59,337 nucleotides of DNA from a virus, in the IMG/VR virus record IMGVR_UViG_3300045988_133192; one strand, written 5' to 3'. The position numbers were made by a program, and so were the translations under genes. Positions 1-59,337 of the stretch are shown here, one piece after another. A model generated the notes under the pieces. It had not been told where the DNA came from. It ran no database searches and saw only the letters and a list, made by a program, of their open reading frames with translations. Every line of letters begins with the position of its first letter. Position 1 is the first letter of the stretch.

Positions 1-55
1 GATGCGATGTTGATAGAATAACCCCCGCGAGTTACAAATGTAAATCAAACTCAGC
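1..55. repeat. Terminal direct repeat copy 1 (identical to 59283-59337)
   Basis: gatgcgatgttgatagaataacccccgcgagttacaaatgtaaatcaaactcagc occurs at both ends, 55/55 identical by direct reading. Confidence 0.95.
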
Positions 56-89
56 CGCAAGGTTTAACCGCCTTGCGGCTTTTCTTTTG
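53..89 (+). terminator. Rho-independent terminator
   Basis: Stem agccgcaagg / ccttgcggct (10 bp) with an 8-nt loop, followed by tttcttttg. Confidence 0.8.
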
Positions 90-109
90 CAAAAATAATA
101 TCACACCTG

Positions 110-138
110 TTGACTTGCTCGCAAATAGAAGTGATAAT
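110..138 (+). promoter_or_regulatory. Early promoter cassette (TTGACT-N17-GATAAT) with degenerate operator in the spacer
   Basis: cacctgTTGACTtgctcgcaaatagaagtGATAAT. Same architecture as the cassettes at 3770, 43600, 45102 and 49829. Confidence 0.7.
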
Positions 139-189
139 ACAATCACAGAATGATTTACAAACACACAACGGAGAGTAGATGGCACAAAA

Positions 190-372
190 ATGATGATTAC
201 ATACAAAACCAACAGCGCAGTCGATACCAAGGAATCCGTTGAATGGTATTTTGGAAAATCTTTCGTCGCAAGCTCCACTGCATCCGCAAAGTATGAACAC
301 AAGAAGACCGGGAAAAGCATCTTCAAGCTCTGGCAGGATGGAACCGGTTGTCTCACCATCAAAATCAACTAA
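190..372 (+). CDS. hypothetical small early protein (60 aa)
   Basis: First ORF downstream of promoter 110-138, with GGAG upstream. Confidence 0.5.
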   Translation: MMITYKTNSAVDTKESVEWYFGKSFVASSTASAKYEHKKTGKSIFKLWQDGTGCLTIKIN

Positions 373-386
373 AAGGGGAAATGGAA

Positions 387-551
387 ATGTTTAAGAAGCT
401 GGCCAAAATGATTTCCGAAATCAAAACCGAAAACGACCGAGATGCTACATTCTGGCAGATCGACCGTGAGTTTGAGCAGGAGAAGATCTCCGCAGCAGAC
501 CACGAGCTGCTTTATAAGCTGGCCGGAATGGTCGAAGTCGAGGAGGGCTAA
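387..551 (+). CDS. hypothetical small protein (MFKKLAKM...)
   Basis: Internal ATG of ORF 348-551, 8 nt after an AAGGGG RBS. Confidence 0.55.
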   Translation: MFKKLAKMISEIKTENDRDATFWQIDREFEQEKISAADHELLYKLAGMVEVEEG

Positions 552-554
552 AAA

Positions 555-778
555 ATGACTGTCAAGATCGCGCTGAAGAAGAAGTTCAACAAGAACGCCG
601 CCGCCTGTTTTATACCGAGTACGCGAAGAGCGTCACCTGCAAGACCATCCCGGCCGCCGAAATCATGGCGATGGGCTTTGACGAAACCGACCCGCACGAC
701 CAGTACGTCGTTGTCAAGGACGAGGACGGAAGCGAAAGCACGTTCCGCAACAGCTACGTTGACGTTTTTATCTTCTGA
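555..778 (+). pseudogene. small early gene with apparent -1 frameshift near 600-612
   Basis: ATG frame (MTVKIALKKKFNKNAAA) has good GC3 bias only up to gccgccgcc. The protein-like continuation (LFYTEYAKSVTCKTIPAAEIMAMGFDETDPHDQYVVVKDEDGSESTFRNSYVDVFIF*) is in the -1 frame and has no start of its own. Confidence 0.4.
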
Positions 779-793
779 ACAGGAGGGAGCAAC

Positions 794-1009
794 ATGAAAG
801 CATCCAAGCAAATGGCAAAGGCCCTGCTGACCAGCGGCCAGTACCGCACAAAAAAGTACCTCTACACGCTGGGCTACAACATGTACGGTCAAGAGATCGT
901 ACAACGCACCCAGATCGACAGCGAGGGCCACAGAATCGGCAACGCATACTCAGCAGGATTTTTCAACGCCTATGACTACCCGGAAGAATGGAGAGAGAAA
1001 AATGTTTAA
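794..1009 (+). CDS. hypothetical protein (71 aa)
   Basis: GGAGGGAG RBS 6 nt upstream of the ATG; good third-position GC bias. Confidence 0.6.
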   Translation: MKASKQMAKALLTSGQYRTKKYLYTLGYNMYGQEIVQRTQIDSEGHRIGNAYSAGFFNAYDYPEEWREKNV

Positions 1010-1397
1010 TATCACTGATACCGAAAAGCTGCGGGATGCCTACATCTTCCTGACATTCGCTCAGAACGCCCCCGCCGCTGCACCTGAGAAAAAGGCCAAC
1101 CGTGAAATCTTTATCACCAACACGAAGCGGGAAATCCGGGAATACAACAACCGCCCGATCTCCAACACGCGCATTATAAGCGCAGACTACGATGGACGCC
1201 TTGAACTTGTCCGACTGCCTGACGAGCTGGACACGGCACACAAAGAGGACGCCGCTGAGTGGTTCGATGATAACTGCTATCTGGAAGCCTGCAACAGCCC
1301 CTATGACTGCACCGGGCAGGAGTTCACAAGCTGGTATCACCTGTTCCATCGGCGGGGCCACTGGTACGCCTATCACATGGTCAGTCGGGACGTTTGA
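1002..1397 (+). CDS. hypothetical protein (131 aa)
   Basis: ATG at 1002 after a GGAGAGAG RBS; overlaps the stop of the previous gene. Confidence 0.6.
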   Translation: MFNITDTEKLRDAYIFLTFAQNAPAAAPEKKANREIFITNTKREIREYNNRPISNTRIISADYDGRLELVRLPDELDTAHKEDAAEWFDDNCYLEACNSPYDCTGQEFTSWYHLFHRRGHWYAYHMVSRDV

Positions 1398-1410
1398 ACC
1401 GAATACAGCA

Positions 1411-1448
1411 AAAGGCCCAGAACCGCAGGAAAGCGGCTCCGGGCCTTT
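1411..1448. terminator. Bidirectional hairpin between convergent genes (also an attP candidate)
   Basis: aaaggccc...gggccttt outer stem with inner ccgc/gcgg pairing, A-run before and T-run after. Lies at the 3' end of the integrase gene. Confidence 0.6.
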
Positions 1449-3172
1449 TATATTGCCTTATAAGTGAACTTGTGAGAAATTCCATTCTTGAACGTCAGCA
1501 TTTCCACATGGCCGTTTCTCATGCGTACAGAATCGACGATCGACAGAAAGAACGACCGCAGCACAGACGGCTCCGTACATTCGGCCAACCCCTGAAAATA
1601 AATATACTCACGTTCCTGCAACCGCTGGGACATGATGAAGCTGCTGGCCTGTTCCAAAAAATCGTCATCCGAAAGCGACTGCGCCCACGATTCCGATGTC
1701 AGCAGGCCGATGGACTTGTCCTGTTCTTTCAGATCGTTCATCAAGTCGTTTTTCTTTATCAGGTATTCTTTATCCGACATCTGCTTGTTTGAATACAGGT
1801 AGATGTGATCGAGCCGTGTGAGGGCGCGTTCCGTCTTTCGCTTATCTGCCCGCAGTTTGCGCAGCTCCGGGTCGAGATTCTTTTTAACCGTCGGCTTTTT
1901 CAGAAGCACCGAATCAGCGGGGGAGTATTCGGCCAGCATTTCATACAGGGCGGCCACGCTGGCCGAATCTATTCCGGCCACGTTCTTGAACGTATCGCCG
2001 CGCAGGAGCCGCGCTTCAAGATCAGCAGGGGATTTTATCTGGTCGAAGCTCTTTTGAGCATTTATCACGTTCAAAATGAAATTTAGCAGAAATTCGCCCA
2101 GCACAGTGTCAGAAGTATATTTTGCATTGCAGGTCTTTGTCTTGCGCACGTTCGGGCAGCCATACTTGGCCGACCGATACCCGGACGCATGGAGCTTGCC
2201 CGGAGAAGCCGTAAAAGCGGCCCCACAGCAAGCGCACCATATAAGCCCGGAAAAGATATTCACGTTCTTCTGTGTCGCGCTCCTGCCGGGTGTATTGCGG
2301 TATCTGGCGTTTGAATCCAGCATCTTCTGAACCCTGTCGAATCGTTCCTTACTCACAAGTGGGGTGTGATGGTCTTGTATCACGACCCATTCGGATTCGT
2401 CCTTGATAGCCTTGCGCCCCGGTATCTTGTAATAATTATAGCGGTATGTGCCGATATACCACGGATTCCGAAGAATCGTCCAGACAGACACAGGGGAGAA
2501 CGGATTGTGCTGGCGTGACACATAGCCGCGGTCGTTCAGCTCCCGCGCCGTGTGAACCAGCGAATCCGTCTTTTCGTACAAGTCGTACATTTCCAGCACA
2601 ATGAAGCTTTCATCGCCATTGACGGAAAACGTCTGGGTTTCTTTGTTGTAATCATACCCAAACGGAACCCGGCCGCCGTTCCATGTGCCATCGTTCGCCC
2701 TGCTGATCATCGTGGCCGTGACGCGCTCCGCTGTCGTCTTGCGCTCCAACTCCGCAAAAATTAGCACCATTTTGAGCATTGCTTCACCCATCGCCGTGGA
2801 CGTGTCGAATTGCTCATTGCGCGAGATGAACGTCACGCCGAGCATCTTCAATTCCTCATACATCTGGGCGAAGTCGAGCAGGTTTCGGCTGATACGGTCA
2901 ATCTTCCAGACGAGCAGATGGGAGTACATACCGTTCCGAATCTGCATCATCATTTTTTGAAAGGCCGGCCGATCAGTATTCTTTCCCGAATAGCCCGCAT
3001 CCTCAAAAATGGTATAGTCGCTGATGTTCAAGGCATATTCGCAGTAGCCGACAAGGTCTTTCCGCTGCATGGGCAGGCTGTCACGATCTACCTGATACGC
3101 GGTCGAAACACGCAGGTATATGGCCGCCCGCTGCGGCTTTTCTTTTGGCGCGTCGATTTTCTTCTTTCTCAT
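1448..3172 (-). CDS. large serine recombinase (integrase)
   Basis: 574 aa. N-terminal resolvase catalytic motif AAIYLRVSTAYQVDRDSLPMQRKDL and GYSGKNTDRPAFQKMM. Central recombinase domain and Cys-rich zinc-ribbon region (CACCG...CPN...C). Confidence 0.95.
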   Translation of the reverse strand: MRKKKIDAPKEKPQRAAIYLRVSTAYQVDRDSLPMQRKDLVGYCEYALNISDYTIFEDAGYSGKNTDRPAFQKMMMQIRNGMYSHLLVWKIDRISRNLLDFAQMYEELKMLGVTFISRNEQFDTSTAMGEAMLKMVLIFAELERKTTAERVTATMISRANDGTWNGGRVPFGYDYNKETQTFSVNGDESFIVLEMYDLYEKTDSLVHTARELNDRGYVSRQHNPFSPVSVWTILRNPWYIGTYRYNYYKIPGRKAIKDESEWVVIQDHHTPLVSKERFDRVQKMLDSNARYRNTPGRSATQKNVNIFSGLIWCACCGAAFTASPGKLHASGYRSAKYGCPNVRKTKTCNAKYTSDTVLGEFLLNFILNVINAQKSFDQIKSPADLEARLLRGDTFKNVAGIDSASVAALYEMLAEYSPADSVLLKKPTVKKNLDPELRKLRADKRKTERALTRLDHIYLYSNKQMSDKEYLIKKNDLMNDLKEQDKSIGLLTSESWAQSLSDDDFLEQASSFIMSQRLQEREYIYFQGLAECTEPSVLRSFFLSIVDSVRMRNGHVEMLTFKNGISHKFTYKAI

Positions 3173-3303
3173 TGCTGGGCCTTATCTTTCGGAACGTATT
3201 TTGCCAAAATCTGCATGACCTTTTCACGATCTTCTACGCTGGCCGCCTGATATGCAGCAAGCAGCGTTTGAAGTTCCTGAATGAATTCTTCCTGCGAAAC
3301 CAT
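3169..3303 (-). CDS. small ORF (44 aa, MVSQEEFIQELQTLLAAYQAASVEDREKVMQILAKYVPKDKAQQ) coupled to int
   Basis: GAGGTG RBS 5 nt upstream. Its stop overlaps the int start (ATGA). Below the 60-aa cut-off of the ORF track. Confidence 0.45.
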   Translation of the reverse strand: MVSQEEFIQELQTLLAAYQAASVEDREKVMQILAKYVPKDKAQQ

Positions 3304-3320
3304 AGCACACCTCTTATATT

Positions 3321-3722
3321 TTACTCTTTCTTTTCGGCATCCACGGCAGGATCAGCGACAGCCGCAACGTGGGTGCGCAAAAAGTCCTTGCACATGGAAC
3401 GCTTTTCCACCGGGATGGAGCGGTAAATCGAAAGCAGCTCTTTTTCGTCAGCATCCAGCACGTCAAGGTTTTTGCGGCCGTGCGCTTTAAGCCGCTGCTT
3501 TTCGGTATCGGTCAAGATCACAATGCCGTCCCGGCCGTAAACCAGTTCGTCGATACTCATGCCAAGCCGTTCGGCCATGCCCTGAATCATATCCAGATGG
3601 GGAGCCTTGCCTTTTTTCAGGCGGGCGATGTTGGAACTCGCAAATCCGCTCTCAATAATGAGTCTGCTGGGTGCGATGTCGTGCCGTGCGCAGGCGTCCA
3701 AAATGTTTTCGTACAAGCCCAT
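3321..3722 (-). CDS. cI-like XRE-family HTH repressor
   Basis: HTH SSNIARLKKGKAPHLDMIQGMAERLGMSIDELV. Divergent from the cro-like gene across an operator-rich region. ATG at 3722 is preferred over the GTG at 3734 (GAGGTG RBS). Confidence 0.85.
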   Translation of the reverse strand: MGLYENILDACARHDIAPSRLIIESGFASSNIARLKKGKAPHLDMIQGMAERLGMSIDELVYGRDGIVILTDTEKQRLKAHGRKNLDVLDADEKELLSIYRSIPVEKRSMCKDFLRTHVAAVADPAVDAEKKE

Positions 3723-3734
3723 AATATAAAACAC

Positions 3735-3845
3735 CTCACAAATTTACTCACAAATGAGAGTAAAAGCTGTTGACTCACTCACAAATGAGAGCTATAATAA
3801 CAAATGTAAACCGACGAAAGCTCACAAAGTCGTTTACAAATGTAA
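3735..3845. promoter_or_regulatory. Immunity region: rightward promoter 3770-3798 plus two operator types
   Basis: TTGACT(3770-3775)-N17-TATAAT(3793-3798). CTCACAAATGAGAG at 3747-3760 and 3778-3791 (the latter inside the spacer), with partial copies at 3735 and 3821. A second palindrome, TTACAAATGTAA, lies at 3834-3845 (partial copy at 3799-3810; also at 32-43). Confidence 0.75.
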
Positions 3846-3904
3846 GTATACCCTAAATATAGCATAGCTCACCAAAAAAAGCAAAGGAGGTCAAGAATTA
3901 AAAT

Positions 3905-4126
3905 ATGAAGCTCGAACTGCATCTGGACTGGAAGCGCACGGTCAAGACCATTATGACCATGAGAGGTCTGTCCAACAGCGATCTGGCGCAGGCTGCCGGT
4001 ACTACCGACGCAACCATGCGGCAGGTCATCAACAAATCGGTCAAGGGAGCCGTGATGAACAAAGTCAGCGAGTATCTTGGTATCACCAATGCCGAAGTTC
4101 ATCACGTCGTGATCGAGGTCGAATAA
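3905..4126 (+). CDS. Cro-like small HTH regulator
   Basis: 73 aa with HTH MRGLSNSDLAQAAGTTDATMRQVIN. First gene rightward of the operators. Confidence 0.7.
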   Translation: MKLELHLDWKRTVKTIMTMRGLSNSDLAQAAGTTDATMRQVINKSVKGAVMNKVSEYLGITNAEVHHVVIEVE

Positions 4127-4163
4127 CCTTACATCTATTTTACAGCATTGGAGCCGAGAAGAT

Positions 4164-4664
4164 ATGCAGAATGAGTGCAGCAAAGGCAATGACAACTATT
4201 ACTTTTTGTGTCGGAAAAAAGCGTCGGAACACAACGACGCACTGAGCAGCCGCCTTGGAGCGGCGTCCCGTCTGAACATTTCGGAAAGCGCACTGCGCAA
4301 CTATGAGGTCGATACCGCCAACGTGCCCCAGGATATTGTTTGCGCGATGGCTGACCTCTACGGTATGCCCGAAATGGAAACCCACTACTGCAAAAACGAC
4401 TGCCCCATCGGAAAGCACGTCGGCAGCGCCATGACCTGCGAGGTCAGGAGCATTGAAAGCGTGGCCGTCAACTTCCTGACACACACCAACGGCAACGACA
4501 TTCAGGCCATGCAGAACGCTGTCCTGAAGATCGCCATTGACGGCAAAATCAGCCAGCAGGAACGTGACCAGCTCCGAAAGATAGTCGCTTTTATCGAAAA
4601 CATCTCACGGGACGCAAGCGATATGCGGCTGCTGCTTGAGAGGAAGTGCCAGAATGGAGCTTAA
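4164..4664 (+). CDS. XRE-type HTH regulator with C-terminal extension
   Basis: HTH-like SSRLGAASRLNISESALRNYEVDTANVPQDIVCAMADLYG. Confidence 0.65.
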   Translation: MQNECSKGNDNYYFLCRKKASEHNDALSSRLGAASRLNISESALRNYEVDTANVPQDIVCAMADLYGMPEMETHYCKNDCPIGKHVGSAMTCEVRSIESVAVNFLTHTNGNDIQAMQNAVLKIAIDGKISQQERDQLRKIVAFIENISRDASDMRLLLERKCQNGA

Positions 4665-4806
4665 AGACATTTTGCGCGACATCCTCAAGCGCGAATATGG
4701 CATCGAAACGGACGCCCAGCTCATGCAGGCTATCCGTGAGCAAAAGCCGCTGGACATCGGGATTTTCGTTTCGCAGCCTGCAAGCCAACAGGCGAAAGCC
4801 TGCTGA
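4654..4806 (+). CDS. small ORF (50 aa, MELKDILRDILKREYGIETDAQLMQAIREQKPLDIGIFVS...)
   Basis: Fills the gap between 4664 and 4829 and overlaps the upstream stop. Protein-like composition. Under the 60-aa threshold. Confidence 0.4.
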   Translation: MELKDILRDILKREYGIETDAQLMQAIREQKPLDIGIFVSQPASQQAKAC

Positions 4807-4828
4807 ACCATCCACAGGAGGTATGAAC

Positions 4829-5776
4829 ATGGAAGAACTTACCGTCCAGATTCAGAAACCCATCATCCCGCCGCTGGTCTGGAACAAAGAAGCCGTTGAA
4901 GCCTATGTCAATGATGCCGTTGAAAAGTACGTCGGCATCGTCTACACCGATGACATGATCGACGACGCGAAGAAAGACCGGGCAAAGCTCAACGCGCTGG
5001 AAAAACAGCTGGCAAAGGCTTTCACGGCCACGAAAGACGTTTACCTTGGCCCGCTGGCCGAACTGGAAACCGTGACCAAAGACCTGCGGCAAAAAATCAA
5101 GAAAACGTCCGGGGAAATCGACGTACAGGTCAAATCTTATGAGGATGCACTGAAGCAGGCCAAAAAGAACGACCTCTATCACGTTTACACCGCCGCCGCT
5201 GGTTCGCTGGCTGTTCTCGTACCGTTTGAGAAAATTTTTAATGAACGCTGGCTCAACAAGACCTACGCTTTCAGCACCGCCGAAAAGGAGCTGAAAACCA
5301 TCATCGAGGAAAAGCGGCTGGAACTGGATGATCTGGCCGACGACTGCGAACCCGGCGAGGAATACGAAGCCGTAAAGCGGGCCTACCTCAAAAACCTGTC
5401 TATGAAAGAAGCTCGCGCCGAGCGCAAGGAGTTCCGCGACTTCAAGGCCCAGCAGGAGCAGGCAGCACAGGCCAAAGCCGCCGAAGAAGCCACCCGCCGC
5501 GCTGCGCCTGTTATCCAGCGTCCCACCGCCGAAGACCTTGAAATCAAGGCGCAGGCTGCCCAGAACGTCGAAATGTCGAAGATCATCGACGACAACGGCC
5601 GTCTGGATTTTTCCTCTCTCCGCGCCGCGCGGCCTGAACAGGCCGCCCCAGTCGAAGAACCTGCGCAGCAGCCCAAAATCTTTGAGCGCACTCTTCACGT
5701 CCGCTATACCGCCGAGCAGGGCCGTGAGCTGATCGAAGCTCTGAACAAAATCGGCCTTGAATACAAACTGATCTAA
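4829..5776 (+). CDS. RecT-associated coiled-coil protein (DUF1351-like), function unknown
   Basis: AGGAGG RBS 7 nt before the ATG at 4829. Long charged helical protein immediately upstream of recT, as in many Firmicute phages. Confidence 0.55.
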   Translation: MEELTVQIQKPIIPPLVWNKEAVEAYVNDAVEKYVGIVYTDDMIDDAKKDRAKLNALEKQLAKAFTATKDVYLGPLAELETVTKDLRQKIKKTSGEIDVQVKSYEDALKQAKKNDLYHVYTAAAGSLAVLVPFEKIFNERWLNKTYAFSTAEKELKTIIEEKRLELDDLADDCEPGEEYEAVKRAYLKNLSMKEARAERKEFRDFKAQQEQAAQAKAAEEATRRAAPVIQRPTAEDLEIKAQAAQNVEMSKIIDDNGRLDFSSLRAARPEQAAPVEEPAQQPKIFERTLHVRYTAEQGRELIEALNKIGLEYKLI

Positions 5777-5791
5777 CAGGAGGTCAATATT

Positions 5792-6694
5792 ATGGGATTT
5801 TCCGTACCGGGGCAGCCCCAAAACACCGCGCCGCGTGGCGCACCCGTCGCAACTTCCAGAGCCGGTGGCTATGCAGCTCCCACCACCCGCCAGCAGGAAG
5901 CCGCCCTTGCAACCGTCGCACCGTCTGAGCCTGTCAAGTATGAAGCAGGCGGCGAAGAAATCGAGCTTTCGCCGGAACTTATCAAGGCGTATCTGGTCAA
6001 CGGCGACGCCGACAAGGTCACAGATCAGGAAGTCATGATGTACTTGAACCTGTGCCGCTTCAACCACCTGAACCCTTGGCTGAAAGAGGTCTATCTTATC
6101 AAGTACGGCGATAAGCCCGCAACGATGGTTCCGGGCAAGGAATCTTTTATGAAGCGGGCCGAGCGAAACCAGCACTTTGCAGGCATTGAAAGCGGCATTG
6201 TCGTCCACAACTCCAACAATAACCAAATCGAGTACCGCGAGGGCAGCGCGGTCTATGAAGATTTTGGTGAAAAGCTGATCGGCGGCTGGGCCAAAGTCTA
6301 CCGCACCGACCGTCAGTTCCCGAACTACTCTGAATGTGCCCTCTCTGAATACCTTGGCAAAAAAGGCAACGGCGAGGTCAACCAGCAGTGGAGCACCAAA
6401 CCTGCGACCATGATTCGCAAAGTTGCAATGGTGCAAGCTCTCCGCGAAGCGTTCCCGACCGACCTTGGCGCGATGTATGCAGCAGAGGAGCAGGGCGTAG
6501 AGGAGCCGGACAGCCTGCCGCAGGGCAGACAGACCGAGCCGACCTTTAACCGCCGCCCGCGCAAGCCGAAAGCCCCGGCGCGGCCCGACGTCGAAATCAT
6601 CGACGCCACCCCAAACGATGAAACCGACCCGCTGGCAGCTCTCGAAAACGCTGGCCCTGAAAGCAGCGATATGCAGGAAGGACAGGAAAAATGA
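5792..6694 (+). CDS. recT: RecT-family single-strand annealing recombinase
   Basis: KYGDKPATMVPGKESFMKRAERNQHFAGIESGIVV and WSTKPATMIRKVAMVQALREAFP motifs. Confidence 0.9.
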   Translation: MGFSVPGQPQNTAPRGAPVATSRAGGYAAPTTRQQEAALATVAPSEPVKYEAGGEEIELSPELIKAYLVNGDADKVTDQEVMMYLNLCRFNHLNPWLKEVYLIKYGDKPATMVPGKESFMKRAERNQHFAGIESGIVVHNSNNNQIEYREGSAVYEDFGEKLIGGWAKVYRTDRQFPNYSECALSEYLGKKGNGEVNQQWSTKPATMIRKVAMVQALREAFPTDLGAMYAAEEQGVEEPDSLPQGRQTEPTFNRRPRKPKAPARPDVEIIDATPNDETDPLAALENAGPESSDMQEGQEK

Positions 6695-7251
6695 TCTGCA
6701 CAAGTAAAACAGGCGTCCTTGTTTATGGTGAGCTTGCCAAAGAGCCGGAATTTAAGCGGCTCCAGAATGGCAGCTACCTGATGAAGCTGAACATCCGCTA
6801 TGACAGCGAAAAGAACGAAGCAGGGAAGTGGCTTGGAAAATTCATTGACGTCAATATCTGGCGCGTTGACGTTGACCTCTGGGATGATATGCTCCACAAG
6901 GGCGATAATGTCATTGCCAGCGGCAAAAAGGTCGAGCCGCACGAATACAACGGCAAAACCTATTACCAGCTCGACGCCGAGGACGTCACCCCATCCGGCA
7001 AAACACAACTGCGCTGGCTGCAACAGGCCATTAACGCCGTTTGGAGCGCAGGCCCCACACCGGCAGAGCAGCCACCGGCAGCCACTGAACCGCCCCAGCC
7101 GGAACCGCAGCAGCAGGCCGCCCCGCCCGCGCCCCGCGCTGCTGCACCTGCACAACCCGCCCAGCAGCCCGAAAGCACCCAGCCTGCCCGCCAGTACACC
7201 GAGGACGAAATGCGAATCATCGAGGGCGACGACGATGATCTGCCGTTCTAA
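6691..7251 (+). CDS. ssb: single-stranded DNA-binding protein
   Basis: N-terminal OB-fold-like region, P/Q/A-rich linker and an acidic tail ending DDDDLPF (canonical SSB C-terminal tip). Confidence 0.8.
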   Translation: MICTSKTGVLVYGELAKEPEFKRLQNGSYLMKLNIRYDSEKNEAGKWLGKFIDVNIWRVDVDLWDDMLHKGDNVIASGKKVEPHEYNGKTYYQLDAEDVTPSGKTQLRWLQQAINAVWSAGPTPAEQPPAATEPPQPEPQQQAAPPAPRAAAPAQPAQQPESTQPARQYTEDEMRIIEGDDDDLPF

Positions 7252-7263
7252 GGAGGGCGCACG

Positions 7264-8091
7264 ATGGCAACATACAGACAGATATACATATCCTTTTGGA
7301 GCGACACGAAAGTCTGCGATGACTTTTCGCCGGAGGACAAGTATTTCTACATCTACCTGCTGACCAACCCTCACACCAATATCTGCGGATGCTACGAGAT
7401 CAGCTCCAGCCAGATGGCGCAGGAGCTTGGCTACAACGAAGAATCGGTCAAAAAGCTGCTGCGCCGCATGGAGCAGACGCATGATGTCATCCGCTACAAC
7501 TGGCAGAAAAAAGAACTCCTGATCCTGAACTGGCACAAGTACAACTGGACGAAAAGCCCGAAAATGATTTCGGCCGTCCGCGCCGTGGCCCAGTACATCA
7601 AGACCGACGAATACCGGGTCTATATCCTGTCCACGCTCGAACGCACCATCAACGGCCAGAAAGAACCCGCCCCGCAGCCTGCGGCGGCGGGCACTCTTTC
7701 CCTGGCGGCCCCTGCACAGCCCGCCGCCATCACCGCCCACCAGAAGACGGACGAAGAAGAAACCATGAGCCGCATGGTAGCATCCTACGAACAGAACATC
7801 GGCCCGATCAAACGCGCCGTGTTCGACGCTATGCGGACGTGGTGGCTGTCAAAGGGCGTCGAGCCTGACATGATCTGCGCCGCTATGGATGAAGCCGCCA
7901 TGCAGAACGCCCCGAACTGGACATACGCCGAGGGCATCTTGCGCCGCTGTCTTTCCGCAGGTATCACCACGCTGGCCGGATTCCGGGCAGATCAAAAGCA
8001 CTTCCAGAGCAAACGAAAAGGAGGTACGCCCGCCGCGCCCGCTGACCAACAGGAAGAACCCAGCCTGTACGCGGCGTTTGGCATGAACTGA
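7264..8091 (+). CDS. replisome organiser / DnaD-domain replication initiation protein
   Basis: N-terminal YISFWSDTKVCDDFSPEDKYFYIYLLTNPHTNICGCYEIS. C-terminal DnaD-like YEQNIGPI...WTYAEGILRRC. Confidence 0.85.
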   Translation: MATYRQIYISFWSDTKVCDDFSPEDKYFYIYLLTNPHTNICGCYEISSSQMAQELGYNEESVKKLLRRMEQTHDVIRYNWQKKELLILNWHKYNWTKSPKMISAVRAVAQYIKTDEYRVYILSTLERTINGQKEPAPQPAAAGTLSLAAPAQPAAITAHQKTDEEETMSRMVASYEQNIGPIKRAVFDAMRTWWLSKGVEPDMICAAMDEAAMQNAPNWTYAEGILRRCLSAGITTLAGFRADQKHFQSKRKGGTPAAPADQQEEPSLYAAFGMN

Positions 8092-8092
8092 T

Positions 8093-8941
8093 ATGAGCAT
8101 CGAATCCGCATTGAACCAGGTCGTGCAGCAGGCGCAGGCCGCCCAGAGTGTCGCCCCGGACGACTACAAAGACCCCAAAACTGGGCTTTTGATGTGCGGC
8201 AAGTGCCATACCCCGAAGCAGTACCATTTCCACAACGCCGCCTTTGATCTGGGCCTTGTCCCGGTGATGTGCGACTGCCAACGGGCAGCCCACGACGCCG
8301 AACAGCAGAAACGTCGGGAATCCGAGCGGGAAATGCTCACAGCACGGCGCAAAGCGGCCTGTTTTGGAGCCAACGACCGAAAGGCAGCATACACCTTTGA
8401 CACCGACGACCGCGCAAACACAGCGGCCACCAACGCGGCGCAGGGCTATGTCCGACACTTCACCGAAATGCAGGAAAAGGGGCGCGGCTTGTTTTTCATC
8501 GGGCCGTGCGGCACTGGCAAAACCTTTTTGGCCTGCTGCATCGCAAACGCTCTGCTGGATAAAGGCTACACCGTCAAGGTGTCCACCTTTGCCGACATCG
8601 CCAATCGCCTGCAAGGGACGTTCGACAAAGAATCCATCTACGACGACCTGAACGCCGTTGACCTGCTGATTCTGGACGACCTCAACGCCGAGCGCGACAC
8701 CTCTTTCATGCAGGAGATCGTGTTCACGGTCATTGACAACCGCTGCGCCGCTCAAAAGCCCCTGATCGTCACGTCCAACATCACACCGTCCGAATTTGCA
8801 AACCCCGACACCATCGAACGCCGCCGCGTTTTCAGCCGCCTGCAAGAAGTCTGCATCCCGGTGGAAGTCAACGGCAAAGACCGCCGCCGCGAAGCCATGA
8901 TGAAAAGCTGCCGCGACGATCTCGCTTTCCTCAACACATAA
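8093..8941 (+). CDS. DnaC/IstB-like AAA+ helicase loader
   Basis: Walker A GPCGTGKTF, Walker B LLILDDLNAER. Confidence 0.9.
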   Translation: MSIESALNQVVQQAQAAQSVAPDDYKDPKTGLLMCGKCHTPKQYHFHNAAFDLGLVPVMCDCQRAAHDAEQQKRRESEREMLTARRKAACFGANDRKAAYTFDTDDRANTAATNAAQGYVRHFTEMQEKGRGLFFIGPCGTGKTFLACCIANALLDKGYTVKVSTFADIANRLQGTFDKESIYDDLNAVDLLILDDLNAERDTSFMQEIVFTVIDNRCAAQKPLIVTSNITPSEFANPDTIERRRVFSRLQEVCIPVEVNGKDRRREAMMKSCRDDLAFLNT

Positions 8942-8953
8942 AGGAGAATCCGT

Positions 8954-9139
8954 ATGAAGTACGATATTGAACTCCGCATATTCAGCAAGGAAGACCGCCG
9001 CACCATCGCGGCCATCCTGTCAGACAACGGCTATGACGTCGGCCAGCACACCAAAAAGGCCGGCAAAACTGGCCGTTCGACCGTCTATTGCATCCACGCA
9101 ACGGACACGAAAAAGGAGGACACCCCCAATGAAGTATAA
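8954..9139 (+). CDS. hypothetical protein (61 aa)
   Basis: AAGGAG RBS; coding-like composition. Confidence 0.6.
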   Translation: MKYDIELRIFSKEDRRTIAAILSDNGYDVGQHTKKAGKTGRSTVYCIHATDTKKEDTPNEV

Positions 9140-9431
9140 GCCCCTGACCGCCACGGTTGACGCCTACCAGCTCACCAAAGACTACGCCACCGATTCCCCG
9201 AAATGGGTGCGTGACCGCATCGGCACCCGCCTGTTCGAGAATACCACCATCCGGGACGGCGCAGTCCGCTTTGATGGTCTGACGTCCATCATCCAGAACC
9301 GCAAGCTGCGCGAACGCATGACCGCCCGCCCCGGTGACTACCTCGTTCGGATGCAGGACGGCAACGTGGCAGTCTACACGAAGCGCAACTTTGAAGCCCT
9401 CTACGCCCCGGCAGAGGGACAGCAGGCATGA
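9129..9431 (+). CDS. hypothetical protein (100 aa)
   Basis: ATG at 9129 after an AAGGAGG RBS; internal start of ORF 8967-9431. Confidence 0.6.
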   Translation: MKYKPLTATVDAYQLTKDYATDSPKWVRDRIGTRLFENTTIRDGAVRFDGLTSIIQNRKLRERMTARPGDYLVRMQDGNVAVYTKRNFEALYAPAEGQQA

Positions 9432-9847
9432 TTATTGCTTTCGCTGTCCCCGGAGAGCCGAAAGGCAAGGCCCGCCCGCGCACCGTCCAAATCGCGGGCC
9501 ATGCCAGCACCTACACCCCAAAGGAAACGGTCATGTATGAAAATCTGGTGCGGCTCTATTACCAGCAGGCCGCCAGAGGATTGCGGCTTTCCGGCCCCAT
9601 ACAGGCCGAAATCGTCAGCTATTCATCCGTCCCGAAATCCACCTCAAAAAAGAAAAGAGCCTTGATGCTTGACATCAAGACCCTTTGCCAGAAGAAGCCA
9701 GACGTTGATAATCTGGCGAAAATCGTTTTGGACTCTCTGAATAAAATCGCCTACGACGACGATGCGCAGGTCTGCCGCCTGCTGGTCGAAAAGCGATACG
9801 GGGAGACCCCTCAAGTGCTTGTCAGATTGAGCGAGCTGGAACCATGA
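9428..9847 (+). CDS. rusA: RusA-family Holliday junction resolvase
   Basis: GEPKGKARPR and DVDNLAKIVLDSLNKIAYDDDAQV motifs. Confidence 0.9.
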   Translation: MIIAFAVPGEPKGKARPRTVQIAGHASTYTPKETVMYENLVRLYYQQAARGLRLSGPIQAEIVSYSSVPKSTSKKKRALMLDIKTLCQKKPDVDNLAKIVLDSLNKIAYDDDAQVCRLLVEKRYGETPQVLVRLSELEP

Positions 9848-10007
9848 AGATTTTATACTACATCTTAGCATTTGCCATGGGCTATTTTTTTCCGCAAATA
9901 CGGGCAAGCCCACAAAAAGCACGACGAGCTGGACAGCCATGCAGAAGAGCTTATCCGGCGTGAACAGGAAGCCGAAACTTTCGGCGATCTTTGAAAGGAG
10001 CATCACA

Positions 10008-10496
10008 ATGGCCATCACCAACTATGAAGAAATGTCCATCACGTCCCCGGCCTTTAACACAGTCCGCGAAGCCTTTGACGTGGCCTTGCAGCGGCTTTTG
10101 AAGAAGATGGAGAAGTCCAAAATGGACGAGGGCCAGATTGCCTTGAACATCACCGTCACCAACGAGGACGTCTTTACCGATGGCGATGCAGAGCTGGGCG
10201 ACACCGACGGCCCGGAGAAGAAGCCTGTCCTGAAGTACAAGATCACGACCACCGTGCCCATAAAGGACACCGACGACGGCAAGGCCGATACCGGCATGGC
10301 CCTTGTCTGGGACAAAGACCTTGGCCGCTATGTGCTGGTCTATATGCAGACCAACCAGACCTCTATGTACGACAACCCGCCCGCAGGCGGTCCCCAGCAG
10401 ACCACCATGAACCCCGCGCAGCAGATCGGGCAGGGGAGCGGCGCACTGATCGACATCCACACTTTCAGGCCGGACGACGACGGCGACGACGAATAA
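10008..10496 (+). CDS. hypothetical acidic protein
   Basis: ATG at 10008 after an AAAGGAG RBS; C-terminal DDDGDDE tail. Confidence 0.6.
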   Translation: MAITNYEEMSITSPAFNTVREAFDVALQRLLKKMEKSKMDEGQIALNITVTNEDVFTDGDAELGDTDGPEKKPVLKYKITTTVPIKDTDDGKADTGMALVWDKDLGRYVLVYMQTNQTSMYDNPPAGGPQQTTMNPAQQIGQGSGALIDIHTFRPDDDGDDE

Positions 10497-10607
10497 CCCC
10501 CATCGGGCAGCTTTTGGGCATAAAAAGAGCCGCCCACCCTCAAACCTCAAATGGCCTAAGAATGAACGGCGCCGGACAACCGTTATTATACCATTTGAGC
10601 GGAGGAA

Positions 10608-11078
10608 ATGCAAGTGCAGCAGTCAGCGAAAGATCGGCTTTCCGAATACCTGCCGATGGCAATGGAAAATAAAAATCGGCTTGCCCGCTTGAATGATATG
10701 CGGGACGCCGCCGGGGGCCTGACAGGTATACCCGAAAGCGACGGCAGCGCACACACGGCCGGGAACAGTCATAAGATGGAAGCCGCGGTCGAACGCTACC
10801 TCGAATACGAAAAGAAGATTCAGCCGCTTTTGAAAGCCAACGCCGACAAGATGGCCAAGCTGGAAAGCATGGTCGATTCCATCCCCGACGGCTTACAGCG
10901 CGAAGTCCTGCGCCTGCGGTACATGGACGCCGAAAGTGAGGACACCTGCCGGCCGAAAAAATGGAACGCCGTTGCCCTCACGCTTTACGGCAGCGACGAC
11001 CGAAAATACATCGAAGCTGTCCACCGCATCCACAAAAAAGCCATTTTGACCCTAGAAAACACAGAAAATGTACCATAA
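10608..11078 (+). CDS. sigma-70 region-4-like late transcription regulator (RinA/ArpU/DUF1492-like)
   Basis: REVLRLRYMDAE...WNAVALTLYGSDDRKYIEAVHRIHKKAI resembles phage late activators. Last gene before the late region. The start could instead be the GTG at 10614. Confidence 0.6.
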   Translation: MQVQQSAKDRLSEYLPMAMENKNRLARLNDMRDAAGGLTGIPESDGSAHTAGNSHKMEAAVERYLEYEKKIQPLLKANADKMAKLESMVDSIPDGLQREVLRLRYMDAESEDTCRPKKWNAVALTLYGSDDRKYIEAVHRIHKKAILTLENTENVP

Positions 11079-11105
11079 ATGAGTGTAAATGAGTATAAAT
11101 GAGGT
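11076..11105 (+). repeat. 3 x 10-bp tandem repeat TAAATGAG(T/G)(G/A/T)
   Basis: taaatgagtg taaatgagta taaatgaggt, starting in the stop codon of the sigma-like gene. Confidence 0.8.
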
Positions 11106-11320
11106 AGATTGCGCATACAAATCTGTGATACTATCACAATGCGAAAAGCGAAAGGGAGCTTCCGACACTCCCAGACGCCGGACGCAAAGAGAATAGCGCA
11201 CTCATTCTTTTCTCTGCCCTACCACCTGACCGCAGCAGCGGCCGGGTGGTTCTTTTTTGCGCAGAAATCGGGATGGGCCAGCGCAAAAGGGCAAAATAAA
11301 CCTGAAAGGAGGAAAGAACT

Positions 11321-11656
11321 GTGTACTACATCATTTGCAAACTGGACGTTCCCGGCTTCCATAACTGGCCGGACGCCCCGGCGGGCCTTGAATACCTGCG
11401 CAGCATCCACCGCCATATGTTCAATATTACCGCCAAGATTCCCGTTACCCACGACAACCGCGATCTGGAAATCATCCAGACACAGAACCGCATCCACCAT
11501 TTTCTGTCCGACCGTTTCGGCGACGAAAACGGCCACATGATGCTTGGCTCCATGTCCTGCGAAATGCTGGCGAAGCTGATCGCTGATACTTTCGGCTGCA
11601 CCGAAGTCACCGTGCAGGAAGATGGGCAGGGAGGTGGCGTCTATGTTAGGGAGTAA
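11321..11656 (+). CDS. queD: QueD/PTPS-fold protein (6-carboxy-tetrahydropterin synthase-like)
   Basis: GTG start 8 nt after GGAGG. HxH-type motif SIHRHMFNITAKI and C-terminal VQEDGQGGGVYVRE parallel E. coli QueD (HGHSFMV..., VKETCTAGCIYRGE). The catalytic Cys is not obvious. Confidence 0.6.
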   Translation: MYYIICKLDVPGFHNWPDAPAGLEYLRSIHRHMFNITAKIPVTHDNRDLEIIQTQNRIHHFLSDRFGDENGHMMLGSMSCEMLAKLIADTFGCTEVTVQEDGQGGGVYVRE

Positions 11657-12536
11657 CGTCAAAGTTCATTTTGCCGGAAGCGATGGCAGCAAGGAAAACT
11701 TTTGCGCCCTTGTTGCGGCAGATACCCGCTACCGCCTGTACAGCTGCTATAACTACATCGTCAACAAGAAGCCCGACGATGATTTCAGGCTGCCGGAAGA
11801 TGATATTATTCTGGAACAGCAGAAGCAGCAGAAACACGTCATTCAGGATTCGGGCCTGTTCACCCTGATGTTTGGTGCCAGCAAGGGCCAGCAGCAGACC
11901 ATCTCGACCCTGACCGAATGGCAGGACAAGCTCATTGCCTTTGTCAAGCAGAACCACATCACCGCATCCTGCGTCGAGATCGACTGTCAGAAAGTCCTTG
12001 GCCCGGAAGAAGCGTGGTATTTCCGTCAGCGCATGAGAGATCTTCTGCCCGAAAACAAGCAAATCAACGTCTTTCATTTTGAGGACGGCTTAAAAGGTCT
12101 TGACCGCCTGATCGAATTTGCCGATTACATCGCCGTCAGCGTCCCGGAATGGCGCATTGTAAAGCCCGCAACCCACAAGCAGGATATACGCTACATCACC
12201 CACTACATCAAAAACAAGAAGCCGGAGATCGACATCCATTTGCTTGGCTGCACCGACTTCAAAATCATCCGCGAGAACAATTTCTGCACATCGGCCGATA
12301 GCACGAGCTGGCTGTCCGGCGTGAAGTACGGATATTTCAACGATGGCATCAAAAAAGAACACATCCGCAATTTTAAGCGCAGCCTGTACAACGAGCGCGA
12401 AGCACAGGTAAAGGCTATGATGCTGGCCCGTGGCATCGAGCCAACAGGCAAAAAGCTGGTATATACCACAAACGCCAGCCTTTGCGCGACCATCTGCAAA
12501 GACCTGTATGCCCGCACCTGCGGCCCGCAGGACTGA
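11643..12536 (+). CDS. dpdA: DpdA-like DNA-guanine transglycosylase (7-deazaguanine insertion)
   Basis: TGT-superfamily Asp motifs IQDSGLFTLMFG and CTSADSTSWLSG. Overlaps the queD-like stop, and a preQ transporter gene follows. Confidence 0.75.
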   Translation: MLGSNVKVHFAGSDGSKENFCALVAADTRYRLYSCYNYIVNKKPDDDFRLPEDDIILEQQKQQKHVIQDSGLFTLMFGASKGQQQTISTLTEWQDKLIAFVKQNHITASCVEIDCQKVLGPEEAWYFRQRMRDLLPENKQINVFHFEDGLKGLDRLIEFADYIAVSVPEWRIVKPATHKQDIRYITHYIKNKKPEIDIHLLGCTDFKIIRENNFCTSADSTSWLSGVKYGYFNDGIKKEHIRNFKRSLYNEREAQVKAMMLARGIEPTGKKLVYTTNASLCATICKDLYARTCGPQD

Positions 12537-12554
12537 ACCAAAAGGAGAAGCACA

Positions 12555-13265
12555 ATGAAAAAAAACGACAAGAACTATTCCATCCTGCTGACCCTGTTCG
12601 TGATCTCCATCGTCATTGCGAACGTCGTCGGCAGCCGCACCATTACCACCGGCATCCACCTTGGCCCCATCACCCTGTCCACATCCGGCGGCGCGATCAC
12701 CTACGCTGTCACGTTCCTGTGTACCGACATCGTCGGCGAAATCTGGGGCCGCAAGAAAGCGCAGAGCATGGTTTTCTTTGGCTTTGTAGGCCAGATTTTC
12801 GCAACCATCGCAATTATCCTTACAGGCTGGTGCAGAGCAGTAGACCCTGTTATTGATGGCGCATACCAGACGCTTTTAGGCCAGAACTGGGTTTTCGTCA
12901 TCGGCAGCCTGTGCGCCTACTACGCATCCCAGAGCTGGGACGTCTTTGTGTTCCACAAAATCCGCGATGCCTACATCCGCAAGCACGGCGACGTCAAGGG
13001 CGGTCGCTGGATTTGGAACAACGGCTCCACCTGCACAAGCCAGATCATCGACACCGCCATTTACGCCTTTATCAGTTTTGGTCTGGGCCTTGGCTGGGCA
13101 TTTACCCCGGAGGGCCGCATGAACCTTATCGGCATGATGATCGGTCAGTATCTGCTTAAAGCCTGCCTTGCTCTGGCAGATACGCCGTTCTTCTATTTCT
13201 TCACCCGCCGGGAGGTAACAGAACATGGCAATGAATATCAGGAGAATGCAGCTTGCCGATCTTAA
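12555..13265 (+). CDS. yhhQ: YhhQ/VUT-family queuosine-precursor (preQ0/preQ1) transporter
   Basis: Polytopic membrane protein with ITYAVTFLCTDIVGEIWGRKKA and NNGSTCTSQIIDTAIY signatures. Confidence 0.85.
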   Translation: MKKNDKNYSILLTLFVISIVIANVVGSRTITTGIHLGPITLSTSGGAITYAVTFLCTDIVGEIWGRKKAQSMVFFGFVGQIFATIAIILTGWCRAVDPVIDGAYQTLLGQNWVFVIGSLCAYYASQSWDVFVFHKIRDAYIRKHGDVKGGRWIWNNGSTCTSQIIDTAIYAFISFGLGLGWAFTPEGRMNLIGMMIGQYLLKACLALADTPFFYFFTRREVTEHGNEYQENAACRS

Positions 13266-13842
13266 CCCGGCAGACTACAACCCCCGCAAAGACTTACAGC
13301 CGGACGACCCCACATACCTGAAGATCAAACAAAGCCTTGAAACCTTTGGCATGGTCGAGCCTATCATCTGGAACGAAAGAACCGGGCACATCGTGGGCGG
13401 CCACCAGAGAATCAAGGCCCTGCGCGATATGGGCGAAGCCGAAACCGACGTTGTCGTCATAAACGAACCCCTCAAAGAGGAAAAGAAGCTGAACGTCATC
13501 CTCAACCGCGCCAAAGGCCGCTGGGATAATGAAAAGCTGGCCCCCTTGATGCAGGAGCTTTCCGAACGCGGCGACGTTTCCCTCACAGGCTTTGAGGACT
13601 ACGAGCTGCAAGGACTGATTGACCAGTACCAAAACCGTCTGGCCGACATCCTCGATTATTCACCGCCTGAACCGCAGCCGGACAACGAGCAGGAAGAAGA
13701 AACCCCTGCCGACGCCACATTCTCAATGATCTTTTCCATCCCGGCACAGTACAAGGACGCCGTGGACGCATACCTCGAACAGGACGACGCCCGCGAAACC
13801 CTCGCCGCTGCCATCATGGAAAAAATCAGAGGGGAGGACTAA
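13225..13842 (+). CDS. stand-alone ParB N-terminal (ParB/Srx) domain protein, paralogue 1
   Basis: NPADYNPRKDL ... VGGHQRIKAL core with an acidic C-terminal half. Overlaps the yhhQ 3' end by 41 nt. Confidence 0.8.
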   Translation: MAMNIRRMQLADLNPADYNPRKDLQPDDPTYLKIKQSLETFGMVEPIIWNERTGHIVGGHQRIKALRDMGEAETDVVVINEPLKEEKKLNVILNRAKGRWDNEKLAPLMQELSERGDVSLTGFEDYELQGLIDQYQNRLADILDYSPPEPQPDNEQEEETPADATFSMIFSIPAQYKDAVDAYLEQDDARETLAAAIMEKIRGED

Positions 13843-13845
13843 CGC

Positions 13846-14424
13846 ATGGAATTTGAAGTAAAGCGCATCGCGGACATGAACCGCGCCGCCTATAACCCCC
13901 GCGTCGATCTCCAACCCGAAGATGAAGAATATCAGGCCATCGAGCGCAGCTTGAAGCGTCACGGTCTGGTACAGCCTATCGTTTGGAACCGCCGCACCAA
14001 TACCGTTGTTTCCGGCCACCAGCGTTTGACCGTCCTTGAAGCGCAGGGCGAAACCGAAGTCACCGTTTCCGTCGTCGATCTGGACGACATCCAGGAAAAA
14101 GAGCTGAACGTCGCCCTGAACAAAATCACCGGCGAATGGGACGACGATAAACTTTCCGTCATCCTCAACGAGCTGGGCGAAGAAGCGATCGACACTGGTT
14201 TCACACTCCCGGAAATCGACGTTTTGAGGGATGAACTCAAATCCTACTTTGACGACGTGACCGCACCCGACGAAGAAGAACCCACCGAGGAGCCGGAAGA
14301 ATCTTTCCTGCTTAGCCTGACCTTTGATGCAGCCGACGAAAAGCCCCTGAAAGCCTACATCAAGGAGCACAGCGAAGATGCTGTCGTGAGGATCATCGTC
14401 GATACCGTCACCGCGTCGGCATGA
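13846..14424 (+). CDS. stand-alone ParB N-terminal (ParB/Srx) domain protein, paralogue 2
   Basis: AAYNPRVDL ... VSGHQRLTVL. Colinear similarity to 13225-13842. Confidence 0.8.
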   Translation: MEFEVKRIADMNRAAYNPRVDLQPEDEEYQAIERSLKRHGLVQPIVWNRRTNTVVSGHQRLTVLEAQGETEVTVSVVDLDDIQEKELNVALNKITGEWDDDKLSVILNELGEEAIDTGFTLPEIDVLRDELKSYFDDVTAPDEEEPTEEPEESFLLSLTFDAADEKPLKAYIKEHSEDAVVRIIVDTVTASA

Positions 14425-14465
14425 CCGGGCTGTTTCTCCCTGCATGACCCTGTAAGGAGAATGCC

Positions 14466-14969
14466 ATGGAAAAACAGGTCAAAACAAAGGTCTGGGAGCA
14501 GCAGCCGAAAGAGAGTGACCCAGCCTATGCTGCGTTCTCCATCTACCGGGACATGGGCAAAAACCGCACCGTCGCGGCGGTGGTAAGGGAGTGCGGCAAG
14601 AATCGGAGCTTAATCGACCGCTGGCACAAGGGCCACAACTGGGCCGCCCGCTGTCGGGCCTACGATAACAGCATCGACGAAGAAGCCCGCAAAAAGGCCG
14701 CCGTAGAAGCGGCCAACATCCGCAAAACGCACCTGCAAATAGCTGCCCAGCTCCAACTAAAGGCACTGAACGCGCTGAACCTGTTGGCCCCGGAGGATAT
14801 GACGCCCCGCGACATCAAGGAAATGCTGAAGCTGGCCCTTGAAGTCGAAAACAACCTCGTACTGGAAAAGGCCCCGCAGGAGGACGCCACAGCCGCGCCC
14901 ACCCTGATGCAGACCATCGAAGAAGCCTATCAGCGCAGAATGGACGGTGAAACCCCACATGACGAGTGA
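14466..14969 (+). CDS. terS: terminase small subunit
   Basis: HTH-like N-terminus (NRTVAAVVRECGKNRSLIDRWHK) and helical C-terminus. Immediately upstream of and overlapping terL. Confidence 0.7.
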   Translation: MEKQVKTKVWEQQPKESDPAYAAFSIYRDMGKNRTVAAVVRECGKNRSLIDRWHKGHNWAARCRAYDNSIDEEARKKAAVEAANIRKTHLQIAAQLQLKALNALNLLAPEDMTPRDIKEMLKLALEVENNLVLEKAPQEDATAAPTLMQTIEEAYQRRMDGETPHDE

Positions 14970-16368
14970 CGCTGTTCTGTTCTACGCTGACCACCCGGTC
15001 GAGTTTGTCGAGGACGTCATAGGAGCAAAGCCGGACACGGAGCAGGCCAAAATCCTGCGAAGTCTTGCCGCCAACCCAATGACCGCCGTTCGGTCTGGAC
15101 ACGGCATCGGCAAGAGCGCGGTGCAGGCGTGGGCGATTATCTGGTTTATCTGCACCCGGCCCTATCCGAAAATCCCCTGCACAGCCCCCACACAGCACCA
15201 GCTGTATGACATCCTCTGGGCCGAGGTGTCAAAATGGCTGCGCAGCAACCCCGCATTGCAGCGGGAGATCATCTGGACACAGGAGCGCGTCTACATGGCC
15301 GGGGCAAAAGAAGAATGGTTTGCCGTTGCCCGAACGTCAAACACCCCGGACGCCCTGCAAGGCTTCCACTCCGAAAGCCTGCTGTTCATCATCGACGAAG
15401 CATCCGGCGTGGACGACAAGGTCTTTGAGCCTGTATTGGGCGCACTGTCCACAGAGGGAGCGCGGCTGCTGATGTGCGGAAACCCCACACAGCTGCAAGG
15501 CTTTTTCTATGATGCGTTCCATAAGAACCGGGCCGAATATCACACCATCCACGTTGACGACCGAAACAGCCCCCGCGTGTCGCAGGAGTATATAGACCGC
15601 ATCCGCACCATGTACGGCGAGGATTCCGACGTTTTCCGCGTCCGCGTCGCCGGGGATTTTCCGAAGTCTGAAAAGGACGTCTTTATCCCGCTGTCGATGG
15701 TCGAGAAGTCCATCAACACCGACTGGAAAGAGCCGGAAAAGCCGCTATCCGTGCATATCGGCTGCGATGTCGCCCGATTCGGCGATGATAAAACCGTCAT
15801 CGGCTACAAGATCGACGAGAAGATCTATTTCCACCAGAAGATACAGGGACAGGACACCGTGCGAACCGCGCATGAAATAGCCCTGCTGGGATGCAGGCTT
15901 GTTGACAAATACCACCTCGAAACCGCTATCCCGGTCAAAATCGACGACGGCGGCGTCGGCGGTGGCGTGACCGACAACCTGCGCCAGATAAAACGCTCTG
16001 ACCCTGACCGCTTCTGGTGGCTCTCCATTGTCCCGGTCAAGTTCGGCCAGATCATCCGGCACAAATACTACCACGACACGACCACCTACATGATGGCCGT
16101 TGTCAAAAAGCTACTCCAAACCATTGACGACGACGGCAACGAAAAGCCCGTCGAACTTATCCTGCCCGACGATGCAGACTTGGCCGCGCAGCTCTCCACC
16201 CGCAAGTATGGCGTCACGGAGAAAAGCAAGGTCAAAATCGAAAGCAAGAAGGACGTCAAAGCCCGCGGCCAACCGTCCCCCGACGAAGCCGACTGCGTCC
16301 TGCTGCTTTGCCTGCCTGTCAAGCCCTCAAAAGCTCACCCGCCAAAGGGAGCAGGAAGAAAGGAGTAA
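14959..16368 (+). CDS. terL: terminase large subunit
   Basis: ATPase Walker A-like GHGIGKS, Walker B LLFIIDEASGVDD, and a C-terminal nuclease region. Confidence 0.95.
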   Translation: MTSDAVLFYADHPVEFVEDVIGAKPDTEQAKILRSLAANPMTAVRSGHGIGKSAVQAWAIIWFICTRPYPKIPCTAPTQHQLYDILWAEVSKWLRSNPALQREIIWTQERVYMAGAKEEWFAVARTSNTPDALQGFHSESLLFIIDEASGVDDKVFEPVLGALSTEGARLLMCGNPTQLQGFFYDAFHKNRAEYHTIHVDDRNSPRVSQEYIDRIRTMYGEDSDVFRVRVAGDFPKSEKDVFIPLSMVEKSINTDWKEPEKPLSVHIGCDVARFGDDKTVIGYKIDEKIYFHQKIQGQDTVRTAHEIALLGCRLVDKYHLETAIPVKIDDGGVGGGVTDNLRQIKRSDPDRFWWLSIVPVKFGQIIRHKYYHDTTTYMMAVVKKLLQTIDDDGNEKPVELILPDDADLAAQLSTRKYGVTEKSKVKIESKKDVKARGQPSPDEADCVLLLCLPVKPSKAHPPKGAGRKE

Positions 16369-16374
16369 ACCCCA

Positions 16375-17964
16375 TTGGCTACCACAAAGAAACCCCGCAT
16401 CATGCAGGCCAGAATCATCAAGGGCCACGACGCGCCGCCTATCTTGAAGCCCATCGAAAAAGCCGAAGGCACAACTCAGGTCACCGAACAGGAAGCCTTT
16501 AACGCGGGCGACTGGATTGAGCCTCCATTTGAGCTGCAAGGCTTACACGCCCTTGTGACCGAATCGGCCATCCTTCCGCAGTGCATCCGCGCCTACAAGG
16601 ACAACGTCGCCGGTTTCGGAATTGGCGTAAAGTACATCGAAGACATCGAGGAAAACGCTGACGCCGAAGCAGAGTACCGCCGCATGACGCAGATCATCGA
16701 ACTGCTGAACACCGAACAGGACACAAAGGAAGTCTTTGAAGATCTCATCGAAGCCCGCGAAACCTACGGCGTCGCCTATCTCGAAGTCATCCGCAATCTG
16801 GACGGCGATGTGCAACAGATCGAGTTTTTGCACGACACGCCATCCGTCCGTAAAACAAAGCCGCTCGAACCCTATATCAACACGACCTACTATAACCACG
16901 GCGAGCCGGTGCAGCGCAAGAAAAAGTTTTGCAAGTACCGCCAGCAGCTTGGCGGCAAGACCGTCTATTTCAAGGAGTTTGGTGACCCCCGCGTCATGGA
17001 CTGGCGCGACGGCTCATACATCACAGACGACGGCGAGGGCATCCCGCTTGATTACGAAGCGAACGAGATCCTTGAGTTCTCCATCGGCATCCAGCCATAC
17101 GGCGAAGTACGCTGGATAGGCCAAATCCTTGGCGTCGATGGCAGCCGCCGGGCCGAACGCCTGAATAACAACTATTTCATCAACGGCAGGCACACGCCCC
17201 TGATGATTATGATTCAGGGCGGCACCCTCACGAATGAAAGCTACGACAAGCTCACAAAGTATATGGACGACATCAAGGGAGAAGCGGGGCAGCATGCCTT
17301 TATTGTCCTTGAGACGGAATCAACCGACGGCAAGACAGACTTTGATGAGACCGAGAAGCCTAAAATCGAGGTCAAGGATTTGGCATCCATCTTGCAAAAA
17401 GATGAGCTGTTCCAGTCCTACATGGACAACAACAGAAAGAAAGTGCAGTCCGCTTTCCTGTTGCCTGACCTCTATACAGGCTATACGACAGACTTCAATC
17501 GCGCGACCGCACAGACCGCGCAGGAAGTCACCGAGAAGCAGGTTTTCCAGCCGGAGCGCAAAAGCCTTGCATGGGCCATCAATAACCGCCTACTGAACGG
17601 CTACGCCTTTAAGTACGTCGAAGCCTACTTTATGGAGCCGAATATCAGCAACCCGGACGACATCTGCAACGTGATGAACGCTGCAAACGCCGCCGGTGGC
17701 CTGACCCCCAACAAGGCGAAGGAAATACTGTACAAGTACCTTGGCGAAGATTCGGACGACTATGTGGACGACTGGGGCAACGTCCCTCTGTCTATCACGC
17801 AGACCAACAGCAGTAGCGGCTTTGATCTGGGCGGCCTGACGATGGCCCTTGATGGGCAAATCCAGAAAGCCGCCGGAAAGGGCGACGACGCACAGGTCGT
17901 GGCCGTTATGAAAGAAGTGCGTCGCCTGCTGGTTGACCTCAAACAGCAGGAGGACGAGCAGTGA
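16375..17964 (+). CDS. portal protein
   Basis: 529 aa directly after terL. TTG start 9 nt after AAAGGAG. Confidence 0.85.
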   Translation: MATTKKPRIMQARIIKGHDAPPILKPIEKAEGTTQVTEQEAFNAGDWIEPPFELQGLHALVTESAILPQCIRAYKDNVAGFGIGVKYIEDIEENADAEAEYRRMTQIIELLNTEQDTKEVFEDLIEARETYGVAYLEVIRNLDGDVQQIEFLHDTPSVRKTKPLEPYINTTYYNHGEPVQRKKKFCKYRQQLGGKTVYFKEFGDPRVMDWRDGSYITDDGEGIPLDYEANEILEFSIGIQPYGEVRWIGQILGVDGSRRAERLNNNYFINGRHTPLMIMIQGGTLTNESYDKLTKYMDDIKGEAGQHAFIVLETESTDGKTDFDETEKPKIEVKDLASILQKDELFQSYMDNNRKKVQSAFLLPDLYTGYTTDFNRATAQTAQEVTEKQVFQPERKSLAWAINNRLLNGYAFKYVEAYFMEPNISNPDDICNVMNAANAAGGLTPNKAKEILYKYLGEDSDDYVDDWGNVPLSITQTNSSSGFDLGGLTMALDGQIQKAAGKGDDAQVVAVMKEVRRLLVDLKQQEDEQ

Positions 17965-18971
17965 GAAAACGTATCGTCATCCGGCAAAGCTGCTGCGACC
18001 GTCTCACAAAGGCCATAGACGCCTATATCAGAAAGGCCGACAACAACCTGTCCGACCAACTGGGAAAGGAAGGCTATGCGAAACCGAAAAAAACGCTCCA
18101 ATATGCGGAGAGTATCGAGGACGACGTGGCCGACATACTCACCGAGGAAACGGACTATTTTGTCCGAGAAGCTAAAACATCTGGCAGTCTGGAAGATTTT
18201 CAAAAGAAACTCCCGGCCGTAACAGCAGCCACCCCCGCGACCGCCAAATTAAGCAAGACCTTTGCCACCCAGTTAAAAAGGTTCATGCCGGAGTACGCTG
18301 CTTACTACCTCAAGAAAACGGATAAGAGTCTGAAACTTGACCGTGTATCTAAGCGCACAACGGCATGGATTGAAAGCTGGAGCGACGACCTTGCCGACCT
18401 GATGAAAACGACCAGCAAAGCCCAACTCGAAAGCCTGCTGAAAAAAGAGATCAACAACGGCGGCAACATCTCGCAGTTCTGCGTTGATCTCATCAATTCT
18501 GGAATGGAAAAAGAGGGCAAAGGCGAATACTGGACGTCTCACTACCGCGCCCGCCGGGTAGCCGTGACGGAAGTCCTGCGAGCGCACAGCGTCGCGCAGC
18601 AAGAAGCCTTTATGCAGTCCCCGGCGGTCGAAGAAAAGTCTTGGCTGCATACCGGCAACTACCGCAATGAACCCCGGCAGAACCACATCGATATGTCCGG
18701 CCAGACCGTCCCCAAAGGCCAGCCCTTTGAGCTGATCGGCGAGGACGGAATAGTCTACCATCCAATGTACCCGCGTGACGTCAGCCTGCCCGCGGGCGAA
18801 AGCATCAACTGCCACTGCATCCAGCAGCCGGTCGTGTCGGAGGACATCTTGGGGCTGCCACTAGAAGAACGCCAGAAGCTGCAACAGCAGGCCATCGACG
18901 AGATGGACGACGACTGGGAAGCCGAACTGGATGCACGAAACAAGGCGAAAGCCGGAATCGAGGACGAATAA
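17961..18971 (+). CDS. Mu F / SPP1 gp7-like minor head protein
   Basis: YRARRVAVTEVLRAHSVAQQEAF ... NHIDMSGQTVP motif region; follows the portal gene. Confidence 0.8.
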   Translation: MRKRIVIRQSCCDRLTKAIDAYIRKADNNLSDQLGKEGYAKPKKTLQYAESIEDDVADILTEETDYFVREAKTSGSLEDFQKKLPAVTAATPATAKLSKTFATQLKRFMPEYAAYYLKKTDKSLKLDRVSKRTTAWIESWSDDLADLMKTTSKAQLESLLKKEINNGGNISQFCVDLINSGMEKEGKGEYWTSHYRARRVAVTEVLRAHSVAQQEAFMQSPAVEEKSWLHTGNYRNEPRQNHIDMSGQTVPKGQPFELIGEDGIVYHPMYPRDVSLPAGESINCHCIQQPVVSEDILGLPLEERQKLQQQAIDEMDDDWEAELDARNKAKAGIEDE

Positions 18972-18973
18972 AC

Positions 18974-19228
18974 ATGATCGTAACCATTGATGAATCCCGC
19001 GTAGCCTATCCCAGCATCAAGCTGGATTCTATGGAGCTGTCCCACATGATCAGGTCTTACACCCTGCACCATGCCGTTGATGAAGCCCCCACTCTGGAGC
19101 TGGAGCTTTTGCCCGGCACCAATCTGGCCGAGGTTAAGGCCATTCTGAATAACCCGAATGTAACCATCATCCCGCCCGCTGCAATGACGGACGAAGTGAC
19201 CGAAACCCCGGCAGAATCCAATACATGA
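18974..19228 (+). CDS. hypothetical protein (84 aa)
   Basis: Coupled to the upstream gene; followed by terminator 19233-19256. Confidence 0.55.
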   Translation: MIVTIDESRVAYPSIKLDSMELSHMIRSYTLHHAVDEAPTLELELLPGTNLAEVKAILNNPNVTIIPPAAMTDEVTETPAESNT

Positions 19229-19232
19229 TAAT

Positions 19233-19256
19233 GAGCAGCGGAAACGCTGCTTTTTA
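19233..19256 (+). terminator. Rho-independent terminator
   Basis: agcagcg-gaaa-cgctgct followed by ttttt. Confidence 0.8.
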
Positions 19257-19290
19257 TATTGCCTGAAACACAGGAAAAGGAGGTGAGAGA

Positions 19291-20775
19291 ATGGCACAAC
19301 CTGTAAAAAAGGCATACGAAATCACGAACGCGAAAATCTCGTTTGTGTCCCTTGTCGATAAGGCTGCCAACAAACGGCCCTTTTTGATCGTCAAAGAGCA
19401 GGGCAAGAAAGCCTTTACCACCCGCGGCAGAATCATCAAAGCCGACAGCGAATCCCATTTTGTGACCGGCGTCGTCTATGAACCTATGGTTGAGGACGCG
19501 CACGGCAACTATATGACCGCCGATGAAATCCAGAAAGCGGCGTACTGGTTTGCCAAAAACGGAAACAAGGTGGACTTGCAGCACAACTTTGTTTCTGCCG
19601 AGGGAACTGCCGTGGTCGAAAGCTGGATTGCAAAATCCGATACCGACATCAACGGCGAAACGGTCAAGGCTGGCACTTGGCTTATGACCGTCGAAATCAA
19701 GGACGACGACCTCTGGCAGTCCATCGAAAAAGGCGAGCTGACCGGGCTGTCCATGGGCGGCCTTGGAGACTTTTCACAGGAGGACACGAATTTGAGCATC
19801 ACCGATGAAACCGTAACCAAAGCACAGGGCAAAATCCAGAAAGGCAAGATGGCCGACAGCTACAAGGCTGCGAATATCAGTTCCAGCTTTTGGAACGCTT
19901 TCGATTCCCTGCGCAACTGCCTGTACTCCTACAACGGCTATACAGGCACATACACCTACCAGACCGACAGCGACGCCATCAAGGACGCACTGGCCGACTT
20001 CAACCAGATCATTACCGATCTGTTGACCGACGCAACCAGCAGCGAACCGCTGGCAAAGTCTCTGTTCGCCTGCAACCCCACACCCGAAAAGGGCCGAATC
20101 GAAAAGGCCGGCCGCAGCTTGAGCGCAAAGAACCGCGAAACTTTACAGGGCGTCTATGACAGCCTTGGCACGTTCCTTGCGTCCTTTGATGCAGACCCGG
20201 ACAAAGACAAGCCAGGCGGCGATACCGGCACCACAGACGCCGACGGACAGCAGGACGACAGCACCGGCAGCAAAAAGCAGAAGTCTGACAAAAAAACCTC
20301 TACCGAAGCAGCACAGGACGCCGCCGCCAACAAAACCGACGACCCCGATGATAAGTCGGGCGACGATACATCCACCGATAAAACCACATCCAGCAAGGAG
20401 GGCAAAACCATGACTAAGAGCGAAGCCGAAAAGATTGTGCAGGACGCCATTGCGAAAGTACTTGGCGAAAAGCAGCAGGCCGAGCAGACCCCGTCTGATA
20501 CCCAGATCAAAAAGGCAGCAGGCGAGGAGATCACCGCGGACTTTATCCAGAAAGCCGTCGATGCAGCCGTCAAAAAGGCATTGCAGCCGGAAGAGGAAAA
20601 GCCCCTCACCAAAGCCGAAGCCGAGCAGTTCATCGATCGGCTCGTTGCAAAGGCCGTTTCCGCATCCGTGACCGCTGTCCGCAGCAGCCGCGGCAACCCC
20701 ACCAACCTGAACGGCACCGCATCCGGCACCGTTGAGAAGTCTGCCGAGCAGCACTATCTGCACGGCATCCTGTAA
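19291..20775 (+). CDS. XkdF-like prohead protease fused to a scaffold-like low-complexity region
   Basis: SFVSLVDKAANKRPFLIVKE ... LTGLSMGG N-domain, then a long D/K/T/A-rich helical C-terminal half. Confidence 0.75.
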   Translation: MAQPVKKAYEITNAKISFVSLVDKAANKRPFLIVKEQGKKAFTTRGRIIKADSESHFVTGVVYEPMVEDAHGNYMTADEIQKAAYWFAKNGNKVDLQHNFVSAEGTAVVESWIAKSDTDINGETVKAGTWLMTVEIKDDDLWQSIEKGELTGLSMGGLGDFSQEDTNLSITDETVTKAQGKIQKGKMADSYKAANISSSFWNAFDSLRNCLYSYNGYTGTYTYQTDSDAIKDALADFNQIITDLLTDATSSEPLAKSLFACNPTPEKGRIEKAGRSLSAKNRETLQGVYDSLGTFLASFDADPDKDKPGGDTGTTDADGQQDDSTGSKKQKSDKKTSTEAAQDAAANKTDDPDDKSGDDTSTDKTTSSKEGKTMTKSEAEKIVQDAIAKVLGEKQQAEQTPSDTQIKKAAGEEITADFIQKAVDAAVKKALQPEEEKPLTKAEAEQFIDRLVAKAVSASVTAVRSSRGNPTNLNGTASGTVEKSAEQHYLHGIL

Positions 20776-20795
20776 CAGAAAGGGAGGAAAAAACA

Positions 20796-21854
20796 ATGGC
20801 ATTTTCTATTGAGGACATCGTTCGCAAGGCCATCAATACCGGCAACTTTACCCCCAGTTCTGGCGCGGGCATCCTGAGCAGCGAGCAGGCCCGCAAGTTC
20901 ATCCAGCAGACTTTCGACGCCACCGTTCTGGGCGGTCTGGTACGTCACGAAATGCGCAGCGCAAAGGCCGGTGAGATTGATAAGATCGGCATCGCGTCCC
21001 GCATCCTGCGTGAAAAGACCGAGGACACCGACGACGGCTACCGCGCAGGCGTGAATACCGCCTCTATCAAGTATTCCTGCACCGACGTTCGCCTGCCTTG
21101 GGAGATCACCGAAGAAACCCTGCGCGAGAACATCGAAGGCCAGAACCTTGAAGCCATCATCACCAATCTGATGACCACCCAGATGGGCATTGACACCGTT
21201 GACCTGTACCTGAACGGCGACGAGAAGTTCGCAAAGGTCAAGGCTTTCAGCACCGGCACCACCTACCAGAAAGGCGACCTGGTATCTAACGGTGGCAAGG
21301 TCTACGAGTTCACCGCGCAGCACAGCGCAGGCGCATGGACTGGCAGCGATGCAACCGAGCTGGGCACCACCGGCGATGCCGACTTCCTGAAGGTCAACGA
21401 CGGCTGGATCAAGCAGCTTGTGAACGGTGCTCATGTCGTGGACGGCCAGAACGCCGGTATGAAGCTGGATACGTTCTATAACGCGGTACACGCCCTGCCG
21501 AACAAATACAACAATGGCAAACTGCGCTGGCTCATGTCTCCCCACCGTGCGCAGGAGTGGGAGCTGTCTCTGCTGAACAAGGTCATTGAGCAGGGCGGCG
21601 CGGTGCCTGAATCCGTCTACAACAGCCCGGTAAAGATTCCGGTCGTCGAGTGTCCCTCTCTGGACGACGATAAGATCATCCTGACCGACCCGAAGAACCT
21701 GATCGTCGTCAACACCTACAACACCAAAATCCGCAAGACCGTCGAGGGCAAAGAAGCTATTATGAAGGACAAGCGTTTCTACGTCGTCCATTTCGACTTT
21801 GACGCCATCATCGAGGAGCTGGACGCCGCCGCCATCATCACCAACATCAAGTGA
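20796..21854 (+). CDS. major capsid protein
   Basis: 352 aa directly after the protease/scaffold gene; strong RBS GGGAGG. Confidence 0.8.
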   Translation: MAFSIEDIVRKAINTGNFTPSSGAGILSSEQARKFIQQTFDATVLGGLVRHEMRSAKAGEIDKIGIASRILREKTEDTDDGYRAGVNTASIKYSCTDVRLPWEITEETLRENIEGQNLEAIITNLMTTQMGIDTVDLYLNGDEKFAKVKAFSTGTTYQKGDLVSNGGKVYEFTAQHSAGAWTGSDATELGTTGDADFLKVNDGWIKQLVNGAHVVDGQNAGMKLDTFYNAVHALPNKYNNGKLRWLMSPHRAQEWELSLLNKVIEQGGAVPESVYNSPVKIPVVECPSLDDDKIILTDPKNLIVVNTYNTKIRKTVEGKEAIMKDKRFYVVHFDFDAIIEELDAAAIITNIK

Positions 21855-21892
21855 TCTGACCCGCAGCATAAACAGAAAGGCAGGAAAACAGA

Positions 21893-22312
21893 ATGACGTA
21901 CCACCTCAGACTGAAAAACGCTATGTCCTACACTGGCGTGGTCAATGCCACGCGGGAGGAACCCGATGTTTTTACCGCAGATGAAGCCATCAAAGCCGCC
22001 GCCCTGCGCAGCGGCTACTTTGATCTGGTCGATGTTCTGGCTGAACAGGACACGGCCGCCCCCGCTGACGCCGACACCATCCCGCTGACCCCGGCAGGGG
22101 AGCAGGCCGACGATGGCAGCACCCCGGCCACCCTTGACCGGGCCTACCTCGAAAGCCTGTCCTTTGCCGAGCTGAAGCGTCTGGCAAATGACATGGACGT
22201 CCCGGTCACGAAGACCACGAAAAAGGCCGAGCTAATCGACACGCTGGCCGCCGAGACCGTCACCGTCCCGGCAGAAGCCGACGACACCGAGCCGGATTTT
22301 GGGGAGGTCTGA
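21893..22312 (+). CDS. head-associated protein with SAP/Rho-N-like motif
   Basis: LSFAELKRLANDMDVPVTKTTKKAELIDTLA. Confidence 0.55.
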   Translation: MTYHLRLKNAMSYTGVVNATREEPDVFTADEAIKAAALRSGYFDLVDVLAEQDTAAPADADTIPLTPAGEQADDGSTPATLDRAYLESLSFAELKRLANDMDVPVTKTTKKAELIDTLAAETVTVPAEADDTEPDFGEV

Positions 22313-22315
22313 CCC

Positions 22316-22705
22316 ATGCCCGCACGTCCTTGGATAACCCCGGAGCAGGTGCGTGAATACTCCGAAACGCCGGAAGTCGTCGCACGGACGGACACAAAGC
22401 TGACCGTGGACATCTCCCGCGCTGAACAGTACATCCTGACCTACACCCACAACAAGGAACTGCTGGACATGGACGAGCTGCCGGAGAGCGTCAAGACCGC
22501 CTGCATCCTGCTGGCCGAAGCCTACGCCCACAATGCCGCGCTGACGTCCTCTAAAACGCTGAAATCCGAAACCTTTGACGATTACAGCTATTCGGCCGAT
22601 CATTCGGACATCGAAGTCCGCAACCTCGATCTGGCCGCCCTGCTGGACGACTACGTCGTGGCAGCAGCCAACGGCACAGTCACCATGCGTATGCGGCGGC
22701 TGTAA
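22316..22705 (+). CDS. gp6-like head-tail connector
   Basis: ITPEQVREYS...DISRAEQYILTYT pattern and position. Confidence 0.7.
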   Translation: MPARPWITPEQVREYSETPEVVARTDTKLTVDISRAEQYILTYTHNKELLDMDELPESVKTACILLAEAYAHNAALTSSKTLKSETFDDYSYSADHSDIEVRNLDLAALLDDYVVAAANGTVTMRMRRL

Positions 22706-22716
22706 GGGGGTACAAC

Positions 22717-23082
22717 ATGGCATTTGAACAATTTCTCAACGACCTGTGCGACATCTACCATGTGCAGAAAGACACAGGCTCCCCCGGCTATGGCCTGAAC
22801 AAACAGCCGACCTTTTCCTACCCGGCAGAGCCGGACGTCCCCGGCATCGCCTGTCATTTCGGCGTCAAGAGCGAAAGCACATCCATCAACCAGACCGCCC
22901 CGGTCAACGTCAAGGAATCCCGCATCAAGCTGACCCTGCCCACCGGGACGGACGTGCGCCTGAACGATAAGATCATCGACAAGAAGAACGGCTATGAGTA
23001 CATCGCGGAAATCCCGCACGACGTCCACGGCCACCACATTTTTGTCTATGTCACCGCAAAGGGCCAGCAGAGGTATTTGTGA
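22717..23082 (+). CDS. head closure / head-tail adaptor protein
   Basis: Size and position. Confidence 0.55.
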   Translation: MAFEQFLNDLCDIYHVQKDTGSPGYGLNKQPTFSYPAEPDVPGIACHFGVKSESTSINQTAPVNVKESRIKLTLPTGTDVRLNDKIIDKKNGYEYIAEIPHDVHGHHIFVYVTAKGQQRYL

Positions 23083-23597
23083 TGGCGACCGTCAACGTGG
23101 ACGTTTCCGAATTTCGCGCCTTTTTTCAAAAGATGGGCAAAGCCGCATCCGGGGATTTTAAGCGCGAAATGGAGCTTTTCTTGGAGGGCCTTGGCAATGA
23201 GTTCTTGCGCATCCTGCAAGACGAAATTGTCCGACGAAAGGTCATGGACACCCGCCAACTGCTGGCGTCCTTTGAAAAAGGGGAGCAGGGCAACGTCTGG
23301 GAGCTGTCCGACGGCGACCTGACGCTTGAGGTTGGCACCAACGTCGATTATGCGTCCTACGTCAATGACGGCCACTGGACAAACCCCAAAGGCGTACAGT
23401 ACCGCTTTGTCCCCGGCTATTGGCTGGACGATGGCCGCTTTATCTACGACCCATCCGCAGAGGGCGGCATGGTGCTGAAACAACACTGGGTCGAGGGCAA
23501 GCACTACTGGGAAAGCGCGTTGCGCATCCTCGACAAGATGATGCCCGACCTGCTGGACGCAAAGCTCCAAACTTGGCTTGATGAATATTTCGAGTAA
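23079..23597 (+). CDS. HK97 gp10-like tail-component protein
   Basis: N-terminal VDVSEFRAFFQKMGKAA...LEGLGNEFLRILQDEI pattern; position. Confidence 0.65.
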   Translation: MMATVNVDVSEFRAFFQKMGKAASGDFKREMELFLEGLGNEFLRILQDEIVRRKVMDTRQLLASFEKGEQGNVWELSDGDLTLEVGTNVDYASYVNDGHWTNPKGVQYRFVPGYWLDDGRFIYDPSAEGGMVLKQHWVEGKHYWESALRILDKMMPDLLDAKLQTWLDEYFE

Positions 23598-23632
23598 TCG
23601 ACTTTCCAGCACCGGGAAGTCGATTTCATTTT
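23597..23632 (+). terminator. hairpin plus T-run terminator
   Basis: atcgactttcc...gggaagtcgat followed by tttcatttt. Confidence 0.6.
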
Positions 23633-23691
23633 GCCATCATGCCAGTTTTGGGGCCATCTGACCGAACGAAACCCACAAAAAAGGAGAACTC

Positions 23692-24243
23692 ATGCTGGAA
23701 CAGGACTTAGCCAGCATCATGCGTTTTCTGACCGAAAAGAGCGGCAGCCCCGCGCCGTACTACAACAACGTGCCTGAACAGTTCCGCATCCCGGCGGTCT
23801 ACTTTCCCCGGCCGGAGATCGGCAGCAGCGGCGACACGCTGAACACCTACGCGCTGGATTTTTCCCTTTTCGTCAAATTCTTTCACCGCACGAAAGAGGA
23901 CGCATACGAGCTTGGCTACACAGCCCTGAACGCCCTGCTGGAACGTCGCAACAGAATCCCGCTGATCGACGAATCCGGCAAGCCGACAGGGAAGTATATC
24001 CGCATCCGCGACCCCACCCTGCGGGCTGTGGACGAAAGCGCGGTACAGCTGCAAATCGACTGGACAGCCCGAAAGCCGTTTGCAGTCGAACCCGAAACCC
24101 TGATGCAGACCTATGAAATCAAGGACTGGCACGAGCCGGACATCTACGTCACCCGGCGTATTGAAACGGCTTTCGGCGCAGCGGTCAAGAGCTGCACTGT
24201 CAGCTACCCGCACCCCGATTTCACAGGCCAGCATCCGAAATGA
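23692..24243 (+). CDS. tail completion / tail terminator-like protein
   Basis: Position upstream of the sheath gene; 183 aa. Confidence 0.5.
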   Translation: MLEQDLASIMRFLTEKSGSPAPYYNNVPEQFRIPAVYFPRPEIGSSGDTLNTYALDFSLFVKFFHRTKEDAYELGYTALNALLERRNRIPLIDESGKPTGKYIRIRDPTLRAVDESAVQLQIDWTARKPFAVEPETLMQTYEIKDWHEPDIYVTRRIETAFGAAVKSCTVSYPHPDFTGQHPK

Positions 24244-24258
24244 TACAGGAGGCTTTAT

Positions 24259-24453
24259 ATGGCAACCAAAGCAACCTCTGAGCAGGCAGCGGTGAAGTTC
24301 CCGCTGGAATCCCTGCGTAAGAACTGCCGCGCAGTCTTTGGCGTTTCTGCCTGCACCTTTGCAGGCGCGACCGCCGACCTGCCCGACGGTGAGTACACCA
24401 AAGAAGACGTGCAGGCCCGCATCGACGAGTGGGCCGCAAAGGAGGTCAAATAA
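24259..24453 (+). CDS. hypothetical protein (64 aa)
   Basis: AGGAGG RBS; its stop overlaps the sheath start (TAATG). Confidence 0.55.
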   Translation: MATKATSEQAAVKFPLESLRKNCRAVFGVSACTFAGATADLPDGEYTKEDVQARIDEWAAKEVK

Positions 24454-25796
24454 TGGCAGGTGGCAAGTTTGACAAGCTGGCCGGTAAGACCCGGCCCGGT
24501 ACTTACATCAATTTTCAGAGTGAGCGCACCGATACCGTCGGCACCAGTGAGCGCGGTACTACCATCATCCCGCTGATGAAGCCCGCCTACGGCCCTGCTG
24601 GCTCCTACATCGAGCTGACCAACGCTGGCCCGGATACAGCCTATGACAAGCTGGGCTTTAGCGTCTACGACAGCGACGCCAACCGCCAGATGCTGCTGAT
24701 CCGCGAAGCGTTCAAGAACGCAAGCAAGGTGCTGGTCTACATCGTCAAGGAGGGCACGAAAGCCAGTGCAAAGAACGCATCCGCGCCCACCCTGACCGCC
24801 ACCGCCAAATATGGCGGCACTCGCGGCAACTCTCTGACCGTCAACGTCACCGCCAACCCGGTGGCAGGTTTTGACGTCACCGTCAGTCTGGCAGGCAACA
24901 CCGTCGCGTTCTACGAGGGCCTGTCCACCGTGGCCGACCTGATCGATCAGAACTGCGAGTACGTCACCTTTACCGGCACTGGCGCACTGGCAGCCGTCGC
25001 CGCGATGAACCTCACCGGCGGCACGGACGCCACCCCGCAGAACTCCGACGTCACCGCATTTCTGGACACGCTGGAGGGCGTCAAGTTCAACACCGTCGCC
25101 ATTCCCACCACCGACAGCAGCTTGCAGGCGGCCATCAAGACGAAGATCAAGTATCTGCGCGAGAACATGGGCCGTGGTGTGCAGGCAGTCGTCCCGCACT
25201 TTGCGGCCGACTATGAGGGCATTATCTCCGTGGAGAATGGCTACTCCATCGGCGACGATAACCTGTCCGCTGCTGAAGCCTGCGCATGGGCGGCAGGCGC
25301 GACCGCTGGCGCATCCTACACCGAAAGCCTGACCTATAAGGCGGTCGATGGCGCAACCGGCCTGAACCCCGCTCTGACCCATGAGGAGTATGTGGCCGCT
25401 ATCAACGCGGGCCATTTCGCTTTCTCTGTGTCCGAAGAGAATAAGATCATCGCCGAGTACGACATCAACAGCCTGACCAGCTTTAAGCAGCCGAAGGATG
25501 AAACCTACCGCAAAAACCGCGTCATCCGCGTTCTGGACACGTTCCAGGAATCCGTGCAGCTCAACTTCCCGCCGAACAAGTACGCCAACAGCGCGGTCGG
25601 CTGGGACATCATGGAGGGCGTCGGCAAGTCTATCCTGAAGCAGTTCGAGGACGTCGGCGCAATCACCAACGTGGACTATGACGCGGACTTCCTTGTTGAC
25701 CGCACCGCATCCTACGGCGACAAGACCTATTTCGACGTCAATTTGCAGCCTGTGGACAGTGCCGAAAAGCTGTTCTTCACCGTCCACACCCACTAA
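24453..25796 (+). CDS. contractile tail sheath protein (XkdK-like)
   Basis: MAGGKFDKLAGKTRPGTYINF N-terminus; 447 aa; followed by the tube gene. Confidence 0.9.
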   Translation: MAGGKFDKLAGKTRPGTYINFQSERTDTVGTSERGTTIIPLMKPAYGPAGSYIELTNAGPDTAYDKLGFSVYDSDANRQMLLIREAFKNASKVLVYIVKEGTKASAKNASAPTLTATAKYGGTRGNSLTVNVTANPVAGFDVTVSLAGNTVAFYEGLSTVADLIDQNCEYVTFTGTGALAAVAAMNLTGGTDATPQNSDVTAFLDTLEGVKFNTVAIPTTDSSLQAAIKTKIKYLRENMGRGVQAVVPHFAADYEGIISVENGYSIGDDNLSAAEACAWAAGATAGASYTESLTYKAVDGATGLNPALTHEEYVAAINAGHFAFSVSEENKIIAEYDINSLTSFKQPKDETYRKNRVIRVLDTFQESVQLNFPPNKYANSAVGWDIMEGVGKSILKQFEDVGAITNVDYDADFLVDRTASYGDKTYFDVNLQPVDSAEKLFFTVHTH

Positions 25797-25815
25797 GCGG
25801 AAAGGAGCATAAATC

Positions 25816-26244
25816 ATGGATTTTAACACCCGCCCGATCTCTATCCGTCAGGGTAAAATCTTCATCGACGGCGTCGAAGCCGCCGATTCCGTCAGCGCGA
25901 CCGGCACTTTTACCCCCGACACTTGGAGCGGCAAGCAGCTGGGCGACTACTCCAACAGCACCCGCTGGCTGGGCTACAACATCACCGTTGCCCTGTCCCG
26001 CCACCGCTCTAACCCTTGGATTAAAGAGGTCATCAAGAAGTATCAGGGAACCCATAAGACCCCGGAGATCACCATTCAGGGCATTATGGACGACTGCGAT
26101 TCCGACTTCTTTGACAAGTACGGCAACGACGTCTGTACCTTTGTCGGCTGCGTCCCGACCGGCGCAATGTCGCTGACCGCTCTGGACAGCAACGGCGACA
26201 TTGTCACCGACAGCCTGACCTTTAACGCCCGCGACTTCATCTAA
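25816..26244 (+). CDS. tail tube protein (XkdM-like)
   Basis: 142 aa after the sheath gene. Confidence 0.8.
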   Translation: MDFNTRPISIRQGKIFIDGVEAADSVSATGTFTPDTWSGKQLGDYSNSTRWLGYNITVALSRHRSNPWIKEVIKKYQGTHKTPEITIQGIMDDCDSDFFDKYGNDVCTFVGCVPTGAMSLTALDSNGDIVTDSLTFNARDFI

Positions 26245-26314
26245 GCCGCCACAGCGGTGAAAAAGGGCGATTTTTACCGCTGTGAAAACATCATAACAAC
26301 GAACTGAATGTAAA

Positions 26315-26365
26315 CCCGCCCCTTTTGACGAATCACGTTTGAAAGGGACGGGCTTTTCTTTTTAT
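26315..26365 (+). terminator. Rho-independent terminator after sheath/tube
   Basis: cccgcccctttt...aaagggacgggc stem (1 mismatch) followed by ttttcttttt. Confidence 0.7.
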
Positions 26366-26379
26366 GGAGGTTTTACGAT

Positions 26380-26850
26380 ATGGCTACTGCAAACAAGAAT
26401 CTGAAGTTTTTCATGCGTCCCAAGCAGGAGGAAACCGTCACCTTTACCGGCCCCGAATCCTTTAAGGACGACGACGGCAACACCCTTGAATTTGAGGTCA
26501 AGGTGCTGTCCCAGCAGGAGATCGACAAGATCAACAACATCTACCGCAAGCGCAGCATCGCCACCGACAAAAAGGGCAACCCGCTGGTCAACGGTGGCGA
26601 AGTCGTCTGGAAGACCGAGCGCGACAACGCCCGCGCCCTGCGCCACATCATCGTGGCCGCGCTGGTCTATCCGAAGCTGGACGACAAGGAGCTGATGGGC
26701 TACTACAACTGCGTGGACATCACCGAAATGCCCCTGCACGTTTTCAGCCATCACGGTGAGTACGACTACGTCGCCCAGCGCGTCATGCAGGCCCTTGGCA
26801 TGATCGAAGCCCCGGATGGGGACGACACTCTGGAAGCTGCAAAAAACTGA
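26380..26850 (+). CDS. tail assembly chaperone (XkdN-like), 0-frame product
   Basis: Position before the tape measure gene. Ends ...GCA AAA AAC TGA, with the slippery site at 26841-26847. Confidence 0.8.
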   Translation: MATANKNLKFFMRPKQEETVTFTGPESFKDDDGNTLEFEVKVLSQQEIDKINNIYRKRSIATDKKGNPLVNGGEVVWKTERDNARALRHIIVAALVYPKLDDKELMGYYNCVDITEMPLHVFSHHGEYDYVAQRVMQALGMIEAPDGDDTLEAAKN

Positions 26851-27029
26851 TAAATGCGGCTGGCTCTGATGGCTACTGGGCGCACACGCTCTGGCAGCGT
26901 CACGGCCTGCGCCCAGAAGAGTATGACGCCATGCCGCGCCGGACACAGCTTTTTTACATCGCATCCGAGCTTGTCGTCGATGAAGAACGTCGGCAGGCCC
27001 GGATACAAGCCGAAGCCGCAAGGAGGTGA
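26847..27029 (+). CDS. -1 frameshift extension of the tail assembly chaperone
   Basis: After A_AAA_AAC the -1 frame reads LINAAGSDGYWAHTLWQRHGLRPEEYDAMPRRTQLFYIASELVVDEERRQARIQAEAARR*. It is protein-like and has no start codon of its own. The track ORF 26854-27036 in the other frame looks off-frame. Confidence 0.7.
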   Translation: MINAAGSDGYWAHTLWQRHGLRPEEYDAMPRRTQLFYIASELVVDEERRQARIQAEAARR

Positions 27030-27036
27030 GGACTGA

Positions 27037-30000
27037 ATGGCAAACTTGACCGCGAGATTCCAGCTCATTGATGAAATGAGCCAAAAGCTCGAAAGCATCT
27101 CCAACCGGGGCAACGCCCTGATGGACAAGTGGGAAGCCGCAGGCGACGCGGCCAGCGCGGCACTGGAAGGCATTTCGTCCTCTGCCAGCTCTGCCGTGTC
27201 TGCTGCCGACACCGTGGCGACGTCCATCGAGGGTATCGAGCGGGCCGCCAGCGGCGCGGATTCTGCTGCCGGAGAAATGGCCGACGTACTCGACCAGTAC
27301 GGCGCAGCAGCCGAGGAAGCGGCCCAGAAAGCCGACTACTGGACAAACGCCGTGGGCGGCTACGACAAGGCCATGCTGGAAGCTACATACTCCACCAAAG
27401 AGCTTGTCGATATGGGCATCAAGTCCACCGCCGCGCTGGATGACCTGAACGACATGATGACCCTTTGCGAAAAATCGTCCGACGATCTCGCAAAGTCCGT
27501 CGAAGCGTCGGCCGGCATCCATGACGAGCTGACCGCGTCCATCAAGAAAACGGACGACCAGCTCGACGCCCTCATGCAGAACGAAAAGTTGGCCGCCGAA
27601 ACAAAGGACGAGCTGAAAGCTGCCAGCGATGCAGCAGCGGAAGCCCTCAAAGAGCTAGCACAGGCCCAGCTTGACGCCGACGCCGCGATGCAGAACTATC
27701 AGCAGGTCATGGCATCCAGCACGGAAGACCTTGACAAGCTGGAAGCCGCCGCAGAGCAGGCGGGCCACGCTGCCGAATCTCTGGCAGCCGCCAACGGCAA
27801 GGCCAGCGATGCCACCGACGCGCTGGCAAAGTCCACCCAAAAGGCAAGCGACGAAGCGGACAAGGCCAGCAAGACCGGGGCTGAAGCAGTCGAAACCATC
27901 GCGCAGGCCCTTGCAGCGGCCGGCATAACGGCCACCATCAAGGAGATCACCTCTGCGGTCTACGACTTGACCGATACTTACAGCAACGCGGAAAAAATCA
28001 TCGTCAACGCCACCGGTGCGACCGGGGACGCGCTGGACAGTCTGGGCGCAAGTATGCTCAAAGCCTACTCCGGCAATGACGATGCACTCGACGCCGTGGC
28101 CGGAGCGGTTGGCGAAATCAATACCCGACTGGGCTACACTGGCGACACGCTGTCCGAAGTCACCGGGCAATTTCTGGACTTTGCCGACATCACCGGGCAG
28201 GATGTCGTCGGCTCTGTGCAGCTCGTCACAAAGGTGATGAACAAATGGGGCGAGGATTCTTCCAAGCTGCCGAACGTCCTTGATGATCTGGCCTATGCGG
28301 GCCAAATCTCTGGCCTGTCTGTCACAACCCTTAGCAATACCCTTATCACTGGCGCATCGTCCTTGCAGGAAATGGGCCTGTCGCTTGAAAACGCCATCGG
28401 CCTGCTGGCAAAGATGGAGCTTTACGGCGTCGAGGGCACGTCTACCATAACGGCCATGCGAACCGCCGTGAAGAACTTTGCTGCTGACGGTCTGGACGCA
28501 CAAGAAGCCCTGCAAGATACCATCACCGAAATTGCCAACATGAAAGACAGCTCCGAAGCCACCACAAAGGCCGTGGAAGTCTTTGGCAGCAAGGTAGGCG
28601 TGGACTTTGCGCGGGCCATCCGCGACGGCGCAATCACCACCGACACCCTGACCGGGTCGCTGGATGAAGCCGCTGGCACTCTGGAAAAGACCGCCGCCGC
28701 AGGTGAAAGCCTGTCCGAAAAGTGGGAAAAGGCCAACAACAAAATGAATGTTGCATTTACGCAGGTCTTGGAGCCTACTATCCACGACGCATCCGCTGAA
28801 CTTGCCGACCTCTGGGGGCAGGTAGGCGATTTTCTCTCTGAGCATCCAAATGTAGTAAAGGCTTTGACCGCGGTCGGTGTGGGTCTTGGCACTGTGGCCG
28901 TCGGCGTCGCTGGCGTTTCCGCATCTTTTGTCTTTGCGAGTTCGACCGTCAAAGCGTTCGTGTCGGCTATTTCCCCATTTGCCCCCGGCTTGCTGGTGGC
29001 TGCCGCAGCTGTTACGGCCGTGACCGCAGCCGTCACCATGCTGGGCAACAAGTATGAGGACACCTACGACGAAGCCCTGTCCATGACGGCCACCACCTCC
29101 GCCCAGACCAAAGAGCTGGAATCCCTCAAAGAGCAGTATGACAAAGCCTGCCGCGCCTACGGCGATACGTCCGATCAGGCATCTACCCTGAAATACCGCA
29201 TCGACGAGCTTTCGGCATCTCTGGACAACAACGGGCAGAGCGTGGACGAGTACGTCGCCCAAATCGACGCTGTTATCAGCAAGCACGACGACCTGATTGA
29301 CAGTTTCGGCAGCAGCACACAGAGCATCCACGACAGCGAGGTGCAGAACCTCGCACTTGTCGCCCAGCTTGACGCGCTGGCAAGCTCCACCGGCAACAGC
29401 ACCGAGAAACAGGCCCAGATGGAAGCCATCATCAAGGAGCTGAACGGCAGCATTGACGGCCTGAACCTCACCTACGAAGACCTGACCACCAATCAGGACA
29501 AAGCCATTGCCAACATCAAGGAAATGGCAAAGCAGCAGGCCGAGCAGGAGCTGAAAACCGAAAAGTATCAGGAATATGTAGACCTGCTAAAGCAGCAGGC
29601 CACCGAGCAAGAAGCCATCAAGGAAAATAATGACGCCATCGCCGCCGCGCAGGAGCGCGTGAACGAGGCCCAGAAAGTCTATGATGACTACATTGCCGAC
29701 CTCTACGCGCAAGACCCCACCGGCATGGCTACCATTTCGGCCCAGTGGTCTGAGCAGGCCGCCGCGCTCGACGCCGCCAACGACGAGTTGCAGCAGTATC
29801 AGGATAAACAAGTCGAGCTGCAAAAGACCCTTGACGATACCACCGACCGGCTCGAAGTCATCGACAAGTATTACAACCAGCAGGCCGAGGACGCCAAAGC
29901 CGCAGGCGACGAAATCGTTTCTGCGCAGGAAGCCGTATCGCAGGCTTACAGCGATGTCCGCTCTGATGTGGAAAAGCTCTGCGAAGCCTACAACACCGCC

Positions 30001-31629
30001 TACGAAGCCGCAAAGGACAGCTTTGAGGGCCAGTTCGACCTGTTCGATCAGGCGTCCACCAAATCCGAAGACTACCTCAACTCCAACGTCAAGAACGCGC
30101 AGGCCGCCTTGGATTCCCAGCTCAACTACTGGAACACATACACGGCCAACATTGAAACCCTGAAAGGCACGTCTTATCAGGACTTGGGCATCACCGAGGA
30201 CAACTACAAGGCCCTGATGTCCTATGTGCAGGATGGCAGCGAACAGGCCGCAGGTCTGGCCGCCAGCATGGTAAGTGCCATCAACAGCGGCAACAAGGAC
30301 GCCGTGTCGAAGCTGGCAAACACGCTGGCCGACGTCACCGCGAAGCAGGACGCCGCAGCGCAGGCCACCGCCGACTGGGTAACGGACTACGAGGGCCAGC
30401 TGGACGAGTTCCAGAGCAAAATGGAGCAGACCGTCGATGATCTCGACCTGTCCGACGAAGCCGGAAAGGCTGCAAAGGACACCATCGCCGAGTACGTCCA
30501 GAAGCTGAAAGATGGCAAAAAGGACGCCGTAGCCGCTGCAAAAGATGTGGCCGCATCCGTGGCCCTTGCATTGCAGAACAGCACCACCTACACGCCGCCC
30601 ACTACCACGCCCACAGTGCCCGGTCATGCAGGCGGTACGACCGACGCCGAAGATATTTTCGTCGCCGGTGAGAACGGCCCGGAGCTGATCGTCGGGAAGC
30701 AGGGAAGCACCGTTTTCCCGACCGAGGAAACCGACCGCATCATTGACGCGCTGAACGGCATCGACGACGCCCCGGCCAAAGCCACCGCCGCGCCTGCATC
30801 CGAAACTACCTACAACACCGTCACGGACGATCACACCACCAACACCGACCGCCATGACGTCACGAACCAGTACACCACTACCGACAGCCACGATGTCACG
30901 AATGACATTGCGAACGACTACTCCGTCACGGATAGCCATGATCTCACCGACGCCAGCGTCCTGAATGATAGCCATGACGTGACAAACACCACGGAAAGCT
31001 ACACCACGGACAACAGCGTGGAGAACCACATCACGCAGGAGCAGGCCGACAAGGAAAAACAGTTCGACCGATTCTTGCAGGCTGTCACCGGCATCACCAT
31101 CGACGCCCCTGAACCCGCCCCGGGAGAATCCCTCTTTGCGTCCGTTCTGGGCAAGGCGGCCGACATCATTTCCGGCAAGAACTCCGACCTGCCGGAAATC
31201 GAAGCTGCCTACATGGGCTTGTCTGCCACCCCGCAGGCGGCCACGGAATCCTACGACCTCACCGAGCTGGAAAAGATTCTGGCCGAGCAACAGCCCACCG
31301 CGCCCGCGCTGACCGACGAGCAGCAGGGAACGGCCACCGCCGCGCCTGCATCCGAAGCAGCCCCCACGCTGGAGCCTGCCCCGCTAAACGTCCAGCCCAT
31401 CGACGCCGCAGCAGCCCCGCAGAACGTCCAGAACGCGCCTGCCGAAACGGTCAAGAGAATTATCCTCGAACTGGTCGGCAAGGGCACTATCGAGGTTTCT
31501 GGCGGCTCTGGCAGCGGCTTGACGGAAAACGAGGTCTTGGAACTGCTGACCGACAACATGAAGCCTGTTCTGATGGGCATTATCAAGCAGGAGATTTTCG
31601 AGGAGGGCCAGCTGTCCTATGAGTATTAA
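27037..31629 (+). CDS. tail tape measure protein (1530 aa)
   Basis: Size, coiled-coil content, central hydrophobic segment, position. Confidence 0.95.
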   Translation: MANLTARFQLIDEMSQKLESISNRGNALMDKWEAAGDAASAALEGISSSASSAVSAADTVATSIEGIERAASGADSAAGEMADVLDQYGAAAEEAAQKADYWTNAVGGYDKAMLEATYSTKELVDMGIKSTAALDDLNDMMTLCEKSSDDLAKSVEASAGIHDELTASIKKTDDQLDALMQNEKLAAETKDELKAASDAAAEALKELAQAQLDADAAMQNYQQVMASSTEDLDKLEAAAEQAGHAAESLAAANGKASDATDALAKSTQKASDEADKASKTGAEAVETIAQALAAAGITATIKEITSAVYDLTDTYSNAEKIIVNATGATGDALDSLGASMLKAYSGNDDALDAVAGAVGEINTRLGYTGDTLSEVTGQFLDFADITGQDVVGSVQLVTKVMNKWGEDSSKLPNVLDDLAYAGQISGLSVTTLSNTLITGASSLQEMGLSLENAIGLLAKMELYGVEGTSTITAMRTAVKNFAADGLDAQEALQDTITEIANMKDSSEATTKAVEVFGSKVGVDFARAIRDGAITTDTLTGSLDEAAGTLEKTAAAGESLSEKWEKANNKMNVAFTQVLEPTIHDASAELADLWGQVGDFLSEHPNVVKALTAVGVGLGTVAVGVAGVSASFVFASSTVKAFVSAISPFAPGLLVAAAAVTAVTAAVTMLGNKYEDTYDEALSMTATTSAQTKELESLKEQYDKACRAYGDTSDQASTLKYRIDELSASLDNNGQSVDEYVAQIDAVISKHDDLIDSFGSSTQSIHDSEVQNLALVAQLDALASSTGNSTEKQAQMEAIIKELNGSIDGLNLTYEDLTTNQDKAIANIKEMAKQQAEQELKTEKYQEYVDLLKQQATEQEAIKENNDAIAAAQERVNEAQKVYDDYIADLYAQDPTGMATISAQWSEQAAALDAANDELQQYQDKQVELQKTLDDTTDRLEVIDKYYNQQAEDAKAAGDEIVSAQEAVSQAYSDVRSDVEKLCEAYNTAYEAAKDSFEGQFDLFDQASTKSEDYLNSNVKNAQAALDSQLNYWNTYTANIETLKGTSYQDLGITEDNYKALMSYVQDGSEQAAGLAASMVSAINSGNKDAVSKLANTLADVTAKQDAAAQATADWVTDYEGQLDEFQSKMEQTVDDLDLSDEAGKAAKDTIAEYVQKLKDGKKDAVAAAKDVAASVALALQNSTTYTPPTTTPTVPGHAGGTTDAEDIFVAGENGPELIVGKQGSTVFPTEETDRIIDALNGIDDAPAKATAAPASETTYNTVTDDHTTNTDRHDVTNQYTTTDSHDVTNDIANDYSVTDSHDLTDASVLNDSHDVTNTTESYTTDNSVENHITQEQADKEKQFDRFLQAVTGITIDAPEPAPGESLFASVLGKAADIISGKNSDLPEIEAAYMGLSATPQAATESYDLTELEKILAEQQPTAPALTDEQQGTATAAPASEAAPTLEPAPLNVQPIDAAAAPQNVQNAPAETVKRIILELVGKGTIEVSGGSGSGLTENEVLELLTDNMKPVLMGIIKQEIFEEGQLSYEY

Positions 31630-32275
31630 CTATCAAATCTGGTTTACATGGAACGCCGAGCGGGAAAAAATCAGGCTGCCCGTCCTGCCTGAAAAGTTCT
31701 ACGTCAAAAACGGCTCCAATAACCAGAGCATCGACCTCACCGGGCTGGGAGAAGTGACCATCATGCAGAGCCGTCCCGCCTTGCAGCTCTCTTTTTCCAG
31801 CTTTTTCCCGGCGCACTCTTTCCCCGGCATGAAGTCCATCATCGCCGTGCCGCCCATCCTCTACGTTCGCATGATCGAACGCTGGAAGAAAAGCCGCGTC
31901 CCGATTCACTTCATCTGCACAGGTATGCTCATCAACCTGTACTGCACAATCGAAAGTTTCAACTACCGCGAAGAGGGCGGCGACGTCGGCACATACTCCT
32001 ACGACATCACGCTGAAAGAGTATCAGGAAGTTTCCCTGAAAACCGTGTCCGTCGATTCCTCGCTTGTCGCCACCATACAGGACACCGTAACCCGCGTTGA
32101 CAGCGCATCCACCCCAAAGACCTACACGGTCAAAAAGGGGGACTGCCTGTACAACATCGCCAAATCCCTGTACGGCGACGGCTCGAAGTATAACAGCATC
32201 TACGCCGCGAACAAGTCGATCATCGGCAGCAACCCGAATCTGATTAAGCCGGGGCAGGTGCTCAAAATTCCGTAA
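31619..32275 (+). CDS. LysM-domain tail protein (XkdP-like)
   Basis: C-terminal LysM YTVKKGDCLYNIAKSLYGDGSKYNSIYAANKSIIGSNPNLIKPGQVLKIP. Confidence 0.85.
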   Translation: MSINYQIWFTWNAEREKIRLPVLPEKFYVKNGSNNQSIDLTGLGEVTIMQSRPALQLSFSSFFPAHSFPGMKSIIAVPPILYVRMIERWKKSRVPIHFICTGMLINLYCTIESFNYREEGGDVGTYSYDITLKEYQEVSLKTVSVDSSLVATIQDTVTRVDSASTPKTYTVKKGDCLYNIAKSLYGDGSKYNSIYAANKSIIGSNPNLIKPGQVLKIP

Positions 32276-32289
32276 AGGAGGGCTGCCGC

Positions 32290-33279
32290 TTGGCGAAAAT
32301 CCAACTGCTGATTGTCCAGAACAAAAAGACAACCGACATGACAGCCCTTGTGAAATCCGTCCACTGGAAAGGGCGCAAGGGCAGCTCTGCCCGCACCCTG
32401 ACCGTCACCATGATCGACGACGACGGCTATAAACACGCCCGCAGCGGCATCGACGTGGAAGATGGAAACCAGTGCGTTTTCCTCGTAGATGGCAAGGAAC
32501 GCTTCCGCGGGATCCTGCTGAATCAGAATCAGGGCAACACCAAACGCCTGAAATTCACCGCCTACGACAACGGTATCTATCTTGCCAACAACAAAGACAC
32601 CTTTGTCTACAAAAACAAGAGTGCCGATCAGGTTTTCACCGACGTTTGTTCCCGGTTCGGCATCCCGACCGGGGAAGTGGCGAAATGCTCTTATCAAATC
32701 CCGGAGCTGACCAAAAGCAAAACCACCGGGCAGGACGCCGTTTTGGACGCTTTGAGCCTTGACTATAAGGCGACCGGCATCCGGCACTACGTCAGCAGCG
32801 ACAAAGGAAAGCTGTCCCTTTTGCAGCGCAAAGATCAAGTCATTTCCTTTGTCGTCGATGGCGACGCCAACCTCTACGGCTACTCCTACACAAAGAGCAT
32901 CGAGAACATCAAAACCCGCGTGAAGATGATCTCCAAAGAGGGCACGACGCTGGCCGAAAAGTCAAACGCCGCCCTCGAAAAGAAAATCGGAATCTTTCAG
33001 GAAATCCAGCAGCCGGATGAATCGCTCACGAAGCCGCAGGTTAAAGACCTTGTGAGCAGCGTCCTTGACACGCTGGACGACCCGGAAGAAACGCTCGACC
33101 TCAACACACTAGGCGACGCCGACGTCATATCCGGCAAGGCGATTCTGGTGCGCATCCCGCACCTGAACATCAACCGCGCCTACTATGTGGACGACGACGA
33201 CCACTATTTTGAGGACAATCTGCACACAATGAGCGTCACGCTCACCACGGCGGCCGAGATTAAGAAGAAAGGAAGCTGA
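32290..33279 (+). CDS. XkdQ / late-control-D-like baseplate hub protein
   Basis: Position and size. TTG start 7 nt after AAGGAGGG. Confidence 0.65.
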   Translation: MAKIQLLIVQNKKTTDMTALVKSVHWKGRKGSSARTLTVTMIDDDGYKHARSGIDVEDGNQCVFLVDGKERFRGILLNQNQGNTKRLKFTAYDNGIYLANNKDTFVYKNKSADQVFTDVCSRFGIPTGEVAKCSYQIPELTKSKTTGQDAVLDALSLDYKATGIRHYVSSDKGKLSLLQRKDQVISFVVDGDANLYGYSYTKSIENIKTRVKMISKEGTTLAEKSNAALEKKIGIFQEIQQPDESLTKPQVKDLVSSVLDTLDDPEETLDLNTLGDADVISGKAILVRIPHLNINRAYYVDDDDHYFEDNLHTMSVTLTTAAEIKKKGS

Positions 33280-33281
33280 CC

Positions 33282-33734
33282 ATGAACGAAACCAGCCTGA
33301 AGCAGCTCTTTCAGGGCCTTATCCCGGTCGGCTCCACCATCTTGCAGGGTACAGTCACCAAAGACGACCCCCTCGAAATTACCGCCGCCAACGACAGCAA
33401 GCTCATTATCTCCGGCAATCAGCTTATCGTACCTTGGCACCTCACCGACTACACCACCCACGCGGACTATACGATGGGGGACAAGGGCGAACTGCGCGAC
33501 GAAACCTATACCAAAATGGACGGCGGCCACGTCCACACCGACAGCCGGGGCGGGCCGACCACTAACGTCAAGCACAAACACTATGTCGAAAAGCTGAACG
33601 CCTACAAAATGACCCTGAAAGTCTATAACCATCTGCAAAAGGACGATGTGGTCTATATGCTCTCGCTCAACAACGGCAAGGTCTATTACGTCCTTGACCG
33701 TGTCGCTGGGCAGGTAGCAGGAAAGGACATCTGA
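33282..33734 (+). CDS. XkdR-position baseplate protein (DUF2577-like)
   Basis: Synteny with PBSX-type tail modules. Confidence 0.55.
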   Translation: MNETSLKQLFQGLIPVGSTILQGTVTKDDPLEITAANDSKLIISGNQLIVPWHLTDYTTHADYTMGDKGELRDETYTKMDGGHVHTDSRGGPTTNVKHKHYVEKLNAYKMTLKVYNHLQKDDVVYMLSLNNGKVYYVLDRVAGQVAGKDI

Positions 33735-33735
33735 C

Positions 33736-34140
33736 ATGGCCGTTTATATCCCGATTGAAATTGCAGAGGTACAGGACGCGCAGGAAAAGCCGTCCAAAAC
33801 GTACCGCCTTGACCTTGACGCGGGGAGAATCGTCGGCTTTGTGGATAACATCGAAGCCGTGCAGCAGGCCATCCGAAAGGCCATCATAACCCCGCGTTTT
33901 AAGTGCCTGATCTATGATAACCAGTACGGCAGCGAAATTGAAGATGCTGTCATTGCAAAGGACGCCAGCCGCGAGTATGCCGAATCCGTCATCGAGGGGT
34001 TTGTCAAGGACGCGCTGGCCCCGGATAGCCGCATCCTCGAATGTCACGATTTTTCGGTCACGTTTGAGGACGACGAAGCACACATCGAATTTACTGCCGA
34101 CACCATCTTTGGCGAAATCGAAATCGAGGAGGTGATCTAA
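33736..34140 (+). CDS. gp25/W-like baseplate wedge protein (XkdS-like)
   Basis: Synteny; 134 aa. Confidence 0.6.
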   Translation: MAVYIPIEIAEVQDAQEKPSKTYRLDLDAGRIVGFVDNIEAVQQAIRKAIITPRFKCLIYDNQYGSEIEDAVIAKDASREYAESVIEGFVKDALAPDSRILECHDFSVTFEDDEAHIEFTADTIFGEIEIEEVI

Positions 34141-34143
34141 AAA

Positions 34144-35259
34144 ATGTATGAGGACAGAACTTTTGAAAACCTCTTGCAGGAAGTCTTGGCCGACGCTGAA
34201 GCCGATGGAATCGACACCCGGCAAGGCTCCATCTTCTACGATTCCGTGTCCGGCACCTGTCTGAAAATTGCGAAGCTCTATACCGACATCGACGTGGCCC
34301 GCAGGCTGGTTTCCATCGCCACCGCCACCGGTGACGATCTGGACGACAAGGCCAGCGAGTACGGCATGACCCGCCACGCCGCGACCCCGGCAAAATACCG
34401 TTTTACCTTTGAGGGCACAGCCCCGGACACCGGGACGCGCTTCTACAACGACGGTCTGTATTTCGTCCTGCGGTATAACACGCTGGAGGGCGAATACTAC
34501 CTCGAAGCAGAAGTCCCCGGCGAATCTGGTAACGTCGTCTATGAGGGAACGGCAGCCATCCCGGTGAATGAGATCGACGGCCTGAAAAATGCAAGGTTTG
34601 GGGCCATCTACGAAAACGGCACTGACCGAGAGGACGACGAAAGCCTGCGCACCCGCGTACAGGAAAAAATAGCTGGCCCCGCCGAGAACGGCAACAAGCA
34701 GCACTACAAAACGTGGTGCGAAAGCATCGACGGAATCGGCCATGCCCGCATCTATCCACTGTGGAACGGCCCGAACACCGTCAAAGCTGTGCTGATTGAT
34801 TCTGCCGGCCGCGCCTGTTCCGGCTCCAAAATTGCCGAGGTTCAGCAGTACATCGACCCGGCCACCAAAGGTTACACCGCCACCGTGGACGGTTACACCT
34901 ACACCGTCGGTGATGGGCTGGGCGAGGGCGTCGCCAACCTTGGCGCACACTTTACCGCCGTTTCTGCCCGCGAAATCAAAATCGACGTCGCCTTTGAAGC
35001 TGACCTTGCTAGCGGATTCACCCCGCAGGAAGTCCAGGAGCAGGCGAAAGAAGCGATTGACGCCTACCTCAAAGATACCGTGCTGACCACGGCAGCCGCC
35101 GAGGATGTCGTCATCCGCGCCGCCCGCATCGGTGCAATCATCATTGAGCTGGACAGCGTTGTGGACTACAAAAACCTCACGCTGAACGGCAGCACCGAAA
35201 ATATCAGGCCCGGAGCCGATTATATCCCTGTGGCCGGGGAGGTGACAGTCACCACATGA
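34144..35259 (+). CDS. baseplate J-like protein (XkdT-like)
   Basis: 371 aa; DTRQGSIFYD...GDDLD...GNV pattern typical of baseplate J. Confidence 0.8.
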   Translation: MYEDRTFENLLQEVLADAEADGIDTRQGSIFYDSVSGTCLKIAKLYTDIDVARRLVSIATATGDDLDDKASEYGMTRHAATPAKYRFTFEGTAPDTGTRFYNDGLYFVLRYNTLEGEYYLEAEVPGESGNVVYEGTAAIPVNEIDGLKNARFGAIYENGTDREDDESLRTRVQEKIAGPAENGNKQHYKTWCESIDGIGHARIYPLWNGPNTVKAVLIDSAGRACSGSKIAEVQQYIDPATKGYTATVDGYTYTVGDGLGEGVANLGAHFTAVSAREIKIDVAFEADLASGFTPQEVQEQAKEAIDAYLKDTVLTTAAAEDVVIRAARIGAIIIELDSVVDYKNLTLNGSTENIRPGADYIPVAGEVTVTT

Positions 35260-36203
35260 AGCGCAGCACCGACCGCAAGCAATTCTACCCCCGCGACTTT
35301 CCCGGCAACTATGACGAGCTGATCACCTACTACCCGCGCTACTACCGCAATGTGCGCGAGATGGTCGCCATCCTCAAAGCAGACGGAAAGCTACTGGATG
35401 GGGCACAGGGCGCCATTGAGCAGGTCTACAACAACGCCTTTATCGACAACATGGACGAGCCGACCATCCGCGAGATGGAAGTCTTTTTGAGCATCAACCT
35501 TGACAAGACCCGAACATTGGATGAACGTCGCCGCCTGATCAAATCTTTCTTTGCAGGCTTTGGCCGGGTATCGGCCACCCTGCTGAAAGAAATGATAAAC
35601 GCCTACACCAACGCCGACGTCGATGTGCTGTTCGAGCCGTTCGATGCAGCCGGGAACAATATGCTCTATATCAATTTTGAGCGCGGCGACGAACCCACGC
35701 TCTACATGAGCGATATTTTGGAGCTGCTGTCCCGCAAAATTCCCGCGCACATCATCTACACCCCATCCGTCACCTACAAGCGGCCTGTCGTCGTCAAGAG
35801 CAGGCGCACCCATTACGTTTTTGACTACGACCTGACAGGCACAAAGCCGGAAGTTGCCAGCAAAGGCGCGTACTACATTGCCGCCACCGTCACCGAGAAA
35901 GGCCACCTGCCTGTCATCATGGACTATAAGCAGGCCGCCGACGTGGACAACCCCACCGGCACAACCCCGGAGCCTGCATCCATCGCCGCCTACATCCAGC
36001 GGGCGACGGTCACACAGACCACCCATGACCCCCACGTTGCTGCATACCCTTACACGTCCGACGCCGATATGCCCACCGGGCAGACCCCGGAAACGGCCAT
36101 GCTGGGCAACAATGCAAGGCACGTCACAGGCGTGGGCTACACCGTCACCGAATGCGCCGAAAACTACCCGCTTTGCGGGCAGGGTTTCGCATCCCAAATT
36201 TAA
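35256..36203 (+). CDS. XkdU-like tail protein (DUF2313-like)
   Basis: ATGA overlap with the baseplate J gene; synteny. Confidence 0.6.
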   Translation: MKRSTDRKQFYPRDFPGNYDELITYYPRYYRNVREMVAILKADGKLLDGAQGAIEQVYNNAFIDNMDEPTIREMEVFLSINLDKTRTLDERRRLIKSFFAGFGRVSATLLKEMINAYTNADVDVLFEPFDAAGNNMLYINFERGDEPTLYMSDILELLSRKIPAHIIYTPSVTYKRPVVVKSRRTHYVFDYDLTGTKPEVASKGAYYIAATVTEKGHLPVIMDYKQAADVDNPTGTTPEPASIAAYIQRATVTQTTHDPHVAAYPYTSDADMPTGQTPETAMLGNNARHVTGVGYTVTECAENYPLCGQGFASQI

Positions 36204-36217
36204 GGAGGTAACACTAT

Positions 36218-36523
36218 ATGGCCGCTTTCTGGAATGAAAACTTCCTGAACAAAATCCGTAACAACTGGCTGCGGCGCGTCGCCAAAATCCAATATTACGC
36301 AGGCGGCGTCTGGTACGACGCTATGATCACCTCGAAAGAAATCGAGGGCAACACCCTGAAAGTCGTCTGCCAGACGCAGGACAGCGCGACGCTGACCATC
36401 ACGGCCGTTCGCATCATTGATTCGGACGGTGAAACCGCTGGGCAGACCAGCGAAAATATTGTCAAAAACTCCACGCAGGGCGTCATTTCTCTGTGGGAGT
36501 TTCCGCTCTACGAGCTGGTTTAA
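36218..36523 (+). CDS. hypothetical tail-fibre-module protein
   Basis: AAGGAGG RBS; position. Confidence 0.55.
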   Translation: MAAFWNENFLNKIRNNWLRRVAKIQYYAGGVWYDAMITSKEIEGNTLKVVCQTQDSATLTITAVRIIDSDGETAGQTSENIVKNSTQGVISLWEFPLYELV

Positions 36524-36543
36524 GCGAAAGGAGGTGAAAATCT

Positions 36544-37134
36544 ATGTTTAACTTTTTGCTCTGGAAAGACCATGCTGTCACCCCGTCCAACACCTACAAT
36601 CTGGTGAAAAACGATGATGGCACCTACACCCTCACCCCGGCGGGCAAAGTCATCCAGCAGGGCACGAACATGAGCGCGGCCAACTTCAACCGCCTTGAAG
36701 TCGGCCTGCATGATACCAACATCGCGGTCAAGATCGCACAGACCCTTATCCAGTGGCTTGGCCGCCGCACCACTAAGCTGGAAAGCCGCGCCGACGGTCA
36801 CGATACCAGCATTGCCAGCATCAACACGCTGAACGGCCAGCAGAACACCCGCCTGGCCGCGCTGGAAAAGGAAACCGCCGTTGAGGTCAAGGACGTCACC
36901 CTGACCGCTGGCAGCGACCCTTGGCCCTACTGCATCAAAGACACCGCCGTCGGCCTGTCCACCACCCGCAAGAATACCGCCTACGACGTGGACGTATACG
37001 TCAAGAGCTATTCCGGCGGCCGCCTTGGTGACATCACCGTCAAGGACAAGCTGGCGAACGGCTTTAAGCTCCACCATGATGGCAGCGCAAAAACCGTTGT
37101 CGTCACCATCAAAGTTTCGGGAGGTACGAAATAA
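36544..37134 (+). CDS. tail fibre protein (XkdV-position)
   Basis: N-terminal WKDHAVTPSNTYNL...GTNMSAANFNRLEVGL, typical of phage fibre N-termini. Confidence 0.6.
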   Translation: MFNFLLWKDHAVTPSNTYNLVKNDDGTYTLTPAGKVIQQGTNMSAANFNRLEVGLHDTNIAVKIAQTLIQWLGRRTTKLESRADGHDTSIASINTLNGQQNTRLAALEKETAVEVKDVTLTAGSDPWPYCIKDTAVGLSTTRKNTAYDVDVYVKSYSGGRLGDITVKDKLANGFKLHHDGSAKTVVVTIKVSGGTK

Positions 37135-37542
37135 ATGAAGATCGAAGAGCTGAACACTGGCCGCAAGATCGACTATGAGCTGCGCGGCACGAAGCTGGAC
37201 TTTGCCGACAGCACCCTTGTGATGAACCTCGCAAAGTACCAGAAAGAGGACACCGTCACCGCCACCATCACCGCCAACGCGCAGGGCAACTTGGCCGTCG
37301 ATGCAGACAACGGCCTGTACTACGTCGCACAGGTCGAAATCCCCGGCTATGAGTACGAGGACGTCGAGGTCGAAGGCCCTGCCGAAAACGACACCATGAC
37401 CGCCGCAGCAGCGGAGGACACCGATGTGCAGGCCGAGGACACCGCGCCCACTACCCACATCGAGCGCAAGGCAAAGCCGCTCGACACCGAAAAGGTCACG
37501 CTGCGCCTATGGAGCATCGAAGACTTTGAAAGCATCCTGTAA
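37135..37542 (+). CDS. hypothetical acidic tail-fibre-module protein
   Basis: Coupled (TAAATG) to the upstream gene. Confidence 0.55.
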   Translation: MKIEELNTGRKIDYELRGTKLDFADSTLVMNLAKYQKEDTVTATITANAQGNLAVDADNGLYYVAQVEIPGYEYEDVEVEGPAENDTMTAAAAEDTDVQAEDTAPTTHIERKAKPLDTEKVTLRLWSIEDFESIL

Positions 37543-37555
37543 GGAGGACTGAACT

Positions 37556-38662
37556 ATGGCAAACAATTTCGACGCCGCCGCTTTTGCGGTCAAATGCGCT
37601 TTTCCCGACAATCAGCTGATGATGGACGACACCGATCAGCCGTCCCTGCACGTCTGGATTCCGGCTTTCCGGCTCTGCGATGTGCTGTCCACTTCCAGCA
37701 CCGATATCCACCCAGCGTTCCGCGTCAACGGCAAGGAGATTTCCGGCTTCTGGCTGGGCAAGTACCAGAGCAAGGTCTATAATGGCCGCTCTTACAGCCT
37801 TCCCGCCGAAGATCCTGCTGTCAGCCGCACCTGTGATTCGTTCGCTGCATCCTGTGTGGCAAAGGGCAAGGGCTGGCACGAAGTCACCAATGCAGAATGG
37901 GCCGCCATTGCGCTCTGGTGCCACAAGCACGGCTGCGAACCCTACGGCAATAACAACTATGGCAAGGACAGCCGCGAGACCGAATATGTCGGCATCCCTG
38001 CACCCGGCGTACAGGACAGCGGCAAGACCGCCCGCATCCTGACCGGCACTGGCCCGGTTACTTACAGCCACAACGGCAAAATGTCCGGCGTGTTCGATAT
38101 GAACGGCAACGTCTGGGAATGGGTGTTGGGCTTGCGTCTGGTCAAGGGCGAATTGCAGGTCATCCTTGACAACAACTCCGCAGACAACACCGTGTCCTAT
38201 GCAGCATCCGGCAGCGCGTGGAAAGCAATCAAGGCCAGTGATGGCAGCCTGATCACCCCGGACGGCAACGGCATCACCGAGGGCAGCATCAAGCTGAACG
38301 TCGTGAGCGGCAAGGCGGTATGGGATACCACCATTGCAGACCAGAAGGACGAGGGCCGGGGCTGCTCGTTCAAGGACATCACCGCAGGTTCCGGCGTGAG
38401 CGACGCCGCAAAGCTGCTGCTGATGTCTCTGGCTCTCATGCCGGACACCGCTCTGACCGGCGACGGCATCGATGCCACCTACGGTGGCGATTACTTCTAC
38501 TTCAACAACGGCGCAGAGGAGCGGTGCCCGCTCCGGGGCGGCTCCTGGTTCTACGGCGGCAACGCTGGCGTGTTCTATTTGAACCTCTCCTATCCGCGTT
38601 CGGGCTCGTACTGGTTCATCGGGGGCCGTTGCGCTTTTGTTGAGCTGCCCGCTGAAGCCTGA
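37556..38662 (+). CDS. DGR target protein, FGE-sulfatase/C-type-lectin-fold receptor-binding candidate
   Basis: GWHEVTNAEWAAIALW, GNVWEWV, and C-terminal GGSWFYGGNAGVFYLNLSYPRSGSYWFIGGRCAF, which is encoded by the VR. Confidence 0.9.
   Translation: MANNFDAAAFAVKCAFPDNQLMMDDTDQPSLHVWIPAFRLCDVLSTSSTDIHPAFRVNGKEISGFWLGKYQSKVYNGRSYSLPAEDPAVSRTCDSFAASCVAKGKGWHEVTNAEWAAIALWCHKHGCEPYGNNNYGKDSRETEYVGIPAPGVQDSGKTARILTGTGPVTYSHNGKMSGVFDMNGNVWEWVLGLRLVKGELQVILDNNSADNTVSYAASGSAWKAIKASDGSLITPDGNGITEGSIKLNVVSGKAVWDTTIADQKDEGRGCSFKDITAGSGVSDAAKLLLMSLALMPDTALTGDGIDATYGGDYFYFNNGAEERCPLRGGSWFYGGNAGVFYLNLSYPRSGSYWFIGGRCAFVELPAEA
38521..38638 (+). repeat. DGR variable repeat (VR)
   Basis: Gap-free alignment to TR at offset 696. 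14 mismatches within 38522-38637, all opposite TR adenines. Confidence 0.9.
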
Positions 38663-38671
38663 TAAGCTGAC

Positions 38672-38693
38672 GGCCTGCGCGGGAGCGCGGGCC
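38672..38693 (+). promoter_or_regulatory. GC-rich hairpin with GGGA tetraloop just 3' of VR
   Basis: ggcctgcgc-ggga-gcgcgggcc (9-bp stem including one G-T pair), 34 nt after the end of VR homology. Confidence 0.6.
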
Positions 38694-38749
38694 AAAAGCA
38701 AGAACCCATAAAGGCGCGGTGGGCCAGCGGGCCGCCGCGCTGAACCATA

Positions 38750-39178
38750 TTGGAGGTGTTGACTGTGCCGAATGAAACCGAAGTGCCGCCCCAGCAGGGG
38801 CAACCCGAAGAGGGCGGCCAACCTTATGAGCCGTTCCATCTGCGGGAGCGAATCGAGGAAATGATCTTATATGCTTGGGAGCCTGTCACGCAATTCCCGC
38901 GAAAAGACCGGGCATTGTCCGACAAGCTCAAAGAAATTATGACCGACCTCTATGAACTCTCTATCCAGATTGACAACAGGCACATGAGGAAAACGACCGC
39001 CAATAATCTGGACGACAAGCTCGACGTACTGCGTGGCTTTGTGCGGCTGGCGGCGAACAAAAAGTTACACGGGGGCAAATACCCGCCACCGCTCAATATG
39101 CACCAGTATGAAGTCTGGGCGAGATACAACGATGAAATCGGCAGGATTTTAGGCGGCTATCTAAAGACGCTGAAATGA
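38750..39178 (+). CDS. avd: Avd-like four-helix-bundle accessory variability determinant
   Basis: QFPRKDRALSDKLKEIMTDLYELSIQI...LDVLRGFVRLA pattern; located between VR and TR. The true start may be the GTG at 38765 (8 nt after GGAGG). Confidence 0.8.
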   Translation: MEVLTVPNETEVPPQQGQPEEGGQPYEPFHLRERIEEMILYAWEPVTQFPRKDRALSDKLKEIMTDLYELSIQIDNRHMRKTTANNLDDKLDVLRGFVRLAANKKLHGGKYPPPLNMHQYEVWARYNDEIGRILGGYLKTLK

Positions 39179-39216
39179 CCTGCCGTTTTTCATACATGGG
39201 GATAGGCTGTATTTCT

Positions 39217-39334
39217 ACGGTGCCCGCTCCGGGGCGGCAACTGGAACAACGGCGGCAACGCTGGCGTGTTCAATTTGAACCTCAACAATCCGCGTTCGAA
39301 CTCGAACTGGAACATCGGGGGCCGTTGCGCTTTA
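39217..39334 (+). repeat. DGR template repeat (TR)
   Basis: Rich in AAC/AAT codons (23 adenines in 39218-39333). Non-coding context between avd and the RT gene. Confidence 0.9.
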
Positions 39335-39509
39335 CACCTGCAACACACATTATGTGCGGTGACACCACATCGGACAGGAGGGTCACAATCTACGGGCTGT
39401 GATCGGTATGTGGGTCTAAAGGAGCCTATTTACCATTCCGGGCAGACAACCCGGAAAAATTTTGTATTGCTGCGAAGGCGGGAACGTCACGCGCAGCGAC
39501 GGTGAAACA

Positions 39510-40676
39510 ATGGCACAAAATATAAATACGATCAATAATGCGTGGGCGGTTATGACGGAGTTTGAATACCTCATAAAAGCCGACCACAATGCCCGCAAAG
39601 GCAAGCGATACAGGCCCGAAGTTCTGGCTTTTACCGCGCAGCTTGAGCGGAATATTTTCGACATTCAAGCCCAAATGCTGGGCGGGACGTACATTCTTGG
39701 CCCATACCGCAAACTTTGGGTATATGTTCCGAAAAAGCGGCTTGTAATGGCCCTTGGCTACTCCGACCGCATTGTCCAGTGGAGCCTATACCAGTATTTG
39801 AACCCGATATATGACAAGCTCTTTATTGAGGATTCCTACGCTTGCAGAAAGGGTAAAGGCAGCCACCGGGCCGCCGCCCGCTTGCAATATTGGGTGCGGA
39901 AGGTCAGCCGCAAGCCGGATGGCTGGTATTATCTGAAGCTGGACATCTCAAAATTTTTCTACCGCGTCCACCATGAAAAGCTGCTGAACATCCTCTCGAA
40001 GCGCATCAAAGACCCGCAGCTGATGGCGTTTCTGGAAAAGGTCATAAACAGCAGGGCGCAGCCGTTCGGCCTGCCACGCGGCAAAGCCCCACAGGATACG
40101 CCGCCGGGGGACTGGCTCTATGACGTCGGTATGCCCATCGGCAACCTTACCAGCCAGCTTTTTGCGAACATATATCTCAACGAACTTGACCAGTTTGCAA
40201 AACACGTCTTGCGCATCCACTACTACATCCGCTATATGGACGATGTGATTATACTGGCAAAGGACAAAGAAACCCTGCACCGCTGGAAAGCCGAAATCGA
40301 AGCATTTTTGAACGATGAACTCCACCTCGATCTGAACGACAAAACGTGCATCCGACCTGTACGAGCTGGCATCGAATTTGTGGGCGTTCGCATCTACGCC
40401 ACCCACATGAAGTTGCGCAAGTCCACCACCAGCCGGCTGAAACGCGAAATCCGAAAGATCACTGAACTGTACGCCACCGGGCAAATGAGCAAAGCCGACT
40501 TTGACCGCCGCACGGCCAGTGTCAACGGCCTGCTGGAGCATACCGACAGCGCGAGCTTGCGCGGCCGCCTGAACCTGATCTATTTTGATACCATGCGGAA
40601 GAACGGAAAGCTCATACAGCCCGACGCCGGAATCTGGAAAGGGAACCATGAAGCAAGAGCACAAAAGCTGGCCTGA
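39510..40676 (+). CDS. DGR reverse transcriptase
   Basis: IRYMDDVIIL (YMDD) and the DGR-typical PIGNLTSQLFANIYLNELD motif. ATG at 39510 is internal to ORF 39462-40676. Confidence 0.95.
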   Translation: MAQNINTINNAWAVMTEFEYLIKADHNARKGKRYRPEVLAFTAQLERNIFDIQAQMLGGTYILGPYRKLWVYVPKKRLVMALGYSDRIVQWSLYQYLNPIYDKLFIEDSYACRKGKGSHRAAARLQYWVRKVSRKPDGWYYLKLDISKFFYRVHHEKLLNILSKRIKDPQLMAFLEKVINSRAQPFGLPRGKAPQDTPPGDWLYDVGMPIGNLTSQLFANIYLNELDQFAKHVLRIHYYIRYMDDVIILAKDKETLHRWKAEIEAFLNDELHLDLNDKTCIRPVRAGIEFVGVRIYATHMKLRKSTTSRLKREIRKITELYATGQMSKADFDRRTASVNGLLEHTDSASLRGRLNLIYFDTMRKNGKLIQPDAGIWKGNHEARAQKLA

Positions 40677-40833
40677 CCTGTGCGAAAGCCTGCTGGACAG
40701 GCTGGAAGCAGCAGGGGAGCCGACTACCAAAGAGCGGGCCGAATTTGGCGTCCTGCTTGTGGGCTGCTGCATGAAAGACTGTGGCGCAGACCTGCGGCCC
40801 AAATCCGAACAGATGGGAGGTGAACTGAAATGA
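40648..40833 (+). CDS. small hypothetical protein (61 aa)
   Basis: ATG at 40648 overlaps the RT 3' end; its stop overlaps the next start (ATGA). Confidence 0.4.
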   Translation: MKQEHKSWPDLCESLLDRLEAAGEPTTKERAEFGVLLVGCCMKDCGADLRPKSEQMGGELK

Positions 40834-41288
40834 GCCTGAAAGCCATCTGGGAAGCGTGGGGGCCTGTCATGGTCACGCCTGCCGTCATCGTCCTGCTGTC
40901 CCTTGTCGAGATTGCGCCTATCAAAATCAACCCTTGGTCGGCCATTATGAAATTTTTGGGCAGCCGCCTGAACTCCGATGTAACGGCCCGCCTTGACACG
41001 ATGCAGCAGTGCCAGACCGAAACGCGGCAAAGGTTGGACGAGCATATCGAAAAGGACGACGCCCAAACCGCCAGCCTTTGGCGAACCCAAATCCTGCGGT
41101 TTAATGATGAGCTGCTGCACGACCGGCGGCACACCAAAGAACACTTTGATGAAATCCTTGGCACCATCAAGGACTACGAAACTTACTGCCATACGCACGA
41201 TGACTACCCCAACGGCAAGTGCGTCCACGCCATCGCCAACATCAACCGCGTGTACGACGAGCTGCTGGAAAGCCATGACTTTTTATGA
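40830..41288 (+). CDS. N-terminally membrane-anchored coiled-coil protein (lysis-associated?)
   Basis: TM segment VMVTPAVIVLLSLVEIAPI followed by a helical domain; precedes the endolysin gene. Confidence 0.55.
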   Translation: MSLKAIWEAWGPVMVTPAVIVLLSLVEIAPIKINPWSAIMKFLGSRLNSDVTARLDTMQQCQTETRQRLDEHIEKDDAQTASLWRTQILRFNDELLHDRRHTKEHFDEILGTIKDYETYCHTHDDYPNGKCVHAIANINRVYDELLESHDFL

Positions 41289-41314
41289 CCCACAACGGAG
41301 AGGAATGATTTTGT

Positions 41315-41986
41315 ATGAGCATCGTAACCTTTAAGCGCGGCGACACCACCGCACTGACCAAAAATTTCACCCGTGACGAATTCCAGTGCCAGTGCAAAAA
41401 GTGCGAAGCCCAGATGATCGACACGGAGCTTGTAGAAAAGCTGCAACGCATCCGGGACGTGCTGGGCGTCCCGCTGAAGATCACGTCCGGGTATCGCTGC
41501 ATCACCCACAACGCAAGCAAGGCCGTACAGGGCAGCCGAACCAGTAAGCACCTGTATGGGTTTGCCGCAGACTGGCGCACCATCAACCGAACCGTGAACC
41601 CGGTCGCGCTTGGCATCATCGCGCAGGCGGTCGGCTTTGGCGGTATCGGCATCTACTGGCACCCCAAAGCGGCCATGTGCCACGCGGACACCCGCGCAGG
41701 CAAGGCAACGTGGCTTTGCACGTCGCCGAGGGTCTATCCCTCAACCACATACAACGCCTTTATTCTGCCCACCATCCGGCAGGGCAGCACCGGGGCGGCG
41801 AACAAGTCGGCAATCATCCTGCTGCAAAAGCTCCTGAAGCTCAAAGAGGACGGCAATTTTGGGCCTGCTACCACTCAGGCCCTTATTTATGCCCAGAAGC
41901 AGCACGGCTTGACCGCTGACGGTATTTGCGGCCCTGTGAGCTGGAAAGCTCTTTCGGGGGCCGACAAGTACCTGAAAAAGCTGTGA
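41315..41986 (+). CDS. endolysin: Peptidase_M15-like domain plus PG_binding_1 domain
   Basis: FTRDEFQCQCKKC, ITSGYRCITHNA, SKHLYGFAADW. C-terminal GNFGPATTQALIYAQKQHGLTADGICGPVSWKAL. Confidence 0.85.
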   Translation: MSIVTFKRGDTTALTKNFTRDEFQCQCKKCEAQMIDTELVEKLQRIRDVLGVPLKITSGYRCITHNASKAVQGSRTSKHLYGFAADWRTINRTVNPVALGIIAQAVGFGGIGIYWHPKAAMCHADTRAGKATWLCTSPRVYPSTTYNAFILPTIRQGSTGAANKSAIILLQKLLKLKEDGNFGPATTQALIYAQKQHGLTADGICGPVSWKALSGADKYLKKL

Positions 41987-41996
41987 GGTGACGCCA

Positions 41997-42293
41997 ATGC
42001 AGGAAGTTCACATCAACGTCAACCCCACCACACGCCACCAGCGCAAGAGAAAGGGCGCACAGCGCGGTTTTATGGATAAAGCCGTAATCTATTGCCTTTT
42101 CATGTGTACCGTGCTGGACGCCGCGATTCTGACCCTCTACTGGCACAGCGTCACGGCCCCGGACAGTCTGGCTACTGCTGCAATGGCCGCCCCTTGGATG
42201 GTCGAATTTGGAGCAATGGCAACCATCAAGAAGCACAAGATAACAACCCCGGCCGACGACAGCCAGCCGGACGATGAAAACAAAGGAGAATAA
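41997..42293 (+). CDS. putative holin (two hydrophobic segments)
   Basis: AVIYCLFMCTVLDAAILTLYW and LATAAMAAPWMVEFGAMATI, with a charged C-terminus. ATG 6 nt after GAGGTG. Confidence 0.5.
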   Translation: MQEVHINVNPTTRHQRKRKGAQRGFMDKAVIYCLFMCTVLDAAILTLYWHSVTAPDSLATAAMAAPWMVEFGAMATIKKHKITTPADDSQPDDENKGE

Positions 42294-42295
42294 TC

Positions 42296-42676
42296 ATGGA
42301 CGAATTTCTGAAAGTCGCTATTACCGCCTGCATCCCTGCCTTTACCGTCATTTTCGGCTGGGGCGTCAACAAGGCCGCCAGCATCGCCAACAGCTATGTG
42401 CATAACCAGTTTGTGCAGCATTGCATCCAGAACGCCGCCAACGCGGTTCTTAACGCCGTGTCCGACGTCAACCAGACCTATGTTGACAGCCTGAAAGAAT
42501 CCGACAAGTTCGACGAGGAAGCCCAGAAGCGGGCCTTTGCCGACGCTCTGGCGACCGCGAAGAAGTCCCTCACCACCGAAACGATCTTGTTCATCAAAGA
42601 AACCTTTGGCGACGTGGACGCCTACCTGACCCCCATGATCGAAGCACAGGTGCGCAGCCAGAAGACCTATATGTGA
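42296..42676 (+). CDS. Holin_LLH-like (phage holin family 6-like) protein
   Basis: N-terminal TM AITACIPAFTVIFGWGV followed by a long helical tail; last gene of the lysis cassette. Confidence 0.55.
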   Translation: MDEFLKVAITACIPAFTVIFGWGVNKAASIANSYVHNQFVQHCIQNAANAVLNAVSDVNQTYVDSLKESDKFDEEAQKRAFADALATAKKSLTTETILFIKETFGDVDAYLTPMIEAQVRSQKTYM

Positions 42677-42696
42677 TGTTTGCCTGACACCACGAA

Positions 42697-42735
42697 AACA
42701 TGACCATTTTCGGCACCTCACGAAAATGGTATGTT
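42697..42735. repeat. 16/15-nt inverted repeat with 8-nt spacer
   Basis: aacatgaccattttcg-gcacctca-cgaaaatggtatgtt, with no T-run after it. Confidence 0.7.
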
Positions 42736-42802
42736 CCCGACACAAATGCCGGAAACATCCCGCCTTAAACGCGCTTTTTGCAAAAAGTCAGCGTAAAATT
42801 AT

Positions 42803-42822
42803 CGCAAATCGCGCGATTTGCG
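42803..42822. repeat. 20-bp perfect palindrome CGCAAATCGCGCGATTTGCG
   Basis: Self-complementary by direct reading. A second hairpin, gcgcgt-attaa-acgcgc, lies at 42820-42836. Confidence 0.9.
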
Positions 42823-42848
42823 CGTATTAAACGCGCGGCGCGCGATTC

Positions 42849-42878
42849 CGTGCAATTATCGTGCAATCTCCGTGCAAT
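42849..42878 (+). repeat. 3 direct repeats of CGTGCAAT at 11-bp spacing, abutting a -35 box
   Basis: Copies at 42849, 42860 and 42871; the TTGACA box is at 42889. Confidence 0.85.
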
Positions 42879-42888
42879 TCCGGCCCGC

Positions 42889-42917
42889 TTGACACCTGGC
42901 CAAAATCCGGGTAAAAT
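42889..42917 (+). promoter_or_regulatory. strong sigma70-type promoter TTGACA-N17-TAAAAT
   Basis: ttgacacctggccaaaatccgggtaaaat. Confidence 0.7.
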
Positions 42918-42922
42918 AGGGC

Positions 42923-43085
42923 CACTTGAAAGGTTCCGACCTTTGTAGGGAGCGGCCCGCCCGGTCTGGGCGTTTCGCTCTTGATTTTTATTTGGCCGCT
43001 ATGGCAGCATAAAATCCCCTGATCTGACCGAAGCCCAACGCGCCGCGCCGGGTACATCGTAGGCAGACCGGGGGATTTTTTATTG
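42923..43085 (+). ncRNA. candidate ~160-nt structured non-coding RNA
   Basis: Promoter 42889-42917 and a U-run terminator (cccctgatctg...cagaccggggg-attttttatt). No plausible ORF. Internal hairpins at 42929-42944 and 42956-42972. Confidence 0.4.
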
Positions 43086-43153
43086 ACTACAATCTGAAGT
43101 CACTTGCAACTTAGCTTGAGAATCTTAAAACCAGCTTGAAATTTAGCTTGACA

Positions 43154-43206
43154 AAGGCCCATCTTTGAGCATTTTTTTTCGCTCTCTGATGGGCCTTTTT
43201 CTTTTG
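43154..43206 (+). terminator. hairpin plus T-run terminator
   Basis: aggcccatc...gatgggcct (9 bp) followed by ttttt cttttg. The junction resembles 71-90. Confidence 0.6.
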
Positions 43207-43227
43207 CGTATTTTATTATCACACCTG

Positions 43228-43256
43228 TTGACTTTTCAGCAAAAACGGAGGATAGT
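43228..43256 (+). promoter_or_regulatory. promoter cassette lacking the operator (TTGACT-N17-GATAGT)
   Basis: Same cacctgTTGACT context as the other cassettes, but the spacer tttcagcaaaaacggag has no CTCACA motif. Confidence 0.55.
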
Positions 43257-43304
43257 ATTCTTGTAAGGCAGAGATGAAATCTCTTACAGAAAGGAATGAG
43301 GTGA

Positions 43305-43421
43305 ATGGACTTGAACGTAAGCGAAGCACTTCTCCGGGCTATCTTGGAGCTGATCGAGAAGTGCGACACCCTCGAAGAGCTGCGCGAAAGCGTTAAGCGA
43401 ATCATGGGCGAGAGCAAATAA
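43305..43421 (+). CDS. 38-aa helical peptide (MDLNVSEALLRAILELIEKCDTLEELRESVKRIMGESK)
   Basis: Only ORF between promoter 43228 and terminators 43425-43510. AAGGA lies 9 nt upstream. Confidence 0.4.
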   Translation: MDLNVSEALLRAILELIEKCDTLEELRESVKRIMGESK

Positions 43422-43469
43422 AAAAGAGCGGCGCCACCCTAAGACAACCGCTCTTTGACGCCCCACGAT

Positions 43470-43510
43470 AAAGGCGGATCGGAAGCATTACTCCGACCGC
43501 CTTTATTTTA
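43470..43510 (+). terminator. Rho-independent terminator
   Basis: aaaggcgg(a)tcgg...ccga-ccgccttt followed by attttatt. Confidence 0.75.
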
Positions 43511-43599
43511 TTACATCCAGCTTTTGAAATCAAGATGCTTTTTCACATTTTGCACCGAGTTTTCCACACAAATGAGAGCGAAAAATATTATCTTGCCTG

Positions 43600-43628
43600 T
43601 TGACTTACTCTTATTTGTGAGCGATAAT
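43600..43628 (+). promoter_or_regulatory. early promoter cassette with operator (reverse orientation) in the spacer
   Basis: TTGACT-N17-GATAAT. ctcttatttgtgag at 43608-43621; an upstream operator-like cacacaaatgagag at 43566-43579. Confidence 0.7.
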
Positions 43629-43682
43629 ATAGACACAAGGGAAATACAAACACACATCAAAGAGCATTTGGAGGTATTTACC

Positions 43683-43955
43683 ATGACTAAGTTCACCGAC
43701 GGCAAGCAGATCGCAACCATCACCATGACCGACAACAACACCGGCTGTGACTACGAAAACGAGTTTTTCGAGGTCGGCGGCCTGAAGCTCAACGAAGAGC
43801 TGAACGCCTACGAGGTCGAGGATGTAACCTACCTGACCGACTACGCCCAGAGCTACGTTGACGGTACAAACCCCGACGTCGATTATACCGAAGACGAAAA
43901 CGGCAACGTCATGGACACTCACACCACGCTGACCTACACCATCGAAAGCATGTAA
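43683..43955 (+). CDS. highly acidic small protein (90 aa)
   Basis: ATG at 43683 after GGAGG. D/E/T/N-rich (DYENEFFEVGG...DVDYTEDENGNVMD). Confidence 0.6.
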   Translation: MTKFTDGKQIATITMTDNNTGCDYENEFFEVGGLKLNEELNAYEVEDVTYLTDYAQSYVDGTNPDVDYTEDENGNVMDTHTTLTYTIESM

Positions 43956-43969
43956 GGAGGGCCACAGCC

Positions 43970-44149
43970 ATGAGAGAAGCTAAAGAGATCGCCGCCGACA
44001 TCAACGCCGCTGATACTTGGGAGCCTGAACTTTGCGCAGAGCTGTGCGAAGCGGCCGGCATGACTGCCGAATGGGAAGCAGCTGACCCGGACGACTTTGA
44101 GCGTGTCCTGTTCGATGCAGCCGAAAAGCTGGGCGTCGAGATCATCTAA
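43970..44149 (+). CDS. highly acidic small protein (59 aa, MREAKEIAADINAADTWEPELCAELCEAAGMTAEWEAADPDDFERVLFDAAEKLGVEII)
   Basis: AGGAGG RBS at 43955-43960. Under the ORF-track threshold. Followed by terminator 44176-44220. Confidence 0.55.
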   Translation: MREAKEIAADINAADTWEPELCAELCEAAGMTAEWEAADPDDFERVLFDAAEKLGVEII

Positions 44150-44175
44150 CCAGCGGCACGACCCAGCTGCACGAC

Positions 44176-44220
44176 AAAGGCCCGGTGAACCGCGATCTGC
44201 GGCACCGGGCCTTTTCTCTT
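44176..44220. terminator. bidirectional terminator
   Basis: aaaggcccggtg...caccgggccttt (12 bp), flanked by an A-run and a T-run; lies between convergent genes. Confidence 0.8.
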
Positions 44221-44516
44221 TACTTTTTCAGCTTGACGGCCGTTCCCATAGAGTATGTATAGCTGGTTTTCATGCCGAAGCCGACGTTCTGGAAGCGAAC
44301 TCCGATTATGGCATCAGCCCCAACCTTTTCACCTGCGCGTGTCAGATCGGCCACGAGAGCGGCGTTCACATTTTCGCCGACGACGGAATAATCACCGTTC
44401 CGGCACTTTACCATTTCTTTCATGCTTGGCCCGTCCGCAGCGGTGGCGACCGTCACAAGGCCGATATATTCGGCAATCTCGACGCCCTGCAAAGTGTCCG
44501 TTGTTGTAATGAGCAT
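44220..44516 (-). CDS. YbjQ/UPF0145-family protein
   Basis: MLITTTDTLQGVEIAEYIGLV ... GADAIIGVRF ... GTAVKLKK is colinear with E. coli YbjQ hallmarks. Confidence 0.75.
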   Translation of the reverse strand: MLITTTDTLQGVEIAEYIGLVTVATAADGPSMKEMVKCRNGDYSVVGENVNAALVADLTRAGEKVGADAIIGVRFQNVGFGMKTSYTYSMGTAVKLKK

Positions 44517-44556
44517 GATATGTTCTCCTGTCTATGGCGGGCATTTCTGCCCTGTA

Positions 44557-44754
44557 TTATTCCGCGCCGTCGGCGCGATGCGACTTGATAAAATCGGCCA
44601 TAGCCTTTTTGATAACCGCATTGGGCGACGTTCCAGCGGCTTTGCAGGCAGCCTTGAACTCCGCTGCAAATTCCTTGCGAACCTTTGCCCCGACGATCAT
44701 CATGTTTTCCCTGTCCCATTTCGCGCTGGCTCTTTTCTGCGATTCACAAATCAC
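44557..44754 (-). CDS. ribbon-helix-helix (Arc/CopG-like) protein
   Basis: SQKRASAKWDRENMMIVGAKVRKEFAAEFKAACKAAGTSPNAVIKKAMADFIK. GTG at 44754 downstream of the minus-strand promoter. The start is uncertain (alternative Met at MMIVG). Confidence 0.55.
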   Translation of the reverse strand: MICESQKRASAKWDRENMMIVGAKVRKEFAAEFKAACKAAGTSPNAVIKKAMADFIKSHRADGAE

Positions 44755-44782
44755 GAAAAGCACCGCCTTTCTTTTATTTAAC

Positions 44783-44811
44783 AGTATAACGCGACGAAAG
44801 CCCATTTGCAA
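44783..44811 (-). promoter_or_regulatory. minus-strand promoter TTGCAA-N17-TATACT
   Basis: Read on the reverse complement: ttgcaaatgggctttcgtcgcgttatact. Confidence 0.55.
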
Positions 44812-45032
44812 CGTGGGAAATGTGTCGTTTTTCGTTGACATCGGACACAAAAACTGCCGAAACGCACCCGGAAACATTGACGTTTTACCTGTTGGAATCT
44901 CTGTTTAACAGTAGGACAATAAAGGCACAGCGAGGGAAGCACGACCGGAAGGCAAGGGGCGAAGTATGAGCCGGGAGCGCAGTAAGTCGTGAGCGCGTGC
45001 TAAGTCAGTAGCCCACTTCCCGCACTGTTTTT

Positions 45033-45079
45033 GGAAATCTGGGCAGCAGGGCCGACCGTCCAGAATTTCCAAATTTTTT
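45033..45079 (+). terminator. hairpin plus T-run
   Basis: ggaaatctgg...ccagaatttcc followed by aaatttttt. Confidence 0.55.
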
Positions 45080-45101
45080 GAAAATTATCTTCTCGCACCT
45101 G

Positions 45102-45130
45102 TTGACAAACTCACAGATGAGAGTGATAAT
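45102..45130 (+). promoter_or_regulatory. early promoter cassette with operator in the spacer
   Basis: TTGACA-N17-GATAAT; ctcacagatgagag at 45110-45123. Confidence 0.7.
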
Positions 45131-45176
45131 ACAATCACAAGATGATTTACAACTCACAGAAGAAAGGAAATCTGCA

Positions 45177-45635
45177 ATGCTGGACAAGAACGGAATCGAA
45201 ATCAAGACCGGGGACATCGTGAGAATCACCGGCGCATACTTCAAGACCGACAACGCGCTCTATTTCGTGGAGCACAGCGACGGAGACCCCGACTGGTGCG
45301 GCAAAGACCACTGCCTGCTGAAGATCAAGCGCAACGGCGAGTTGAGCAAGGCAAAGAACTCCACCTGCTTCTGGCCGATCATGGTCACGGTCAACGGCTA
45401 CGAGAAATACACCACCGCAAAGCTGTGGAACAAAGAACACGCACAGATCGAGATCGTCGGGGGCATCGACAAGACCCACATCGCCGAATATTTCCGCAGC
45501 CAGTCACAGCAGTGCAACAAGTGGATTGAGCGGTACTCTTGGGACTTTGGCGAGAATAGCCGCTCTGTCAATGACCAGAAGCAGTACAAGGCGTTTTATG
45601 ATTCCGTCGTGGCAAGATTGGAGGGTATGGCATGA
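45177..45635 (+). CDS. hypothetical protein (152 aa)
   Basis: ATG at 45177 after AAAGGAAA; first gene of the cassette. Confidence 0.6.
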   Translation: MLDKNGIEIKTGDIVRITGAYFKTDNALYFVEHSDGDPDWCGKDHCLLKIKRNGELSKAKNSTCFWPIMVTVNGYEKYTTAKLWNKEHAQIEIVGGIDKTHIAEYFRSQSQQCNKWIERYSWDFGENSRSVNDQKQYKAFYDSVVARLEGMA

Positions 45636-45862
45636 TCTACACCATCGAAAAGCGGCACGTTTTCGGCTGCTATGATGGCAGCTATATGCAGAGCCATTAT
45701 GAAGTCATCGCGCACACGCACAGGCTCCCGAATGGCTGCTTGGCATCCACCGGCGCACTGACTGTTCACACCTGCAAATACAAAAGGGAAGCGACGGCAT
45801 ACTGCAAAGCCCACGGCATCGAGCCGCAGCCGCCCTTTATTTCGCCCGAAGAACCCGCCTGA
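45632..45862 (+). CDS. hypothetical protein (76 aa)
   Basis: GGAGGG RBS; ATGA overlap with the upstream gene. Confidence 0.55.
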   Translation: MIYTIEKRHVFGCYDGSYMQSHYEVIAHTHRLPNGCLASTGALTVHTCKYKREATAYCKAHGIEPQPPFISPEEPA

Positions 45863-46065
45863 TGATGGCTGCATGGCAGCAGCCGAAACCACCCAGCAGC
45901 CAGCTGGGCAAGGTCGCGGGAGCCGCGACACAATGAGCGTGTCCGTTTTATGGTTCTGGGTATCGGGCGTCCTGCCCGTGTAAAAGACACGACCACCCGG
46001 AAAATGCTTGGTTAGGCACTTGGCGGCTCTGCGCTTTTTATTTCCTGCAAGAAAGGAGCATCCAC

Positions 46066-46317
46066 ATGACGAAGAAAATCTATATCCTGCAAGCTGGATT
46101 CCTGCCCATCGGCGAAACCGACGTGACAGGCTGGCGCACCTATTCGTTCCACACTGGCCAGGGAGCCTACGACAACGCCGTGGCCGCCTACCGCAGCGAG
46201 ATGAACCGCAACAAGAACCCGAACGTCAAGTATCGCATCGTCAGCGCACATGACACCACCCGCAAGGACACCTATGTCCCAGTGTTCGGCTTTAAGAGCG
46301 CAGCCCGCACCCTTTAA
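46066..46317 (+). CDS. hypothetical protein (83 aa)
   Basis: AAAGGAG RBS. Confidence 0.6.
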   Translation: MTKKIYILQAGFLPIGETDVTGWRTYSFHTGQGAYDNAVAAYRSEMNRNKNPNVKYRIVSAHDTTRKDTYVPVFGFKSAARTL

Positions 46318-46370
46318 CTTGCCGGTAACTTGCCAGCAGGCCCGAAATATCATAATAAGGCGGTAAAAGA

Positions 46371-46580
46371 TTGAACTATAAATACATCTGGGCGTGGGAA
46401 ATCCTCAAAGGAACGACCAGTGCGGACATCGTGCGCGGCATCGTTTCACTTGCCCGGGAAGAAAACGCCCCGGCCCGGGCCATCATGCGGCTGCATGATG
46501 GCCGCTGGCTGACCCTCGAAGACCTGTCAAACGAAGAGCTTGTGCAGCAAATTGAGGATGAAGCAAAAACAATGATGTAA
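46371..46580 (+). CDS. hypothetical protein (69 aa, TTG start)
   Basis: AAGGCGG 7 nt upstream. Confidence 0.45.
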   Translation: MNYKYIWAWEILKGTTSADIVRGIVSLAREENAPARAIMRLHDGRWLTLEDLSNEELVQQIEDEAKTMM

Positions 46581-46586
46581 CGTCAA

Positions 46587-46702
46587 ACCACCACAACCCG
46601 ATACCCTATCCATACACCTGTCAGAATCTGGTGCTGGTACTGGTGGTACTTAAAGGTTATATCAATTTAATCTAAGAAGGAGAACGTAAAGGTTACGATA
46701 AA
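46587..46702 (+). repeat. copy A of a ~100-bp dispersed direct repeat
   Basis: Core cctgtcagaatctggtgctggtactggtggtacttaaaggttatatcaatttaatctaagaaggagaacgtaaaggttacgataaa aligns to 49706-49787 with few substitutions and two short indels. Confidence 0.85.
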
Positions 46703-46715
46703 GGGAGAACCCGCA

Positions 46716-47381
46716 ATGAATGACCTGACCATTTTTGAAAACCCAGAATTTGGACGGCTCCGGGGTTTGAAGATCAGCGGTGAGCCTTGGCTCGTCGGAA
46801 AAGACGTGGCCGCCGCTTTGGGCTATGTTGATACAGCGCAGGCCATAAGAAAGCACGTCGATGATGAGGACAAAGGGGTCGTTGAAGCGACAACCCCCGG
46901 AGGAAAGCAAAAAATCACCACTATCAACGAAAGCGGCCTGTACAGCCTGATGCTGAAAAGCAAACTCCCCGGCGCGAAGAAGTTCAAACGGTGGGTTACG
47001 TCCGAAGTCCTGCCCAGCATCCGCAGAGCCGGGGCCTATGCCATGCCGGCAGCCGCACCCGCAGACGACGCCATGTTTGAAAGACTCTGGGCCGAATTGG
47101 AGCGCAAACAGAAGTTCAACAGCTACGTCGGCCAGTTCTGCAATTTTTTTGGCTGGAGCCGCCGCTATTACCTGTCCGGGATGTACAACCTGATGAAGCG
47201 GGCAGGCTGCAACGTCGATGCACTGACCTTGCGGATGCAGGCCGCCACCCACGATTATGCAATGTCCACCGCGCAGGCAGTCATCATGGACGAGCAGGCT
47301 TTTAGCTTGTTCTGCAAAATCGCAGAATACGGCATCCAACGAAACCACATCCCCAAAACCATGGAGGAAGCATTTTTATGA
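46716..47381 (+). CDS. Bro-N domain antirepressor
   Basis: MNDLTIFENPEFGRLRGLKISGEPWLVGKDVAAALGY ... GLYSLMLKSKLPGAKKFKRWVTSEVLPSIR. Confidence 0.85.
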   Translation: MNDLTIFENPEFGRLRGLKISGEPWLVGKDVAAALGYVDTAQAIRKHVDDEDKGVVEATTPGGKQKITTINESGLYSLMLKSKLPGAKKFKRWVTSEVLPSIRRAGAYAMPAAAPADDAMFERLWAELERKQKFNSYVGQFCNFFGWSRRYYLSGMYNLMKRAGCNVDALTLRMQAATHDYAMSTAQAVIMDEQAFSLFCKIAEYGIQRNHIPKTMEEAFL

Positions 47382-47629
47382 ACAACACCCTGACCGCCTT
47401 GAACAATTACCTATTTGAAGAGCTGGAACGCCTGAACGATGATAGCTTGTCCCCGGAGCAGCTGAAGCAGGAGATCGACCGTTCCCGCGCCGTCACGCAA
47501 GTGTCGCAGCAGATCGTGAACAACGGCAAGCTGGCCCTGTCGGCCATCCGCTGCGCCAACGAGTGCTTGGCCCCGAATGAAAAGCTGCCGCCCATGCTGG
47601 AGGTCGAAACCAATGCCCCGAAAGTATAA
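47378..47629 (+). CDS. hypothetical protein (83 aa)
   Basis: ATGA coupling to the upstream gene. Confidence 0.55.
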   Translation: MNNTLTALNNYLFEELERLNDDSLSPEQLKQEIDRSRAVTQVSQQIVNNGKLALSAIRCANECLAPNEKLPPMLEVETNAPKV

Positions 47630-48419
47630 GCCGGAGGTACACGCCTTTATAGCTGCCCACGTCGCCGGGACGACCACGCAAGAGCTGGCCCGAATCACAA
47701 ATGCAGCCTTTGGCACGAACTTCACGGCCGCGTCCATGAAATCCTACAAGGCGAACCATAAGCTGCGCAATGGCCGCGGTACAGGGCAGATCAAGGGCGC
47801 AGCGACCAAACGCTTCCCGCAGCAAGTCAAGGACTATGTCTTTGCTCACTACAAGGGCACAGGACACCGCCAGATGTGCGACCAACTCTTTGAGCAGTTC
47901 GGCATCCAGTACACGCCGGAGCAGATCAAACAGTATTACGCCCGCCACGGCCTGAACAGCGGCCTGACCGGATATTTTAAGAAAGGCTGCTGCCCATATA
48001 AGCCGCAGCCAGGAACACACGCACAGGGCTGTGAGAAAACATGGTTCAAGCCCGGATGCACCCCGCACAACCTGAAACCCATCGGCTACGAGCGCGTCAC
48101 ACAGGACGGCTATATCGAGGTCAAGGTCAGGATGAAGAAGTCCCGGCCGAACTGCAATGACAACTTTGTGCCAAAGCACCGGCTGATCTGGGAGCAGGCG
48201 AACGGCCCGCTGCCGCCGGGATATGTCGTTATCTTCAAGGACGGCGACAAGCGAAACTTTGCGCTGGACAATCTTGCAGCCATCACAAAAAAGGAACGGC
48301 TGGACATGAACCGTCACGATCTGTTCAGCAACGACCCGCAGGCGACGGAAACCGGCATCCTGCTGGCCCGCCTGCGCACCACCATCCACCAAAAAGAAAA
48401 GGAGATCCAACATGGGTAA
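47613..48419 (+). CDS. HNH endonuclease (HNH_3-like)
   Basis: VPKHRLIWEQANGPLPPGYVVIFKDGDKRNFALDNL. ATG at 47613 is internal to ORF 47577-48419. Confidence 0.8.
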   Translation: MPRKYKPEVHAFIAAHVAGTTTQELARITNAAFGTNFTAASMKSYKANHKLRNGRGTGQIKGAATKRFPQQVKDYVFAHYKGTGHRQMCDQLFEQFGIQYTPEQIKQYYARHGLNSGLTGYFKKGCCPYKPQPGTHAQGCEKTWFKPGCTPHNLKPIGYERVTQDGYIEVKVRMKKSRPNCNDNFVPKHRLIWEQANGPLPPGYVVIFKDGDKRNFALDNLAAITKKERLDMNRHDLFSNDPQATETGILLARLRTTIHQKEKEIQHG

Positions 48420-48894
48420 GCTGGTAGACGCTGAAATCACTCTGAAATATTCCAATGGTCAGTTGACCATCGCATCCACGCCGAACACCATCAAGGGCGA
48501 CGGCCTTTTGTCATATCTCGATTTGGCCGAATGCGCCATCATCGGAGCCAACTACAAGAACCTGAACGAAGCGATGGACATTGCTGCCGAACACGCATCC
48601 GCGATCATTGCAACCGTCATGCACACCGCAGGCAACGAAAAGACCAGCCCGAAGATGGGGGCCATCGTCCACGCCGCGCAGGTTTCGCCCTTTTATCTGC
48701 AATGCGTCATTCAGAAGCCGGATGCGCCTGCATCCAAAGGCAAGTTCTTTGCCAAAGAGGGCAATTTGTACGTCGGTGTCGATAACTCCGATGGCAACGC
48801 TTGGACGGAAGAGTTTTCCGACCGGCAGCAGCTTTTCCTTTGGTTTGCTGGCGCACCTTGCCACGACGCCCACGGGCAGGCCCTCAACGAGTGA
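48412..48894 (+). CDS. hypothetical protein (160 aa)
   Basis: Overlaps the HNH stop; coding-like composition. Confidence 0.6.
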   Translation: MGKLVDAEITLKYSNGQLTIASTPNTIKGDGLLSYLDLAECAIIGANYKNLNEAMDIAAEHASAIIATVMHTAGNEKTSPKMGAIVHAAQVSPFYLQCVIQKPDAPASKGKFFAKEGNLYVGVDNSDGNAWTEEFSDRQQLFLWFAGAPCHDAHGQALNE

Positions 48895-48998
48895 TATTCT
48901 ATCCATAGCCCCGCAACACGGCGGGCGAATAAAAACGCGGCACAGAAGCCGCCAGACGCCCACCCGGCGGGCCAAAGCCGGGAGAAAGGACTTTCCCC

Positions 48999-49250
48999 AT
49001 GGAAAGCATGATTGACATCCTCTTTGACCAGCTCGTTGACAGTGACGCCGCATGGGACACTCAGCATGACAAGGCCACGCAGGACGCGCTTGCTGAACTC
49101 TGCGAAAAGCTCAACCTGCCCACCGTCCACGAAACCAAGCTGGGCGAGCTAATCAGCACCGAAGCCGTGGCACAGGCCCGCGCCGGATTCCGCGCTGGCT
49201 TTGTGGCAGCGATGAAGCTCTGCGAGGAGGTCAAGAACAAGGCTGAGTAA
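48999..49250 (+). CDS. hypothetical protein (83 aa)
   Basis: GGGAGAAAGGA RBS. Confidence 0.55.
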   Translation: MESMIDILFDQLVDSDAAWDTQHDKATQDALAELCEKLNLPTVHETKLGELISTEAVAQARAGFRAGFVAAMKLCEEVKNKAE

Positions 49251-49319
49251 TCAGCCGCCGCACCGGGACAAGCTCTGCAAACGTGGGGCTTGCCCTTTGT
49301 CTGAAAGGAGATCATAGCC

Positions 49320-49646
49320 ATGCCCAACAAACGCGAAGTGGCTTACAATGCCACGCACGGCCGCTGCGCTTACTGCGGCTGTATCATCAACCCGATGCAC
49401 TTCTTTCTGAATCAGGCAAAGCCGGGGCAGCAGGTCGCCGCCTGCCCGGATTGCGCCCGCTTCAAAGGCTCCGACGATTTGGAAACATTTCGCGCCCGCT
49501 TGCATGACCTGCCGGAAGTTTCCATCCAGTCCCGCCTTGCTCTCAAATATTCGGATTCTATCCTCAACCCGGAGGAGCCTATCAAGGAGGGCTATTACCA
49601 CGGATTCGGCAAAATCTGCTTTTATTTTGAAAATATGGACGAGTAA
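49320..49646 (+). CDS. Cys-rich HNH-like zinc-finger protein (possibly degenerate)
   Basis: RCAYCGC...ACPDCARFKG pattern. Confidence 0.45.
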   Translation: MPNKREVAYNATHGRCAYCGCIINPMHFFLNQAKPGQQVAACPDCARFKGSDDLETFRARLHDLPEVSIQSRLALKYSDSILNPEEPIKEGYYHGFGKICFYFENMDE

Positions 49647-49659
49647 GGCCGACACCCAT

Positions 49660-49787
49660 ACCACCACTACGGCCCGACATACGGTATGTGTACCGTATGG
49701 ATACATCTGTCAGAATCTGGTACTGGTGGTGGTAAAGATTATATTAAACTTAATCTTAGAAGAAGAAACGTAAAGGTTACTATAAAA
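49660..49787 (+). repeat. copy B of a ~100-bp dispersed direct repeat
   Basis: See 46587-46702. Both copies have an upstream accaccac that is complementary to a downstream tggtggt. Confidence 0.85.
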
Positions 49788-49828
49788 TAAAGCGGCCGAA
49801 AAAACATCAAGAAAAGTTTCCTTTGCTG

Positions 49829-49857
49829 TTGACTTACTCACAAATAAGAGTGATAAT
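49829..49857 (+). promoter_or_regulatory. early promoter cassette with operator in the spacer
   Basis: TTGACT-N17-GATAAT; ctcacaaataagag at 49837-49850. Confidence 0.7.
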
Positions 49858-49904
49858 ATAGTTACAGAATGAATCACAACTCACAACCGCGAAAGGAGAA
49901 CACC

Positions 49905-50132
49905 ATGAAAGCACTGAAAGAGCTTATGAACCGCCTGACCGCCGAGGGCCGCGACCTGTCCGAACTGGAACGCATGATCGACGATCTGGCCGCCGCCGGA
50001 ACCATGGACGAGATCAACTACTACGAGGGCCAGATTTACGGCGTTCTGGTGGGCCTGTCCATCATGGGTTACATCACCCCGGAGGAAGCCGATGAACTTC
50101 AGAACAGCGTTGAGGAAGATGCTGTTATCTAA
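49905..50132 (+). CDS. acidic small protein (75 aa)
   Basis: ATG at 49905 after AAAGGAG. Confidence 0.6.
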   Translation: MKALKELMNRLTAEGRDLSELERMIDDLAAAGTMDEINYYEGQIYGVLVGLSIMGYITPEEADELQNSVEEDAVI

Positions 50133-50194
50133 GCTGCACACCGGGAAGGGGAGCCGCAAGGCTCCCACAGCCCCCGCTTACAGGAGGAAGAACC

Positions 50195-50449
50195 ATGATG
50201 ACCAATCTTTTCATGCTGGCCGGGTATACCCAGTATCAGGCCCAGTGCATTGCACCGTTCGGCTACGTCGTCGCCGCCGGGATTCTGGTGCAGGCCGTCG
50301 CCCCGGCCGTTGACCGCTACATCTACCGCCGCCGCTGGGAAGAAGTCCAGCAGCGGGAAGCGGAAGCGGCAGCAGCCCGCGCCGCTGAACAGCGCAAGGA
50401 AGCTCACCGCCGCGAGGTGATGGACTTCCTGCTGAACGAGGCCGCCTGA
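50195..50449 (+). CDS. small protein with hydrophobic N-half and charged helical C-half
   Basis: AGGAGG RBS; IAPFGYVVAAGILVQAVAPAV segment. Confidence 0.5.
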   Translation: MMTNLFMLAGYTQYQAQCIAPFGYVVAAGILVQAVAPAVDRYIYRRRWEEVQQREAEAAAARAAEQRKEAHRREVMDFLLNEAA

Positions 50450-50475
50450 TGGCCTGATTTTTTATGCCCTTATCG

Positions 50476-50489
50476 CTCACAAATAAGAG
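50476..50489. promoter_or_regulatory. additional operator copy CTCACAAATAAGAG
   Basis: Exact match to the operator at 49837-49850; upstream of HTH gene 50545. Confidence 0.6.
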
Positions 50490-50544
50490 CGAAAAACGCC
50501 AAACCAAAGCAAAAACGCTCACAAACGAAAAAGGAGGTCTGTGA

Positions 50545-50865
50545 ATGGACATCAACACGAAACTGAAAAAGCTGCTGGAAGATTCCGGCCAGCGGCAGGC
50601 AGAGGTGGCCCAGAAGTGCGGCTTGACCCCTGCCAACCTTAGCCGCGCACTGACCCGCGATCACAATCTGAACCTGTCCACGGCTCTGAGAATCGCCGAC
50701 GGTATCGGCTTGGAGCTGCGCATCGAGGACGCCAACGGCAACCGCCACCCGGCAGCCGACCCGCAAAAGTTCGCGGAAGCCGCGGCTGATACGTCGCTGA
50801 ACTGGGACGACGTGGAAGCTATTCTCGGTTCGCTGGGCTTTTATCTTGAATTCGACTGGAGGTAA
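50545..50865 (+). CDS. XRE-family HTH protein
   Basis: LKKLLEDSGQRQAEVAQKCGLTPANLSRALTRDHNLNLSTALRIADGIG. Confidence 0.75.
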   Translation: MDINTKLKKLLEDSGQRQAEVAQKCGLTPANLSRALTRDHNLNLSTALRIADGIGLELRIEDANGNRHPAADPQKFAEAAADTSLNWDDVEAILGSLGFYLEFDWR

Positions 50866-50870
50866 ACCAC

Positions 50871-51599
50871 ATGACCGACAAAGAAATCACGGAGCTGAAC
50901 CTGAAAAGTGCCACCTACTACGGCGCACAGCTCCAGATGAACCACTTCACCGAAGAGCTGGCCGAACTCATTCAGGCCGCCGCCGAGGGCGACCCGCAGC
51001 ACATCGCCGAGGAAATCGCCGACGTGGAAGTCATGGTCGAGCAGATGGAATATTTGCTTTCTCTCGATACGATCTACATTGAGAGCTGGGCAACGCACAT
51101 CCTGCTTGCAAACGATATTGAATCCTGCATCTGGCATCTGGCTGCGCCCATCAAGAGCATCAACAAGCTGCGCCGTGTCAATCTGGCGACCGCCGCCGAC
51201 CCGGATATGTCAAAAGACGAAGTTCAGATCAAACGGCAAACCGCAAACCACGACCTTGAAACCGACATTGGAGAGCTGGTTTCCTATCTGAACTGGCTGG
51301 CCGGACGTTATAGCATCGCTGCCGAGGAAATCCGGGAAATCAAGTCCTACAAGGTACAGCGCACCCGCGACCGCATCGAACTTGAAACCGGCTCCATCTG
51401 CAAAAAAGTTGTTGACGACAAGGCGGCTGCACAGGCCCAGGATTTAGCCGACTACTGCAAACAGCAAACAGAGTGTGAACCCGGTGGCTGCATCTTTGCC
51501 ACGACTGGCGAGGGCTGCATCTTATCTGATTATGTTCGGCCTGAACTTTGGCCCGATGCCATCGCTAAACAGCAGCAGGAGGGGCAGAAGAATGGATAA
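50871..51599 (+). CDS. MazG-like NTP pyrophosphohydrolase domain protein with ~140-aa C-terminal extension
   Basis: EELAELIQAAAEGDPQHIAEEIADVEVMVEQMEY (EExxE...ExxD pattern). Confidence 0.65.
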   Translation: MTDKEITELNLKSATYYGAQLQMNHFTEELAELIQAAAEGDPQHIAEEIADVEVMVEQMEYLLSLDTIYIESWATHILLANDIESCIWHLAAPIKSINKLRRVNLATAADPDMSKDEVQIKRQTANHDLETDIGELVSYLNWLAGRYSIAAEEIREIKSYKVQRTRDRIELETGSICKKVVDDKAAAQAQDLADYCKQQTECEPGGCIFATTGEGCILSDYVRPELWPDAIAKQQQEGQKNG

Positions 51600-51930
51600 G
51601 CCCGAAAAAATCAAAATCGGCTGCTGTCCGTTCTGCGGCGGCAACATCAAGCGGGCCAACATGAAAGCCTTTTCCCGGCAAAGCCAGATTTACGGCTTCA
51701 ACCTTGCGCTGGATGGCGTGGACGCCACATGGGGCGCACTGATCTATAACTTTTCCGCAGAGCTGGAATTGAGCGCAGAACAGACCGCAAAGCTCACCAC
51801 GCTGGGCGAAGAATATGACAAGATGATTCGCTCTTTCCGGGAAGCCGACCTGCCGCCGGAAGAATTTGCCGAATACGTCGTTGCAAAGGCCGAGGAATGC
51901 AAGGCACGTCTGAAAGAAAGGTGGGGCTGA
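51592..51930 (+). CDS. Zn-ribbon protein (CCPFCGG; possibly Lar-like)
   Basis: ATG at 51592 is internal to ORF 51475-51930. IKIGCCPFCGGNIKRA. Confidence 0.5.
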   Translation: MDKPEKIKIGCCPFCGGNIKRANMKAFSRQSQIYGFNLALDGVDATWGALIYNFSAELELSAEQTAKLTTLGEEYDKMIRSFREADLPPEEFAEYVVAKAEECKARLKERWG

Positions 51931-51932
51931 TT

Positions 51933-52193
51933 ATGGCACTGACAAAATTTGTGAACGTCTACAAATGCCGCCTTTGCGGGGAAATGTTTACCAGCAGCGG
52001 CACGAACAGCGAGATTGCAGCATGGAAAGGCACTCTCCATGAGATTATGAAAGCAAGCGGCCTTGATACGCCGTGTTCAACGCCCGAAGTTACGCCGACC
52101 ATGTTCGAGATGCACAGCTGCAAGAATGGCAGCTACGGCGTGGCAGACTTTCAGGGCACACGAAAGGCGGCCGACAATGATGCAAGCCTGTGA
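51933..52193 (+). CDS. hypothetical Cys-containing protein (86 aa)
   Basis: AAAGGTGGGG RBS; YKCRLCGEMF. Confidence 0.5.
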   Translation: MALTKFVNVYKCRLCGEMFTSSGTNSEIAAWKGTLHEIMKASGLDTPCSTPEVTPTMFEMHSCKNGSYGVADFQGTRKAADNDASL

Positions 52194-52464
52194 GCAGCTC
52201 TCTTTATTCTCCATCGTCCCGCAGGCGGCCCGGACGGCCATCTGCTGCATGGATGGGGAGTGCAAGGCTGCTGCGCCTGCCGAAAGCTGGATGGCTGACC
52301 TTGTGCCCGGTGGGGAATATGCGATCAGCATCGCGGGACACACGCTGGTTTTGAAGCCTGTGCCCGGTACGCCTGCCGGCATCAAGCAGGGGCACGAATA
52401 CTATCACTACACCATCGGCCCGCGCCTGTACGCGGGAACATTCGTCGGGAGGATGCAGCATTGA
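52177..52464 (+). CDS. hypothetical protein (95 aa)
   Basis: ATG at 52177 after AAAGGCGG. Confidence 0.5.
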   Translation: MMQACEQLSLFSIVPQAARTAICCMDGECKAAAPAESWMADLVPGGEYAISIAGHTLVLKPVPGTPAGIKQGHEYYHYTIGPRLYAGTFVGRMQH

Positions 52465-52835
52465 GAACTCTTGAAGAAATCGACCGCGATCTTGAAATCG
52501 CCTACGCCGACATGAGGAACTTTATTCACAGCGGCTTCTCGATCTCCCCGGTGCTGGAAGATGACATCGACGAGCTGCGGGACGAACGTGCCGCTGTGGT
52601 CAAGGCCATTCAGGACGCGGGCCTGATGCGATATGAAGTCTGCATCCTGCCGAAGCCGGAAAACACGTCCAGCTATTGTGCCGCGTTCTACAAGATCACG
52701 GCCACGAGCCAAAATCAGGCTTTCGAGCATGGCAAAGAAACCTTTATCCGTGGTTTTGCGAACTGCGGCGTCACCGCCGAAAATTTTGACGCAGGATATG
52801 ACATCGGCGTCACGAAAGGAGAAAAGATTGAATGA
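52461..52835 (+). CDS. hypothetical protein (124 aa, TTG start)
   Basis: Coupled to neighbouring genes on both sides. Confidence 0.5.
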   Translation: MRTLEEIDRDLEIAYADMRNFIHSGFSISPVLEDDIDELRDERAAVVKAIQDAGLMRYEVCILPKPENTSSYCAAFYKITATSQNQAFEHGKETFIRGFANCGVTAENFDAGYDIGVTKGEKIE

Positions 52836-53050
52836 AAGCACACGTTTCAAACGGCTGCAAGCCCTGCCCGTTTTGCGGAGCACCTGTCACGGTGCGCCTT
52901 ATGAGAAAAGGCCCTGACTTCATCGCCTGCACCAACAAGCGGGAGTGCGGCGCGATCGTCAGCTTTAACAATACCCCGTGCGACTGTTTCGGGGCATCCC
53001 CGGTGGACTACTTCAACAGGAGGGCCAGCGATGAGCAACTATCTGAATGA
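52832..53050 (+). CDS. Lar-family (restriction alleviation)-like Zn-ribbon protein
   Basis: CKPCPFCGAPVTV ... C..KRECGA ... VDYFNRRA matches the Lar-family layout. Confidence 0.6.
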   Translation: MKAHVSNGCKPCPFCGAPVTVRLMRKGPDFIACTNKRECGAIVSFNNTPCDCFGASPVDYFNRRASDEQLSE

Positions 53051-53459
53051 CCGCCCGGACGATGACCGCCGCCTTGTGACGGAAGTCTGCCCCAACTGCG
53101 ACAACGAGGTCTCGATGGTCTGGGACGTCGAGCAGAACGGCTACAAGGCCACCTGCCCATACTGCGGCGGCCGCCTGATGCTCTGCGATGAATGCCAGCA
53201 TCCAAACGGCGTATACTCCGACAACTGCGATTATGACGCCCTGACCAAAAGCTGCCGCTATAACTGTGCTGCCAACTATCAGGAAGCTGAAAAAGTGGTC
53301 AAGCTCCTGTCCCGGTTCTGCAAGGGACGGACGCAGCAGGCGGCACGGCTGAAGCTGCACTCTGCCTGCATCGGCTGTGGCTATGAGCCGCTTTGCTCCA
53401 AATGGAGCGGCGCAAACACGCCCATTATGTGGAGCTTCAAGGAGGATGCGAATGGATGA
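53031..53459 (+). CDS. Cys-rich multi-zinc-finger protein
   Basis: CPNCDN...CPYCGG...CDEC...CIGCG. Confidence 0.55.
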   Translation: MSNYLNDRPDDDRRLVTEVCPNCDNEVSMVWDVEQNGYKATCPYCGGRLMLCDECQHPNGVYSDNCDYDALTKSCRYNCAANYQEAEKVVKLLSRFCKGRTQQAARLKLHSACIGCGYEPLCSKWSGANTPIMWSFKEDANG

Positions 53460-53799
53460 TTGTATCGAGCGGGAGCCGCTTCTGAAAGCGTTCAAAGAAA
53501 AGTGCTGCCAAGACTGCCCCGGTGGATACAGTCACCAGCAGTGCCACAGTTGGTGCGATGCAGCAAGCGAAATCGAGATGATAGAAAATGCGCCTGCGGT
53601 CAACAATACGCCGCAACAGTGGCAGAATTCCAAGCTGCACCCGCCGACAGAAGCGGATGCGGATAGGATGGGCGGCATAATCGTTTGGGCAGCAGCAAGC
53701 AGGCACCTTGATGTTGTGTTCTGGCAGAATGTCGTACTCTGCCCCGAAGATCTTCCGTTCTGGATGCCTGCGCATGAGCCGAACAAATCAAAGGAGTAA
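53452..53799 (+). CDS. Cys-rich N-domain plus DUF551-like C-domain protein
   Basis: ATG 6 nt after AAGGAGG. W..S..HPP.E......GIIVW... Confidence 0.5.
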   Translation: MDDCIEREPLLKAFKEKCCQDCPGGYSHQQCHSWCDAASEIEMIENAPAVNNTPQQWQNSKLHPPTEADADRMGGIIVWAAASRHLDVVFWQNVVLCPEDLPFWMPAHEPNKSKE

Positions 53800-53802
53800 A
53801 AA

Positions 53803-54147
53803 ATGAACTCTATTCTTTACATTGACGATAGCGGCAAAGCCGAACTCTACGATGATGACTACAACATCACGATCTTTTGCAAGGACGAGCAGGAGCAGCA
53901 GCGGGCTATGAAGCGGCTGGAAACTGCCAACCGTATGCGCTGGCATGACGCCAAAACCGACCCGCCGGAGGACAGCCGGGACGTCATCGTGTACCGCGAT
54001 GGCATCGGCTCCGTGATGGGATTCTTTGACCACGAAATCCACAAAAGGTGGCTGGACGCCAACACCTGCGCATTTCTGGACGACGTCACGCACTGGATGG
54101 AAAAGCCGGAAGACCCGGAAAAAACGGAAGAGGGAGATCCTGAATGA
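53803..54147 (+). CDS. DUF551-like protein
   Basis: RWHDAKTDPPEDSRDVIVYRDG...VTHWMEKPEDP. Confidence 0.55.
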   Translation: MNSILYIDDSGKAELYDDDYNITIFCKDEQEQQRAMKRLETANRMRWHDAKTDPPEDSRDVIVYRDGIGSVMGFFDHEIHKRWLDANTCAFLDDVTHWMEKPEDPEKTEEGDPE

Positions 54148-54389
54148 AATGCACTTTAGTAAAACCGAATCCGTGTCCATTTTGCGGCGAACAACTGCAA
54201 CTTGTCACGGAGCTTTCGCCCATTGAAACGACATCCGGGAAGGTCATATCGGAATTTCGCATGAACTACTACAAGCACACCGAAACGGACAAGTGCCCGC
54301 TTGGGTATGGATTCGTGCTTGACGCATCTCCCGTCGAGGTCAGGAAGTGGAACACCAGAAAGGAGTCACAGCATGAGAAAGAAAATTGA
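54144..54389 (+). CDS. Lar-family-like Zn-ribbon protein (second copy)
   Basis: PNPCPFCGEQLQL ... DKCPLG ... VRKWNTR. Confidence 0.55.
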   Translation: MKCTLVKPNPCPFCGEQLQLVTELSPIETTSGKVISEFRMNYYKHTETDKCPLGYGFVLDASPVEVRKWNTRKESQHEKEN

Positions 54390-54750
54390 TGCTTATATCC
54401 TGCTGGACTTCCTTGAAGGGTGGCGCACAAGGCTTAAAAATGAGCAGATCATCGCCCTGAACGGAATTTGGGCCGCAAAAGTCGAGCAGTCCATCAAAGA
54501 CCTGTCCACCATCATTGACTTTGTTAAAGCAAATTCCAAAGCCTACGACAACGACAAGAAGAGACCGACAGAAATCAACGAGCAAACCATTGAAGCCGTC
54601 CGCGACTATATGCTGGCCGACCTCAAAAAGTACGATGCCGCAAGCGTCAAATACCAGTGGATGAAGCGCACTGGCGAAACGGTCACAATGGAAGTCAGCA
54701 TCGAAAAGTCTGAAGAGGAGGACGGCCATGAAGAAACAGCGGGCGATTGA
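54373..54750 (+). CDS. hypothetical protein (125 aa)
   Basis: ATG at 54373 after AGGAG. Confidence 0.55.
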   Translation: MRKKIDAYILLDFLEGWRTRLKNEQIIALNGIWAAKVEQSIKDLSTIIDFVKANSKAYDNDKKRPTEINEQTIEAVRDYMLADLKKYDAASVKYQWMKRTGETVTMEVSIEKSEEEDGHEETAGD

Positions 54751-55150
54751 CGCCATCGCCTTATATGAGCAGCTTTCAACTGAGGTCGGCTCCATGCTCA
54801 AACAGCCGCCGGGCATCATTGTGTCAAAGATCATGGCAATGGTCTTGCAGGCCCCGACCATCTCCCGGCAGCCTGACCCTTGGACGAACGTCGAAGATGG
54901 TATGCCCATCATTCCGGGCGACGTCAACGGCCACGGCGAAATCACCGTCGCCGTTATGTTCAAAACTGAGCAGCGGGTACACACGATGATTTATGAGCGG
55001 GCCATCGTCCGCAATAAAACCGTCTACCGCTGGAAATGGCCGTGGGATTTAATCTACCGCGACGGCGGTATCATCCGCTGGGCATACCTGCCGCAGCCGC
55101 CACAAAAACAGGAGGACGCCACAGATGGAGCAGCTGAACCGCAATGCTGA
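54728..55150 (+). CDS. DUF551-like protein (third paralogue)
   Basis: WTNVEDGMPIIPGD...ITVAVMF...IIRWAYLPQPP. Confidence 0.5.
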   Translation: MKKQRAIDAIALYEQLSTEVGSMLKQPPGIIVSKIMAMVLQAPTISRQPDPWTNVEDGMPIIPGDVNGHGEITVAVMFKTEQRVHTMIYERAIVRNKTVYRWKWPWDLIYRDGGIIRWAYLPQPPQKQEDATDGAAEPQC

Positions 55151-55337
55151 ACACTACGCAGACCCCACACCAGCAGCGGCCTTGAAAAACATCTACGCCA
55201 AAGAGGAAGCTGACCGCCTGCGCAAGATCAGCGCCATAATGGCAACGCTCAAACAGGCCGCAGATCTGGCCGGGCTTGAAGTCGTGGGCCGCGTCGTTTT
55301 CCGCGACAAGACCACAGGAAAGGAGTACCGCCGATGA
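55125..55337 (+). CDS. hypothetical protein (70 aa)
   Basis: CAGGAGGA RBS. Confidence 0.55.
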   Translation: MEQLNRNAEHYADPTPAAALKNIYAKEEADRLRKISAIMATLKQAADLAGLEVVGRVVFRDKTTGKEYRR

Positions 55338-55891
55338 ACCGCATCCAGACCGCCATCGTCACCGCGCTGCTGGCCGGAGCTGTCCCGCTCACCATACAGG
55401 GCAGCATCCTGAACCGCCGCATCAATGAGCTGGAAACCTATTACACAATTTATGCCGCCCGCTTTGAAAACTGGTCAGACCGGGCTTTGAAGGATGAACA
55501 GATCATCGAGGACTTGCAGCGGGTCAACAGCACGACCCAGCAGCCTGCGCCGGAAAGCGACCTGCCCGCCGGGATGGCCGCCGAATACGTCGGCGAATAC
55601 ACCTGCACGGCATACTGCACCGAGAAGCGTCCCCACATCTGCGGAACCGGCACAGGAATCACGGCCAGCGGCGCACCTATCACGGCAGACCTGACCGTCG
55701 CAGCAGACCAAAGCCTGCTGCCGTTCGGCACTGTTGTCTACATCGAGAACGTCGGCGTCCGCGTCGTACAGGACAAAGGCTCTGGCGTACAGGGCCGCCA
55801 CCTCGACGTGGCCGTATCTGGCAGCCACGACGACGCGCTGCACTGGGCAGGCTACGGAACGCACAAGGTCTGGGTTTTGAAAGGGGAGTAA
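55334..55891 (+). CDS. membrane-anchored 3D-domain (RlpA/MltA-like double-psi barrel) protein
   Basis: N-terminal TM AIVTALLAGAVPLTI. YTCTAYCTEKRPHICGTGTGITASGAP ... LPFGTVVYIENVGVRVVQDKGSGVQGRHLDV. Confidence 0.8.
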   Translation: MNRIQTAIVTALLAGAVPLTIQGSILNRRINELETYYTIYAARFENWSDRALKDEQIIEDLQRVNSTTQQPAPESDLPAGMAAEYVGEYTCTAYCTEKRPHICGTGTGITASGAPITADLTVAADQSLLPFGTVVYIENVGVRVVQDKGSGVQGRHLDVAVSGSHDDALHWAGYGTHKVWVLKGE

Positions 55892-55895
55892 ATCC

Positions 55896-56207
55896 TTGGT
55901 ACATGGAATCGGAATCAGCCTTACAGCAACGACGTTCGACCTGTCCAAACCCTTGGCCGCAATGGCCGAACGTGCAAAGCAGGATGGCTTTGAATTTTAC
56001 TATACCCGGCACATCGCCGAGGATATTTTTGAGCTGGAGCTGCGCCGGGACTACATCGGCGTCAAAACCAAAGTGTCCGCTGAATACCTACAAAAGTACA
56101 TCCCGCACAGTTGCTTAGAGGGCTTTTTGATGGGCGAGTATGACCGCTTGTCCTATATGCTGGGAGCTGTCACCGGCTGCAACAATGCCCCGGAGGACTT
56201 GAAATGA
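55896..56207 (+). CDS. hypothetical protein (TTG start; start uncertain)
   Basis: AAAGGGGAG lies 6 nt upstream of the TTG. Confidence 0.45.
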   Translation: MVHGIGISLTATTFDLSKPLAAMAERAKQDGFEFYYTRHIAEDIFELELRRDYIGVKTKVSAEYLQKYIPHSCLEGFLMGEYDRLSYMLGAVTGCNNAPEDLK

Positions 56208-58708
56208 CCTACAAAGAATTTTTGGAAAACAAGATCGACATCGCGCCGCTGTCCGGCATCGAAATTGACCCGTCGGAAATCAACCCGGTATTGAAGCCCC
56301 ACCAGCGCACCAGCGTTTTGTGGGCCTTGCGCGGGGGCCGCCGGGGTATCTTTGCCCGGTTTGGCCTTGGCAAGACCGCGATGCAACTCGAATGGTGCAA
56401 CCAGCTCCAAAAGCACGAGGGTGGGCAAACCTTGATCGTGATGCCGCTGAACGTCATGCCTGAATTTCGGGCCGACGCGGTAAACCTGCTGGGGATGACC
56501 GAGCCGCCCTACTGCCGCACTATGGCTGAAGTCAAGGCCAGCGACGCGCCGATCATCCTCACCAACTATGAGCGCGTCCGCGATGGCGATATTGACCCGC
56601 ACTACTTTACAGCTGTTTCGCTGGACGAAGCGGCCACCCTGCGCAGTTTCGGAAGCAAGACCTATCAGGAGTTCATGTTGAAATTTAAGGGCGTCCGCTA
56701 CAAGCTCACCAACACGGCCACGCCCAGCCCAAACCGCTACAAGGAACTGATACACTATGCAGGCTTCCTTGAAGTCATGGACACCGGGCAGGCGTTGACA
56801 CGTTTCTTTAAGCGCGACAGCACAAAGGCAAACAACTTGACGCTTTACCCGGGCCGCGAAAAAGAGTTCTGGATTTGGTGTGCATCGTGGGGCCTGTTCC
56901 TGCAAAAGCCCTCTGATCTGGGCTTTTCCGATGCAGGGTACAGACTACCGCCTATGAACATCCGCTATCACAAGCTGCCCAGCATCGAGCGGCCAGACGA
57001 ATTTGACCCGGACGGCCAAATGAAGCTGGGCCATGATGCCGCAATGGGCTTGACCGACGCTGCAAGGGAAAAGCGCGACAGCATCCAGATCAGAGCCGCC
57101 GAGTGCGCCGCAATCGTCAACGAAAGCCCGGATGAACACTTTGTCATCTGGCATGACCTCGAAGATGAGCGCAAAGCTCTGAAAAAGGCCATCCCGGAGA
57201 TGGTGGACATCTACGGCAGCATGGAGCTTGAAACCCGCGAAAAGCGCGTAATGGATTTTGCACAGGGCCACACCCGGCTGTTCGGCACAAAAAAGAGCCT
57301 GTCCGGCTCCGGCTGCAATTTCCAGCGTTTTTGTCACCGGGCGATTTTTATGGGCATCGACTATGAATTTAATGATTTCATTCAGGCCGTGCATAGAATC
57401 TACCGCTTTTTGCAGGACAAGCCGGTTATAATCGACATCCTGTACATGGACACCGAAAGTGAAATCCTGCTTGCCCTGCAACGCAAGTGGCATCAATACG
57501 ACGAACTGAGTAGAAAAATGGAAGAGATCATCAAGGAGTACGGCCTTGGCAGCCTTGCACTTGAATCCCTCAAACGAACGATAGGATGTGAGCGAGTGGA
57601 AATCACAGGGAAAAGCTATACCGCCATCAACAACGACTGCGTCGAAGAAATCAAAAACTGGCCCACCGACAGCATCGACCTGTATGTAACCAGCATCCCC
57701 TTTGGCAATCATTACGAGTACAGCCCATCTTACAACGATTTCGGCCATAACCCCGACGACAACGCATTTTTTGAACAGATGGACTATTTGACGCCGGAGC
57801 TGCTGCGCACCCTCAAACCGGGCCGCGTCGCTGCAATCCACGTTAAAGATCGCGTTCAGTTCGGCAACGTCACCGGGATGGGAATGCCCACGATTGAGCC
57901 GTTCCACGCCGATTGCATTTCTCACTTCATCAAACACGGCTTTGCCTATTTCGGCATGATTACCGTTGTGACCGACGTCGTGCGGGAAAATAATCAAACT
58001 TACAGGTTAGGCTGGACAGAGCAATGCAAGGATGGCACCAAAATGGGCGTAGGCTGCCCGGAGTACATTTTACTTTTCCGAAAGCTGCCCACCGACCACA
58101 GCAAAGGCTATGCCGACGTCCGCGTCACCAAAAGCAAGGAAGAATACACCCGCGCACAATGGCAGCTGGACGCACACGCATTTTGGCGCAGCAGCGGCGA
58201 CCGTCCTTTTGGCCGTGAAGATTTCGAAAAGGTTCCGACCTCGAAGCTGCAAATCCTGTACCGCAAGTTCAGCCGCGAGAACGTCTATTCCTACGACGAG
58301 CACGTCAAGCTGGCTGAAAGTCTGGACAAGGACGGCCGCCTGCCATCCACATTTATGGTCGTCGCCCCGGGCAGCTGGGATATGACCGTCTGGGACGACA
58401 TCAACCGCATGAAGACCCTGAACACCAGCCAGAGCCAGCGGCGCCAGCAGATGCACGTCTGCCCCTTGCAGATTGACATCGTGGAGCGGCTCATCAACCG
58501 CTACTCCAACCCCGGCGACCTTGTGGCTGACCCCTTTGCCGGACTTTTCACCGTTCCGTATGAAGCGGTCAAGATGGGCCGCGTGGGAAAGGGCGTCGAG
58601 CTGAACCTGGACTATTTCCGCGACGGTGTCGGCTACCTCGAAGCAGCAGACGCCCAGCAGAACGCGCCGACCCTCTTTGACCTGCTGGAAAGCATGGAAG
58701 GAGCCTGA
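56204..58708 (+). CDS. SNF2/SF2 helicase fused to a beta-class N6A/N4C DNA methyltransferase domain
   Basis: Helicase motifs: FGLGKTAMQLEW, VSLDEAATLRS, LTNTATPSPN, SGSGCNFQ, QAVHRIYRF. MTase: motif IV-like DLYVTSIPFGNHYEY precedes motif I-like VADPFAGLFTVPYEAVKMGRVGKGVELN. Confidence 0.85.
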   Translation: MTYKEFLENKIDIAPLSGIEIDPSEINPVLKPHQRTSVLWALRGGRRGIFARFGLGKTAMQLEWCNQLQKHEGGQTLIVMPLNVMPEFRADAVNLLGMTEPPYCRTMAEVKASDAPIILTNYERVRDGDIDPHYFTAVSLDEAATLRSFGSKTYQEFMLKFKGVRYKLTNTATPSPNRYKELIHYAGFLEVMDTGQALTRFFKRDSTKANNLTLYPGREKEFWIWCASWGLFLQKPSDLGFSDAGYRLPPMNIRYHKLPSIERPDEFDPDGQMKLGHDAAMGLTDAAREKRDSIQIRAAECAAIVNESPDEHFVIWHDLEDERKALKKAIPEMVDIYGSMELETREKRVMDFAQGHTRLFGTKKSLSGSGCNFQRFCHRAIFMGIDYEFNDFIQAVHRIYRFLQDKPVIIDILYMDTESEILLALQRKWHQYDELSRKMEEIIKEYGLGSLALESLKRTIGCERVEITGKSYTAINNDCVEEIKNWPTDSIDLYVTSIPFGNHYEYSPSYNDFGHNPDDNAFFEQMDYLTPELLRTLKPGRVAAIHVKDRVQFGNVTGMGMPTIEPFHADCISHFIKHGFAYFGMITVVTDVVRENNQTYRLGWTEQCKDGTKMGVGCPEYILLFRKLPTDHSKGYADVRVTKSKEEYTRAQWQLDAHAFWRSSGDRPFGREDFEKVPTSKLQILYRKFSRENVYSYDEHVKLAESLDKDGRLPSTFMVVAPGSWDMTVWDDINRMKTLNTSQSQRRQQMHVCPLQIDIVERLINRYSNPGDLVADPFAGLFTVPYEAVKMGRVGKGVELNLDYFRDGVGYLEAADAQQNAPTLFDLLESMEGA

Positions 58709-58710
58709 CC

Positions 58711-58974
58711 ATGAGCGAAAAAATGTCAACCGAGCGGGCCGCCAAAATCCTTGACCCGAAGCACCGGGAAAGCTATGAGAGCCTTGCTATTGTCGAGGAA
58801 GCCTGTCAAATGGGCAGGGATGCTCTGCTGCTGCGAATCCCGCGCAGCCCTTACAAAAAGGGCTTTGCTTGTCCGAACTGCGGTTCCAGCGACTACCTGT
58901 ACGGCTACTTCGACAAGCCGAACAAGTGCTGCGGCAACTGCGGGCAGGCCATTTTGTGGGAGGATGAAATATGA
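58711..58974 (+). CDS. Zn-ribbon protein
   Basis: CPNCGS...CCGNCGQ. Confidence 0.55.
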   Translation: MSEKMSTERAAKILDPKHRESYESLAIVEEACQMGRDALLLRIPRSPYKKGFACPNCGSSDYLYGYFDKPNKCCGNCGQAILWEDEI

Positions 58975-59156
58975 ACGACAAGAAAGAATCCAGGCTTTGC
59001 CCATTCCGGCGCAGCCTTATGAGAAATCATAAGCGCGCAGCACAAGGCGATATGCAGGAAACCTACACAGACCGTTTCGGCCATTGCGCCGGTACATCCT
59101 GCATGGCCTACAAAAACGGCCATTGCCTGCGGCTGGAAAAATCAGAAGAGCTGTGA
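58971..59156 (+). CDS. small Cys/His-rich protein (61 aa)
   Basis: GGAGGA RBS; ATGA coupling to the upstream gene. Confidence 0.5.
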   Translation: MNDKKESRLCPFRRSLMRNHKRAAQGDMQETYTDRFGHCAGTSCMAYKNGHCLRLEKSEEL

Positions 59157-59240
59157 TATAATATCCCCATCAAGCAAAACAGCACGAAAAGCCTGCAACG
59201 ACGCTTCTTTAATTTTTGGCGCAGACGAATTACAGAATCG

Positions 59241-59254
59241 CTCACATTTGTGAG
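59241..59254. promoter_or_regulatory. perfect inverted-repeat operator CTCACA-TT-TGTGAG
   Basis: The most symmetric copy of the operator family. Confidence 0.6.
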
Positions 59255-59282
59255 TATTTGGTTTGCTCCCGTTATCATGCGG

Positions 59283-59337
59283 GATGCGATGTTGATAGAA
59301 TAACCCCCGCGAGTTACAAATGTAAATCAAACTCAGC
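59283..59337. repeat. Terminal direct repeat copy 2 (identical to 1-55)
   Basis: 55/55 identity with the window start. Confidence 0.95.

Follow-up and report, generated by a model that had tools for sequence, protein, structure and literature searches.

Organisation of the locus

We examine a block of genes in a 59,337-nucleotide stretch of viral DNA (IMG/VR record IMGVR_UViG_3300045988_133192), which we call the window. As the original prediction held, ORF analysis places five tightly spaced genes, packed or overlapping, on the plus strand at 11321-14424 (Table 1). The first two genes overlap by 14 nt, dpdA and yhhQ are separated by 18 nt, yhhQ overlaps the first ParB-N gene by 41 nt and the two ParB-N genes lie 3 nt apart. 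The ParB-N pair abuts terS as predicted, at a distance of 41 nt, followed by terS itself (14466-14969; phrog_6299, 1.3e-25) and terL (14947-16368; phrog_5902 and phrog_2, plus a weak match to Terminase_6N). At the other end, a gap of 242 nt separates the module from a regulator-like gene conserved in the window's clade; in this gap we find neither a sigma-70-like promoter nor an Rfam riboswitch. No terminator-like site lies between the module genes on the plus strand, and the single plus-strand site of this kind falls inside yhhQ, within the number expected by chance. The module is not a chance arrangement: its five-gene order recurs in a Faecalibacterium MAG as well as in some 15 near-identical contigs from metagenomes, and parts of it turn up in more than 100 loci.

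Table 1. Genes of the module and of its immediate surroundings, in window coordinates.
Feature	Position	Strand	Remarks
Upstream regulator-like gene	10608..11078	+	phrog_36 'transcriptional regulator', 1.1e-11
dpdL, QueD-paralogue T-fold protein	11321..11656	+	111 aa, GTG start
dpdA, DNA guanine transglycosylase, DpdA1-like clade	11643..12536	+	297 aa, ATG start
yhhQ-family (COG1738/Vut_1) 7-deazaguanine precursor transporter	12555..13265	+	236 aa
ParB-N protein 1 (ParB1)	13225..13842	+	205 aa; phrog_620
ParB-N protein 2 (ParB2)	13846..14424	+	192 aa; phrog_620; paralogue of ParB1
terS + terL (context)	14466..16368	+	directly downstream of the module

A transglycosylase related to phage DpdA

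Two starts are available to dpdA, at 11622 and 11643; of the 120 best homologues listed, almost every one has a length of 290-305 aa and aligns over some 98% of the 304-aa query, and we therefore take the ATG at 11643 as the real one. The protein carries both Asp motifs named in the original prediction, DSGLF and ADSTSW, and across 53 representatives the residues D69 (DSGLF) and D219 (DSTSW) vary little or not at all. It matches phrog_887 ('queuine tRNA-ribosyltransferase', 5e-21), and its AF2 model (pLDDT 93.3) finds Cap10 and the TGTs of Z. mobilis and T. maritima as best Foldseek matches (E about 1e-6 to 1e-5, TMq 0.5-0.6). Using hhalign, the family profile reaches 99.5% probability against the N-domain of BCD7 DpdA and 97.2% against 9g DpdA1, both Asp motifs being aligned in each case, and 86% against Rosebush gp2. 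Judged by profile and model, the transglycosylase has a TGT-like fold and counts the validated DpdA1 of phage 9g among its relatives. By profile it is not a DpdA3 (2.7% against phiST DpdA3).

The same fold raises the question of whether the module serves host tRNA and queuosine metabolism, the enzyme being a tRNA transglycosylase and the transporter boosting the supply of Q precursor for translation; phages that have preQ0-pathway genes and no DpdA may boost Q synthesis (Hutinet et al.). We consider this very improbable here: neither Pfam nor NCBIfam yields a match for the protein, so that no TGT model is hit, and sequence and profile searches match no PDB TGT. It groups with phage DpdA rather than with tRNA-guanine transglycosylases, it aligns with the validated, DNA-acting DpdA1, and its consistent neighbours are DNA-binding-type ParB-N proteins and the terminase region.

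The QueD-like protein as a member of the DpdL family

The 111-aa product of the first gene had been described as QueD-like without the catalytic Cys: the residue is indeed missing at the QueD position, while the identity has to be corrected to the described DpdL family (PMC10516641). The protein matches nothing in Pfam or NCBIfam, and tblastn recovers the type DpdL of Cellulophaga phage phiST (CGPG_00067, 2e-11) as well as the DpdL of Acidovorax phage ACP17. It carries LRSIHRHMF, and the LxxxHRHxF motif defines DpdL, a proposed 7-carboxy-7-deazaguanine (CDG) decarboxylase (PMC10516641). In the alignment this motif is invariant (L26, H30-R31-H32, F34), together with H14, E50, S79-C80-E81 and E100-D101-G102. 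By these sequence features the protein is a member of the DpdL family and a putative CDG decarboxylase, so that the predicted base is 7-deazaguanine rather than preQ0 or preQ1 and the likely salvaged precursor is CDG.

Precursor supply

The third gene encodes a YhhQ-type transporter, as predicted: with matches to Pfam Vut_1 (3e-41) and to TIGR00697 'queuosine precursor transporter' (111 bits, cut-off 50.95), it is by profile a member of the queuosine-precursor transporter family. The narrower E. coli-type YhhQ equivalog is rejected (NF008406, 31 bits against 252). In keeping with the predicted absence of folE, queE, queC and gat-queC, we find no FolE, QueD, QueE, QueC or Gat-QueC in the window, and precursor-synthesis families are absent among the 25 strongest of the 56 Pfam families matched by its 141 ORFs. 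The general picture of a 7-deazaguanine DNA-modification module with a YhhQ-family transporter and no precursor synthesis of its own is thereby supported. The host is Faecalibacterium, as a MAG of this genus contains a 100% identical prophage. The genus is reported to be a queuosine auxotroph (PMC6593275): all five F. prausnitzii genomes in the phenotype table of that study have 0 in the ninth column, which the order of nutrients in the paper suggests is queuosine. Its account of gut bacteria gives CDG as a salvageable precursor, with YhhQ, QueT and QrtT as candidate importers (PMC6593275).

Which precursor genes replace which can be followed in a set of 111 related loci. One variant has the order ParB-DpdL-DpdA-QueD-QueE-FolE with neither QueC nor YhhQ (for example, a Veillonella montpellierensis prophage) and another has ParB-DpdL-DpdA-YhhQ. 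Where at least 2.5 kb lie downstream of DpdA, YhhQ only is found in 53 loci, QueE/FolE only in 30, both in 6 and neither in 1: the transporter and QueD-QueE-FolE largely substitute for each other. Since the biosynthetic variant stops at CDG, the orthologous DpdL of the window most likely acts on this compound. DpdL and QueC both consume CDG; they never co-occur in the related loci, and in L097 and L143 QueC takes the place of DpdL in an otherwise window-like module (DpdA-QueC-YhhQ-ParB-ParB-terS).

It is also conceivable, if rather unlikely, that imported preQ0 or preQ1 is inserted directly by DpdA and that DpdL acts elsewhere, either on another deazapurine or pterin or after insertion. E. coli YhhQ is known for carrying preQ0 and preQ1 (PMC6884629), not CDG, and the decarboxylase activity of DpdL is a proposal only; reconstitution of dDG in E. 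coli did not succeed (PMC10516641). Moreover, ParB-DpdA-YhhQ variants with neither DpdL nor QueC exist (L064-066, L079, L100, L046), and their DpdAs carry S166/V167/N138 just as the DpdL-associated ones do. Across the alignment no column cleanly divides DpdL-associated from QueC-associated DpdAs; S166 is changed to G in only two of three independent QueC lineages. Against direct insertion, orthologous DpdL accompanies FolE-QueD-QueE without QueC, a pathway that yields only CDG, modules that are otherwise identical have either DpdL or QueC but never both, and the DNA of phiST, which has DpdL, carries 2'-deoxy-7-deazaguanine (dDG; PMC10516641).

The ParB-N pair

The two ParB N-terminal-domain proteins of the original prediction are paralogues, with 35% identity in alignment and matches to phrog_620 (1.4e-40 for ParB1, 2.5e-38 for ParB2); both fall just under the cut-off of Pfam ParB_N. 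They also match the N-terminus of PADLOC MTase_II (3e-34 and 7e-31), and ParB1 matches phrog_498, the N-terminus of a DNA methyltransferase (7e-40). The ParB1 profile finds ParB/Noc CTPase domains in the PDB (6sdk, 8e-16), in agreement with its AF2 model and Foldseek, and it consists of a nucleotide-binding domain, followed by an acidic linker and a small helical domain at the C-terminus, and lacks an HTH. Its motifs are NPR, GGHQR and LN(R/K); the position of the catalytic Glu in the ParB GERR box is variable (GGHQR, GETR, GNMR). The pair is conserved in several lineages. The suggestion that these proteins are DpdB analogues survives in part: their link to dpdA stands, whereas in the strict sense they are no DpdB homologues or orthologues (NF041060 gives 13.6 bits, its cut-off being 300), and they match none of the Dpd models in PADLOC.

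The link to dpdA is strongly supported by co-occurrence. With DpdAs clustered at 70% identity, a stand-alone ParB-N ORF directly adjoins the module in 30/30 evaluable clusters, which span several phyla (Oscillospiraceae, Veillonella, Bacteroidia, Flavobacteriales and Treponema), yet just 196 of 50,697 phage records (~0.4%) contain a homologue of this type. In the locus L101 the region upstream of DpdL lacks a ParB, and the sequence past FolE is too short to show if one follows downstream, where the window has its pair.

Linkage of this kind could still arise if the pair lies outside the deazaguanine system, as a pre-terminase resident with a role of its own (packaging-site recognition or cleavage, regulation, or a remnant of a ParB-methyltransferase minus its catalytic half) beside which the dpd genes were inserted in the same accessory hot spot. 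We hold this to be possible, although the less probable course. It was anticipated that ParB might track the terminase rather than dpdA, and part of this is borne out: ParB-N stays beside terS/terL in dpdA-less relatives (L117-119, L130-131, L134-145). Its location relative to the dpd genes differs between clades (downstream in the window's, upstream elsewhere), at least three ParB-N subtypes exist, and pairwise ParB identity is almost uncorrelated with DpdA identity (Spearman 0.18); such changes of subtype, independent of the DpdA tree, argue against tightly co-evolving cognate pairs. The DpdA1 of phage 9g, moreover, functions without a ParB. The answer is nevertheless mixed: in most of the few such relatives examined, ParB-N is fused or adjacent to a known or candidate DNA modifier. 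Outside dpd loci the domain is mostly joined to a DNA methyltransferase: 29 of 40 sampled rows of phage-record homologues lie under a gene annotated as such, and ParB-N/N6_N4 methyltransferase fusions are confirmed. The few stand-alone copies examined in dpdA-less phages adjoin a GT1 glycosyltransferase, a Mom family protein or a pair of radical-SAM and PLP enzymes. Most relatives have three to six dpd genes between ParB and terS, and the literature we searched reports no packaging role for the ParB-N domain. To us the pair looks like DpdA helpers rather than partition or packaging proteins.

The module always lies near the terminase, and this adjacency, which could reflect a shared insertion hot spot, is a point against the mechanism below.

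Proposed mechanism

We propose that the locus is a pre-terminase DNA-hypermodification module of a temperate Faecalibacterium myophage, probably expressed late, in which import, trimming by DpdL, exchange by DpdA and activation by ParB are joined; we give this reading as a whole a probability of roughly 0.5. The YhhQ-family transporter would bring a 7-deazaguanine precursor, most likely CDG, into the infected cell; the host makes none itself. DpdL would then remove the carboxyl group to give 7-deazaguanine, and DpdA would exchange guanines in the replicated double-stranded phage DNA for this base before packaging. The two ParB-N proteins, possibly as a heterodimer, would serve as DNA-bound activators or clamps for DpdA, a part comparable to that of the ParB-like ATPase DpdB for bacterial DpdA and of the ParB-like activator for one subclass of phage thymine dioxygenases. 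The expected benefit is phage DNA shielded from restriction and other DNA-targeting defences. The analysis itself shows which genes are present, the fold, their homology to validated or proposed enzymes and how they co-occur; the compound transported, the reaction of DpdL, the base inserted, the expression timing and the need of DpdA for ParB are inferred from these.

Comparison with known systems

The dDG system of phiST (FolE-QueD-QueE, MazG, DpdL, an AAA_18 protein and DpdA3; Cui, Hutinet et al., NAR 2023, PMC10516641) resembles the window in having a DpdL with the LxxxHRHxF motif beside a DNA transglycosylase, and no QueC. It differs in that its transglycosylase is unrelated at profile level, it makes its own CDG where the window has a transporter only, and the 14-kb stretch around its dpdL holds no ParB, the AAA_18 protein lying between DpdL and DpdA3.

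Rosebush and the cluster B mycobacteriophages share with the window the combination of ParB-N, DpdA and precursor genes directly before the terminase: the Rosebush order is gp1 (ParB-like; 96.8% against the ParB profile), gp2 (DpdA), QueC, QueD, QueE, FolE, terL. In Rosebush 28% of G is dPreQ0 (PMC6884629). Given its ParB-DpdA arrangement, the earlier view of phage DpdAs as usually acting alone is too general. For ORF1 of phage CRB2, the equivalent of gp1, a dpdB-like role has been suggested in passing (PMC6392294). Unlike the window, Rosebush has the full preQ0 pathway with QueC, neither DpdL nor a transporter, and one longer ParB (263 aa) of putative role instead of two.

The DpdA1 of 9g and CAjan is homologous to the window's enzyme, and that of 9g is a validated DNA guanine transglycosylase (PMC6884629). 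It lies in the replication module beside FolE, QueD, Gat-QueC and QueE, and it inserts preQ0 without any ParB; ParB dependence is thus not family-wide, which counts against our proposal.

In the bacterial Dpd system (Salmonella Montevideo; PMC10164549), a TGT-fold DNA transglycosylase is likewise paired with a ParB-superfamily protein, the NTPase DpdB, which DpdA requires for insertion into double-stranded DNA (PMC10164549). DpdB has about 350-400 aa, a DGQQR/DGQHR motif and an SspE-like C-terminal domain, and the window's ParBs, which fail its model, have more in common with canonical ParB/Noc CTPase domains and methyltransferase N-termini. Bacterial Dpd also belongs to a restriction-modification system, unlike the window's module.

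A further parallel is ParB176, which 5mYOX176 needs on double-stranded DNA and which has a nucleotide-binding and a C-terminal domain and no DNA-binding domain (O'Toole et al., PNAS 2026, PMC13229309). ParB1 has the same layout by model, both are encoded beside a post-replicative DNA-modifying enzyme, and terminases are frequent neighbours of ParB-dependent phage thymine dioxygenases (PMC13229309). The partner of ParB176 is an Fe/2OG dioxygenase, the likeness compared is one of layout and setting, and that paper mentions neither DpdA nor deazaguanines. Close homology of the ParB-N domain is found in the ParB-N/methyltransferase fusions of Firmicutes phages (phrog_498; PADLOC MTase_II PDLC03229), where phmmer gives 1e-39 for the N-terminus of the NatCom_6392 protein; these fusions, too, are located just ahead of the terminase. 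In those, ParB-N is covalently fused to an N6_N4 methyltransferase, whereas the window has two free-standing copies that accompany a transglycosylase module.

Organization of the locus

Five plus-strand ORFs directly upstream of the terminase genes very probably constitute a 7-deazaguanine DNA-modification module, although we are less confident of each specific step assigned to its proteins. The genes had been predicted to form a packed, overlapping block, and all five ORFs are indeed present and tightly spaced, with (in gene order) a 14-nt overlap, an 18-nt gap, a 41-nt overlap and a 3-nt gap. The terS gene begins 41 nt past ParB2 and is followed by terL; RusA and a phrog_36 regulator lie 5' of the module. 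We found no convincing plus-strand terminator dividing the module, and no preQ1 or other riboswitch or promoter 5' of it. Homologues do not support the longer dpdA start at 11622: of the 120 best listed, nearly all are 290-305 aa long and cover about 98% of the 304-aa query.

Coordinates of the module ORFs and of other features mentioned in the text (L numbers denote comparison loci)
Feature	Sequence	Coordinates	Strand	Length
dpdL	window	11321-11656	+	111 aa
dpdA	window	11643-12536	+	297 aa
yhhQ	window	12555-13265	+	236 aa
ParB1	window	13225-13842	+	205 aa
ParB2	window	13846-14424	+	192 aa
Retroelement reverse transcriptase	window	39462-40676	+	
DUF3800-VIII RNA	window	43013-43077	+	
MazG-like ORF	window	50871-51599	+	242 aa
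CGPG_00066	L003 (phiST)	7290-7769		
DpdL-containing protein	L004 (MA9V-3)	6452-7333		293 aa
Single ParB	L010	8583-9167		
Single ParB	L128	5001-5585		
Interrupted terL	L099	9155-11384		
ParB-N and Mom-family protein	L135	5001-6192		
ParB-N and GT1 glycosyltransferase	L138	3661-5633		
ParB-N, radical-SAM and PLP genes	L131	879-3904		
ParB-N, radical-SAM and PLP genes	L140	5001-8023		
ParB-N, radical-SAM and PLP genes	L141			
ParB-N, radical-SAM and PLP genes	L145	5001-7640		

Judged by its genes, the phage is temperate and contractile-tailed: they include a serine recombinase, a RecT/SSB/DnaB_2/IstB replication set, sheath and baseplate proteins, and a diversity-generating retroelement. A 208-kb contig from the MAG of an uncultured Faecalibacterium contains a 100% identical copy of the dpdA region, and a cultured relative, Faecalibacterium phage Roos (grown on strain FM8), carries the module as ParB-DpdL-DpdA-YhhQ.

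Elsewhere in the window, Pfam identifies the retroelement reverse transcriptase (RVT_1, 1.3e-21) and a bAvd-like protein. The sole Rfam family detected is the DUF3800-VIII RNA (59.9 bits; gathering score, 40.2). One further ORF has weak, below-cut-off matches to MazG and PRA-PH pyrophosphohydrolases (7.5e-4 and 2.5e-3); because phiST carries a MazG-like gene beside dpdL, a tie to nucleotide or deazapurine metabolism is conceivable.

A DpdA1-like transglycosylase

The second ORF had been taken for a DpdA-like DNA transglycosylase with two Asp motifs, and both the fold and the motifs agree with this. Its AF2 model (pLDDT 93.3, pTM 0.90) shows a TGT-like TIM barrel and gives 84 Foldseek matches in the PDB at E <= 0.001, and every chain among the best 50 of these 84 is Cap10 or a bacterial TGT. 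The protein matches phrog_887. A profile of 53 representatives (25-51% identity) aligns in hhalign with the validated DpdA1 of phage 9g (97.2%, E 5e-11), the N-domain of BCD7 DpdA (99.5%, E 1e-22) and Rosebush gp2 (86%). The 9g alignment places DSGLF on DSGAF and DSTSW on DSSSW; D69 is nearly invariant and D219 invariant among the representatives. By analogy with the TGT and DpdA literature, these Asp motifs would be catalytic.

We had expected a DpdA3, as the DpdL of phiST accompanies one, but BLASTP against phiST CGPG_00065 is not significant and hhalign gives 2.7%. The subfamily comparison asked for in the original prediction thus divides the references, and because the profile aligns with 9g DpdA1, BCD7 and Rosebush gp2 and not with phiST DpdA3, we place the protein in a DpdA1-like clade (approximately 390 clusters at 50% identity in a large protein library). 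The shared TGT fold might instead speak for a tRNA target. However, the fold alone is held in common: the sequence and profile searches of Pfam, NCBIfam and the PDB give no match of any kind, the TGT models (Pfam PF01702) included, so that the clustering with such enzymes named beforehand as a possible outcome is not seen, and we regard a tRNA target as very improbable.

Two observations concern variation within the family. No alignment column cleanly divides DpdL- from QueC-associated DpdAs; S166, in a segment which we take to be the counterpart of the TGT LAVGE substrate-specificity loop, is replaced by G in just two of three independent QueC lineages. In seven loci (L040, L042, L061, L067, L068, L114 and L129) the dpdA frame is broken into two ORFs. 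A frameshift, a stop codon or misassembly could account for this, and it may point to occasional inactivation.

DpdL and the source of the precursor

The first ORF had been described as a QueD-like protein without a catalytic Cys. This description has to be revised: the protein is instead a DpdL, as its signature and its homology to the type member indicate. DpdL is a QueD paralogue, proposed to decarboxylate 7-carboxy-7-deazaguanine (CDG) to 7-deazaguanine, and is defined by LxxxHRHxF where QueD has CxxxHGH (Cui, Hutinet et al., PMC10516641). The window protein carries LRSIHRHMF (L26, H30, R31, H32 and F34), and the signature, like several further His/Glu positions, is invariant across nine aligned members including phiST CGPG_00067. 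Similarity to this phiST protein is direct (tblastn 2e-11, 36.7% identity over 85% of the query; phmmer 2e-15) and extends to the DpdL of Acidovorax phage ACP17 (tblastn 2e-6). The window protein has no Pfam PTPS match, and a profile of the nine-sequence alignment finds neither a PDB match nor significant hhalign similarity to the canonical QueD of phiST; a T-fold would follow by transitivity from phiST DpdL, whose HHpred match to the QueD/PTPS T-fold is reported at 99.9% (PMC10516641). Decarboxylation is a proposal for every DpdL (PMC10516641), the sole proposed enzyme of the 2'-deoxy-7-deazaguanine (dDG) pathway without a demonstrated function.

The genomic context raises the question of where the substrate comes from. 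DpdA is present and QueC absent, as expected beside DpdL, but FolE, QueD and QueE are absent too; the full context (DpdA, FolE, QueD and QueE without QueC) is found in orthologous modules of relatives, such as that of a Veillonella montpellierensis prophage (L099). Reference proteins from four phages detect no FolE, QueD, QueE, QueC or Gat-QueC in the window, and a Pfam scan of its 141 ORFs agrees, the 25 strongest of 56 families including none of these enzymes, which bears out the predicted lack of folE, queE, queC and gat-queC. The host may be equally dependent on supply: in the phenotype table of Rodionov et al. (PMC6593275), Faecalibacterium prausnitzii genomes have a 0 in column nine, which we read as queuosine from the order of the nutrient listing in that paper, and CDG is listed there as a salvageable intermediate in gut bacteria.

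What the window does encode is a transporter. The third ORF belongs to COG1738 and exceeds the curated cut-offs of both Vut_1 (3e-41, 141.8 bits against 27.2) and the queuosine-precursor transporter model TIGR00697 (111.1 bits against 50.95), in line with the YhhQ type first proposed. It is not an equivalog of the E. coli preQ0/preQ1 transporter (NF008406, 31 bits against 252).

To see which genes accompany DpdA, we collected 80 viral and 28 genomic loci with DpdA relatives and mapped the neighboring genes by jackhmmer, with PHROG scans of one Veillonella prophage as a check. The module occurs as ParB-DpdL-DpdA-QueD-QueE-FolE; as ParB-DpdL-DpdA-YhhQ, which in the window clade is ordered DpdL-DpdA-YhhQ-ParB-ParB; as ParB-ParB-DpdA-QueC-YhhQ-QueD-QueE-FolE; as DpdA-QueC-YhhQ-ParB-ParB; and as ParB-DpdA-YhhQ. 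The window has the smallest form in this survey, three enzymatic or transport genes plus ParB. Where enough sequence is available downstream of DpdA, 53 loci have YhhQ only, 30 have QueE/FolE only, six have both and one has neither. DpdL and QueC never occur together in the surveyed loci, and QueC, the other CDG-consuming enzyme, can occupy the slot of DpdL beside the same transporter. Because the biosynthetic DpdL pathway ends at CDG and QueC substitutes for DpdL, the simplest reading is that the salvage variants are fed with CDG, which in the window, with an auxotrophic host, would enter through the phage transporter. Alternatively, imported preQ0 or preQ1 could be inserted directly and DpdL have another role. 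The known substrates of E. coli YhhQ, preQ0 and preQ1 (PMC6884629), favor this, and the alternation of DpdL with QueC points to CDG; we judge direct insertion to be quite unlikely.

In Chryseobacterium phage MA9V-3, DpdL forms the C-terminal third of a longer protein, preceded by roughly 180 additional residues, and QueE, FolE and a DpdA3-sized gene are close by. In phiST, CGPG_00066, an AAA_18 P-loop protein (9e-7), lies between DpdL and DpdA3, so this system also has a small NTPase-like neighbor, one that is not a ParB. In L099, a 213-aa homing endonuclease (phrog_314, 1.3e-45) cuts terL into two ORFs, an arrangement that looks like an intein or intron.

The ParB pair: identity

ParB1 and ParB2 both belong to phrog_620 and both match the N-terminal third of ParB-methyltransferase families (phrog_498; PADLOC MTase_II, 3e-34). 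Pfam ParB_N scores them at 23-24 bits, just under its cut-off of 26.3, and a profile of 19 dpd-associated ParB proteins aligns with the CTPase domain of Bacillus subtilis ParB (6sdk, 8e-16), with G59 of the GxxR motif and N94 of box III invariant and R62 nearly so. The top Foldseek matches of the ParB1 model are Noc and ParB. In the model, a disordered acidic linker connects the nucleotide-binding domain to a helical C-terminal domain of about 40 aa. A canonical partition protein would fit the first of these domains, but there is no HTH_ParB match, and the acidic linker lies at the HTH position; the 25 Pfam families listed for the window ORFs include no ParA family.

The suggestion that the pair are DpdB analogues holds in part. 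Homology to DpdB is not seen: NF041060 gives 13.6 bits against 300, the proteins have GGHQR/SGHQR rather than DGQHR/DGQQR, they lack an SspE-like C-terminal domain, and the bacterial Dpd models in PADLOC find no match. Linkage to dpdA, described below, is strong. By its model, ParB1 shares the layout of the ParB-like activator of 5mYOX, a phage thymine dioxygenase: a nucleotide-binding and a C-terminal domain without a DNA-binding domain, beside a post-replicative DNA-modifying enzyme.

An otherwise window-like contig (L010/L128) has a single ParB whose first 142 residues share 75% identity with ParB1; by its sequence it looks like a recombinant or a deletion between the ParB paralogues. We also asked whether BCD7 DpdA might be a natural fusion of the two partners; its 500-aa C-terminal extension is not ParB-like (hhalign 0.2%, no Pfam match).

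The ParB pair: linkage to DpdA and to other enzymes

Clustering the DpdA proteins at 70% identity leaves 32 clusters, in 28 of which a ParB-N ORF immediately flanks the module. Two of the remaining four (L069 and L107) are negative solely through overlapping, over-extended ORF calls and the other two are truncated, so that a stand-alone ParB-N stands beside DpdA in 30 of 30 evaluable clusters, with hosts as diverse as Oscillospiraceae, Veillonella, Bacteroidia, Flavobacteriales and Treponema; DpdA without ParB-N is unseen in any evaluable cluster of the clade. In one locus (L101) no ParB lies 5' of DpdL, and the sequence past FolE is too short to show a downstream one.

The co-occurrence check is thus positive for dpdA, but ParB also occurs in relatives without it. 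Only 196 of 50,697 phage records contain ParB1 homologues, and in 29 of 40 sampled rows these fall within a gene that carries a methyltransferase annotation. Relatives without dpdA have ParB-N fused to an N6_N4 methyltransferase. In one viral contig (L135) a stand-alone ParB-N is directly 5' of a Mom-family protein (PF25680, 1e-41), and in others (such as L138) it is two small ORFs 5' of a GT1 glycosyltransferase; in both cases, DUF5681 (terS-like) and then terL follow. Oscillibacter-type prophages, a family of more than 260 blocks of the collection, have ParB-N (48% identical to ParB1 and often present as a ParB-ParB pair) ahead of a weak radical-SAM protein of 339 aa and a PALP (PLP) enzyme of 281 aa, with terS-terL-portal next. 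This set might represent a DNA-modification module, so far undescribed, in the dpd slot. Because such dpdA-less relatives carry ParB-N with methyltransferase, Mom, GT1 or radical-SAM genes, ParB-N is not dedicated to DpdA; in most of the remaining cases that we examined, its neighbor or fusion partner is a DNA-modifying enzyme, known or candidate. A window ORF also matches N6_N4_Mtase (2.8e-15, batch Pfam scan), but it is no kin of the fusions, as phmmer with their methyltransferase domain found nothing in the window.

Alternatively, ParB might be an unrelated neighbor. Every version of the module lies near terminase genes, so a shared insertion hot spot is possible. Tight pairing is further argued against by a weak mirror-tree correlation (Spearman 0.18, with ParB subtypes swapping independently of the DpdA tree), by the lack of conservation of the catalytic Glu of the ParB GERR box, and by 9g DpdA1, which acts without ParB (PMC6884629). 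On the other side stands the linkage in all evaluable clusters, and because ParB is 5' of DpdL in most of them, three to six genes lie between it and terS. We consider an unrelated neighbor unlikely and favor ParB1 and ParB2 as a putative activator for DpdA on dsDNA, by analogy with 5mYOX.

A proposed pathway and its implications

In the pathway that we propose, a precursor, probably CDG, would be imported, DpdL would convert it to 7-deazaguanine, DpdA would replace G in dsDNA with this base before packaging, and ParB1/ParB2 would serve as activator or clamp of DpdA. For the whole chain we estimate a probability of roughly 0.5. More tentative still, and taken jointly, are three generalizations: that this clade and the Rosebush type form a ParB-dependent subclass of DNA transglycosylases, that phage YhhQ imports CDG, and that ParB-N, free or fused, is a common activator or clamp of enzymes expressed just before packaging (methyltransferases, Mom, DpdA, 5mYOX and possibly the glycosyltransferase and radical-SAM enzymes).

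With 7-deazaguanine modifications in their DNA, phages are protected against restriction enzymes and, in vitro, against Cas9 as well. The module offers a testable route to the function of DpdL, since the comparative evidence indicates what DpdL probably acts on (CDG) and which cofactor has probably been missing (ParB-N). If phage YhhQ imports CDG, this would be the first example of a phage making a DNA base, 7-deazaguanine, out of a pathway intermediate obtained by salvage. Through the module, the chemistry of phage DNA in an abundant gut commensal would be linked to the shared gut pool of queuosine precursors. If the ParB link holds, ParB activation, recently found for a phage dioxygenase, would extend to a second, unrelated enzyme class, and the ParB-N domain that is so common in phage methyltransferases might then have a general role.

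Comparison with known systems

A parallel in layout is Rosebush, which has ParB, DpdA, precursor genes and terminase in that order, and whose DNA carries dPreQ0 at 28% of G (PMC6884629). Bacterial DpdA requires the ParB-like ATPase DpdB (PMC10164549), whereas the window ParB proteins fail the DpdB model. The phage thymine dioxygenase requires a ParB-like protein for action on dsDNA (PMC13229309), and this protein resembles ParB1 in domain layout. dDG was not reconstituted in E. coli from DpdL and DpdA alone (PMC10516641), a failure that the tentative generalizations above, if true, might explain.

The component families DpdA, DpdL, YhhQ and ParB-N are all already described. Phages with DpdA alone, some with YhhQ, were noted in 2019 (PMC6884629), and a dpdB-like role for a ParB gene beside a phage dpdA has been raised in one passing suggestion (PMC6392294). 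Absent from the literature that we searched are DpdL with a transporter in place of CDG synthesis; variants of a single module family in which YhhQ alternates with QueD-QueE-FolE, and DpdL with QueC; a ParB-N partner for essentially all of this DpdA clade; and the wider adjacency of ParB-N to diverse DNA-modifying enzymes.

Follow-up and report, generated by a model that had tools for sequence, protein, structure and literature searches.

The window, that is, the whole stretch of 59,337 nucleotides analysed here, reads as the complete genome of a contractile-tailed, myovirus-like gut phage of the Faecalibacterium type (~59 kb), related to prophages found in Faecalibacterium (for example in Faecalibacterium intestinale CLA-AA-H281), in Gemmiger and in other Clostridia close to them. 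It carries a complete DGR, a textbook example of a well-described class, which lies after the baseplate genes and before the lysis genes. All parts are on the + strand: the target gene (37556-38662, 368 aa) with the variable repeat (VR, 38522-38637) in its 3' part, followed by avd (accessory variability determinant; 38765-39178, 137 aa), the template repeat (TR, 39218-39333) and the gene for the DGR reverse transcriptase (RT; 39510-40676, 388 aa). The genome is unidirectional, as judged from AT skew and from ORF calling on the + strand only, which reaches 92% coverage. A greedy six-frame selection had yielded many long antisense ORFs because the GC content is 55-58%, and these were discarded as artefacts. 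The only Rfam match in the window is a DUF3800-VIII RNA, unrelated to the DGR, near which Pfam detects no DUF3800 gene.

Upstream of the target, Pfam recognizes the baseplate genes, Baseplate_J and a Mu gp48-like gene. They are followed, immediately 5' of the target, by three ORFs for which Pfam, NCBIfam and PDB give nothing significant and PHROGs only families of unknown function. A first, sequence-only reading of this DNA had placed the target right after baseplate and fibre genes; the baseplate half of that statement holds, while for the three intervening ORFs these searches gave no support for a fibre role. Since these ORFs have no known function, the terms 'fibre genes' and 'receptor-binding tip' derive from gene order. 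The order around the target is common to FP_Lagaffe, Dulem virus 37 and BalMu-1, with a conserved block of four genes. DGRs of Faecalibacterium phages have been published before (PMC11792537, PMC5883640), and earlier descriptions exist for the class, for this host group and for the target family (PMC11792537, PMC5883640, PMC6328139). In this respect the locus is one more well-formed DGR among those catalogued in gut and Faecalibacterium phages and changes little.

Template and variable repeats

A repeat finder returns a single direct repeat of 116 nt, linking 38522-38637 to 39218-39333 at a spacing of 696 with 88% identity and without gaps, just as the sequence-only reading had aligned them. 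The homology ends abruptly at both flanks, and just two copies of a 21-mer taken from the repeat core are present, one in the TR and one in the VR, at a chance expectation of 0. A base-by-base recount reproduces the 14 mismatches reported earlier, every one at a TR adenine (14 of the 23) and none at the 93 C, G or T positions, where by that reading a single mismatch on re-alignment would have counted against a DGR. The confinement to adenines (hypergeometric P=2.0e-12) is what characterizes the TR/VR pair of a DGR. All 23 adenines occupy codon position 1 or 2 of the target frame, as had been described for AAC and AAT codons; 11 of the adenine-bearing codons are AAC or AAT and one is ATC. Up to 4^23 = 7e13 DNA variants can arise in the VR, with a protein repertoire of ~3.5e13 variants (15^11 x 4) at 12 positions, and a stop codon is impossible.

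The VR encodes residues 323-361, including the 12 diversified codons. This agrees with the ~39 residues proposed earlier, yet they are not quite the extreme C-terminus because seven further residues (VELPAEA) precede the stop codon. Scanning both strands with the 93 non-adenine TR positions revealed no second VR (best other match 51/93). Directly 3' of the last A-templated site (38618) begins the invariant G/C-rich end of the VR, TCGGGGGCCGTTGCGCTTT (38619-38637), an IMH-like core that is the same in the TR and conserved across relatives; through its GGGGGCCG core, the VR ends in the G/C-rich IMH typical of a DGR.

How this pair has evolved can be followed in its relatives. One genome (L001) differs from the window at 0.31% of positions outside the VR (99.7% identity) and at 16.4% inside it. 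Within the VR, 18 of the 23 A-sites differ (78%) as opposed to 1 of the 93 non-A sites, and this lone exception, at 38566, has its counterpart in that genome's own TR, with the same T>C change at 39262. Similarly, L002 and L003, whose TRs are identical, differ in the VR at 17 positions (16 A-sites), and throughout L002-L006 every lineage-specific non-A change of the TR is also present in the cognate VR. A count over 116 distinct TR/VR pairs puts 1448 of 1502 mismatches (96.4%) on adenines of the TR. In two protein clusters formed at 90% identity, each of the 12 A-templated codons specifies 4-8 different residues; the window's own public protein cluster counts 1283 member sequences. Related contigs and protein clusters give the result that the sequence-only reading had predicted, namely VR polymorphism at the A-templated positions only. 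Near-identical genomes that differ almost exclusively at these sites form an unusually clean natural record, and the comparative evidence speaks for ongoing mutagenic retrohoming, in which sequence flows from TR to VR accompanied by A-mutagenesis.

Judged from these between-assembly comparisons, the DGR has recently been active. It might instead be a fossil, with recognizable parts, lost function and TR/VR differences that are mere relics. Activity was indeed read here from assemblies, and published DGRs of Faecalibacterium prophages were sometimes silent when sequenced (PMC11792537). Such a fossil is nevertheless very improbable, considering that most A-sites of the VR differ between genomes with 99.7% identity elsewhere, that a TR point change was copied into the VR, that all ORFs are intact, that compensatory changes maintain the RNA helices and the hairpin discussed below, and that 12/12 codons are hypervariable within single 90%-identity clusters. 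A second alternative invokes ordinary diversifying selection or recombination among receptor-binding alleles, with the RT belonging to an unrelated group II intron or retron. Against its first part, the variation is confined to the adenine positions of a separate non-coding template (P=2e-12; 96.4% family-wide), and non-A changes of the TR are copied to the VR; its second part concerns the enzyme itself.

Avd, reverse transcriptase and the DGR RNA

The ORF between VR and TR, called Avd-like at the outset, is an Avd by its score against Pfam bAvd (PF22296; 65.5 bits, cutoff 40) and by its match to phrog_3206 'Avd protein of DGR'. The NCBIfam equivalog DivGenRetAVD gives 67 bits, under its 80-bit cutoff, and PDB 4dwl (Bbp7) is matched with E=0.013. 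The best start is the GTG at 38765, with GGAGG just 5' of it.

The RT starts with the ATG at 39510, 176 nt 3' of the TR, in accordance with the earlier estimate of ~175 nt, and contains both motifs that had been read from it, IGNLTSQ and YMDD. It matches RVT_1 in Pfam (1.2e-21) and phrog_1423 (2.5e-128), and is 33% identical to the Brt of BPP-1 (E=2e-49). Its closest solved relative is the Bordetella bRT (8ub7_A, 5.7e-44), followed by group II intron RTs at 1e-21; none of the latter reaches more than half the score of the solved DGR RT, and PIGNLTSQLFAN of this RT aligns to PIGSLTSQLFAN of bRT. An A-specific TR/VR pair is present in 120 of 152 sequences with a homologous RT. By sequence comparison the enzyme is a member of the DGR clade. 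What the intron or retron explanation can draw on is that the top NCBIfam model is group_II_RT_mat and that no DGR-RT model is among the NCBIfam matches. Yet its 134 bits are far under the cutoff of 300, retron_St85_RT fails too (50 bits, cutoff 235), the score of the solved DGR RT is double, and Rfam finds no intron or msr/msd RNA in the window. With the adenine-bound variation added, ordinary selection beside an unrelated RT is effectively refuted.

Thanks to the number of relatives, covariation resolves the DGR RNA in full. A long-range duplex bracketing the TR pairs 39198-39208 with 39423-39434 and resembles the 'cPRT Stop': 97.7% of cells are paired and 8 of 11 pairs show compensatory changes, compared with 44-61% paired when the partner is slid, and RNAalifold recovers the duplex independently. 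A second duplex, resembling the template:primer duplex, joins the TR 3' end and its flank (39330-39340) to the spacer strand UGGGUCUAAAG (39411-39421), a candidate primer strand with an invariant AAAG at 39418-39421. Here 96.2% of cells are paired and compensatory changes occur in 6 of 9 pairs; sliding the partner lowers the paired fraction to 26-62%. Another possible priming duplex between TR and spacer, formed through a conserved GCGG block, was rejected, as its registers are inconsistent and RNAalifold gives a different, well-supported helix. RNAalifold further predicts three local elements in the spacer. The first is a stem-loop capped by a UACG (UNCG) tetraloop (39381-39404), most of whose pairs are compensatory and which resembles an Avd-binding element. 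It is accompanied by a hairpin UUCCGGG...CCCGGAA followed by an adenosine run (39436-39459) and by a nested stem GCUGCG...CGCAGC around GGCGGGAACGUC (39469-39497; 6+3 pairs, several compensatory), which resembles an RT-binding stem-loop.

In the tetraloop-capped stem-loop after the TR, the TR-bracketing duplex and the TR:spacer duplex, covariation reveals the structured RNA of a DGR. The elements follow the same order as in the published model from Bordetella cryo-EM (bioRxiv 10.1101/2023.10.23.563531); we name them by order and shape, not by homology, and their functional roles are putative, assigned by analogy. The family could be used to test the published cis-priming model by comparison.

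Elements downstream of the variable repeat

A GC-rich hairpin or cruciform with a 9-bp stem and the loop GGGA lies 34 nt past the VR (38672-38693). It fits the published DGR consensus of a GC-rich hairpin with a 4-nt GRNA loop located 4-34 bp downstream of the VR (PMC3240598). GRNA hairpins with differing stem sequences occur in 84 of 94 distinct relatives compared to 5.9% of random 90-mers. The DNA fold of the region downstream of the VR is no more stable than that of shuffled sequences (z=-0.17), and Rfam recognizes no family over the spacer or hairpin; it is conservation and covariation, and not folding energy, that support the hairpin.

Between the VR end and this hairpin sits an array of four phased (A)CTG(A) motifs (38645-38669), which start at 38645, 38652, 38659 and 38667, at a spacing of 7, 7 and 8. 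Family-wide we count 3.4 CTG copies versus 0.49 in controls, spaced by 7 or 8 and with their phase fixed at -36/-29/-22/-14 relative to the hairpin loop. The array is absent from the TR flank, and 72% of its copies are past the stop codon. It is conserved in ~84 distinct related DGR loci, from Faecalibacterium phages to Bacillus phage BalMu-1 and, weakly, Vibrio phage VHML. The motifs are unlikely to serve as TGA stops in three frames, given that CTG itself is fixed but is followed by A in just 55% of copies. The papers on DGR target recognition and the DGR surveys consulted do not mention such an array, which may be an unreported DGR feature. It is a testable candidate for the discrimination of VR and TR when IMH and IMH* are identical. 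We offer only as a tentative and rather doubtful proposal that it acts as an unrecognized cis element marking the VR as recipient, in a large clade of phage DGRs with IMH = IMH*; for instance, each CTG repeat might be contacted by a single protomer of a multimeric factor, be it the pentameric Avd or another one.

It is very likely that what we describe is a complete DGR of a contractile-tailed gut phage which diversifies a lectin-fold target in the following way. The transcript of ~39198-39500, comprising the end of avd, the TR and the spacer, would fold into a conserved structure built on the covarying helices. Following the Bordetella model, RT and pentameric Avd would bind this RNA, and by analogy an adenosine of the invariant spacer AAAG, on the strand that pairs with the TR 3' end, would prime the cDNA in cis. 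Copying of the TR by the RT would be faithful at C, G and T, with any base possibly incorporated opposite adenines, in line with TR/VR differences that all fall at A. The cDNA would then replace the VR at the 3' end of the target gene, in keeping with the observed transfer from TR to VR, and would presumably be directed there by the G/C-rich IMH core together with the CTG array and GRNA hairpin downstream, which the TR lacks.

Target protein and related systems

Over residues 24-362, the target matches TaqVP in the PDB (5vf4; E=2e-52, 31% identity). Structure prediction, which the sequence-only reading had suggested, finds the CLec fold: the AF2 model (pTM 0.84) retrieves 5vf4 on top in Foldseek (TM 0.73), then FGE, Mtd and TvpA. 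The CLec assignment made earlier is borne out by both comparisons; the Pfam FGE-sulfatase score of 23.3 lies exactly at the cutoff, and the match covers residues 111-190 only. In PHROGs, the target matches phrog_2889 (2.8e-113) and its C-terminus phrog_5302 'tail protein'. With an FGE-type CLec fold and the VR in its C-terminal part, the target is a C-type-lectin variable protein of the TaqVP type. Similarity to Mtd is absent at the sequence level (BLASTP E=1.7) and low in Foldseek against 1yu0 (TM 0.26); the target works like Mtd without belonging to the Mtd family, whose prototype also has beta-prism and beta-sandwich trimerisation domains.

The family already has a crystal structure, that of TaqVP from a Thermus aquaticus prophage (5VF4, PMC6328139). 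TaqVP is a full-length homologue from another phylum and phage, and shares with the target a single FGE-type CLec domain, a C-terminal VR and a prophage setting with avd-TR-RT. It is a monomer without the FGE catalytic residues (PMC6328139), unlike the trimeric fibre-tip protein Mtd. By analogy with TaqVP, the 12 diversified positions would fall on a C-type-lectin ligand-binding surface.

From its place in the gene order, the target most likely binds receptors at the distal tail or in association with the baseplate, and its diversification would let the phage vary its adsorption specificity. Less probable, though far from negligible, is an active DGR whose target is not a host-receptor-binding tail protein and binds, for example, mucin glycans or other cells, or is not part of the virion. 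The functional assignment is after all taken from gene order, the adjacent ORFs have no known function, TaqVP as the closest solved relative is a monomeric single-domain protein without known ligand, and other DGR targets of Faecalibacterium phages resemble Hoc-type decoration proteins. The tail assignment gains from the position of the gene after Baseplate_J and a gpI/gp48-like gene, which is the fibre-gene place in P2- and Mu-type phages, from the four-gene block shared with Lagaffe, Dulem37 and BalMu-1, from VHML, in which the preceding gene is annotated as putative tail fibre, and from the phrog_5302 match of the C-terminus.

The DGR of FP_Lagaffe (MG711461; Cornuault 2018, PMC5883640; PMC11792537) comes from the same host group and shows the same order: baseplate J, an I-like gene, three small ORFs, a ~365-aa target, Avd, TR, RT, small ORFs and endolysin. 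Its target is 50% identical to the present one over the full length, its RT 48% and the three small ORFs 30-36%, and it also has phased (A)TCTG motifs ahead of a hairpin. The two systems differ in that a second VR has been reported for FP_Lagaffe while the window has none, and in the hairpin loop, which is not GRNA there and GGGA here. Only 67% identity over 415 nt is detectable at the nucleotide level, so FP_Lagaffe is a different genus-level phage.

The prototype BPP-1 (mtd-avd-TR-brt), with its cassette at 1.7-4.6 kb of the genome, has the same cassette order, an AAC-rich TR and an Avd, and both RTs carry IGxLTSQ and YMDD. Both DGRs also have a GC-rich IMH core and a GRNA hairpin 3' of the VR, and the spacer RNA elements come in the same order, including the UNCG-capped stem-loop and two long-range duplexes. 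Mtd and the present target have only the fold in common. In contrast to BPP-1, VR and TR here stay identical until the homology ends, and nothing inside the repeat tells IMH from IMH*. Moreover, the hairpin directly follows the 21-bp IMH part in BPP-1 and is 34 nt off here, and BPP-1 has two CTGs 10 nt apart in place of a four-copy array at 7-8 nt.

CLec1-class targets with an FGE-sulfatase domain, such as TvpA, form category 'b', the largest target category (Wu et al. 2018, PMC5758913). The present target resembles them in having a C-terminal CLec VR inside an FGE-sulfatase-like domain; many members of this category are chromosomal and not phage-linked, whereas this one is found in a phage tail module.

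The cassette and its variable protein

The element is a diversity-generating retroelement (DGR) by every feature tested. A repeat finder returned one long direct repeat in the region, 116 nt, ungapped, at a spacing of 696 and with 88% identity, formed by the variable repeat (VR, 38522-38637, plus strand), which lies within the target ORF, and the template repeat (TR, 39218-39333, plus strand), which holds 23 adenines. The sequence-only reading had claimed a gap-free alignment with adenine-only divergence, and base-by-base comparison bore this out: all 14 mismatches fall at TR adenines (14/23) and none at the other 93 positions (hypergeometric P 2e-12). Homology ends sharply at both edges. Every TR adenine (23/23) occupies a first or second codon position in the target frame, in 11 AAC/AAT codons and one ATC. 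A 21-mer from the repeat core occurs at the VR and TR alone, with 0 sites expected by chance, and a window scan using only the non-A positions of the TR found no further VR copy on either strand. The VR had been described as the C-terminal ~39 residues of the target; this is right except that seven codons (VELPAEA) still separate it from the stop.

The target ORF (37556-38662, plus strand) has a strong ribosome-binding site. Its residues 24-362 match the crystal structure of TaqVP (5VF4), which is the DGR variable protein of a Thermus aquaticus prophage (PMC6328139), with E=2e-52. An AlphaFold model based on 48 homologues (pTM 0.84) superimposes on TaqVP with a TM of 0.73, followed by human FGE, the Bordetella phage tropism determinant Mtd and TvpA, in agreement with the proposed C-type lectin fold. 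The Pfam FGE-sulfatase match scores exactly at threshold, and no sequence similarity to Mtd was found. The target works like Mtd, yet belongs to a TaqVP-like family. Its position, at the fibre-gene site of P2-type and Mu-type phages, makes a receptor-binding role likely.

Between the VR and TR lies the predicted Avd-like ORF, with GTG 38765 as the best start and GGAGG just upstream. It scores above the cutoff of Pfam bAvd, matches the PHROG family 'Avd protein of DGR' and falls under the cutoff of the strict NCBIfam equivalog. The reverse transcriptase (RT, 39510-40676, plus strand) was likewise correctly assigned to the DGR type: among solved structures it comes nearest to the Bordetella DGR RT from the RT-Avd-RNA complex, at 5.7e-44 where group II intron RTs reach 1e-21, and it shares 33% identity with the BPP-1 RT, Brt, with PIGNLTSQLFAN and YMDD aligned. 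Curated model cutoffs for group II intron or retron RTs were not reached.

Signs of activity in relatives

Relatives were collected by RT, leaving the VR sequence unconstrained. The polymorphism expected at A-templated positions, the decisive check of the earlier reading, is found in these related contigs, in assemblies rather than reads. Comparison of 33510-41150 with the near-identical relative IMGVR_UViG_3300045988_119465 (L001) gives 23 differences in 7525 positions outside the VR (0.31%); the VR itself has 19 in 116, and 18 of these are A-templated (78% of all A-sites). The remaining VR difference, T>C at 38566, recurs in the L001 TR at 39262 (38566+696), a transfer of information from TR to VR after the two genomes split. 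Loci L002 and L003 share one TR sequence, and their VRs differ at 17 sites, 16 of them A-sites; among L002-L006, each of the many non-A TR substitutions specific to a lineage is repeated in that lineage's own VR. Across the family, 120/152 RT-relative sequences carry an A-specific TR/VR pair, and TR adenines account for 96.4% of 1502 mismatches in 116 distinct pairs.

The window target's own 90%-identity protein cluster (P0001) contains 1283 sequences. In 15 sampled members each of P0001 and a second cluster, P0003, differences lie chiefly at the 12 A-templated codons, all 12 of which carry 4-8 different residues, against at most a few in scaffold columns. The target clusters P0001, P0006, P0025, P0071 and P0106 each comprise 1,283 to 13,829 distinct member sequences; judging from the P0001 and P0003 members, VR hypervariation is probably the cause, and cluster size itself may flag DGR targets in such databases.

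RNA structure and candidate signals downstream of the VR

The 176-nt spacer between TR and RT is conserved in blocks. In a consensus structure from an alignment of 24 relatives, double changes maintain 24/34 pairs for the spacer alone and 36/56 for the full RNA. One long-range helix joins 39198-39208 to 39423-39434 (97.7% of cells paired, 8/11 pairs compensatory; 44-61% with the partner slid). Another joins 39330-39340, the TR 3' end and its flank, to 39411-39421 (UGGGUCUAAAG, with an invariant AAAG; 96.2% paired, 6/9 compensatory; 26-62% when slid). The elements run from a UACG-capped stem-loop through a primer-like strand, a bracketing-duplex strand, a hairpin followed by adenosines and a single-stranded stretch to a nested stem-loop. 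The Bordetella RNP shows the same succession, namely Avd-binding UNCG stem-loop, primer strand, cPRT Stop duplex, stem-loop with adenosines, Thumb Ring and RT-binding stem-loop, elements conserved in 207/278 Avd-type DGRs (bioRxiv 10.1101/2023.10.23.563531). The helices are observed here; we infer their named functions from these Bordetella counterparts.

The identity of VR and TR runs to the end of TCGGGGGCCGTTGCGCTTT, beyond which they diverge completely. Since identity extends to the repeat end, whatever discriminates recipient from donor must lie downstream, as Wu et al. foresaw for such cases. A hairpin at 38672-38693, 34 nt after the VR, with a 9-bp GC-rich stem and a GGGA loop, fits the target-recognition consensus established by experiment (PMC3240598), in which a hairpin with a GC stem of 7-10 bp and a 5'-GRNA loop stands 4-34 bp away from the VR. 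Such a hairpin occurs in 84/94 distinct relatives (median offset 35 nt, stem sequences unrelated), compared with 5.9% of random 90-mers.

CTG triplets are enriched in the stretch from the VR end to the hairpin, averaging 3.4 in relatives versus 0.49 in controls. They are almost always spaced by 7 or 8 nt and start at a fixed phase, 36/35, 29/28, 22/21 and 14/13 nt ahead of the hairpin loop, with the consensus A-CTG-A. The copies are mostly non-coding, 72% of them following the stop codon, and no array lies beside the TR. The window copies (38645, 38652, 38659 and 38667; array 38645-38669) keep the exact family phase. The array also follows each VR in L002-L149 and in L152-L155; among named phages, Dulem virus 37 has four copies, BalMu-1 and FP_Lagaffe three each and VHML, weakly, two, whereas in BPP-1 the corresponding 21-bp stretch of the IMH, the G/C-rich VR 3' end, contains just two CTGs with a spacing of 10 nt. 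Unlike nearly all relatives, Lagaffe (L152, 6929-7010) has a post-VR hairpin with a 7-nt non-GRNA loop, GAGGGTGGC CCACCAA GCCACCCTC, yet it keeps ATCTG repeats; the study describing these prophages detected no read-level DGR activity for the Lagaffe prophage. The target-recognition paper, a large survey and full-text searches of an incompletely searchable literature yielded no mention of the array, and in its phased form it may be a new observation.

Genomic setting and novelty

Positions 1-55 recur at 59283-59337, so the window is a complete genome of ~59.28 kb, circularly assembled or terminally redundant. Plus-strand ORFs cover 92% of it, with all genes on one strand. Replication genes (RecT, DnaD-like, DnaC-like), terminase, portal, protease and capsid precede sheath, tube, tape measure, baseplate wedge, Baseplate_J and a Mu gp48-like gene, after which come three small ORFs, the DGR cassette, two small ORFs and the endolysin. 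The three small ORFs (36218-37542, plus strand; 101, 196 and 135 aa; phrog_7177, phrog_9010, phrog_8734) always stand ahead of the target in this phage group and may form a shaft or adaptor bearing the variable protein. FP_Lagaffe, Dulem virus 37 and Bacillus phage BalMu-1 share the gene order, and Lagaffe has homologues of the target, the RT and all three small ORFs, the latter matching its three hypothetical proteins at 30-36% identity.

RT relatives were found in Clostridia genomes, among them those of Faecalibacterium intestinale and Gemmiger. Faecalibacterium phage DGRs are already published (PMC5883640; PMC11792537, 'rich in DGRs'), in work that includes cross-genome activity evidence of this kind; the target family's structure is solved, and hairpin and RNA elements were previously described. 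IMG/VR holds a near-identical genome, no isolate phage close at nucleotide level was found, and an identical target protein is deposited as DAE83283.1 ('hypothetical protein', uncultured Caudoviricetes). The DGR is thus new as an individual and unannotated, while its kind is known. In GenBank, the Dulem virus 37 (L154, PP511443) target (2381-3460) is labelled 'CalU17 biosynthetic pathway protein' and a short CDS over its TR (3986-4201) 'enediyne biosynthetic pathway protein'; both names appear to be mistaken assignments arising from fold-level or translated-TR similarity. Equivalent spurious ORFs overlie the window's TR (39175-39402, 39266-39505).

L001 is collinear with the window only to ~41150. 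In the compared region, ~41150-46673, the ungapped alignment collapses from ~41180, in the last part of ORF 40830-41288, and stays broken through the endolysin region. This suggests a mosaic boundary created by recombination immediately past the DGR, though a plain indel may instead lie behind the break. An Rfam DUF3800-VIII RNA match (43013-43077, plus strand; 59.9 bits, gathering cutoff 40.2) lies in a 506-nt inter-ORF gap, and Pfam detects no DUF3800 protein in the ORFs around it. At 11622-13265 (plus strand), a gene resembling queuine tRNA-ribosyltransferase (phrog_887) stands before one for a Vut_1/YhhQ-type transporter (Pfam 3e-41); the pair suggests that the phage makes 7-deazaguanine (queuosine-precursor) modifications in DNA.
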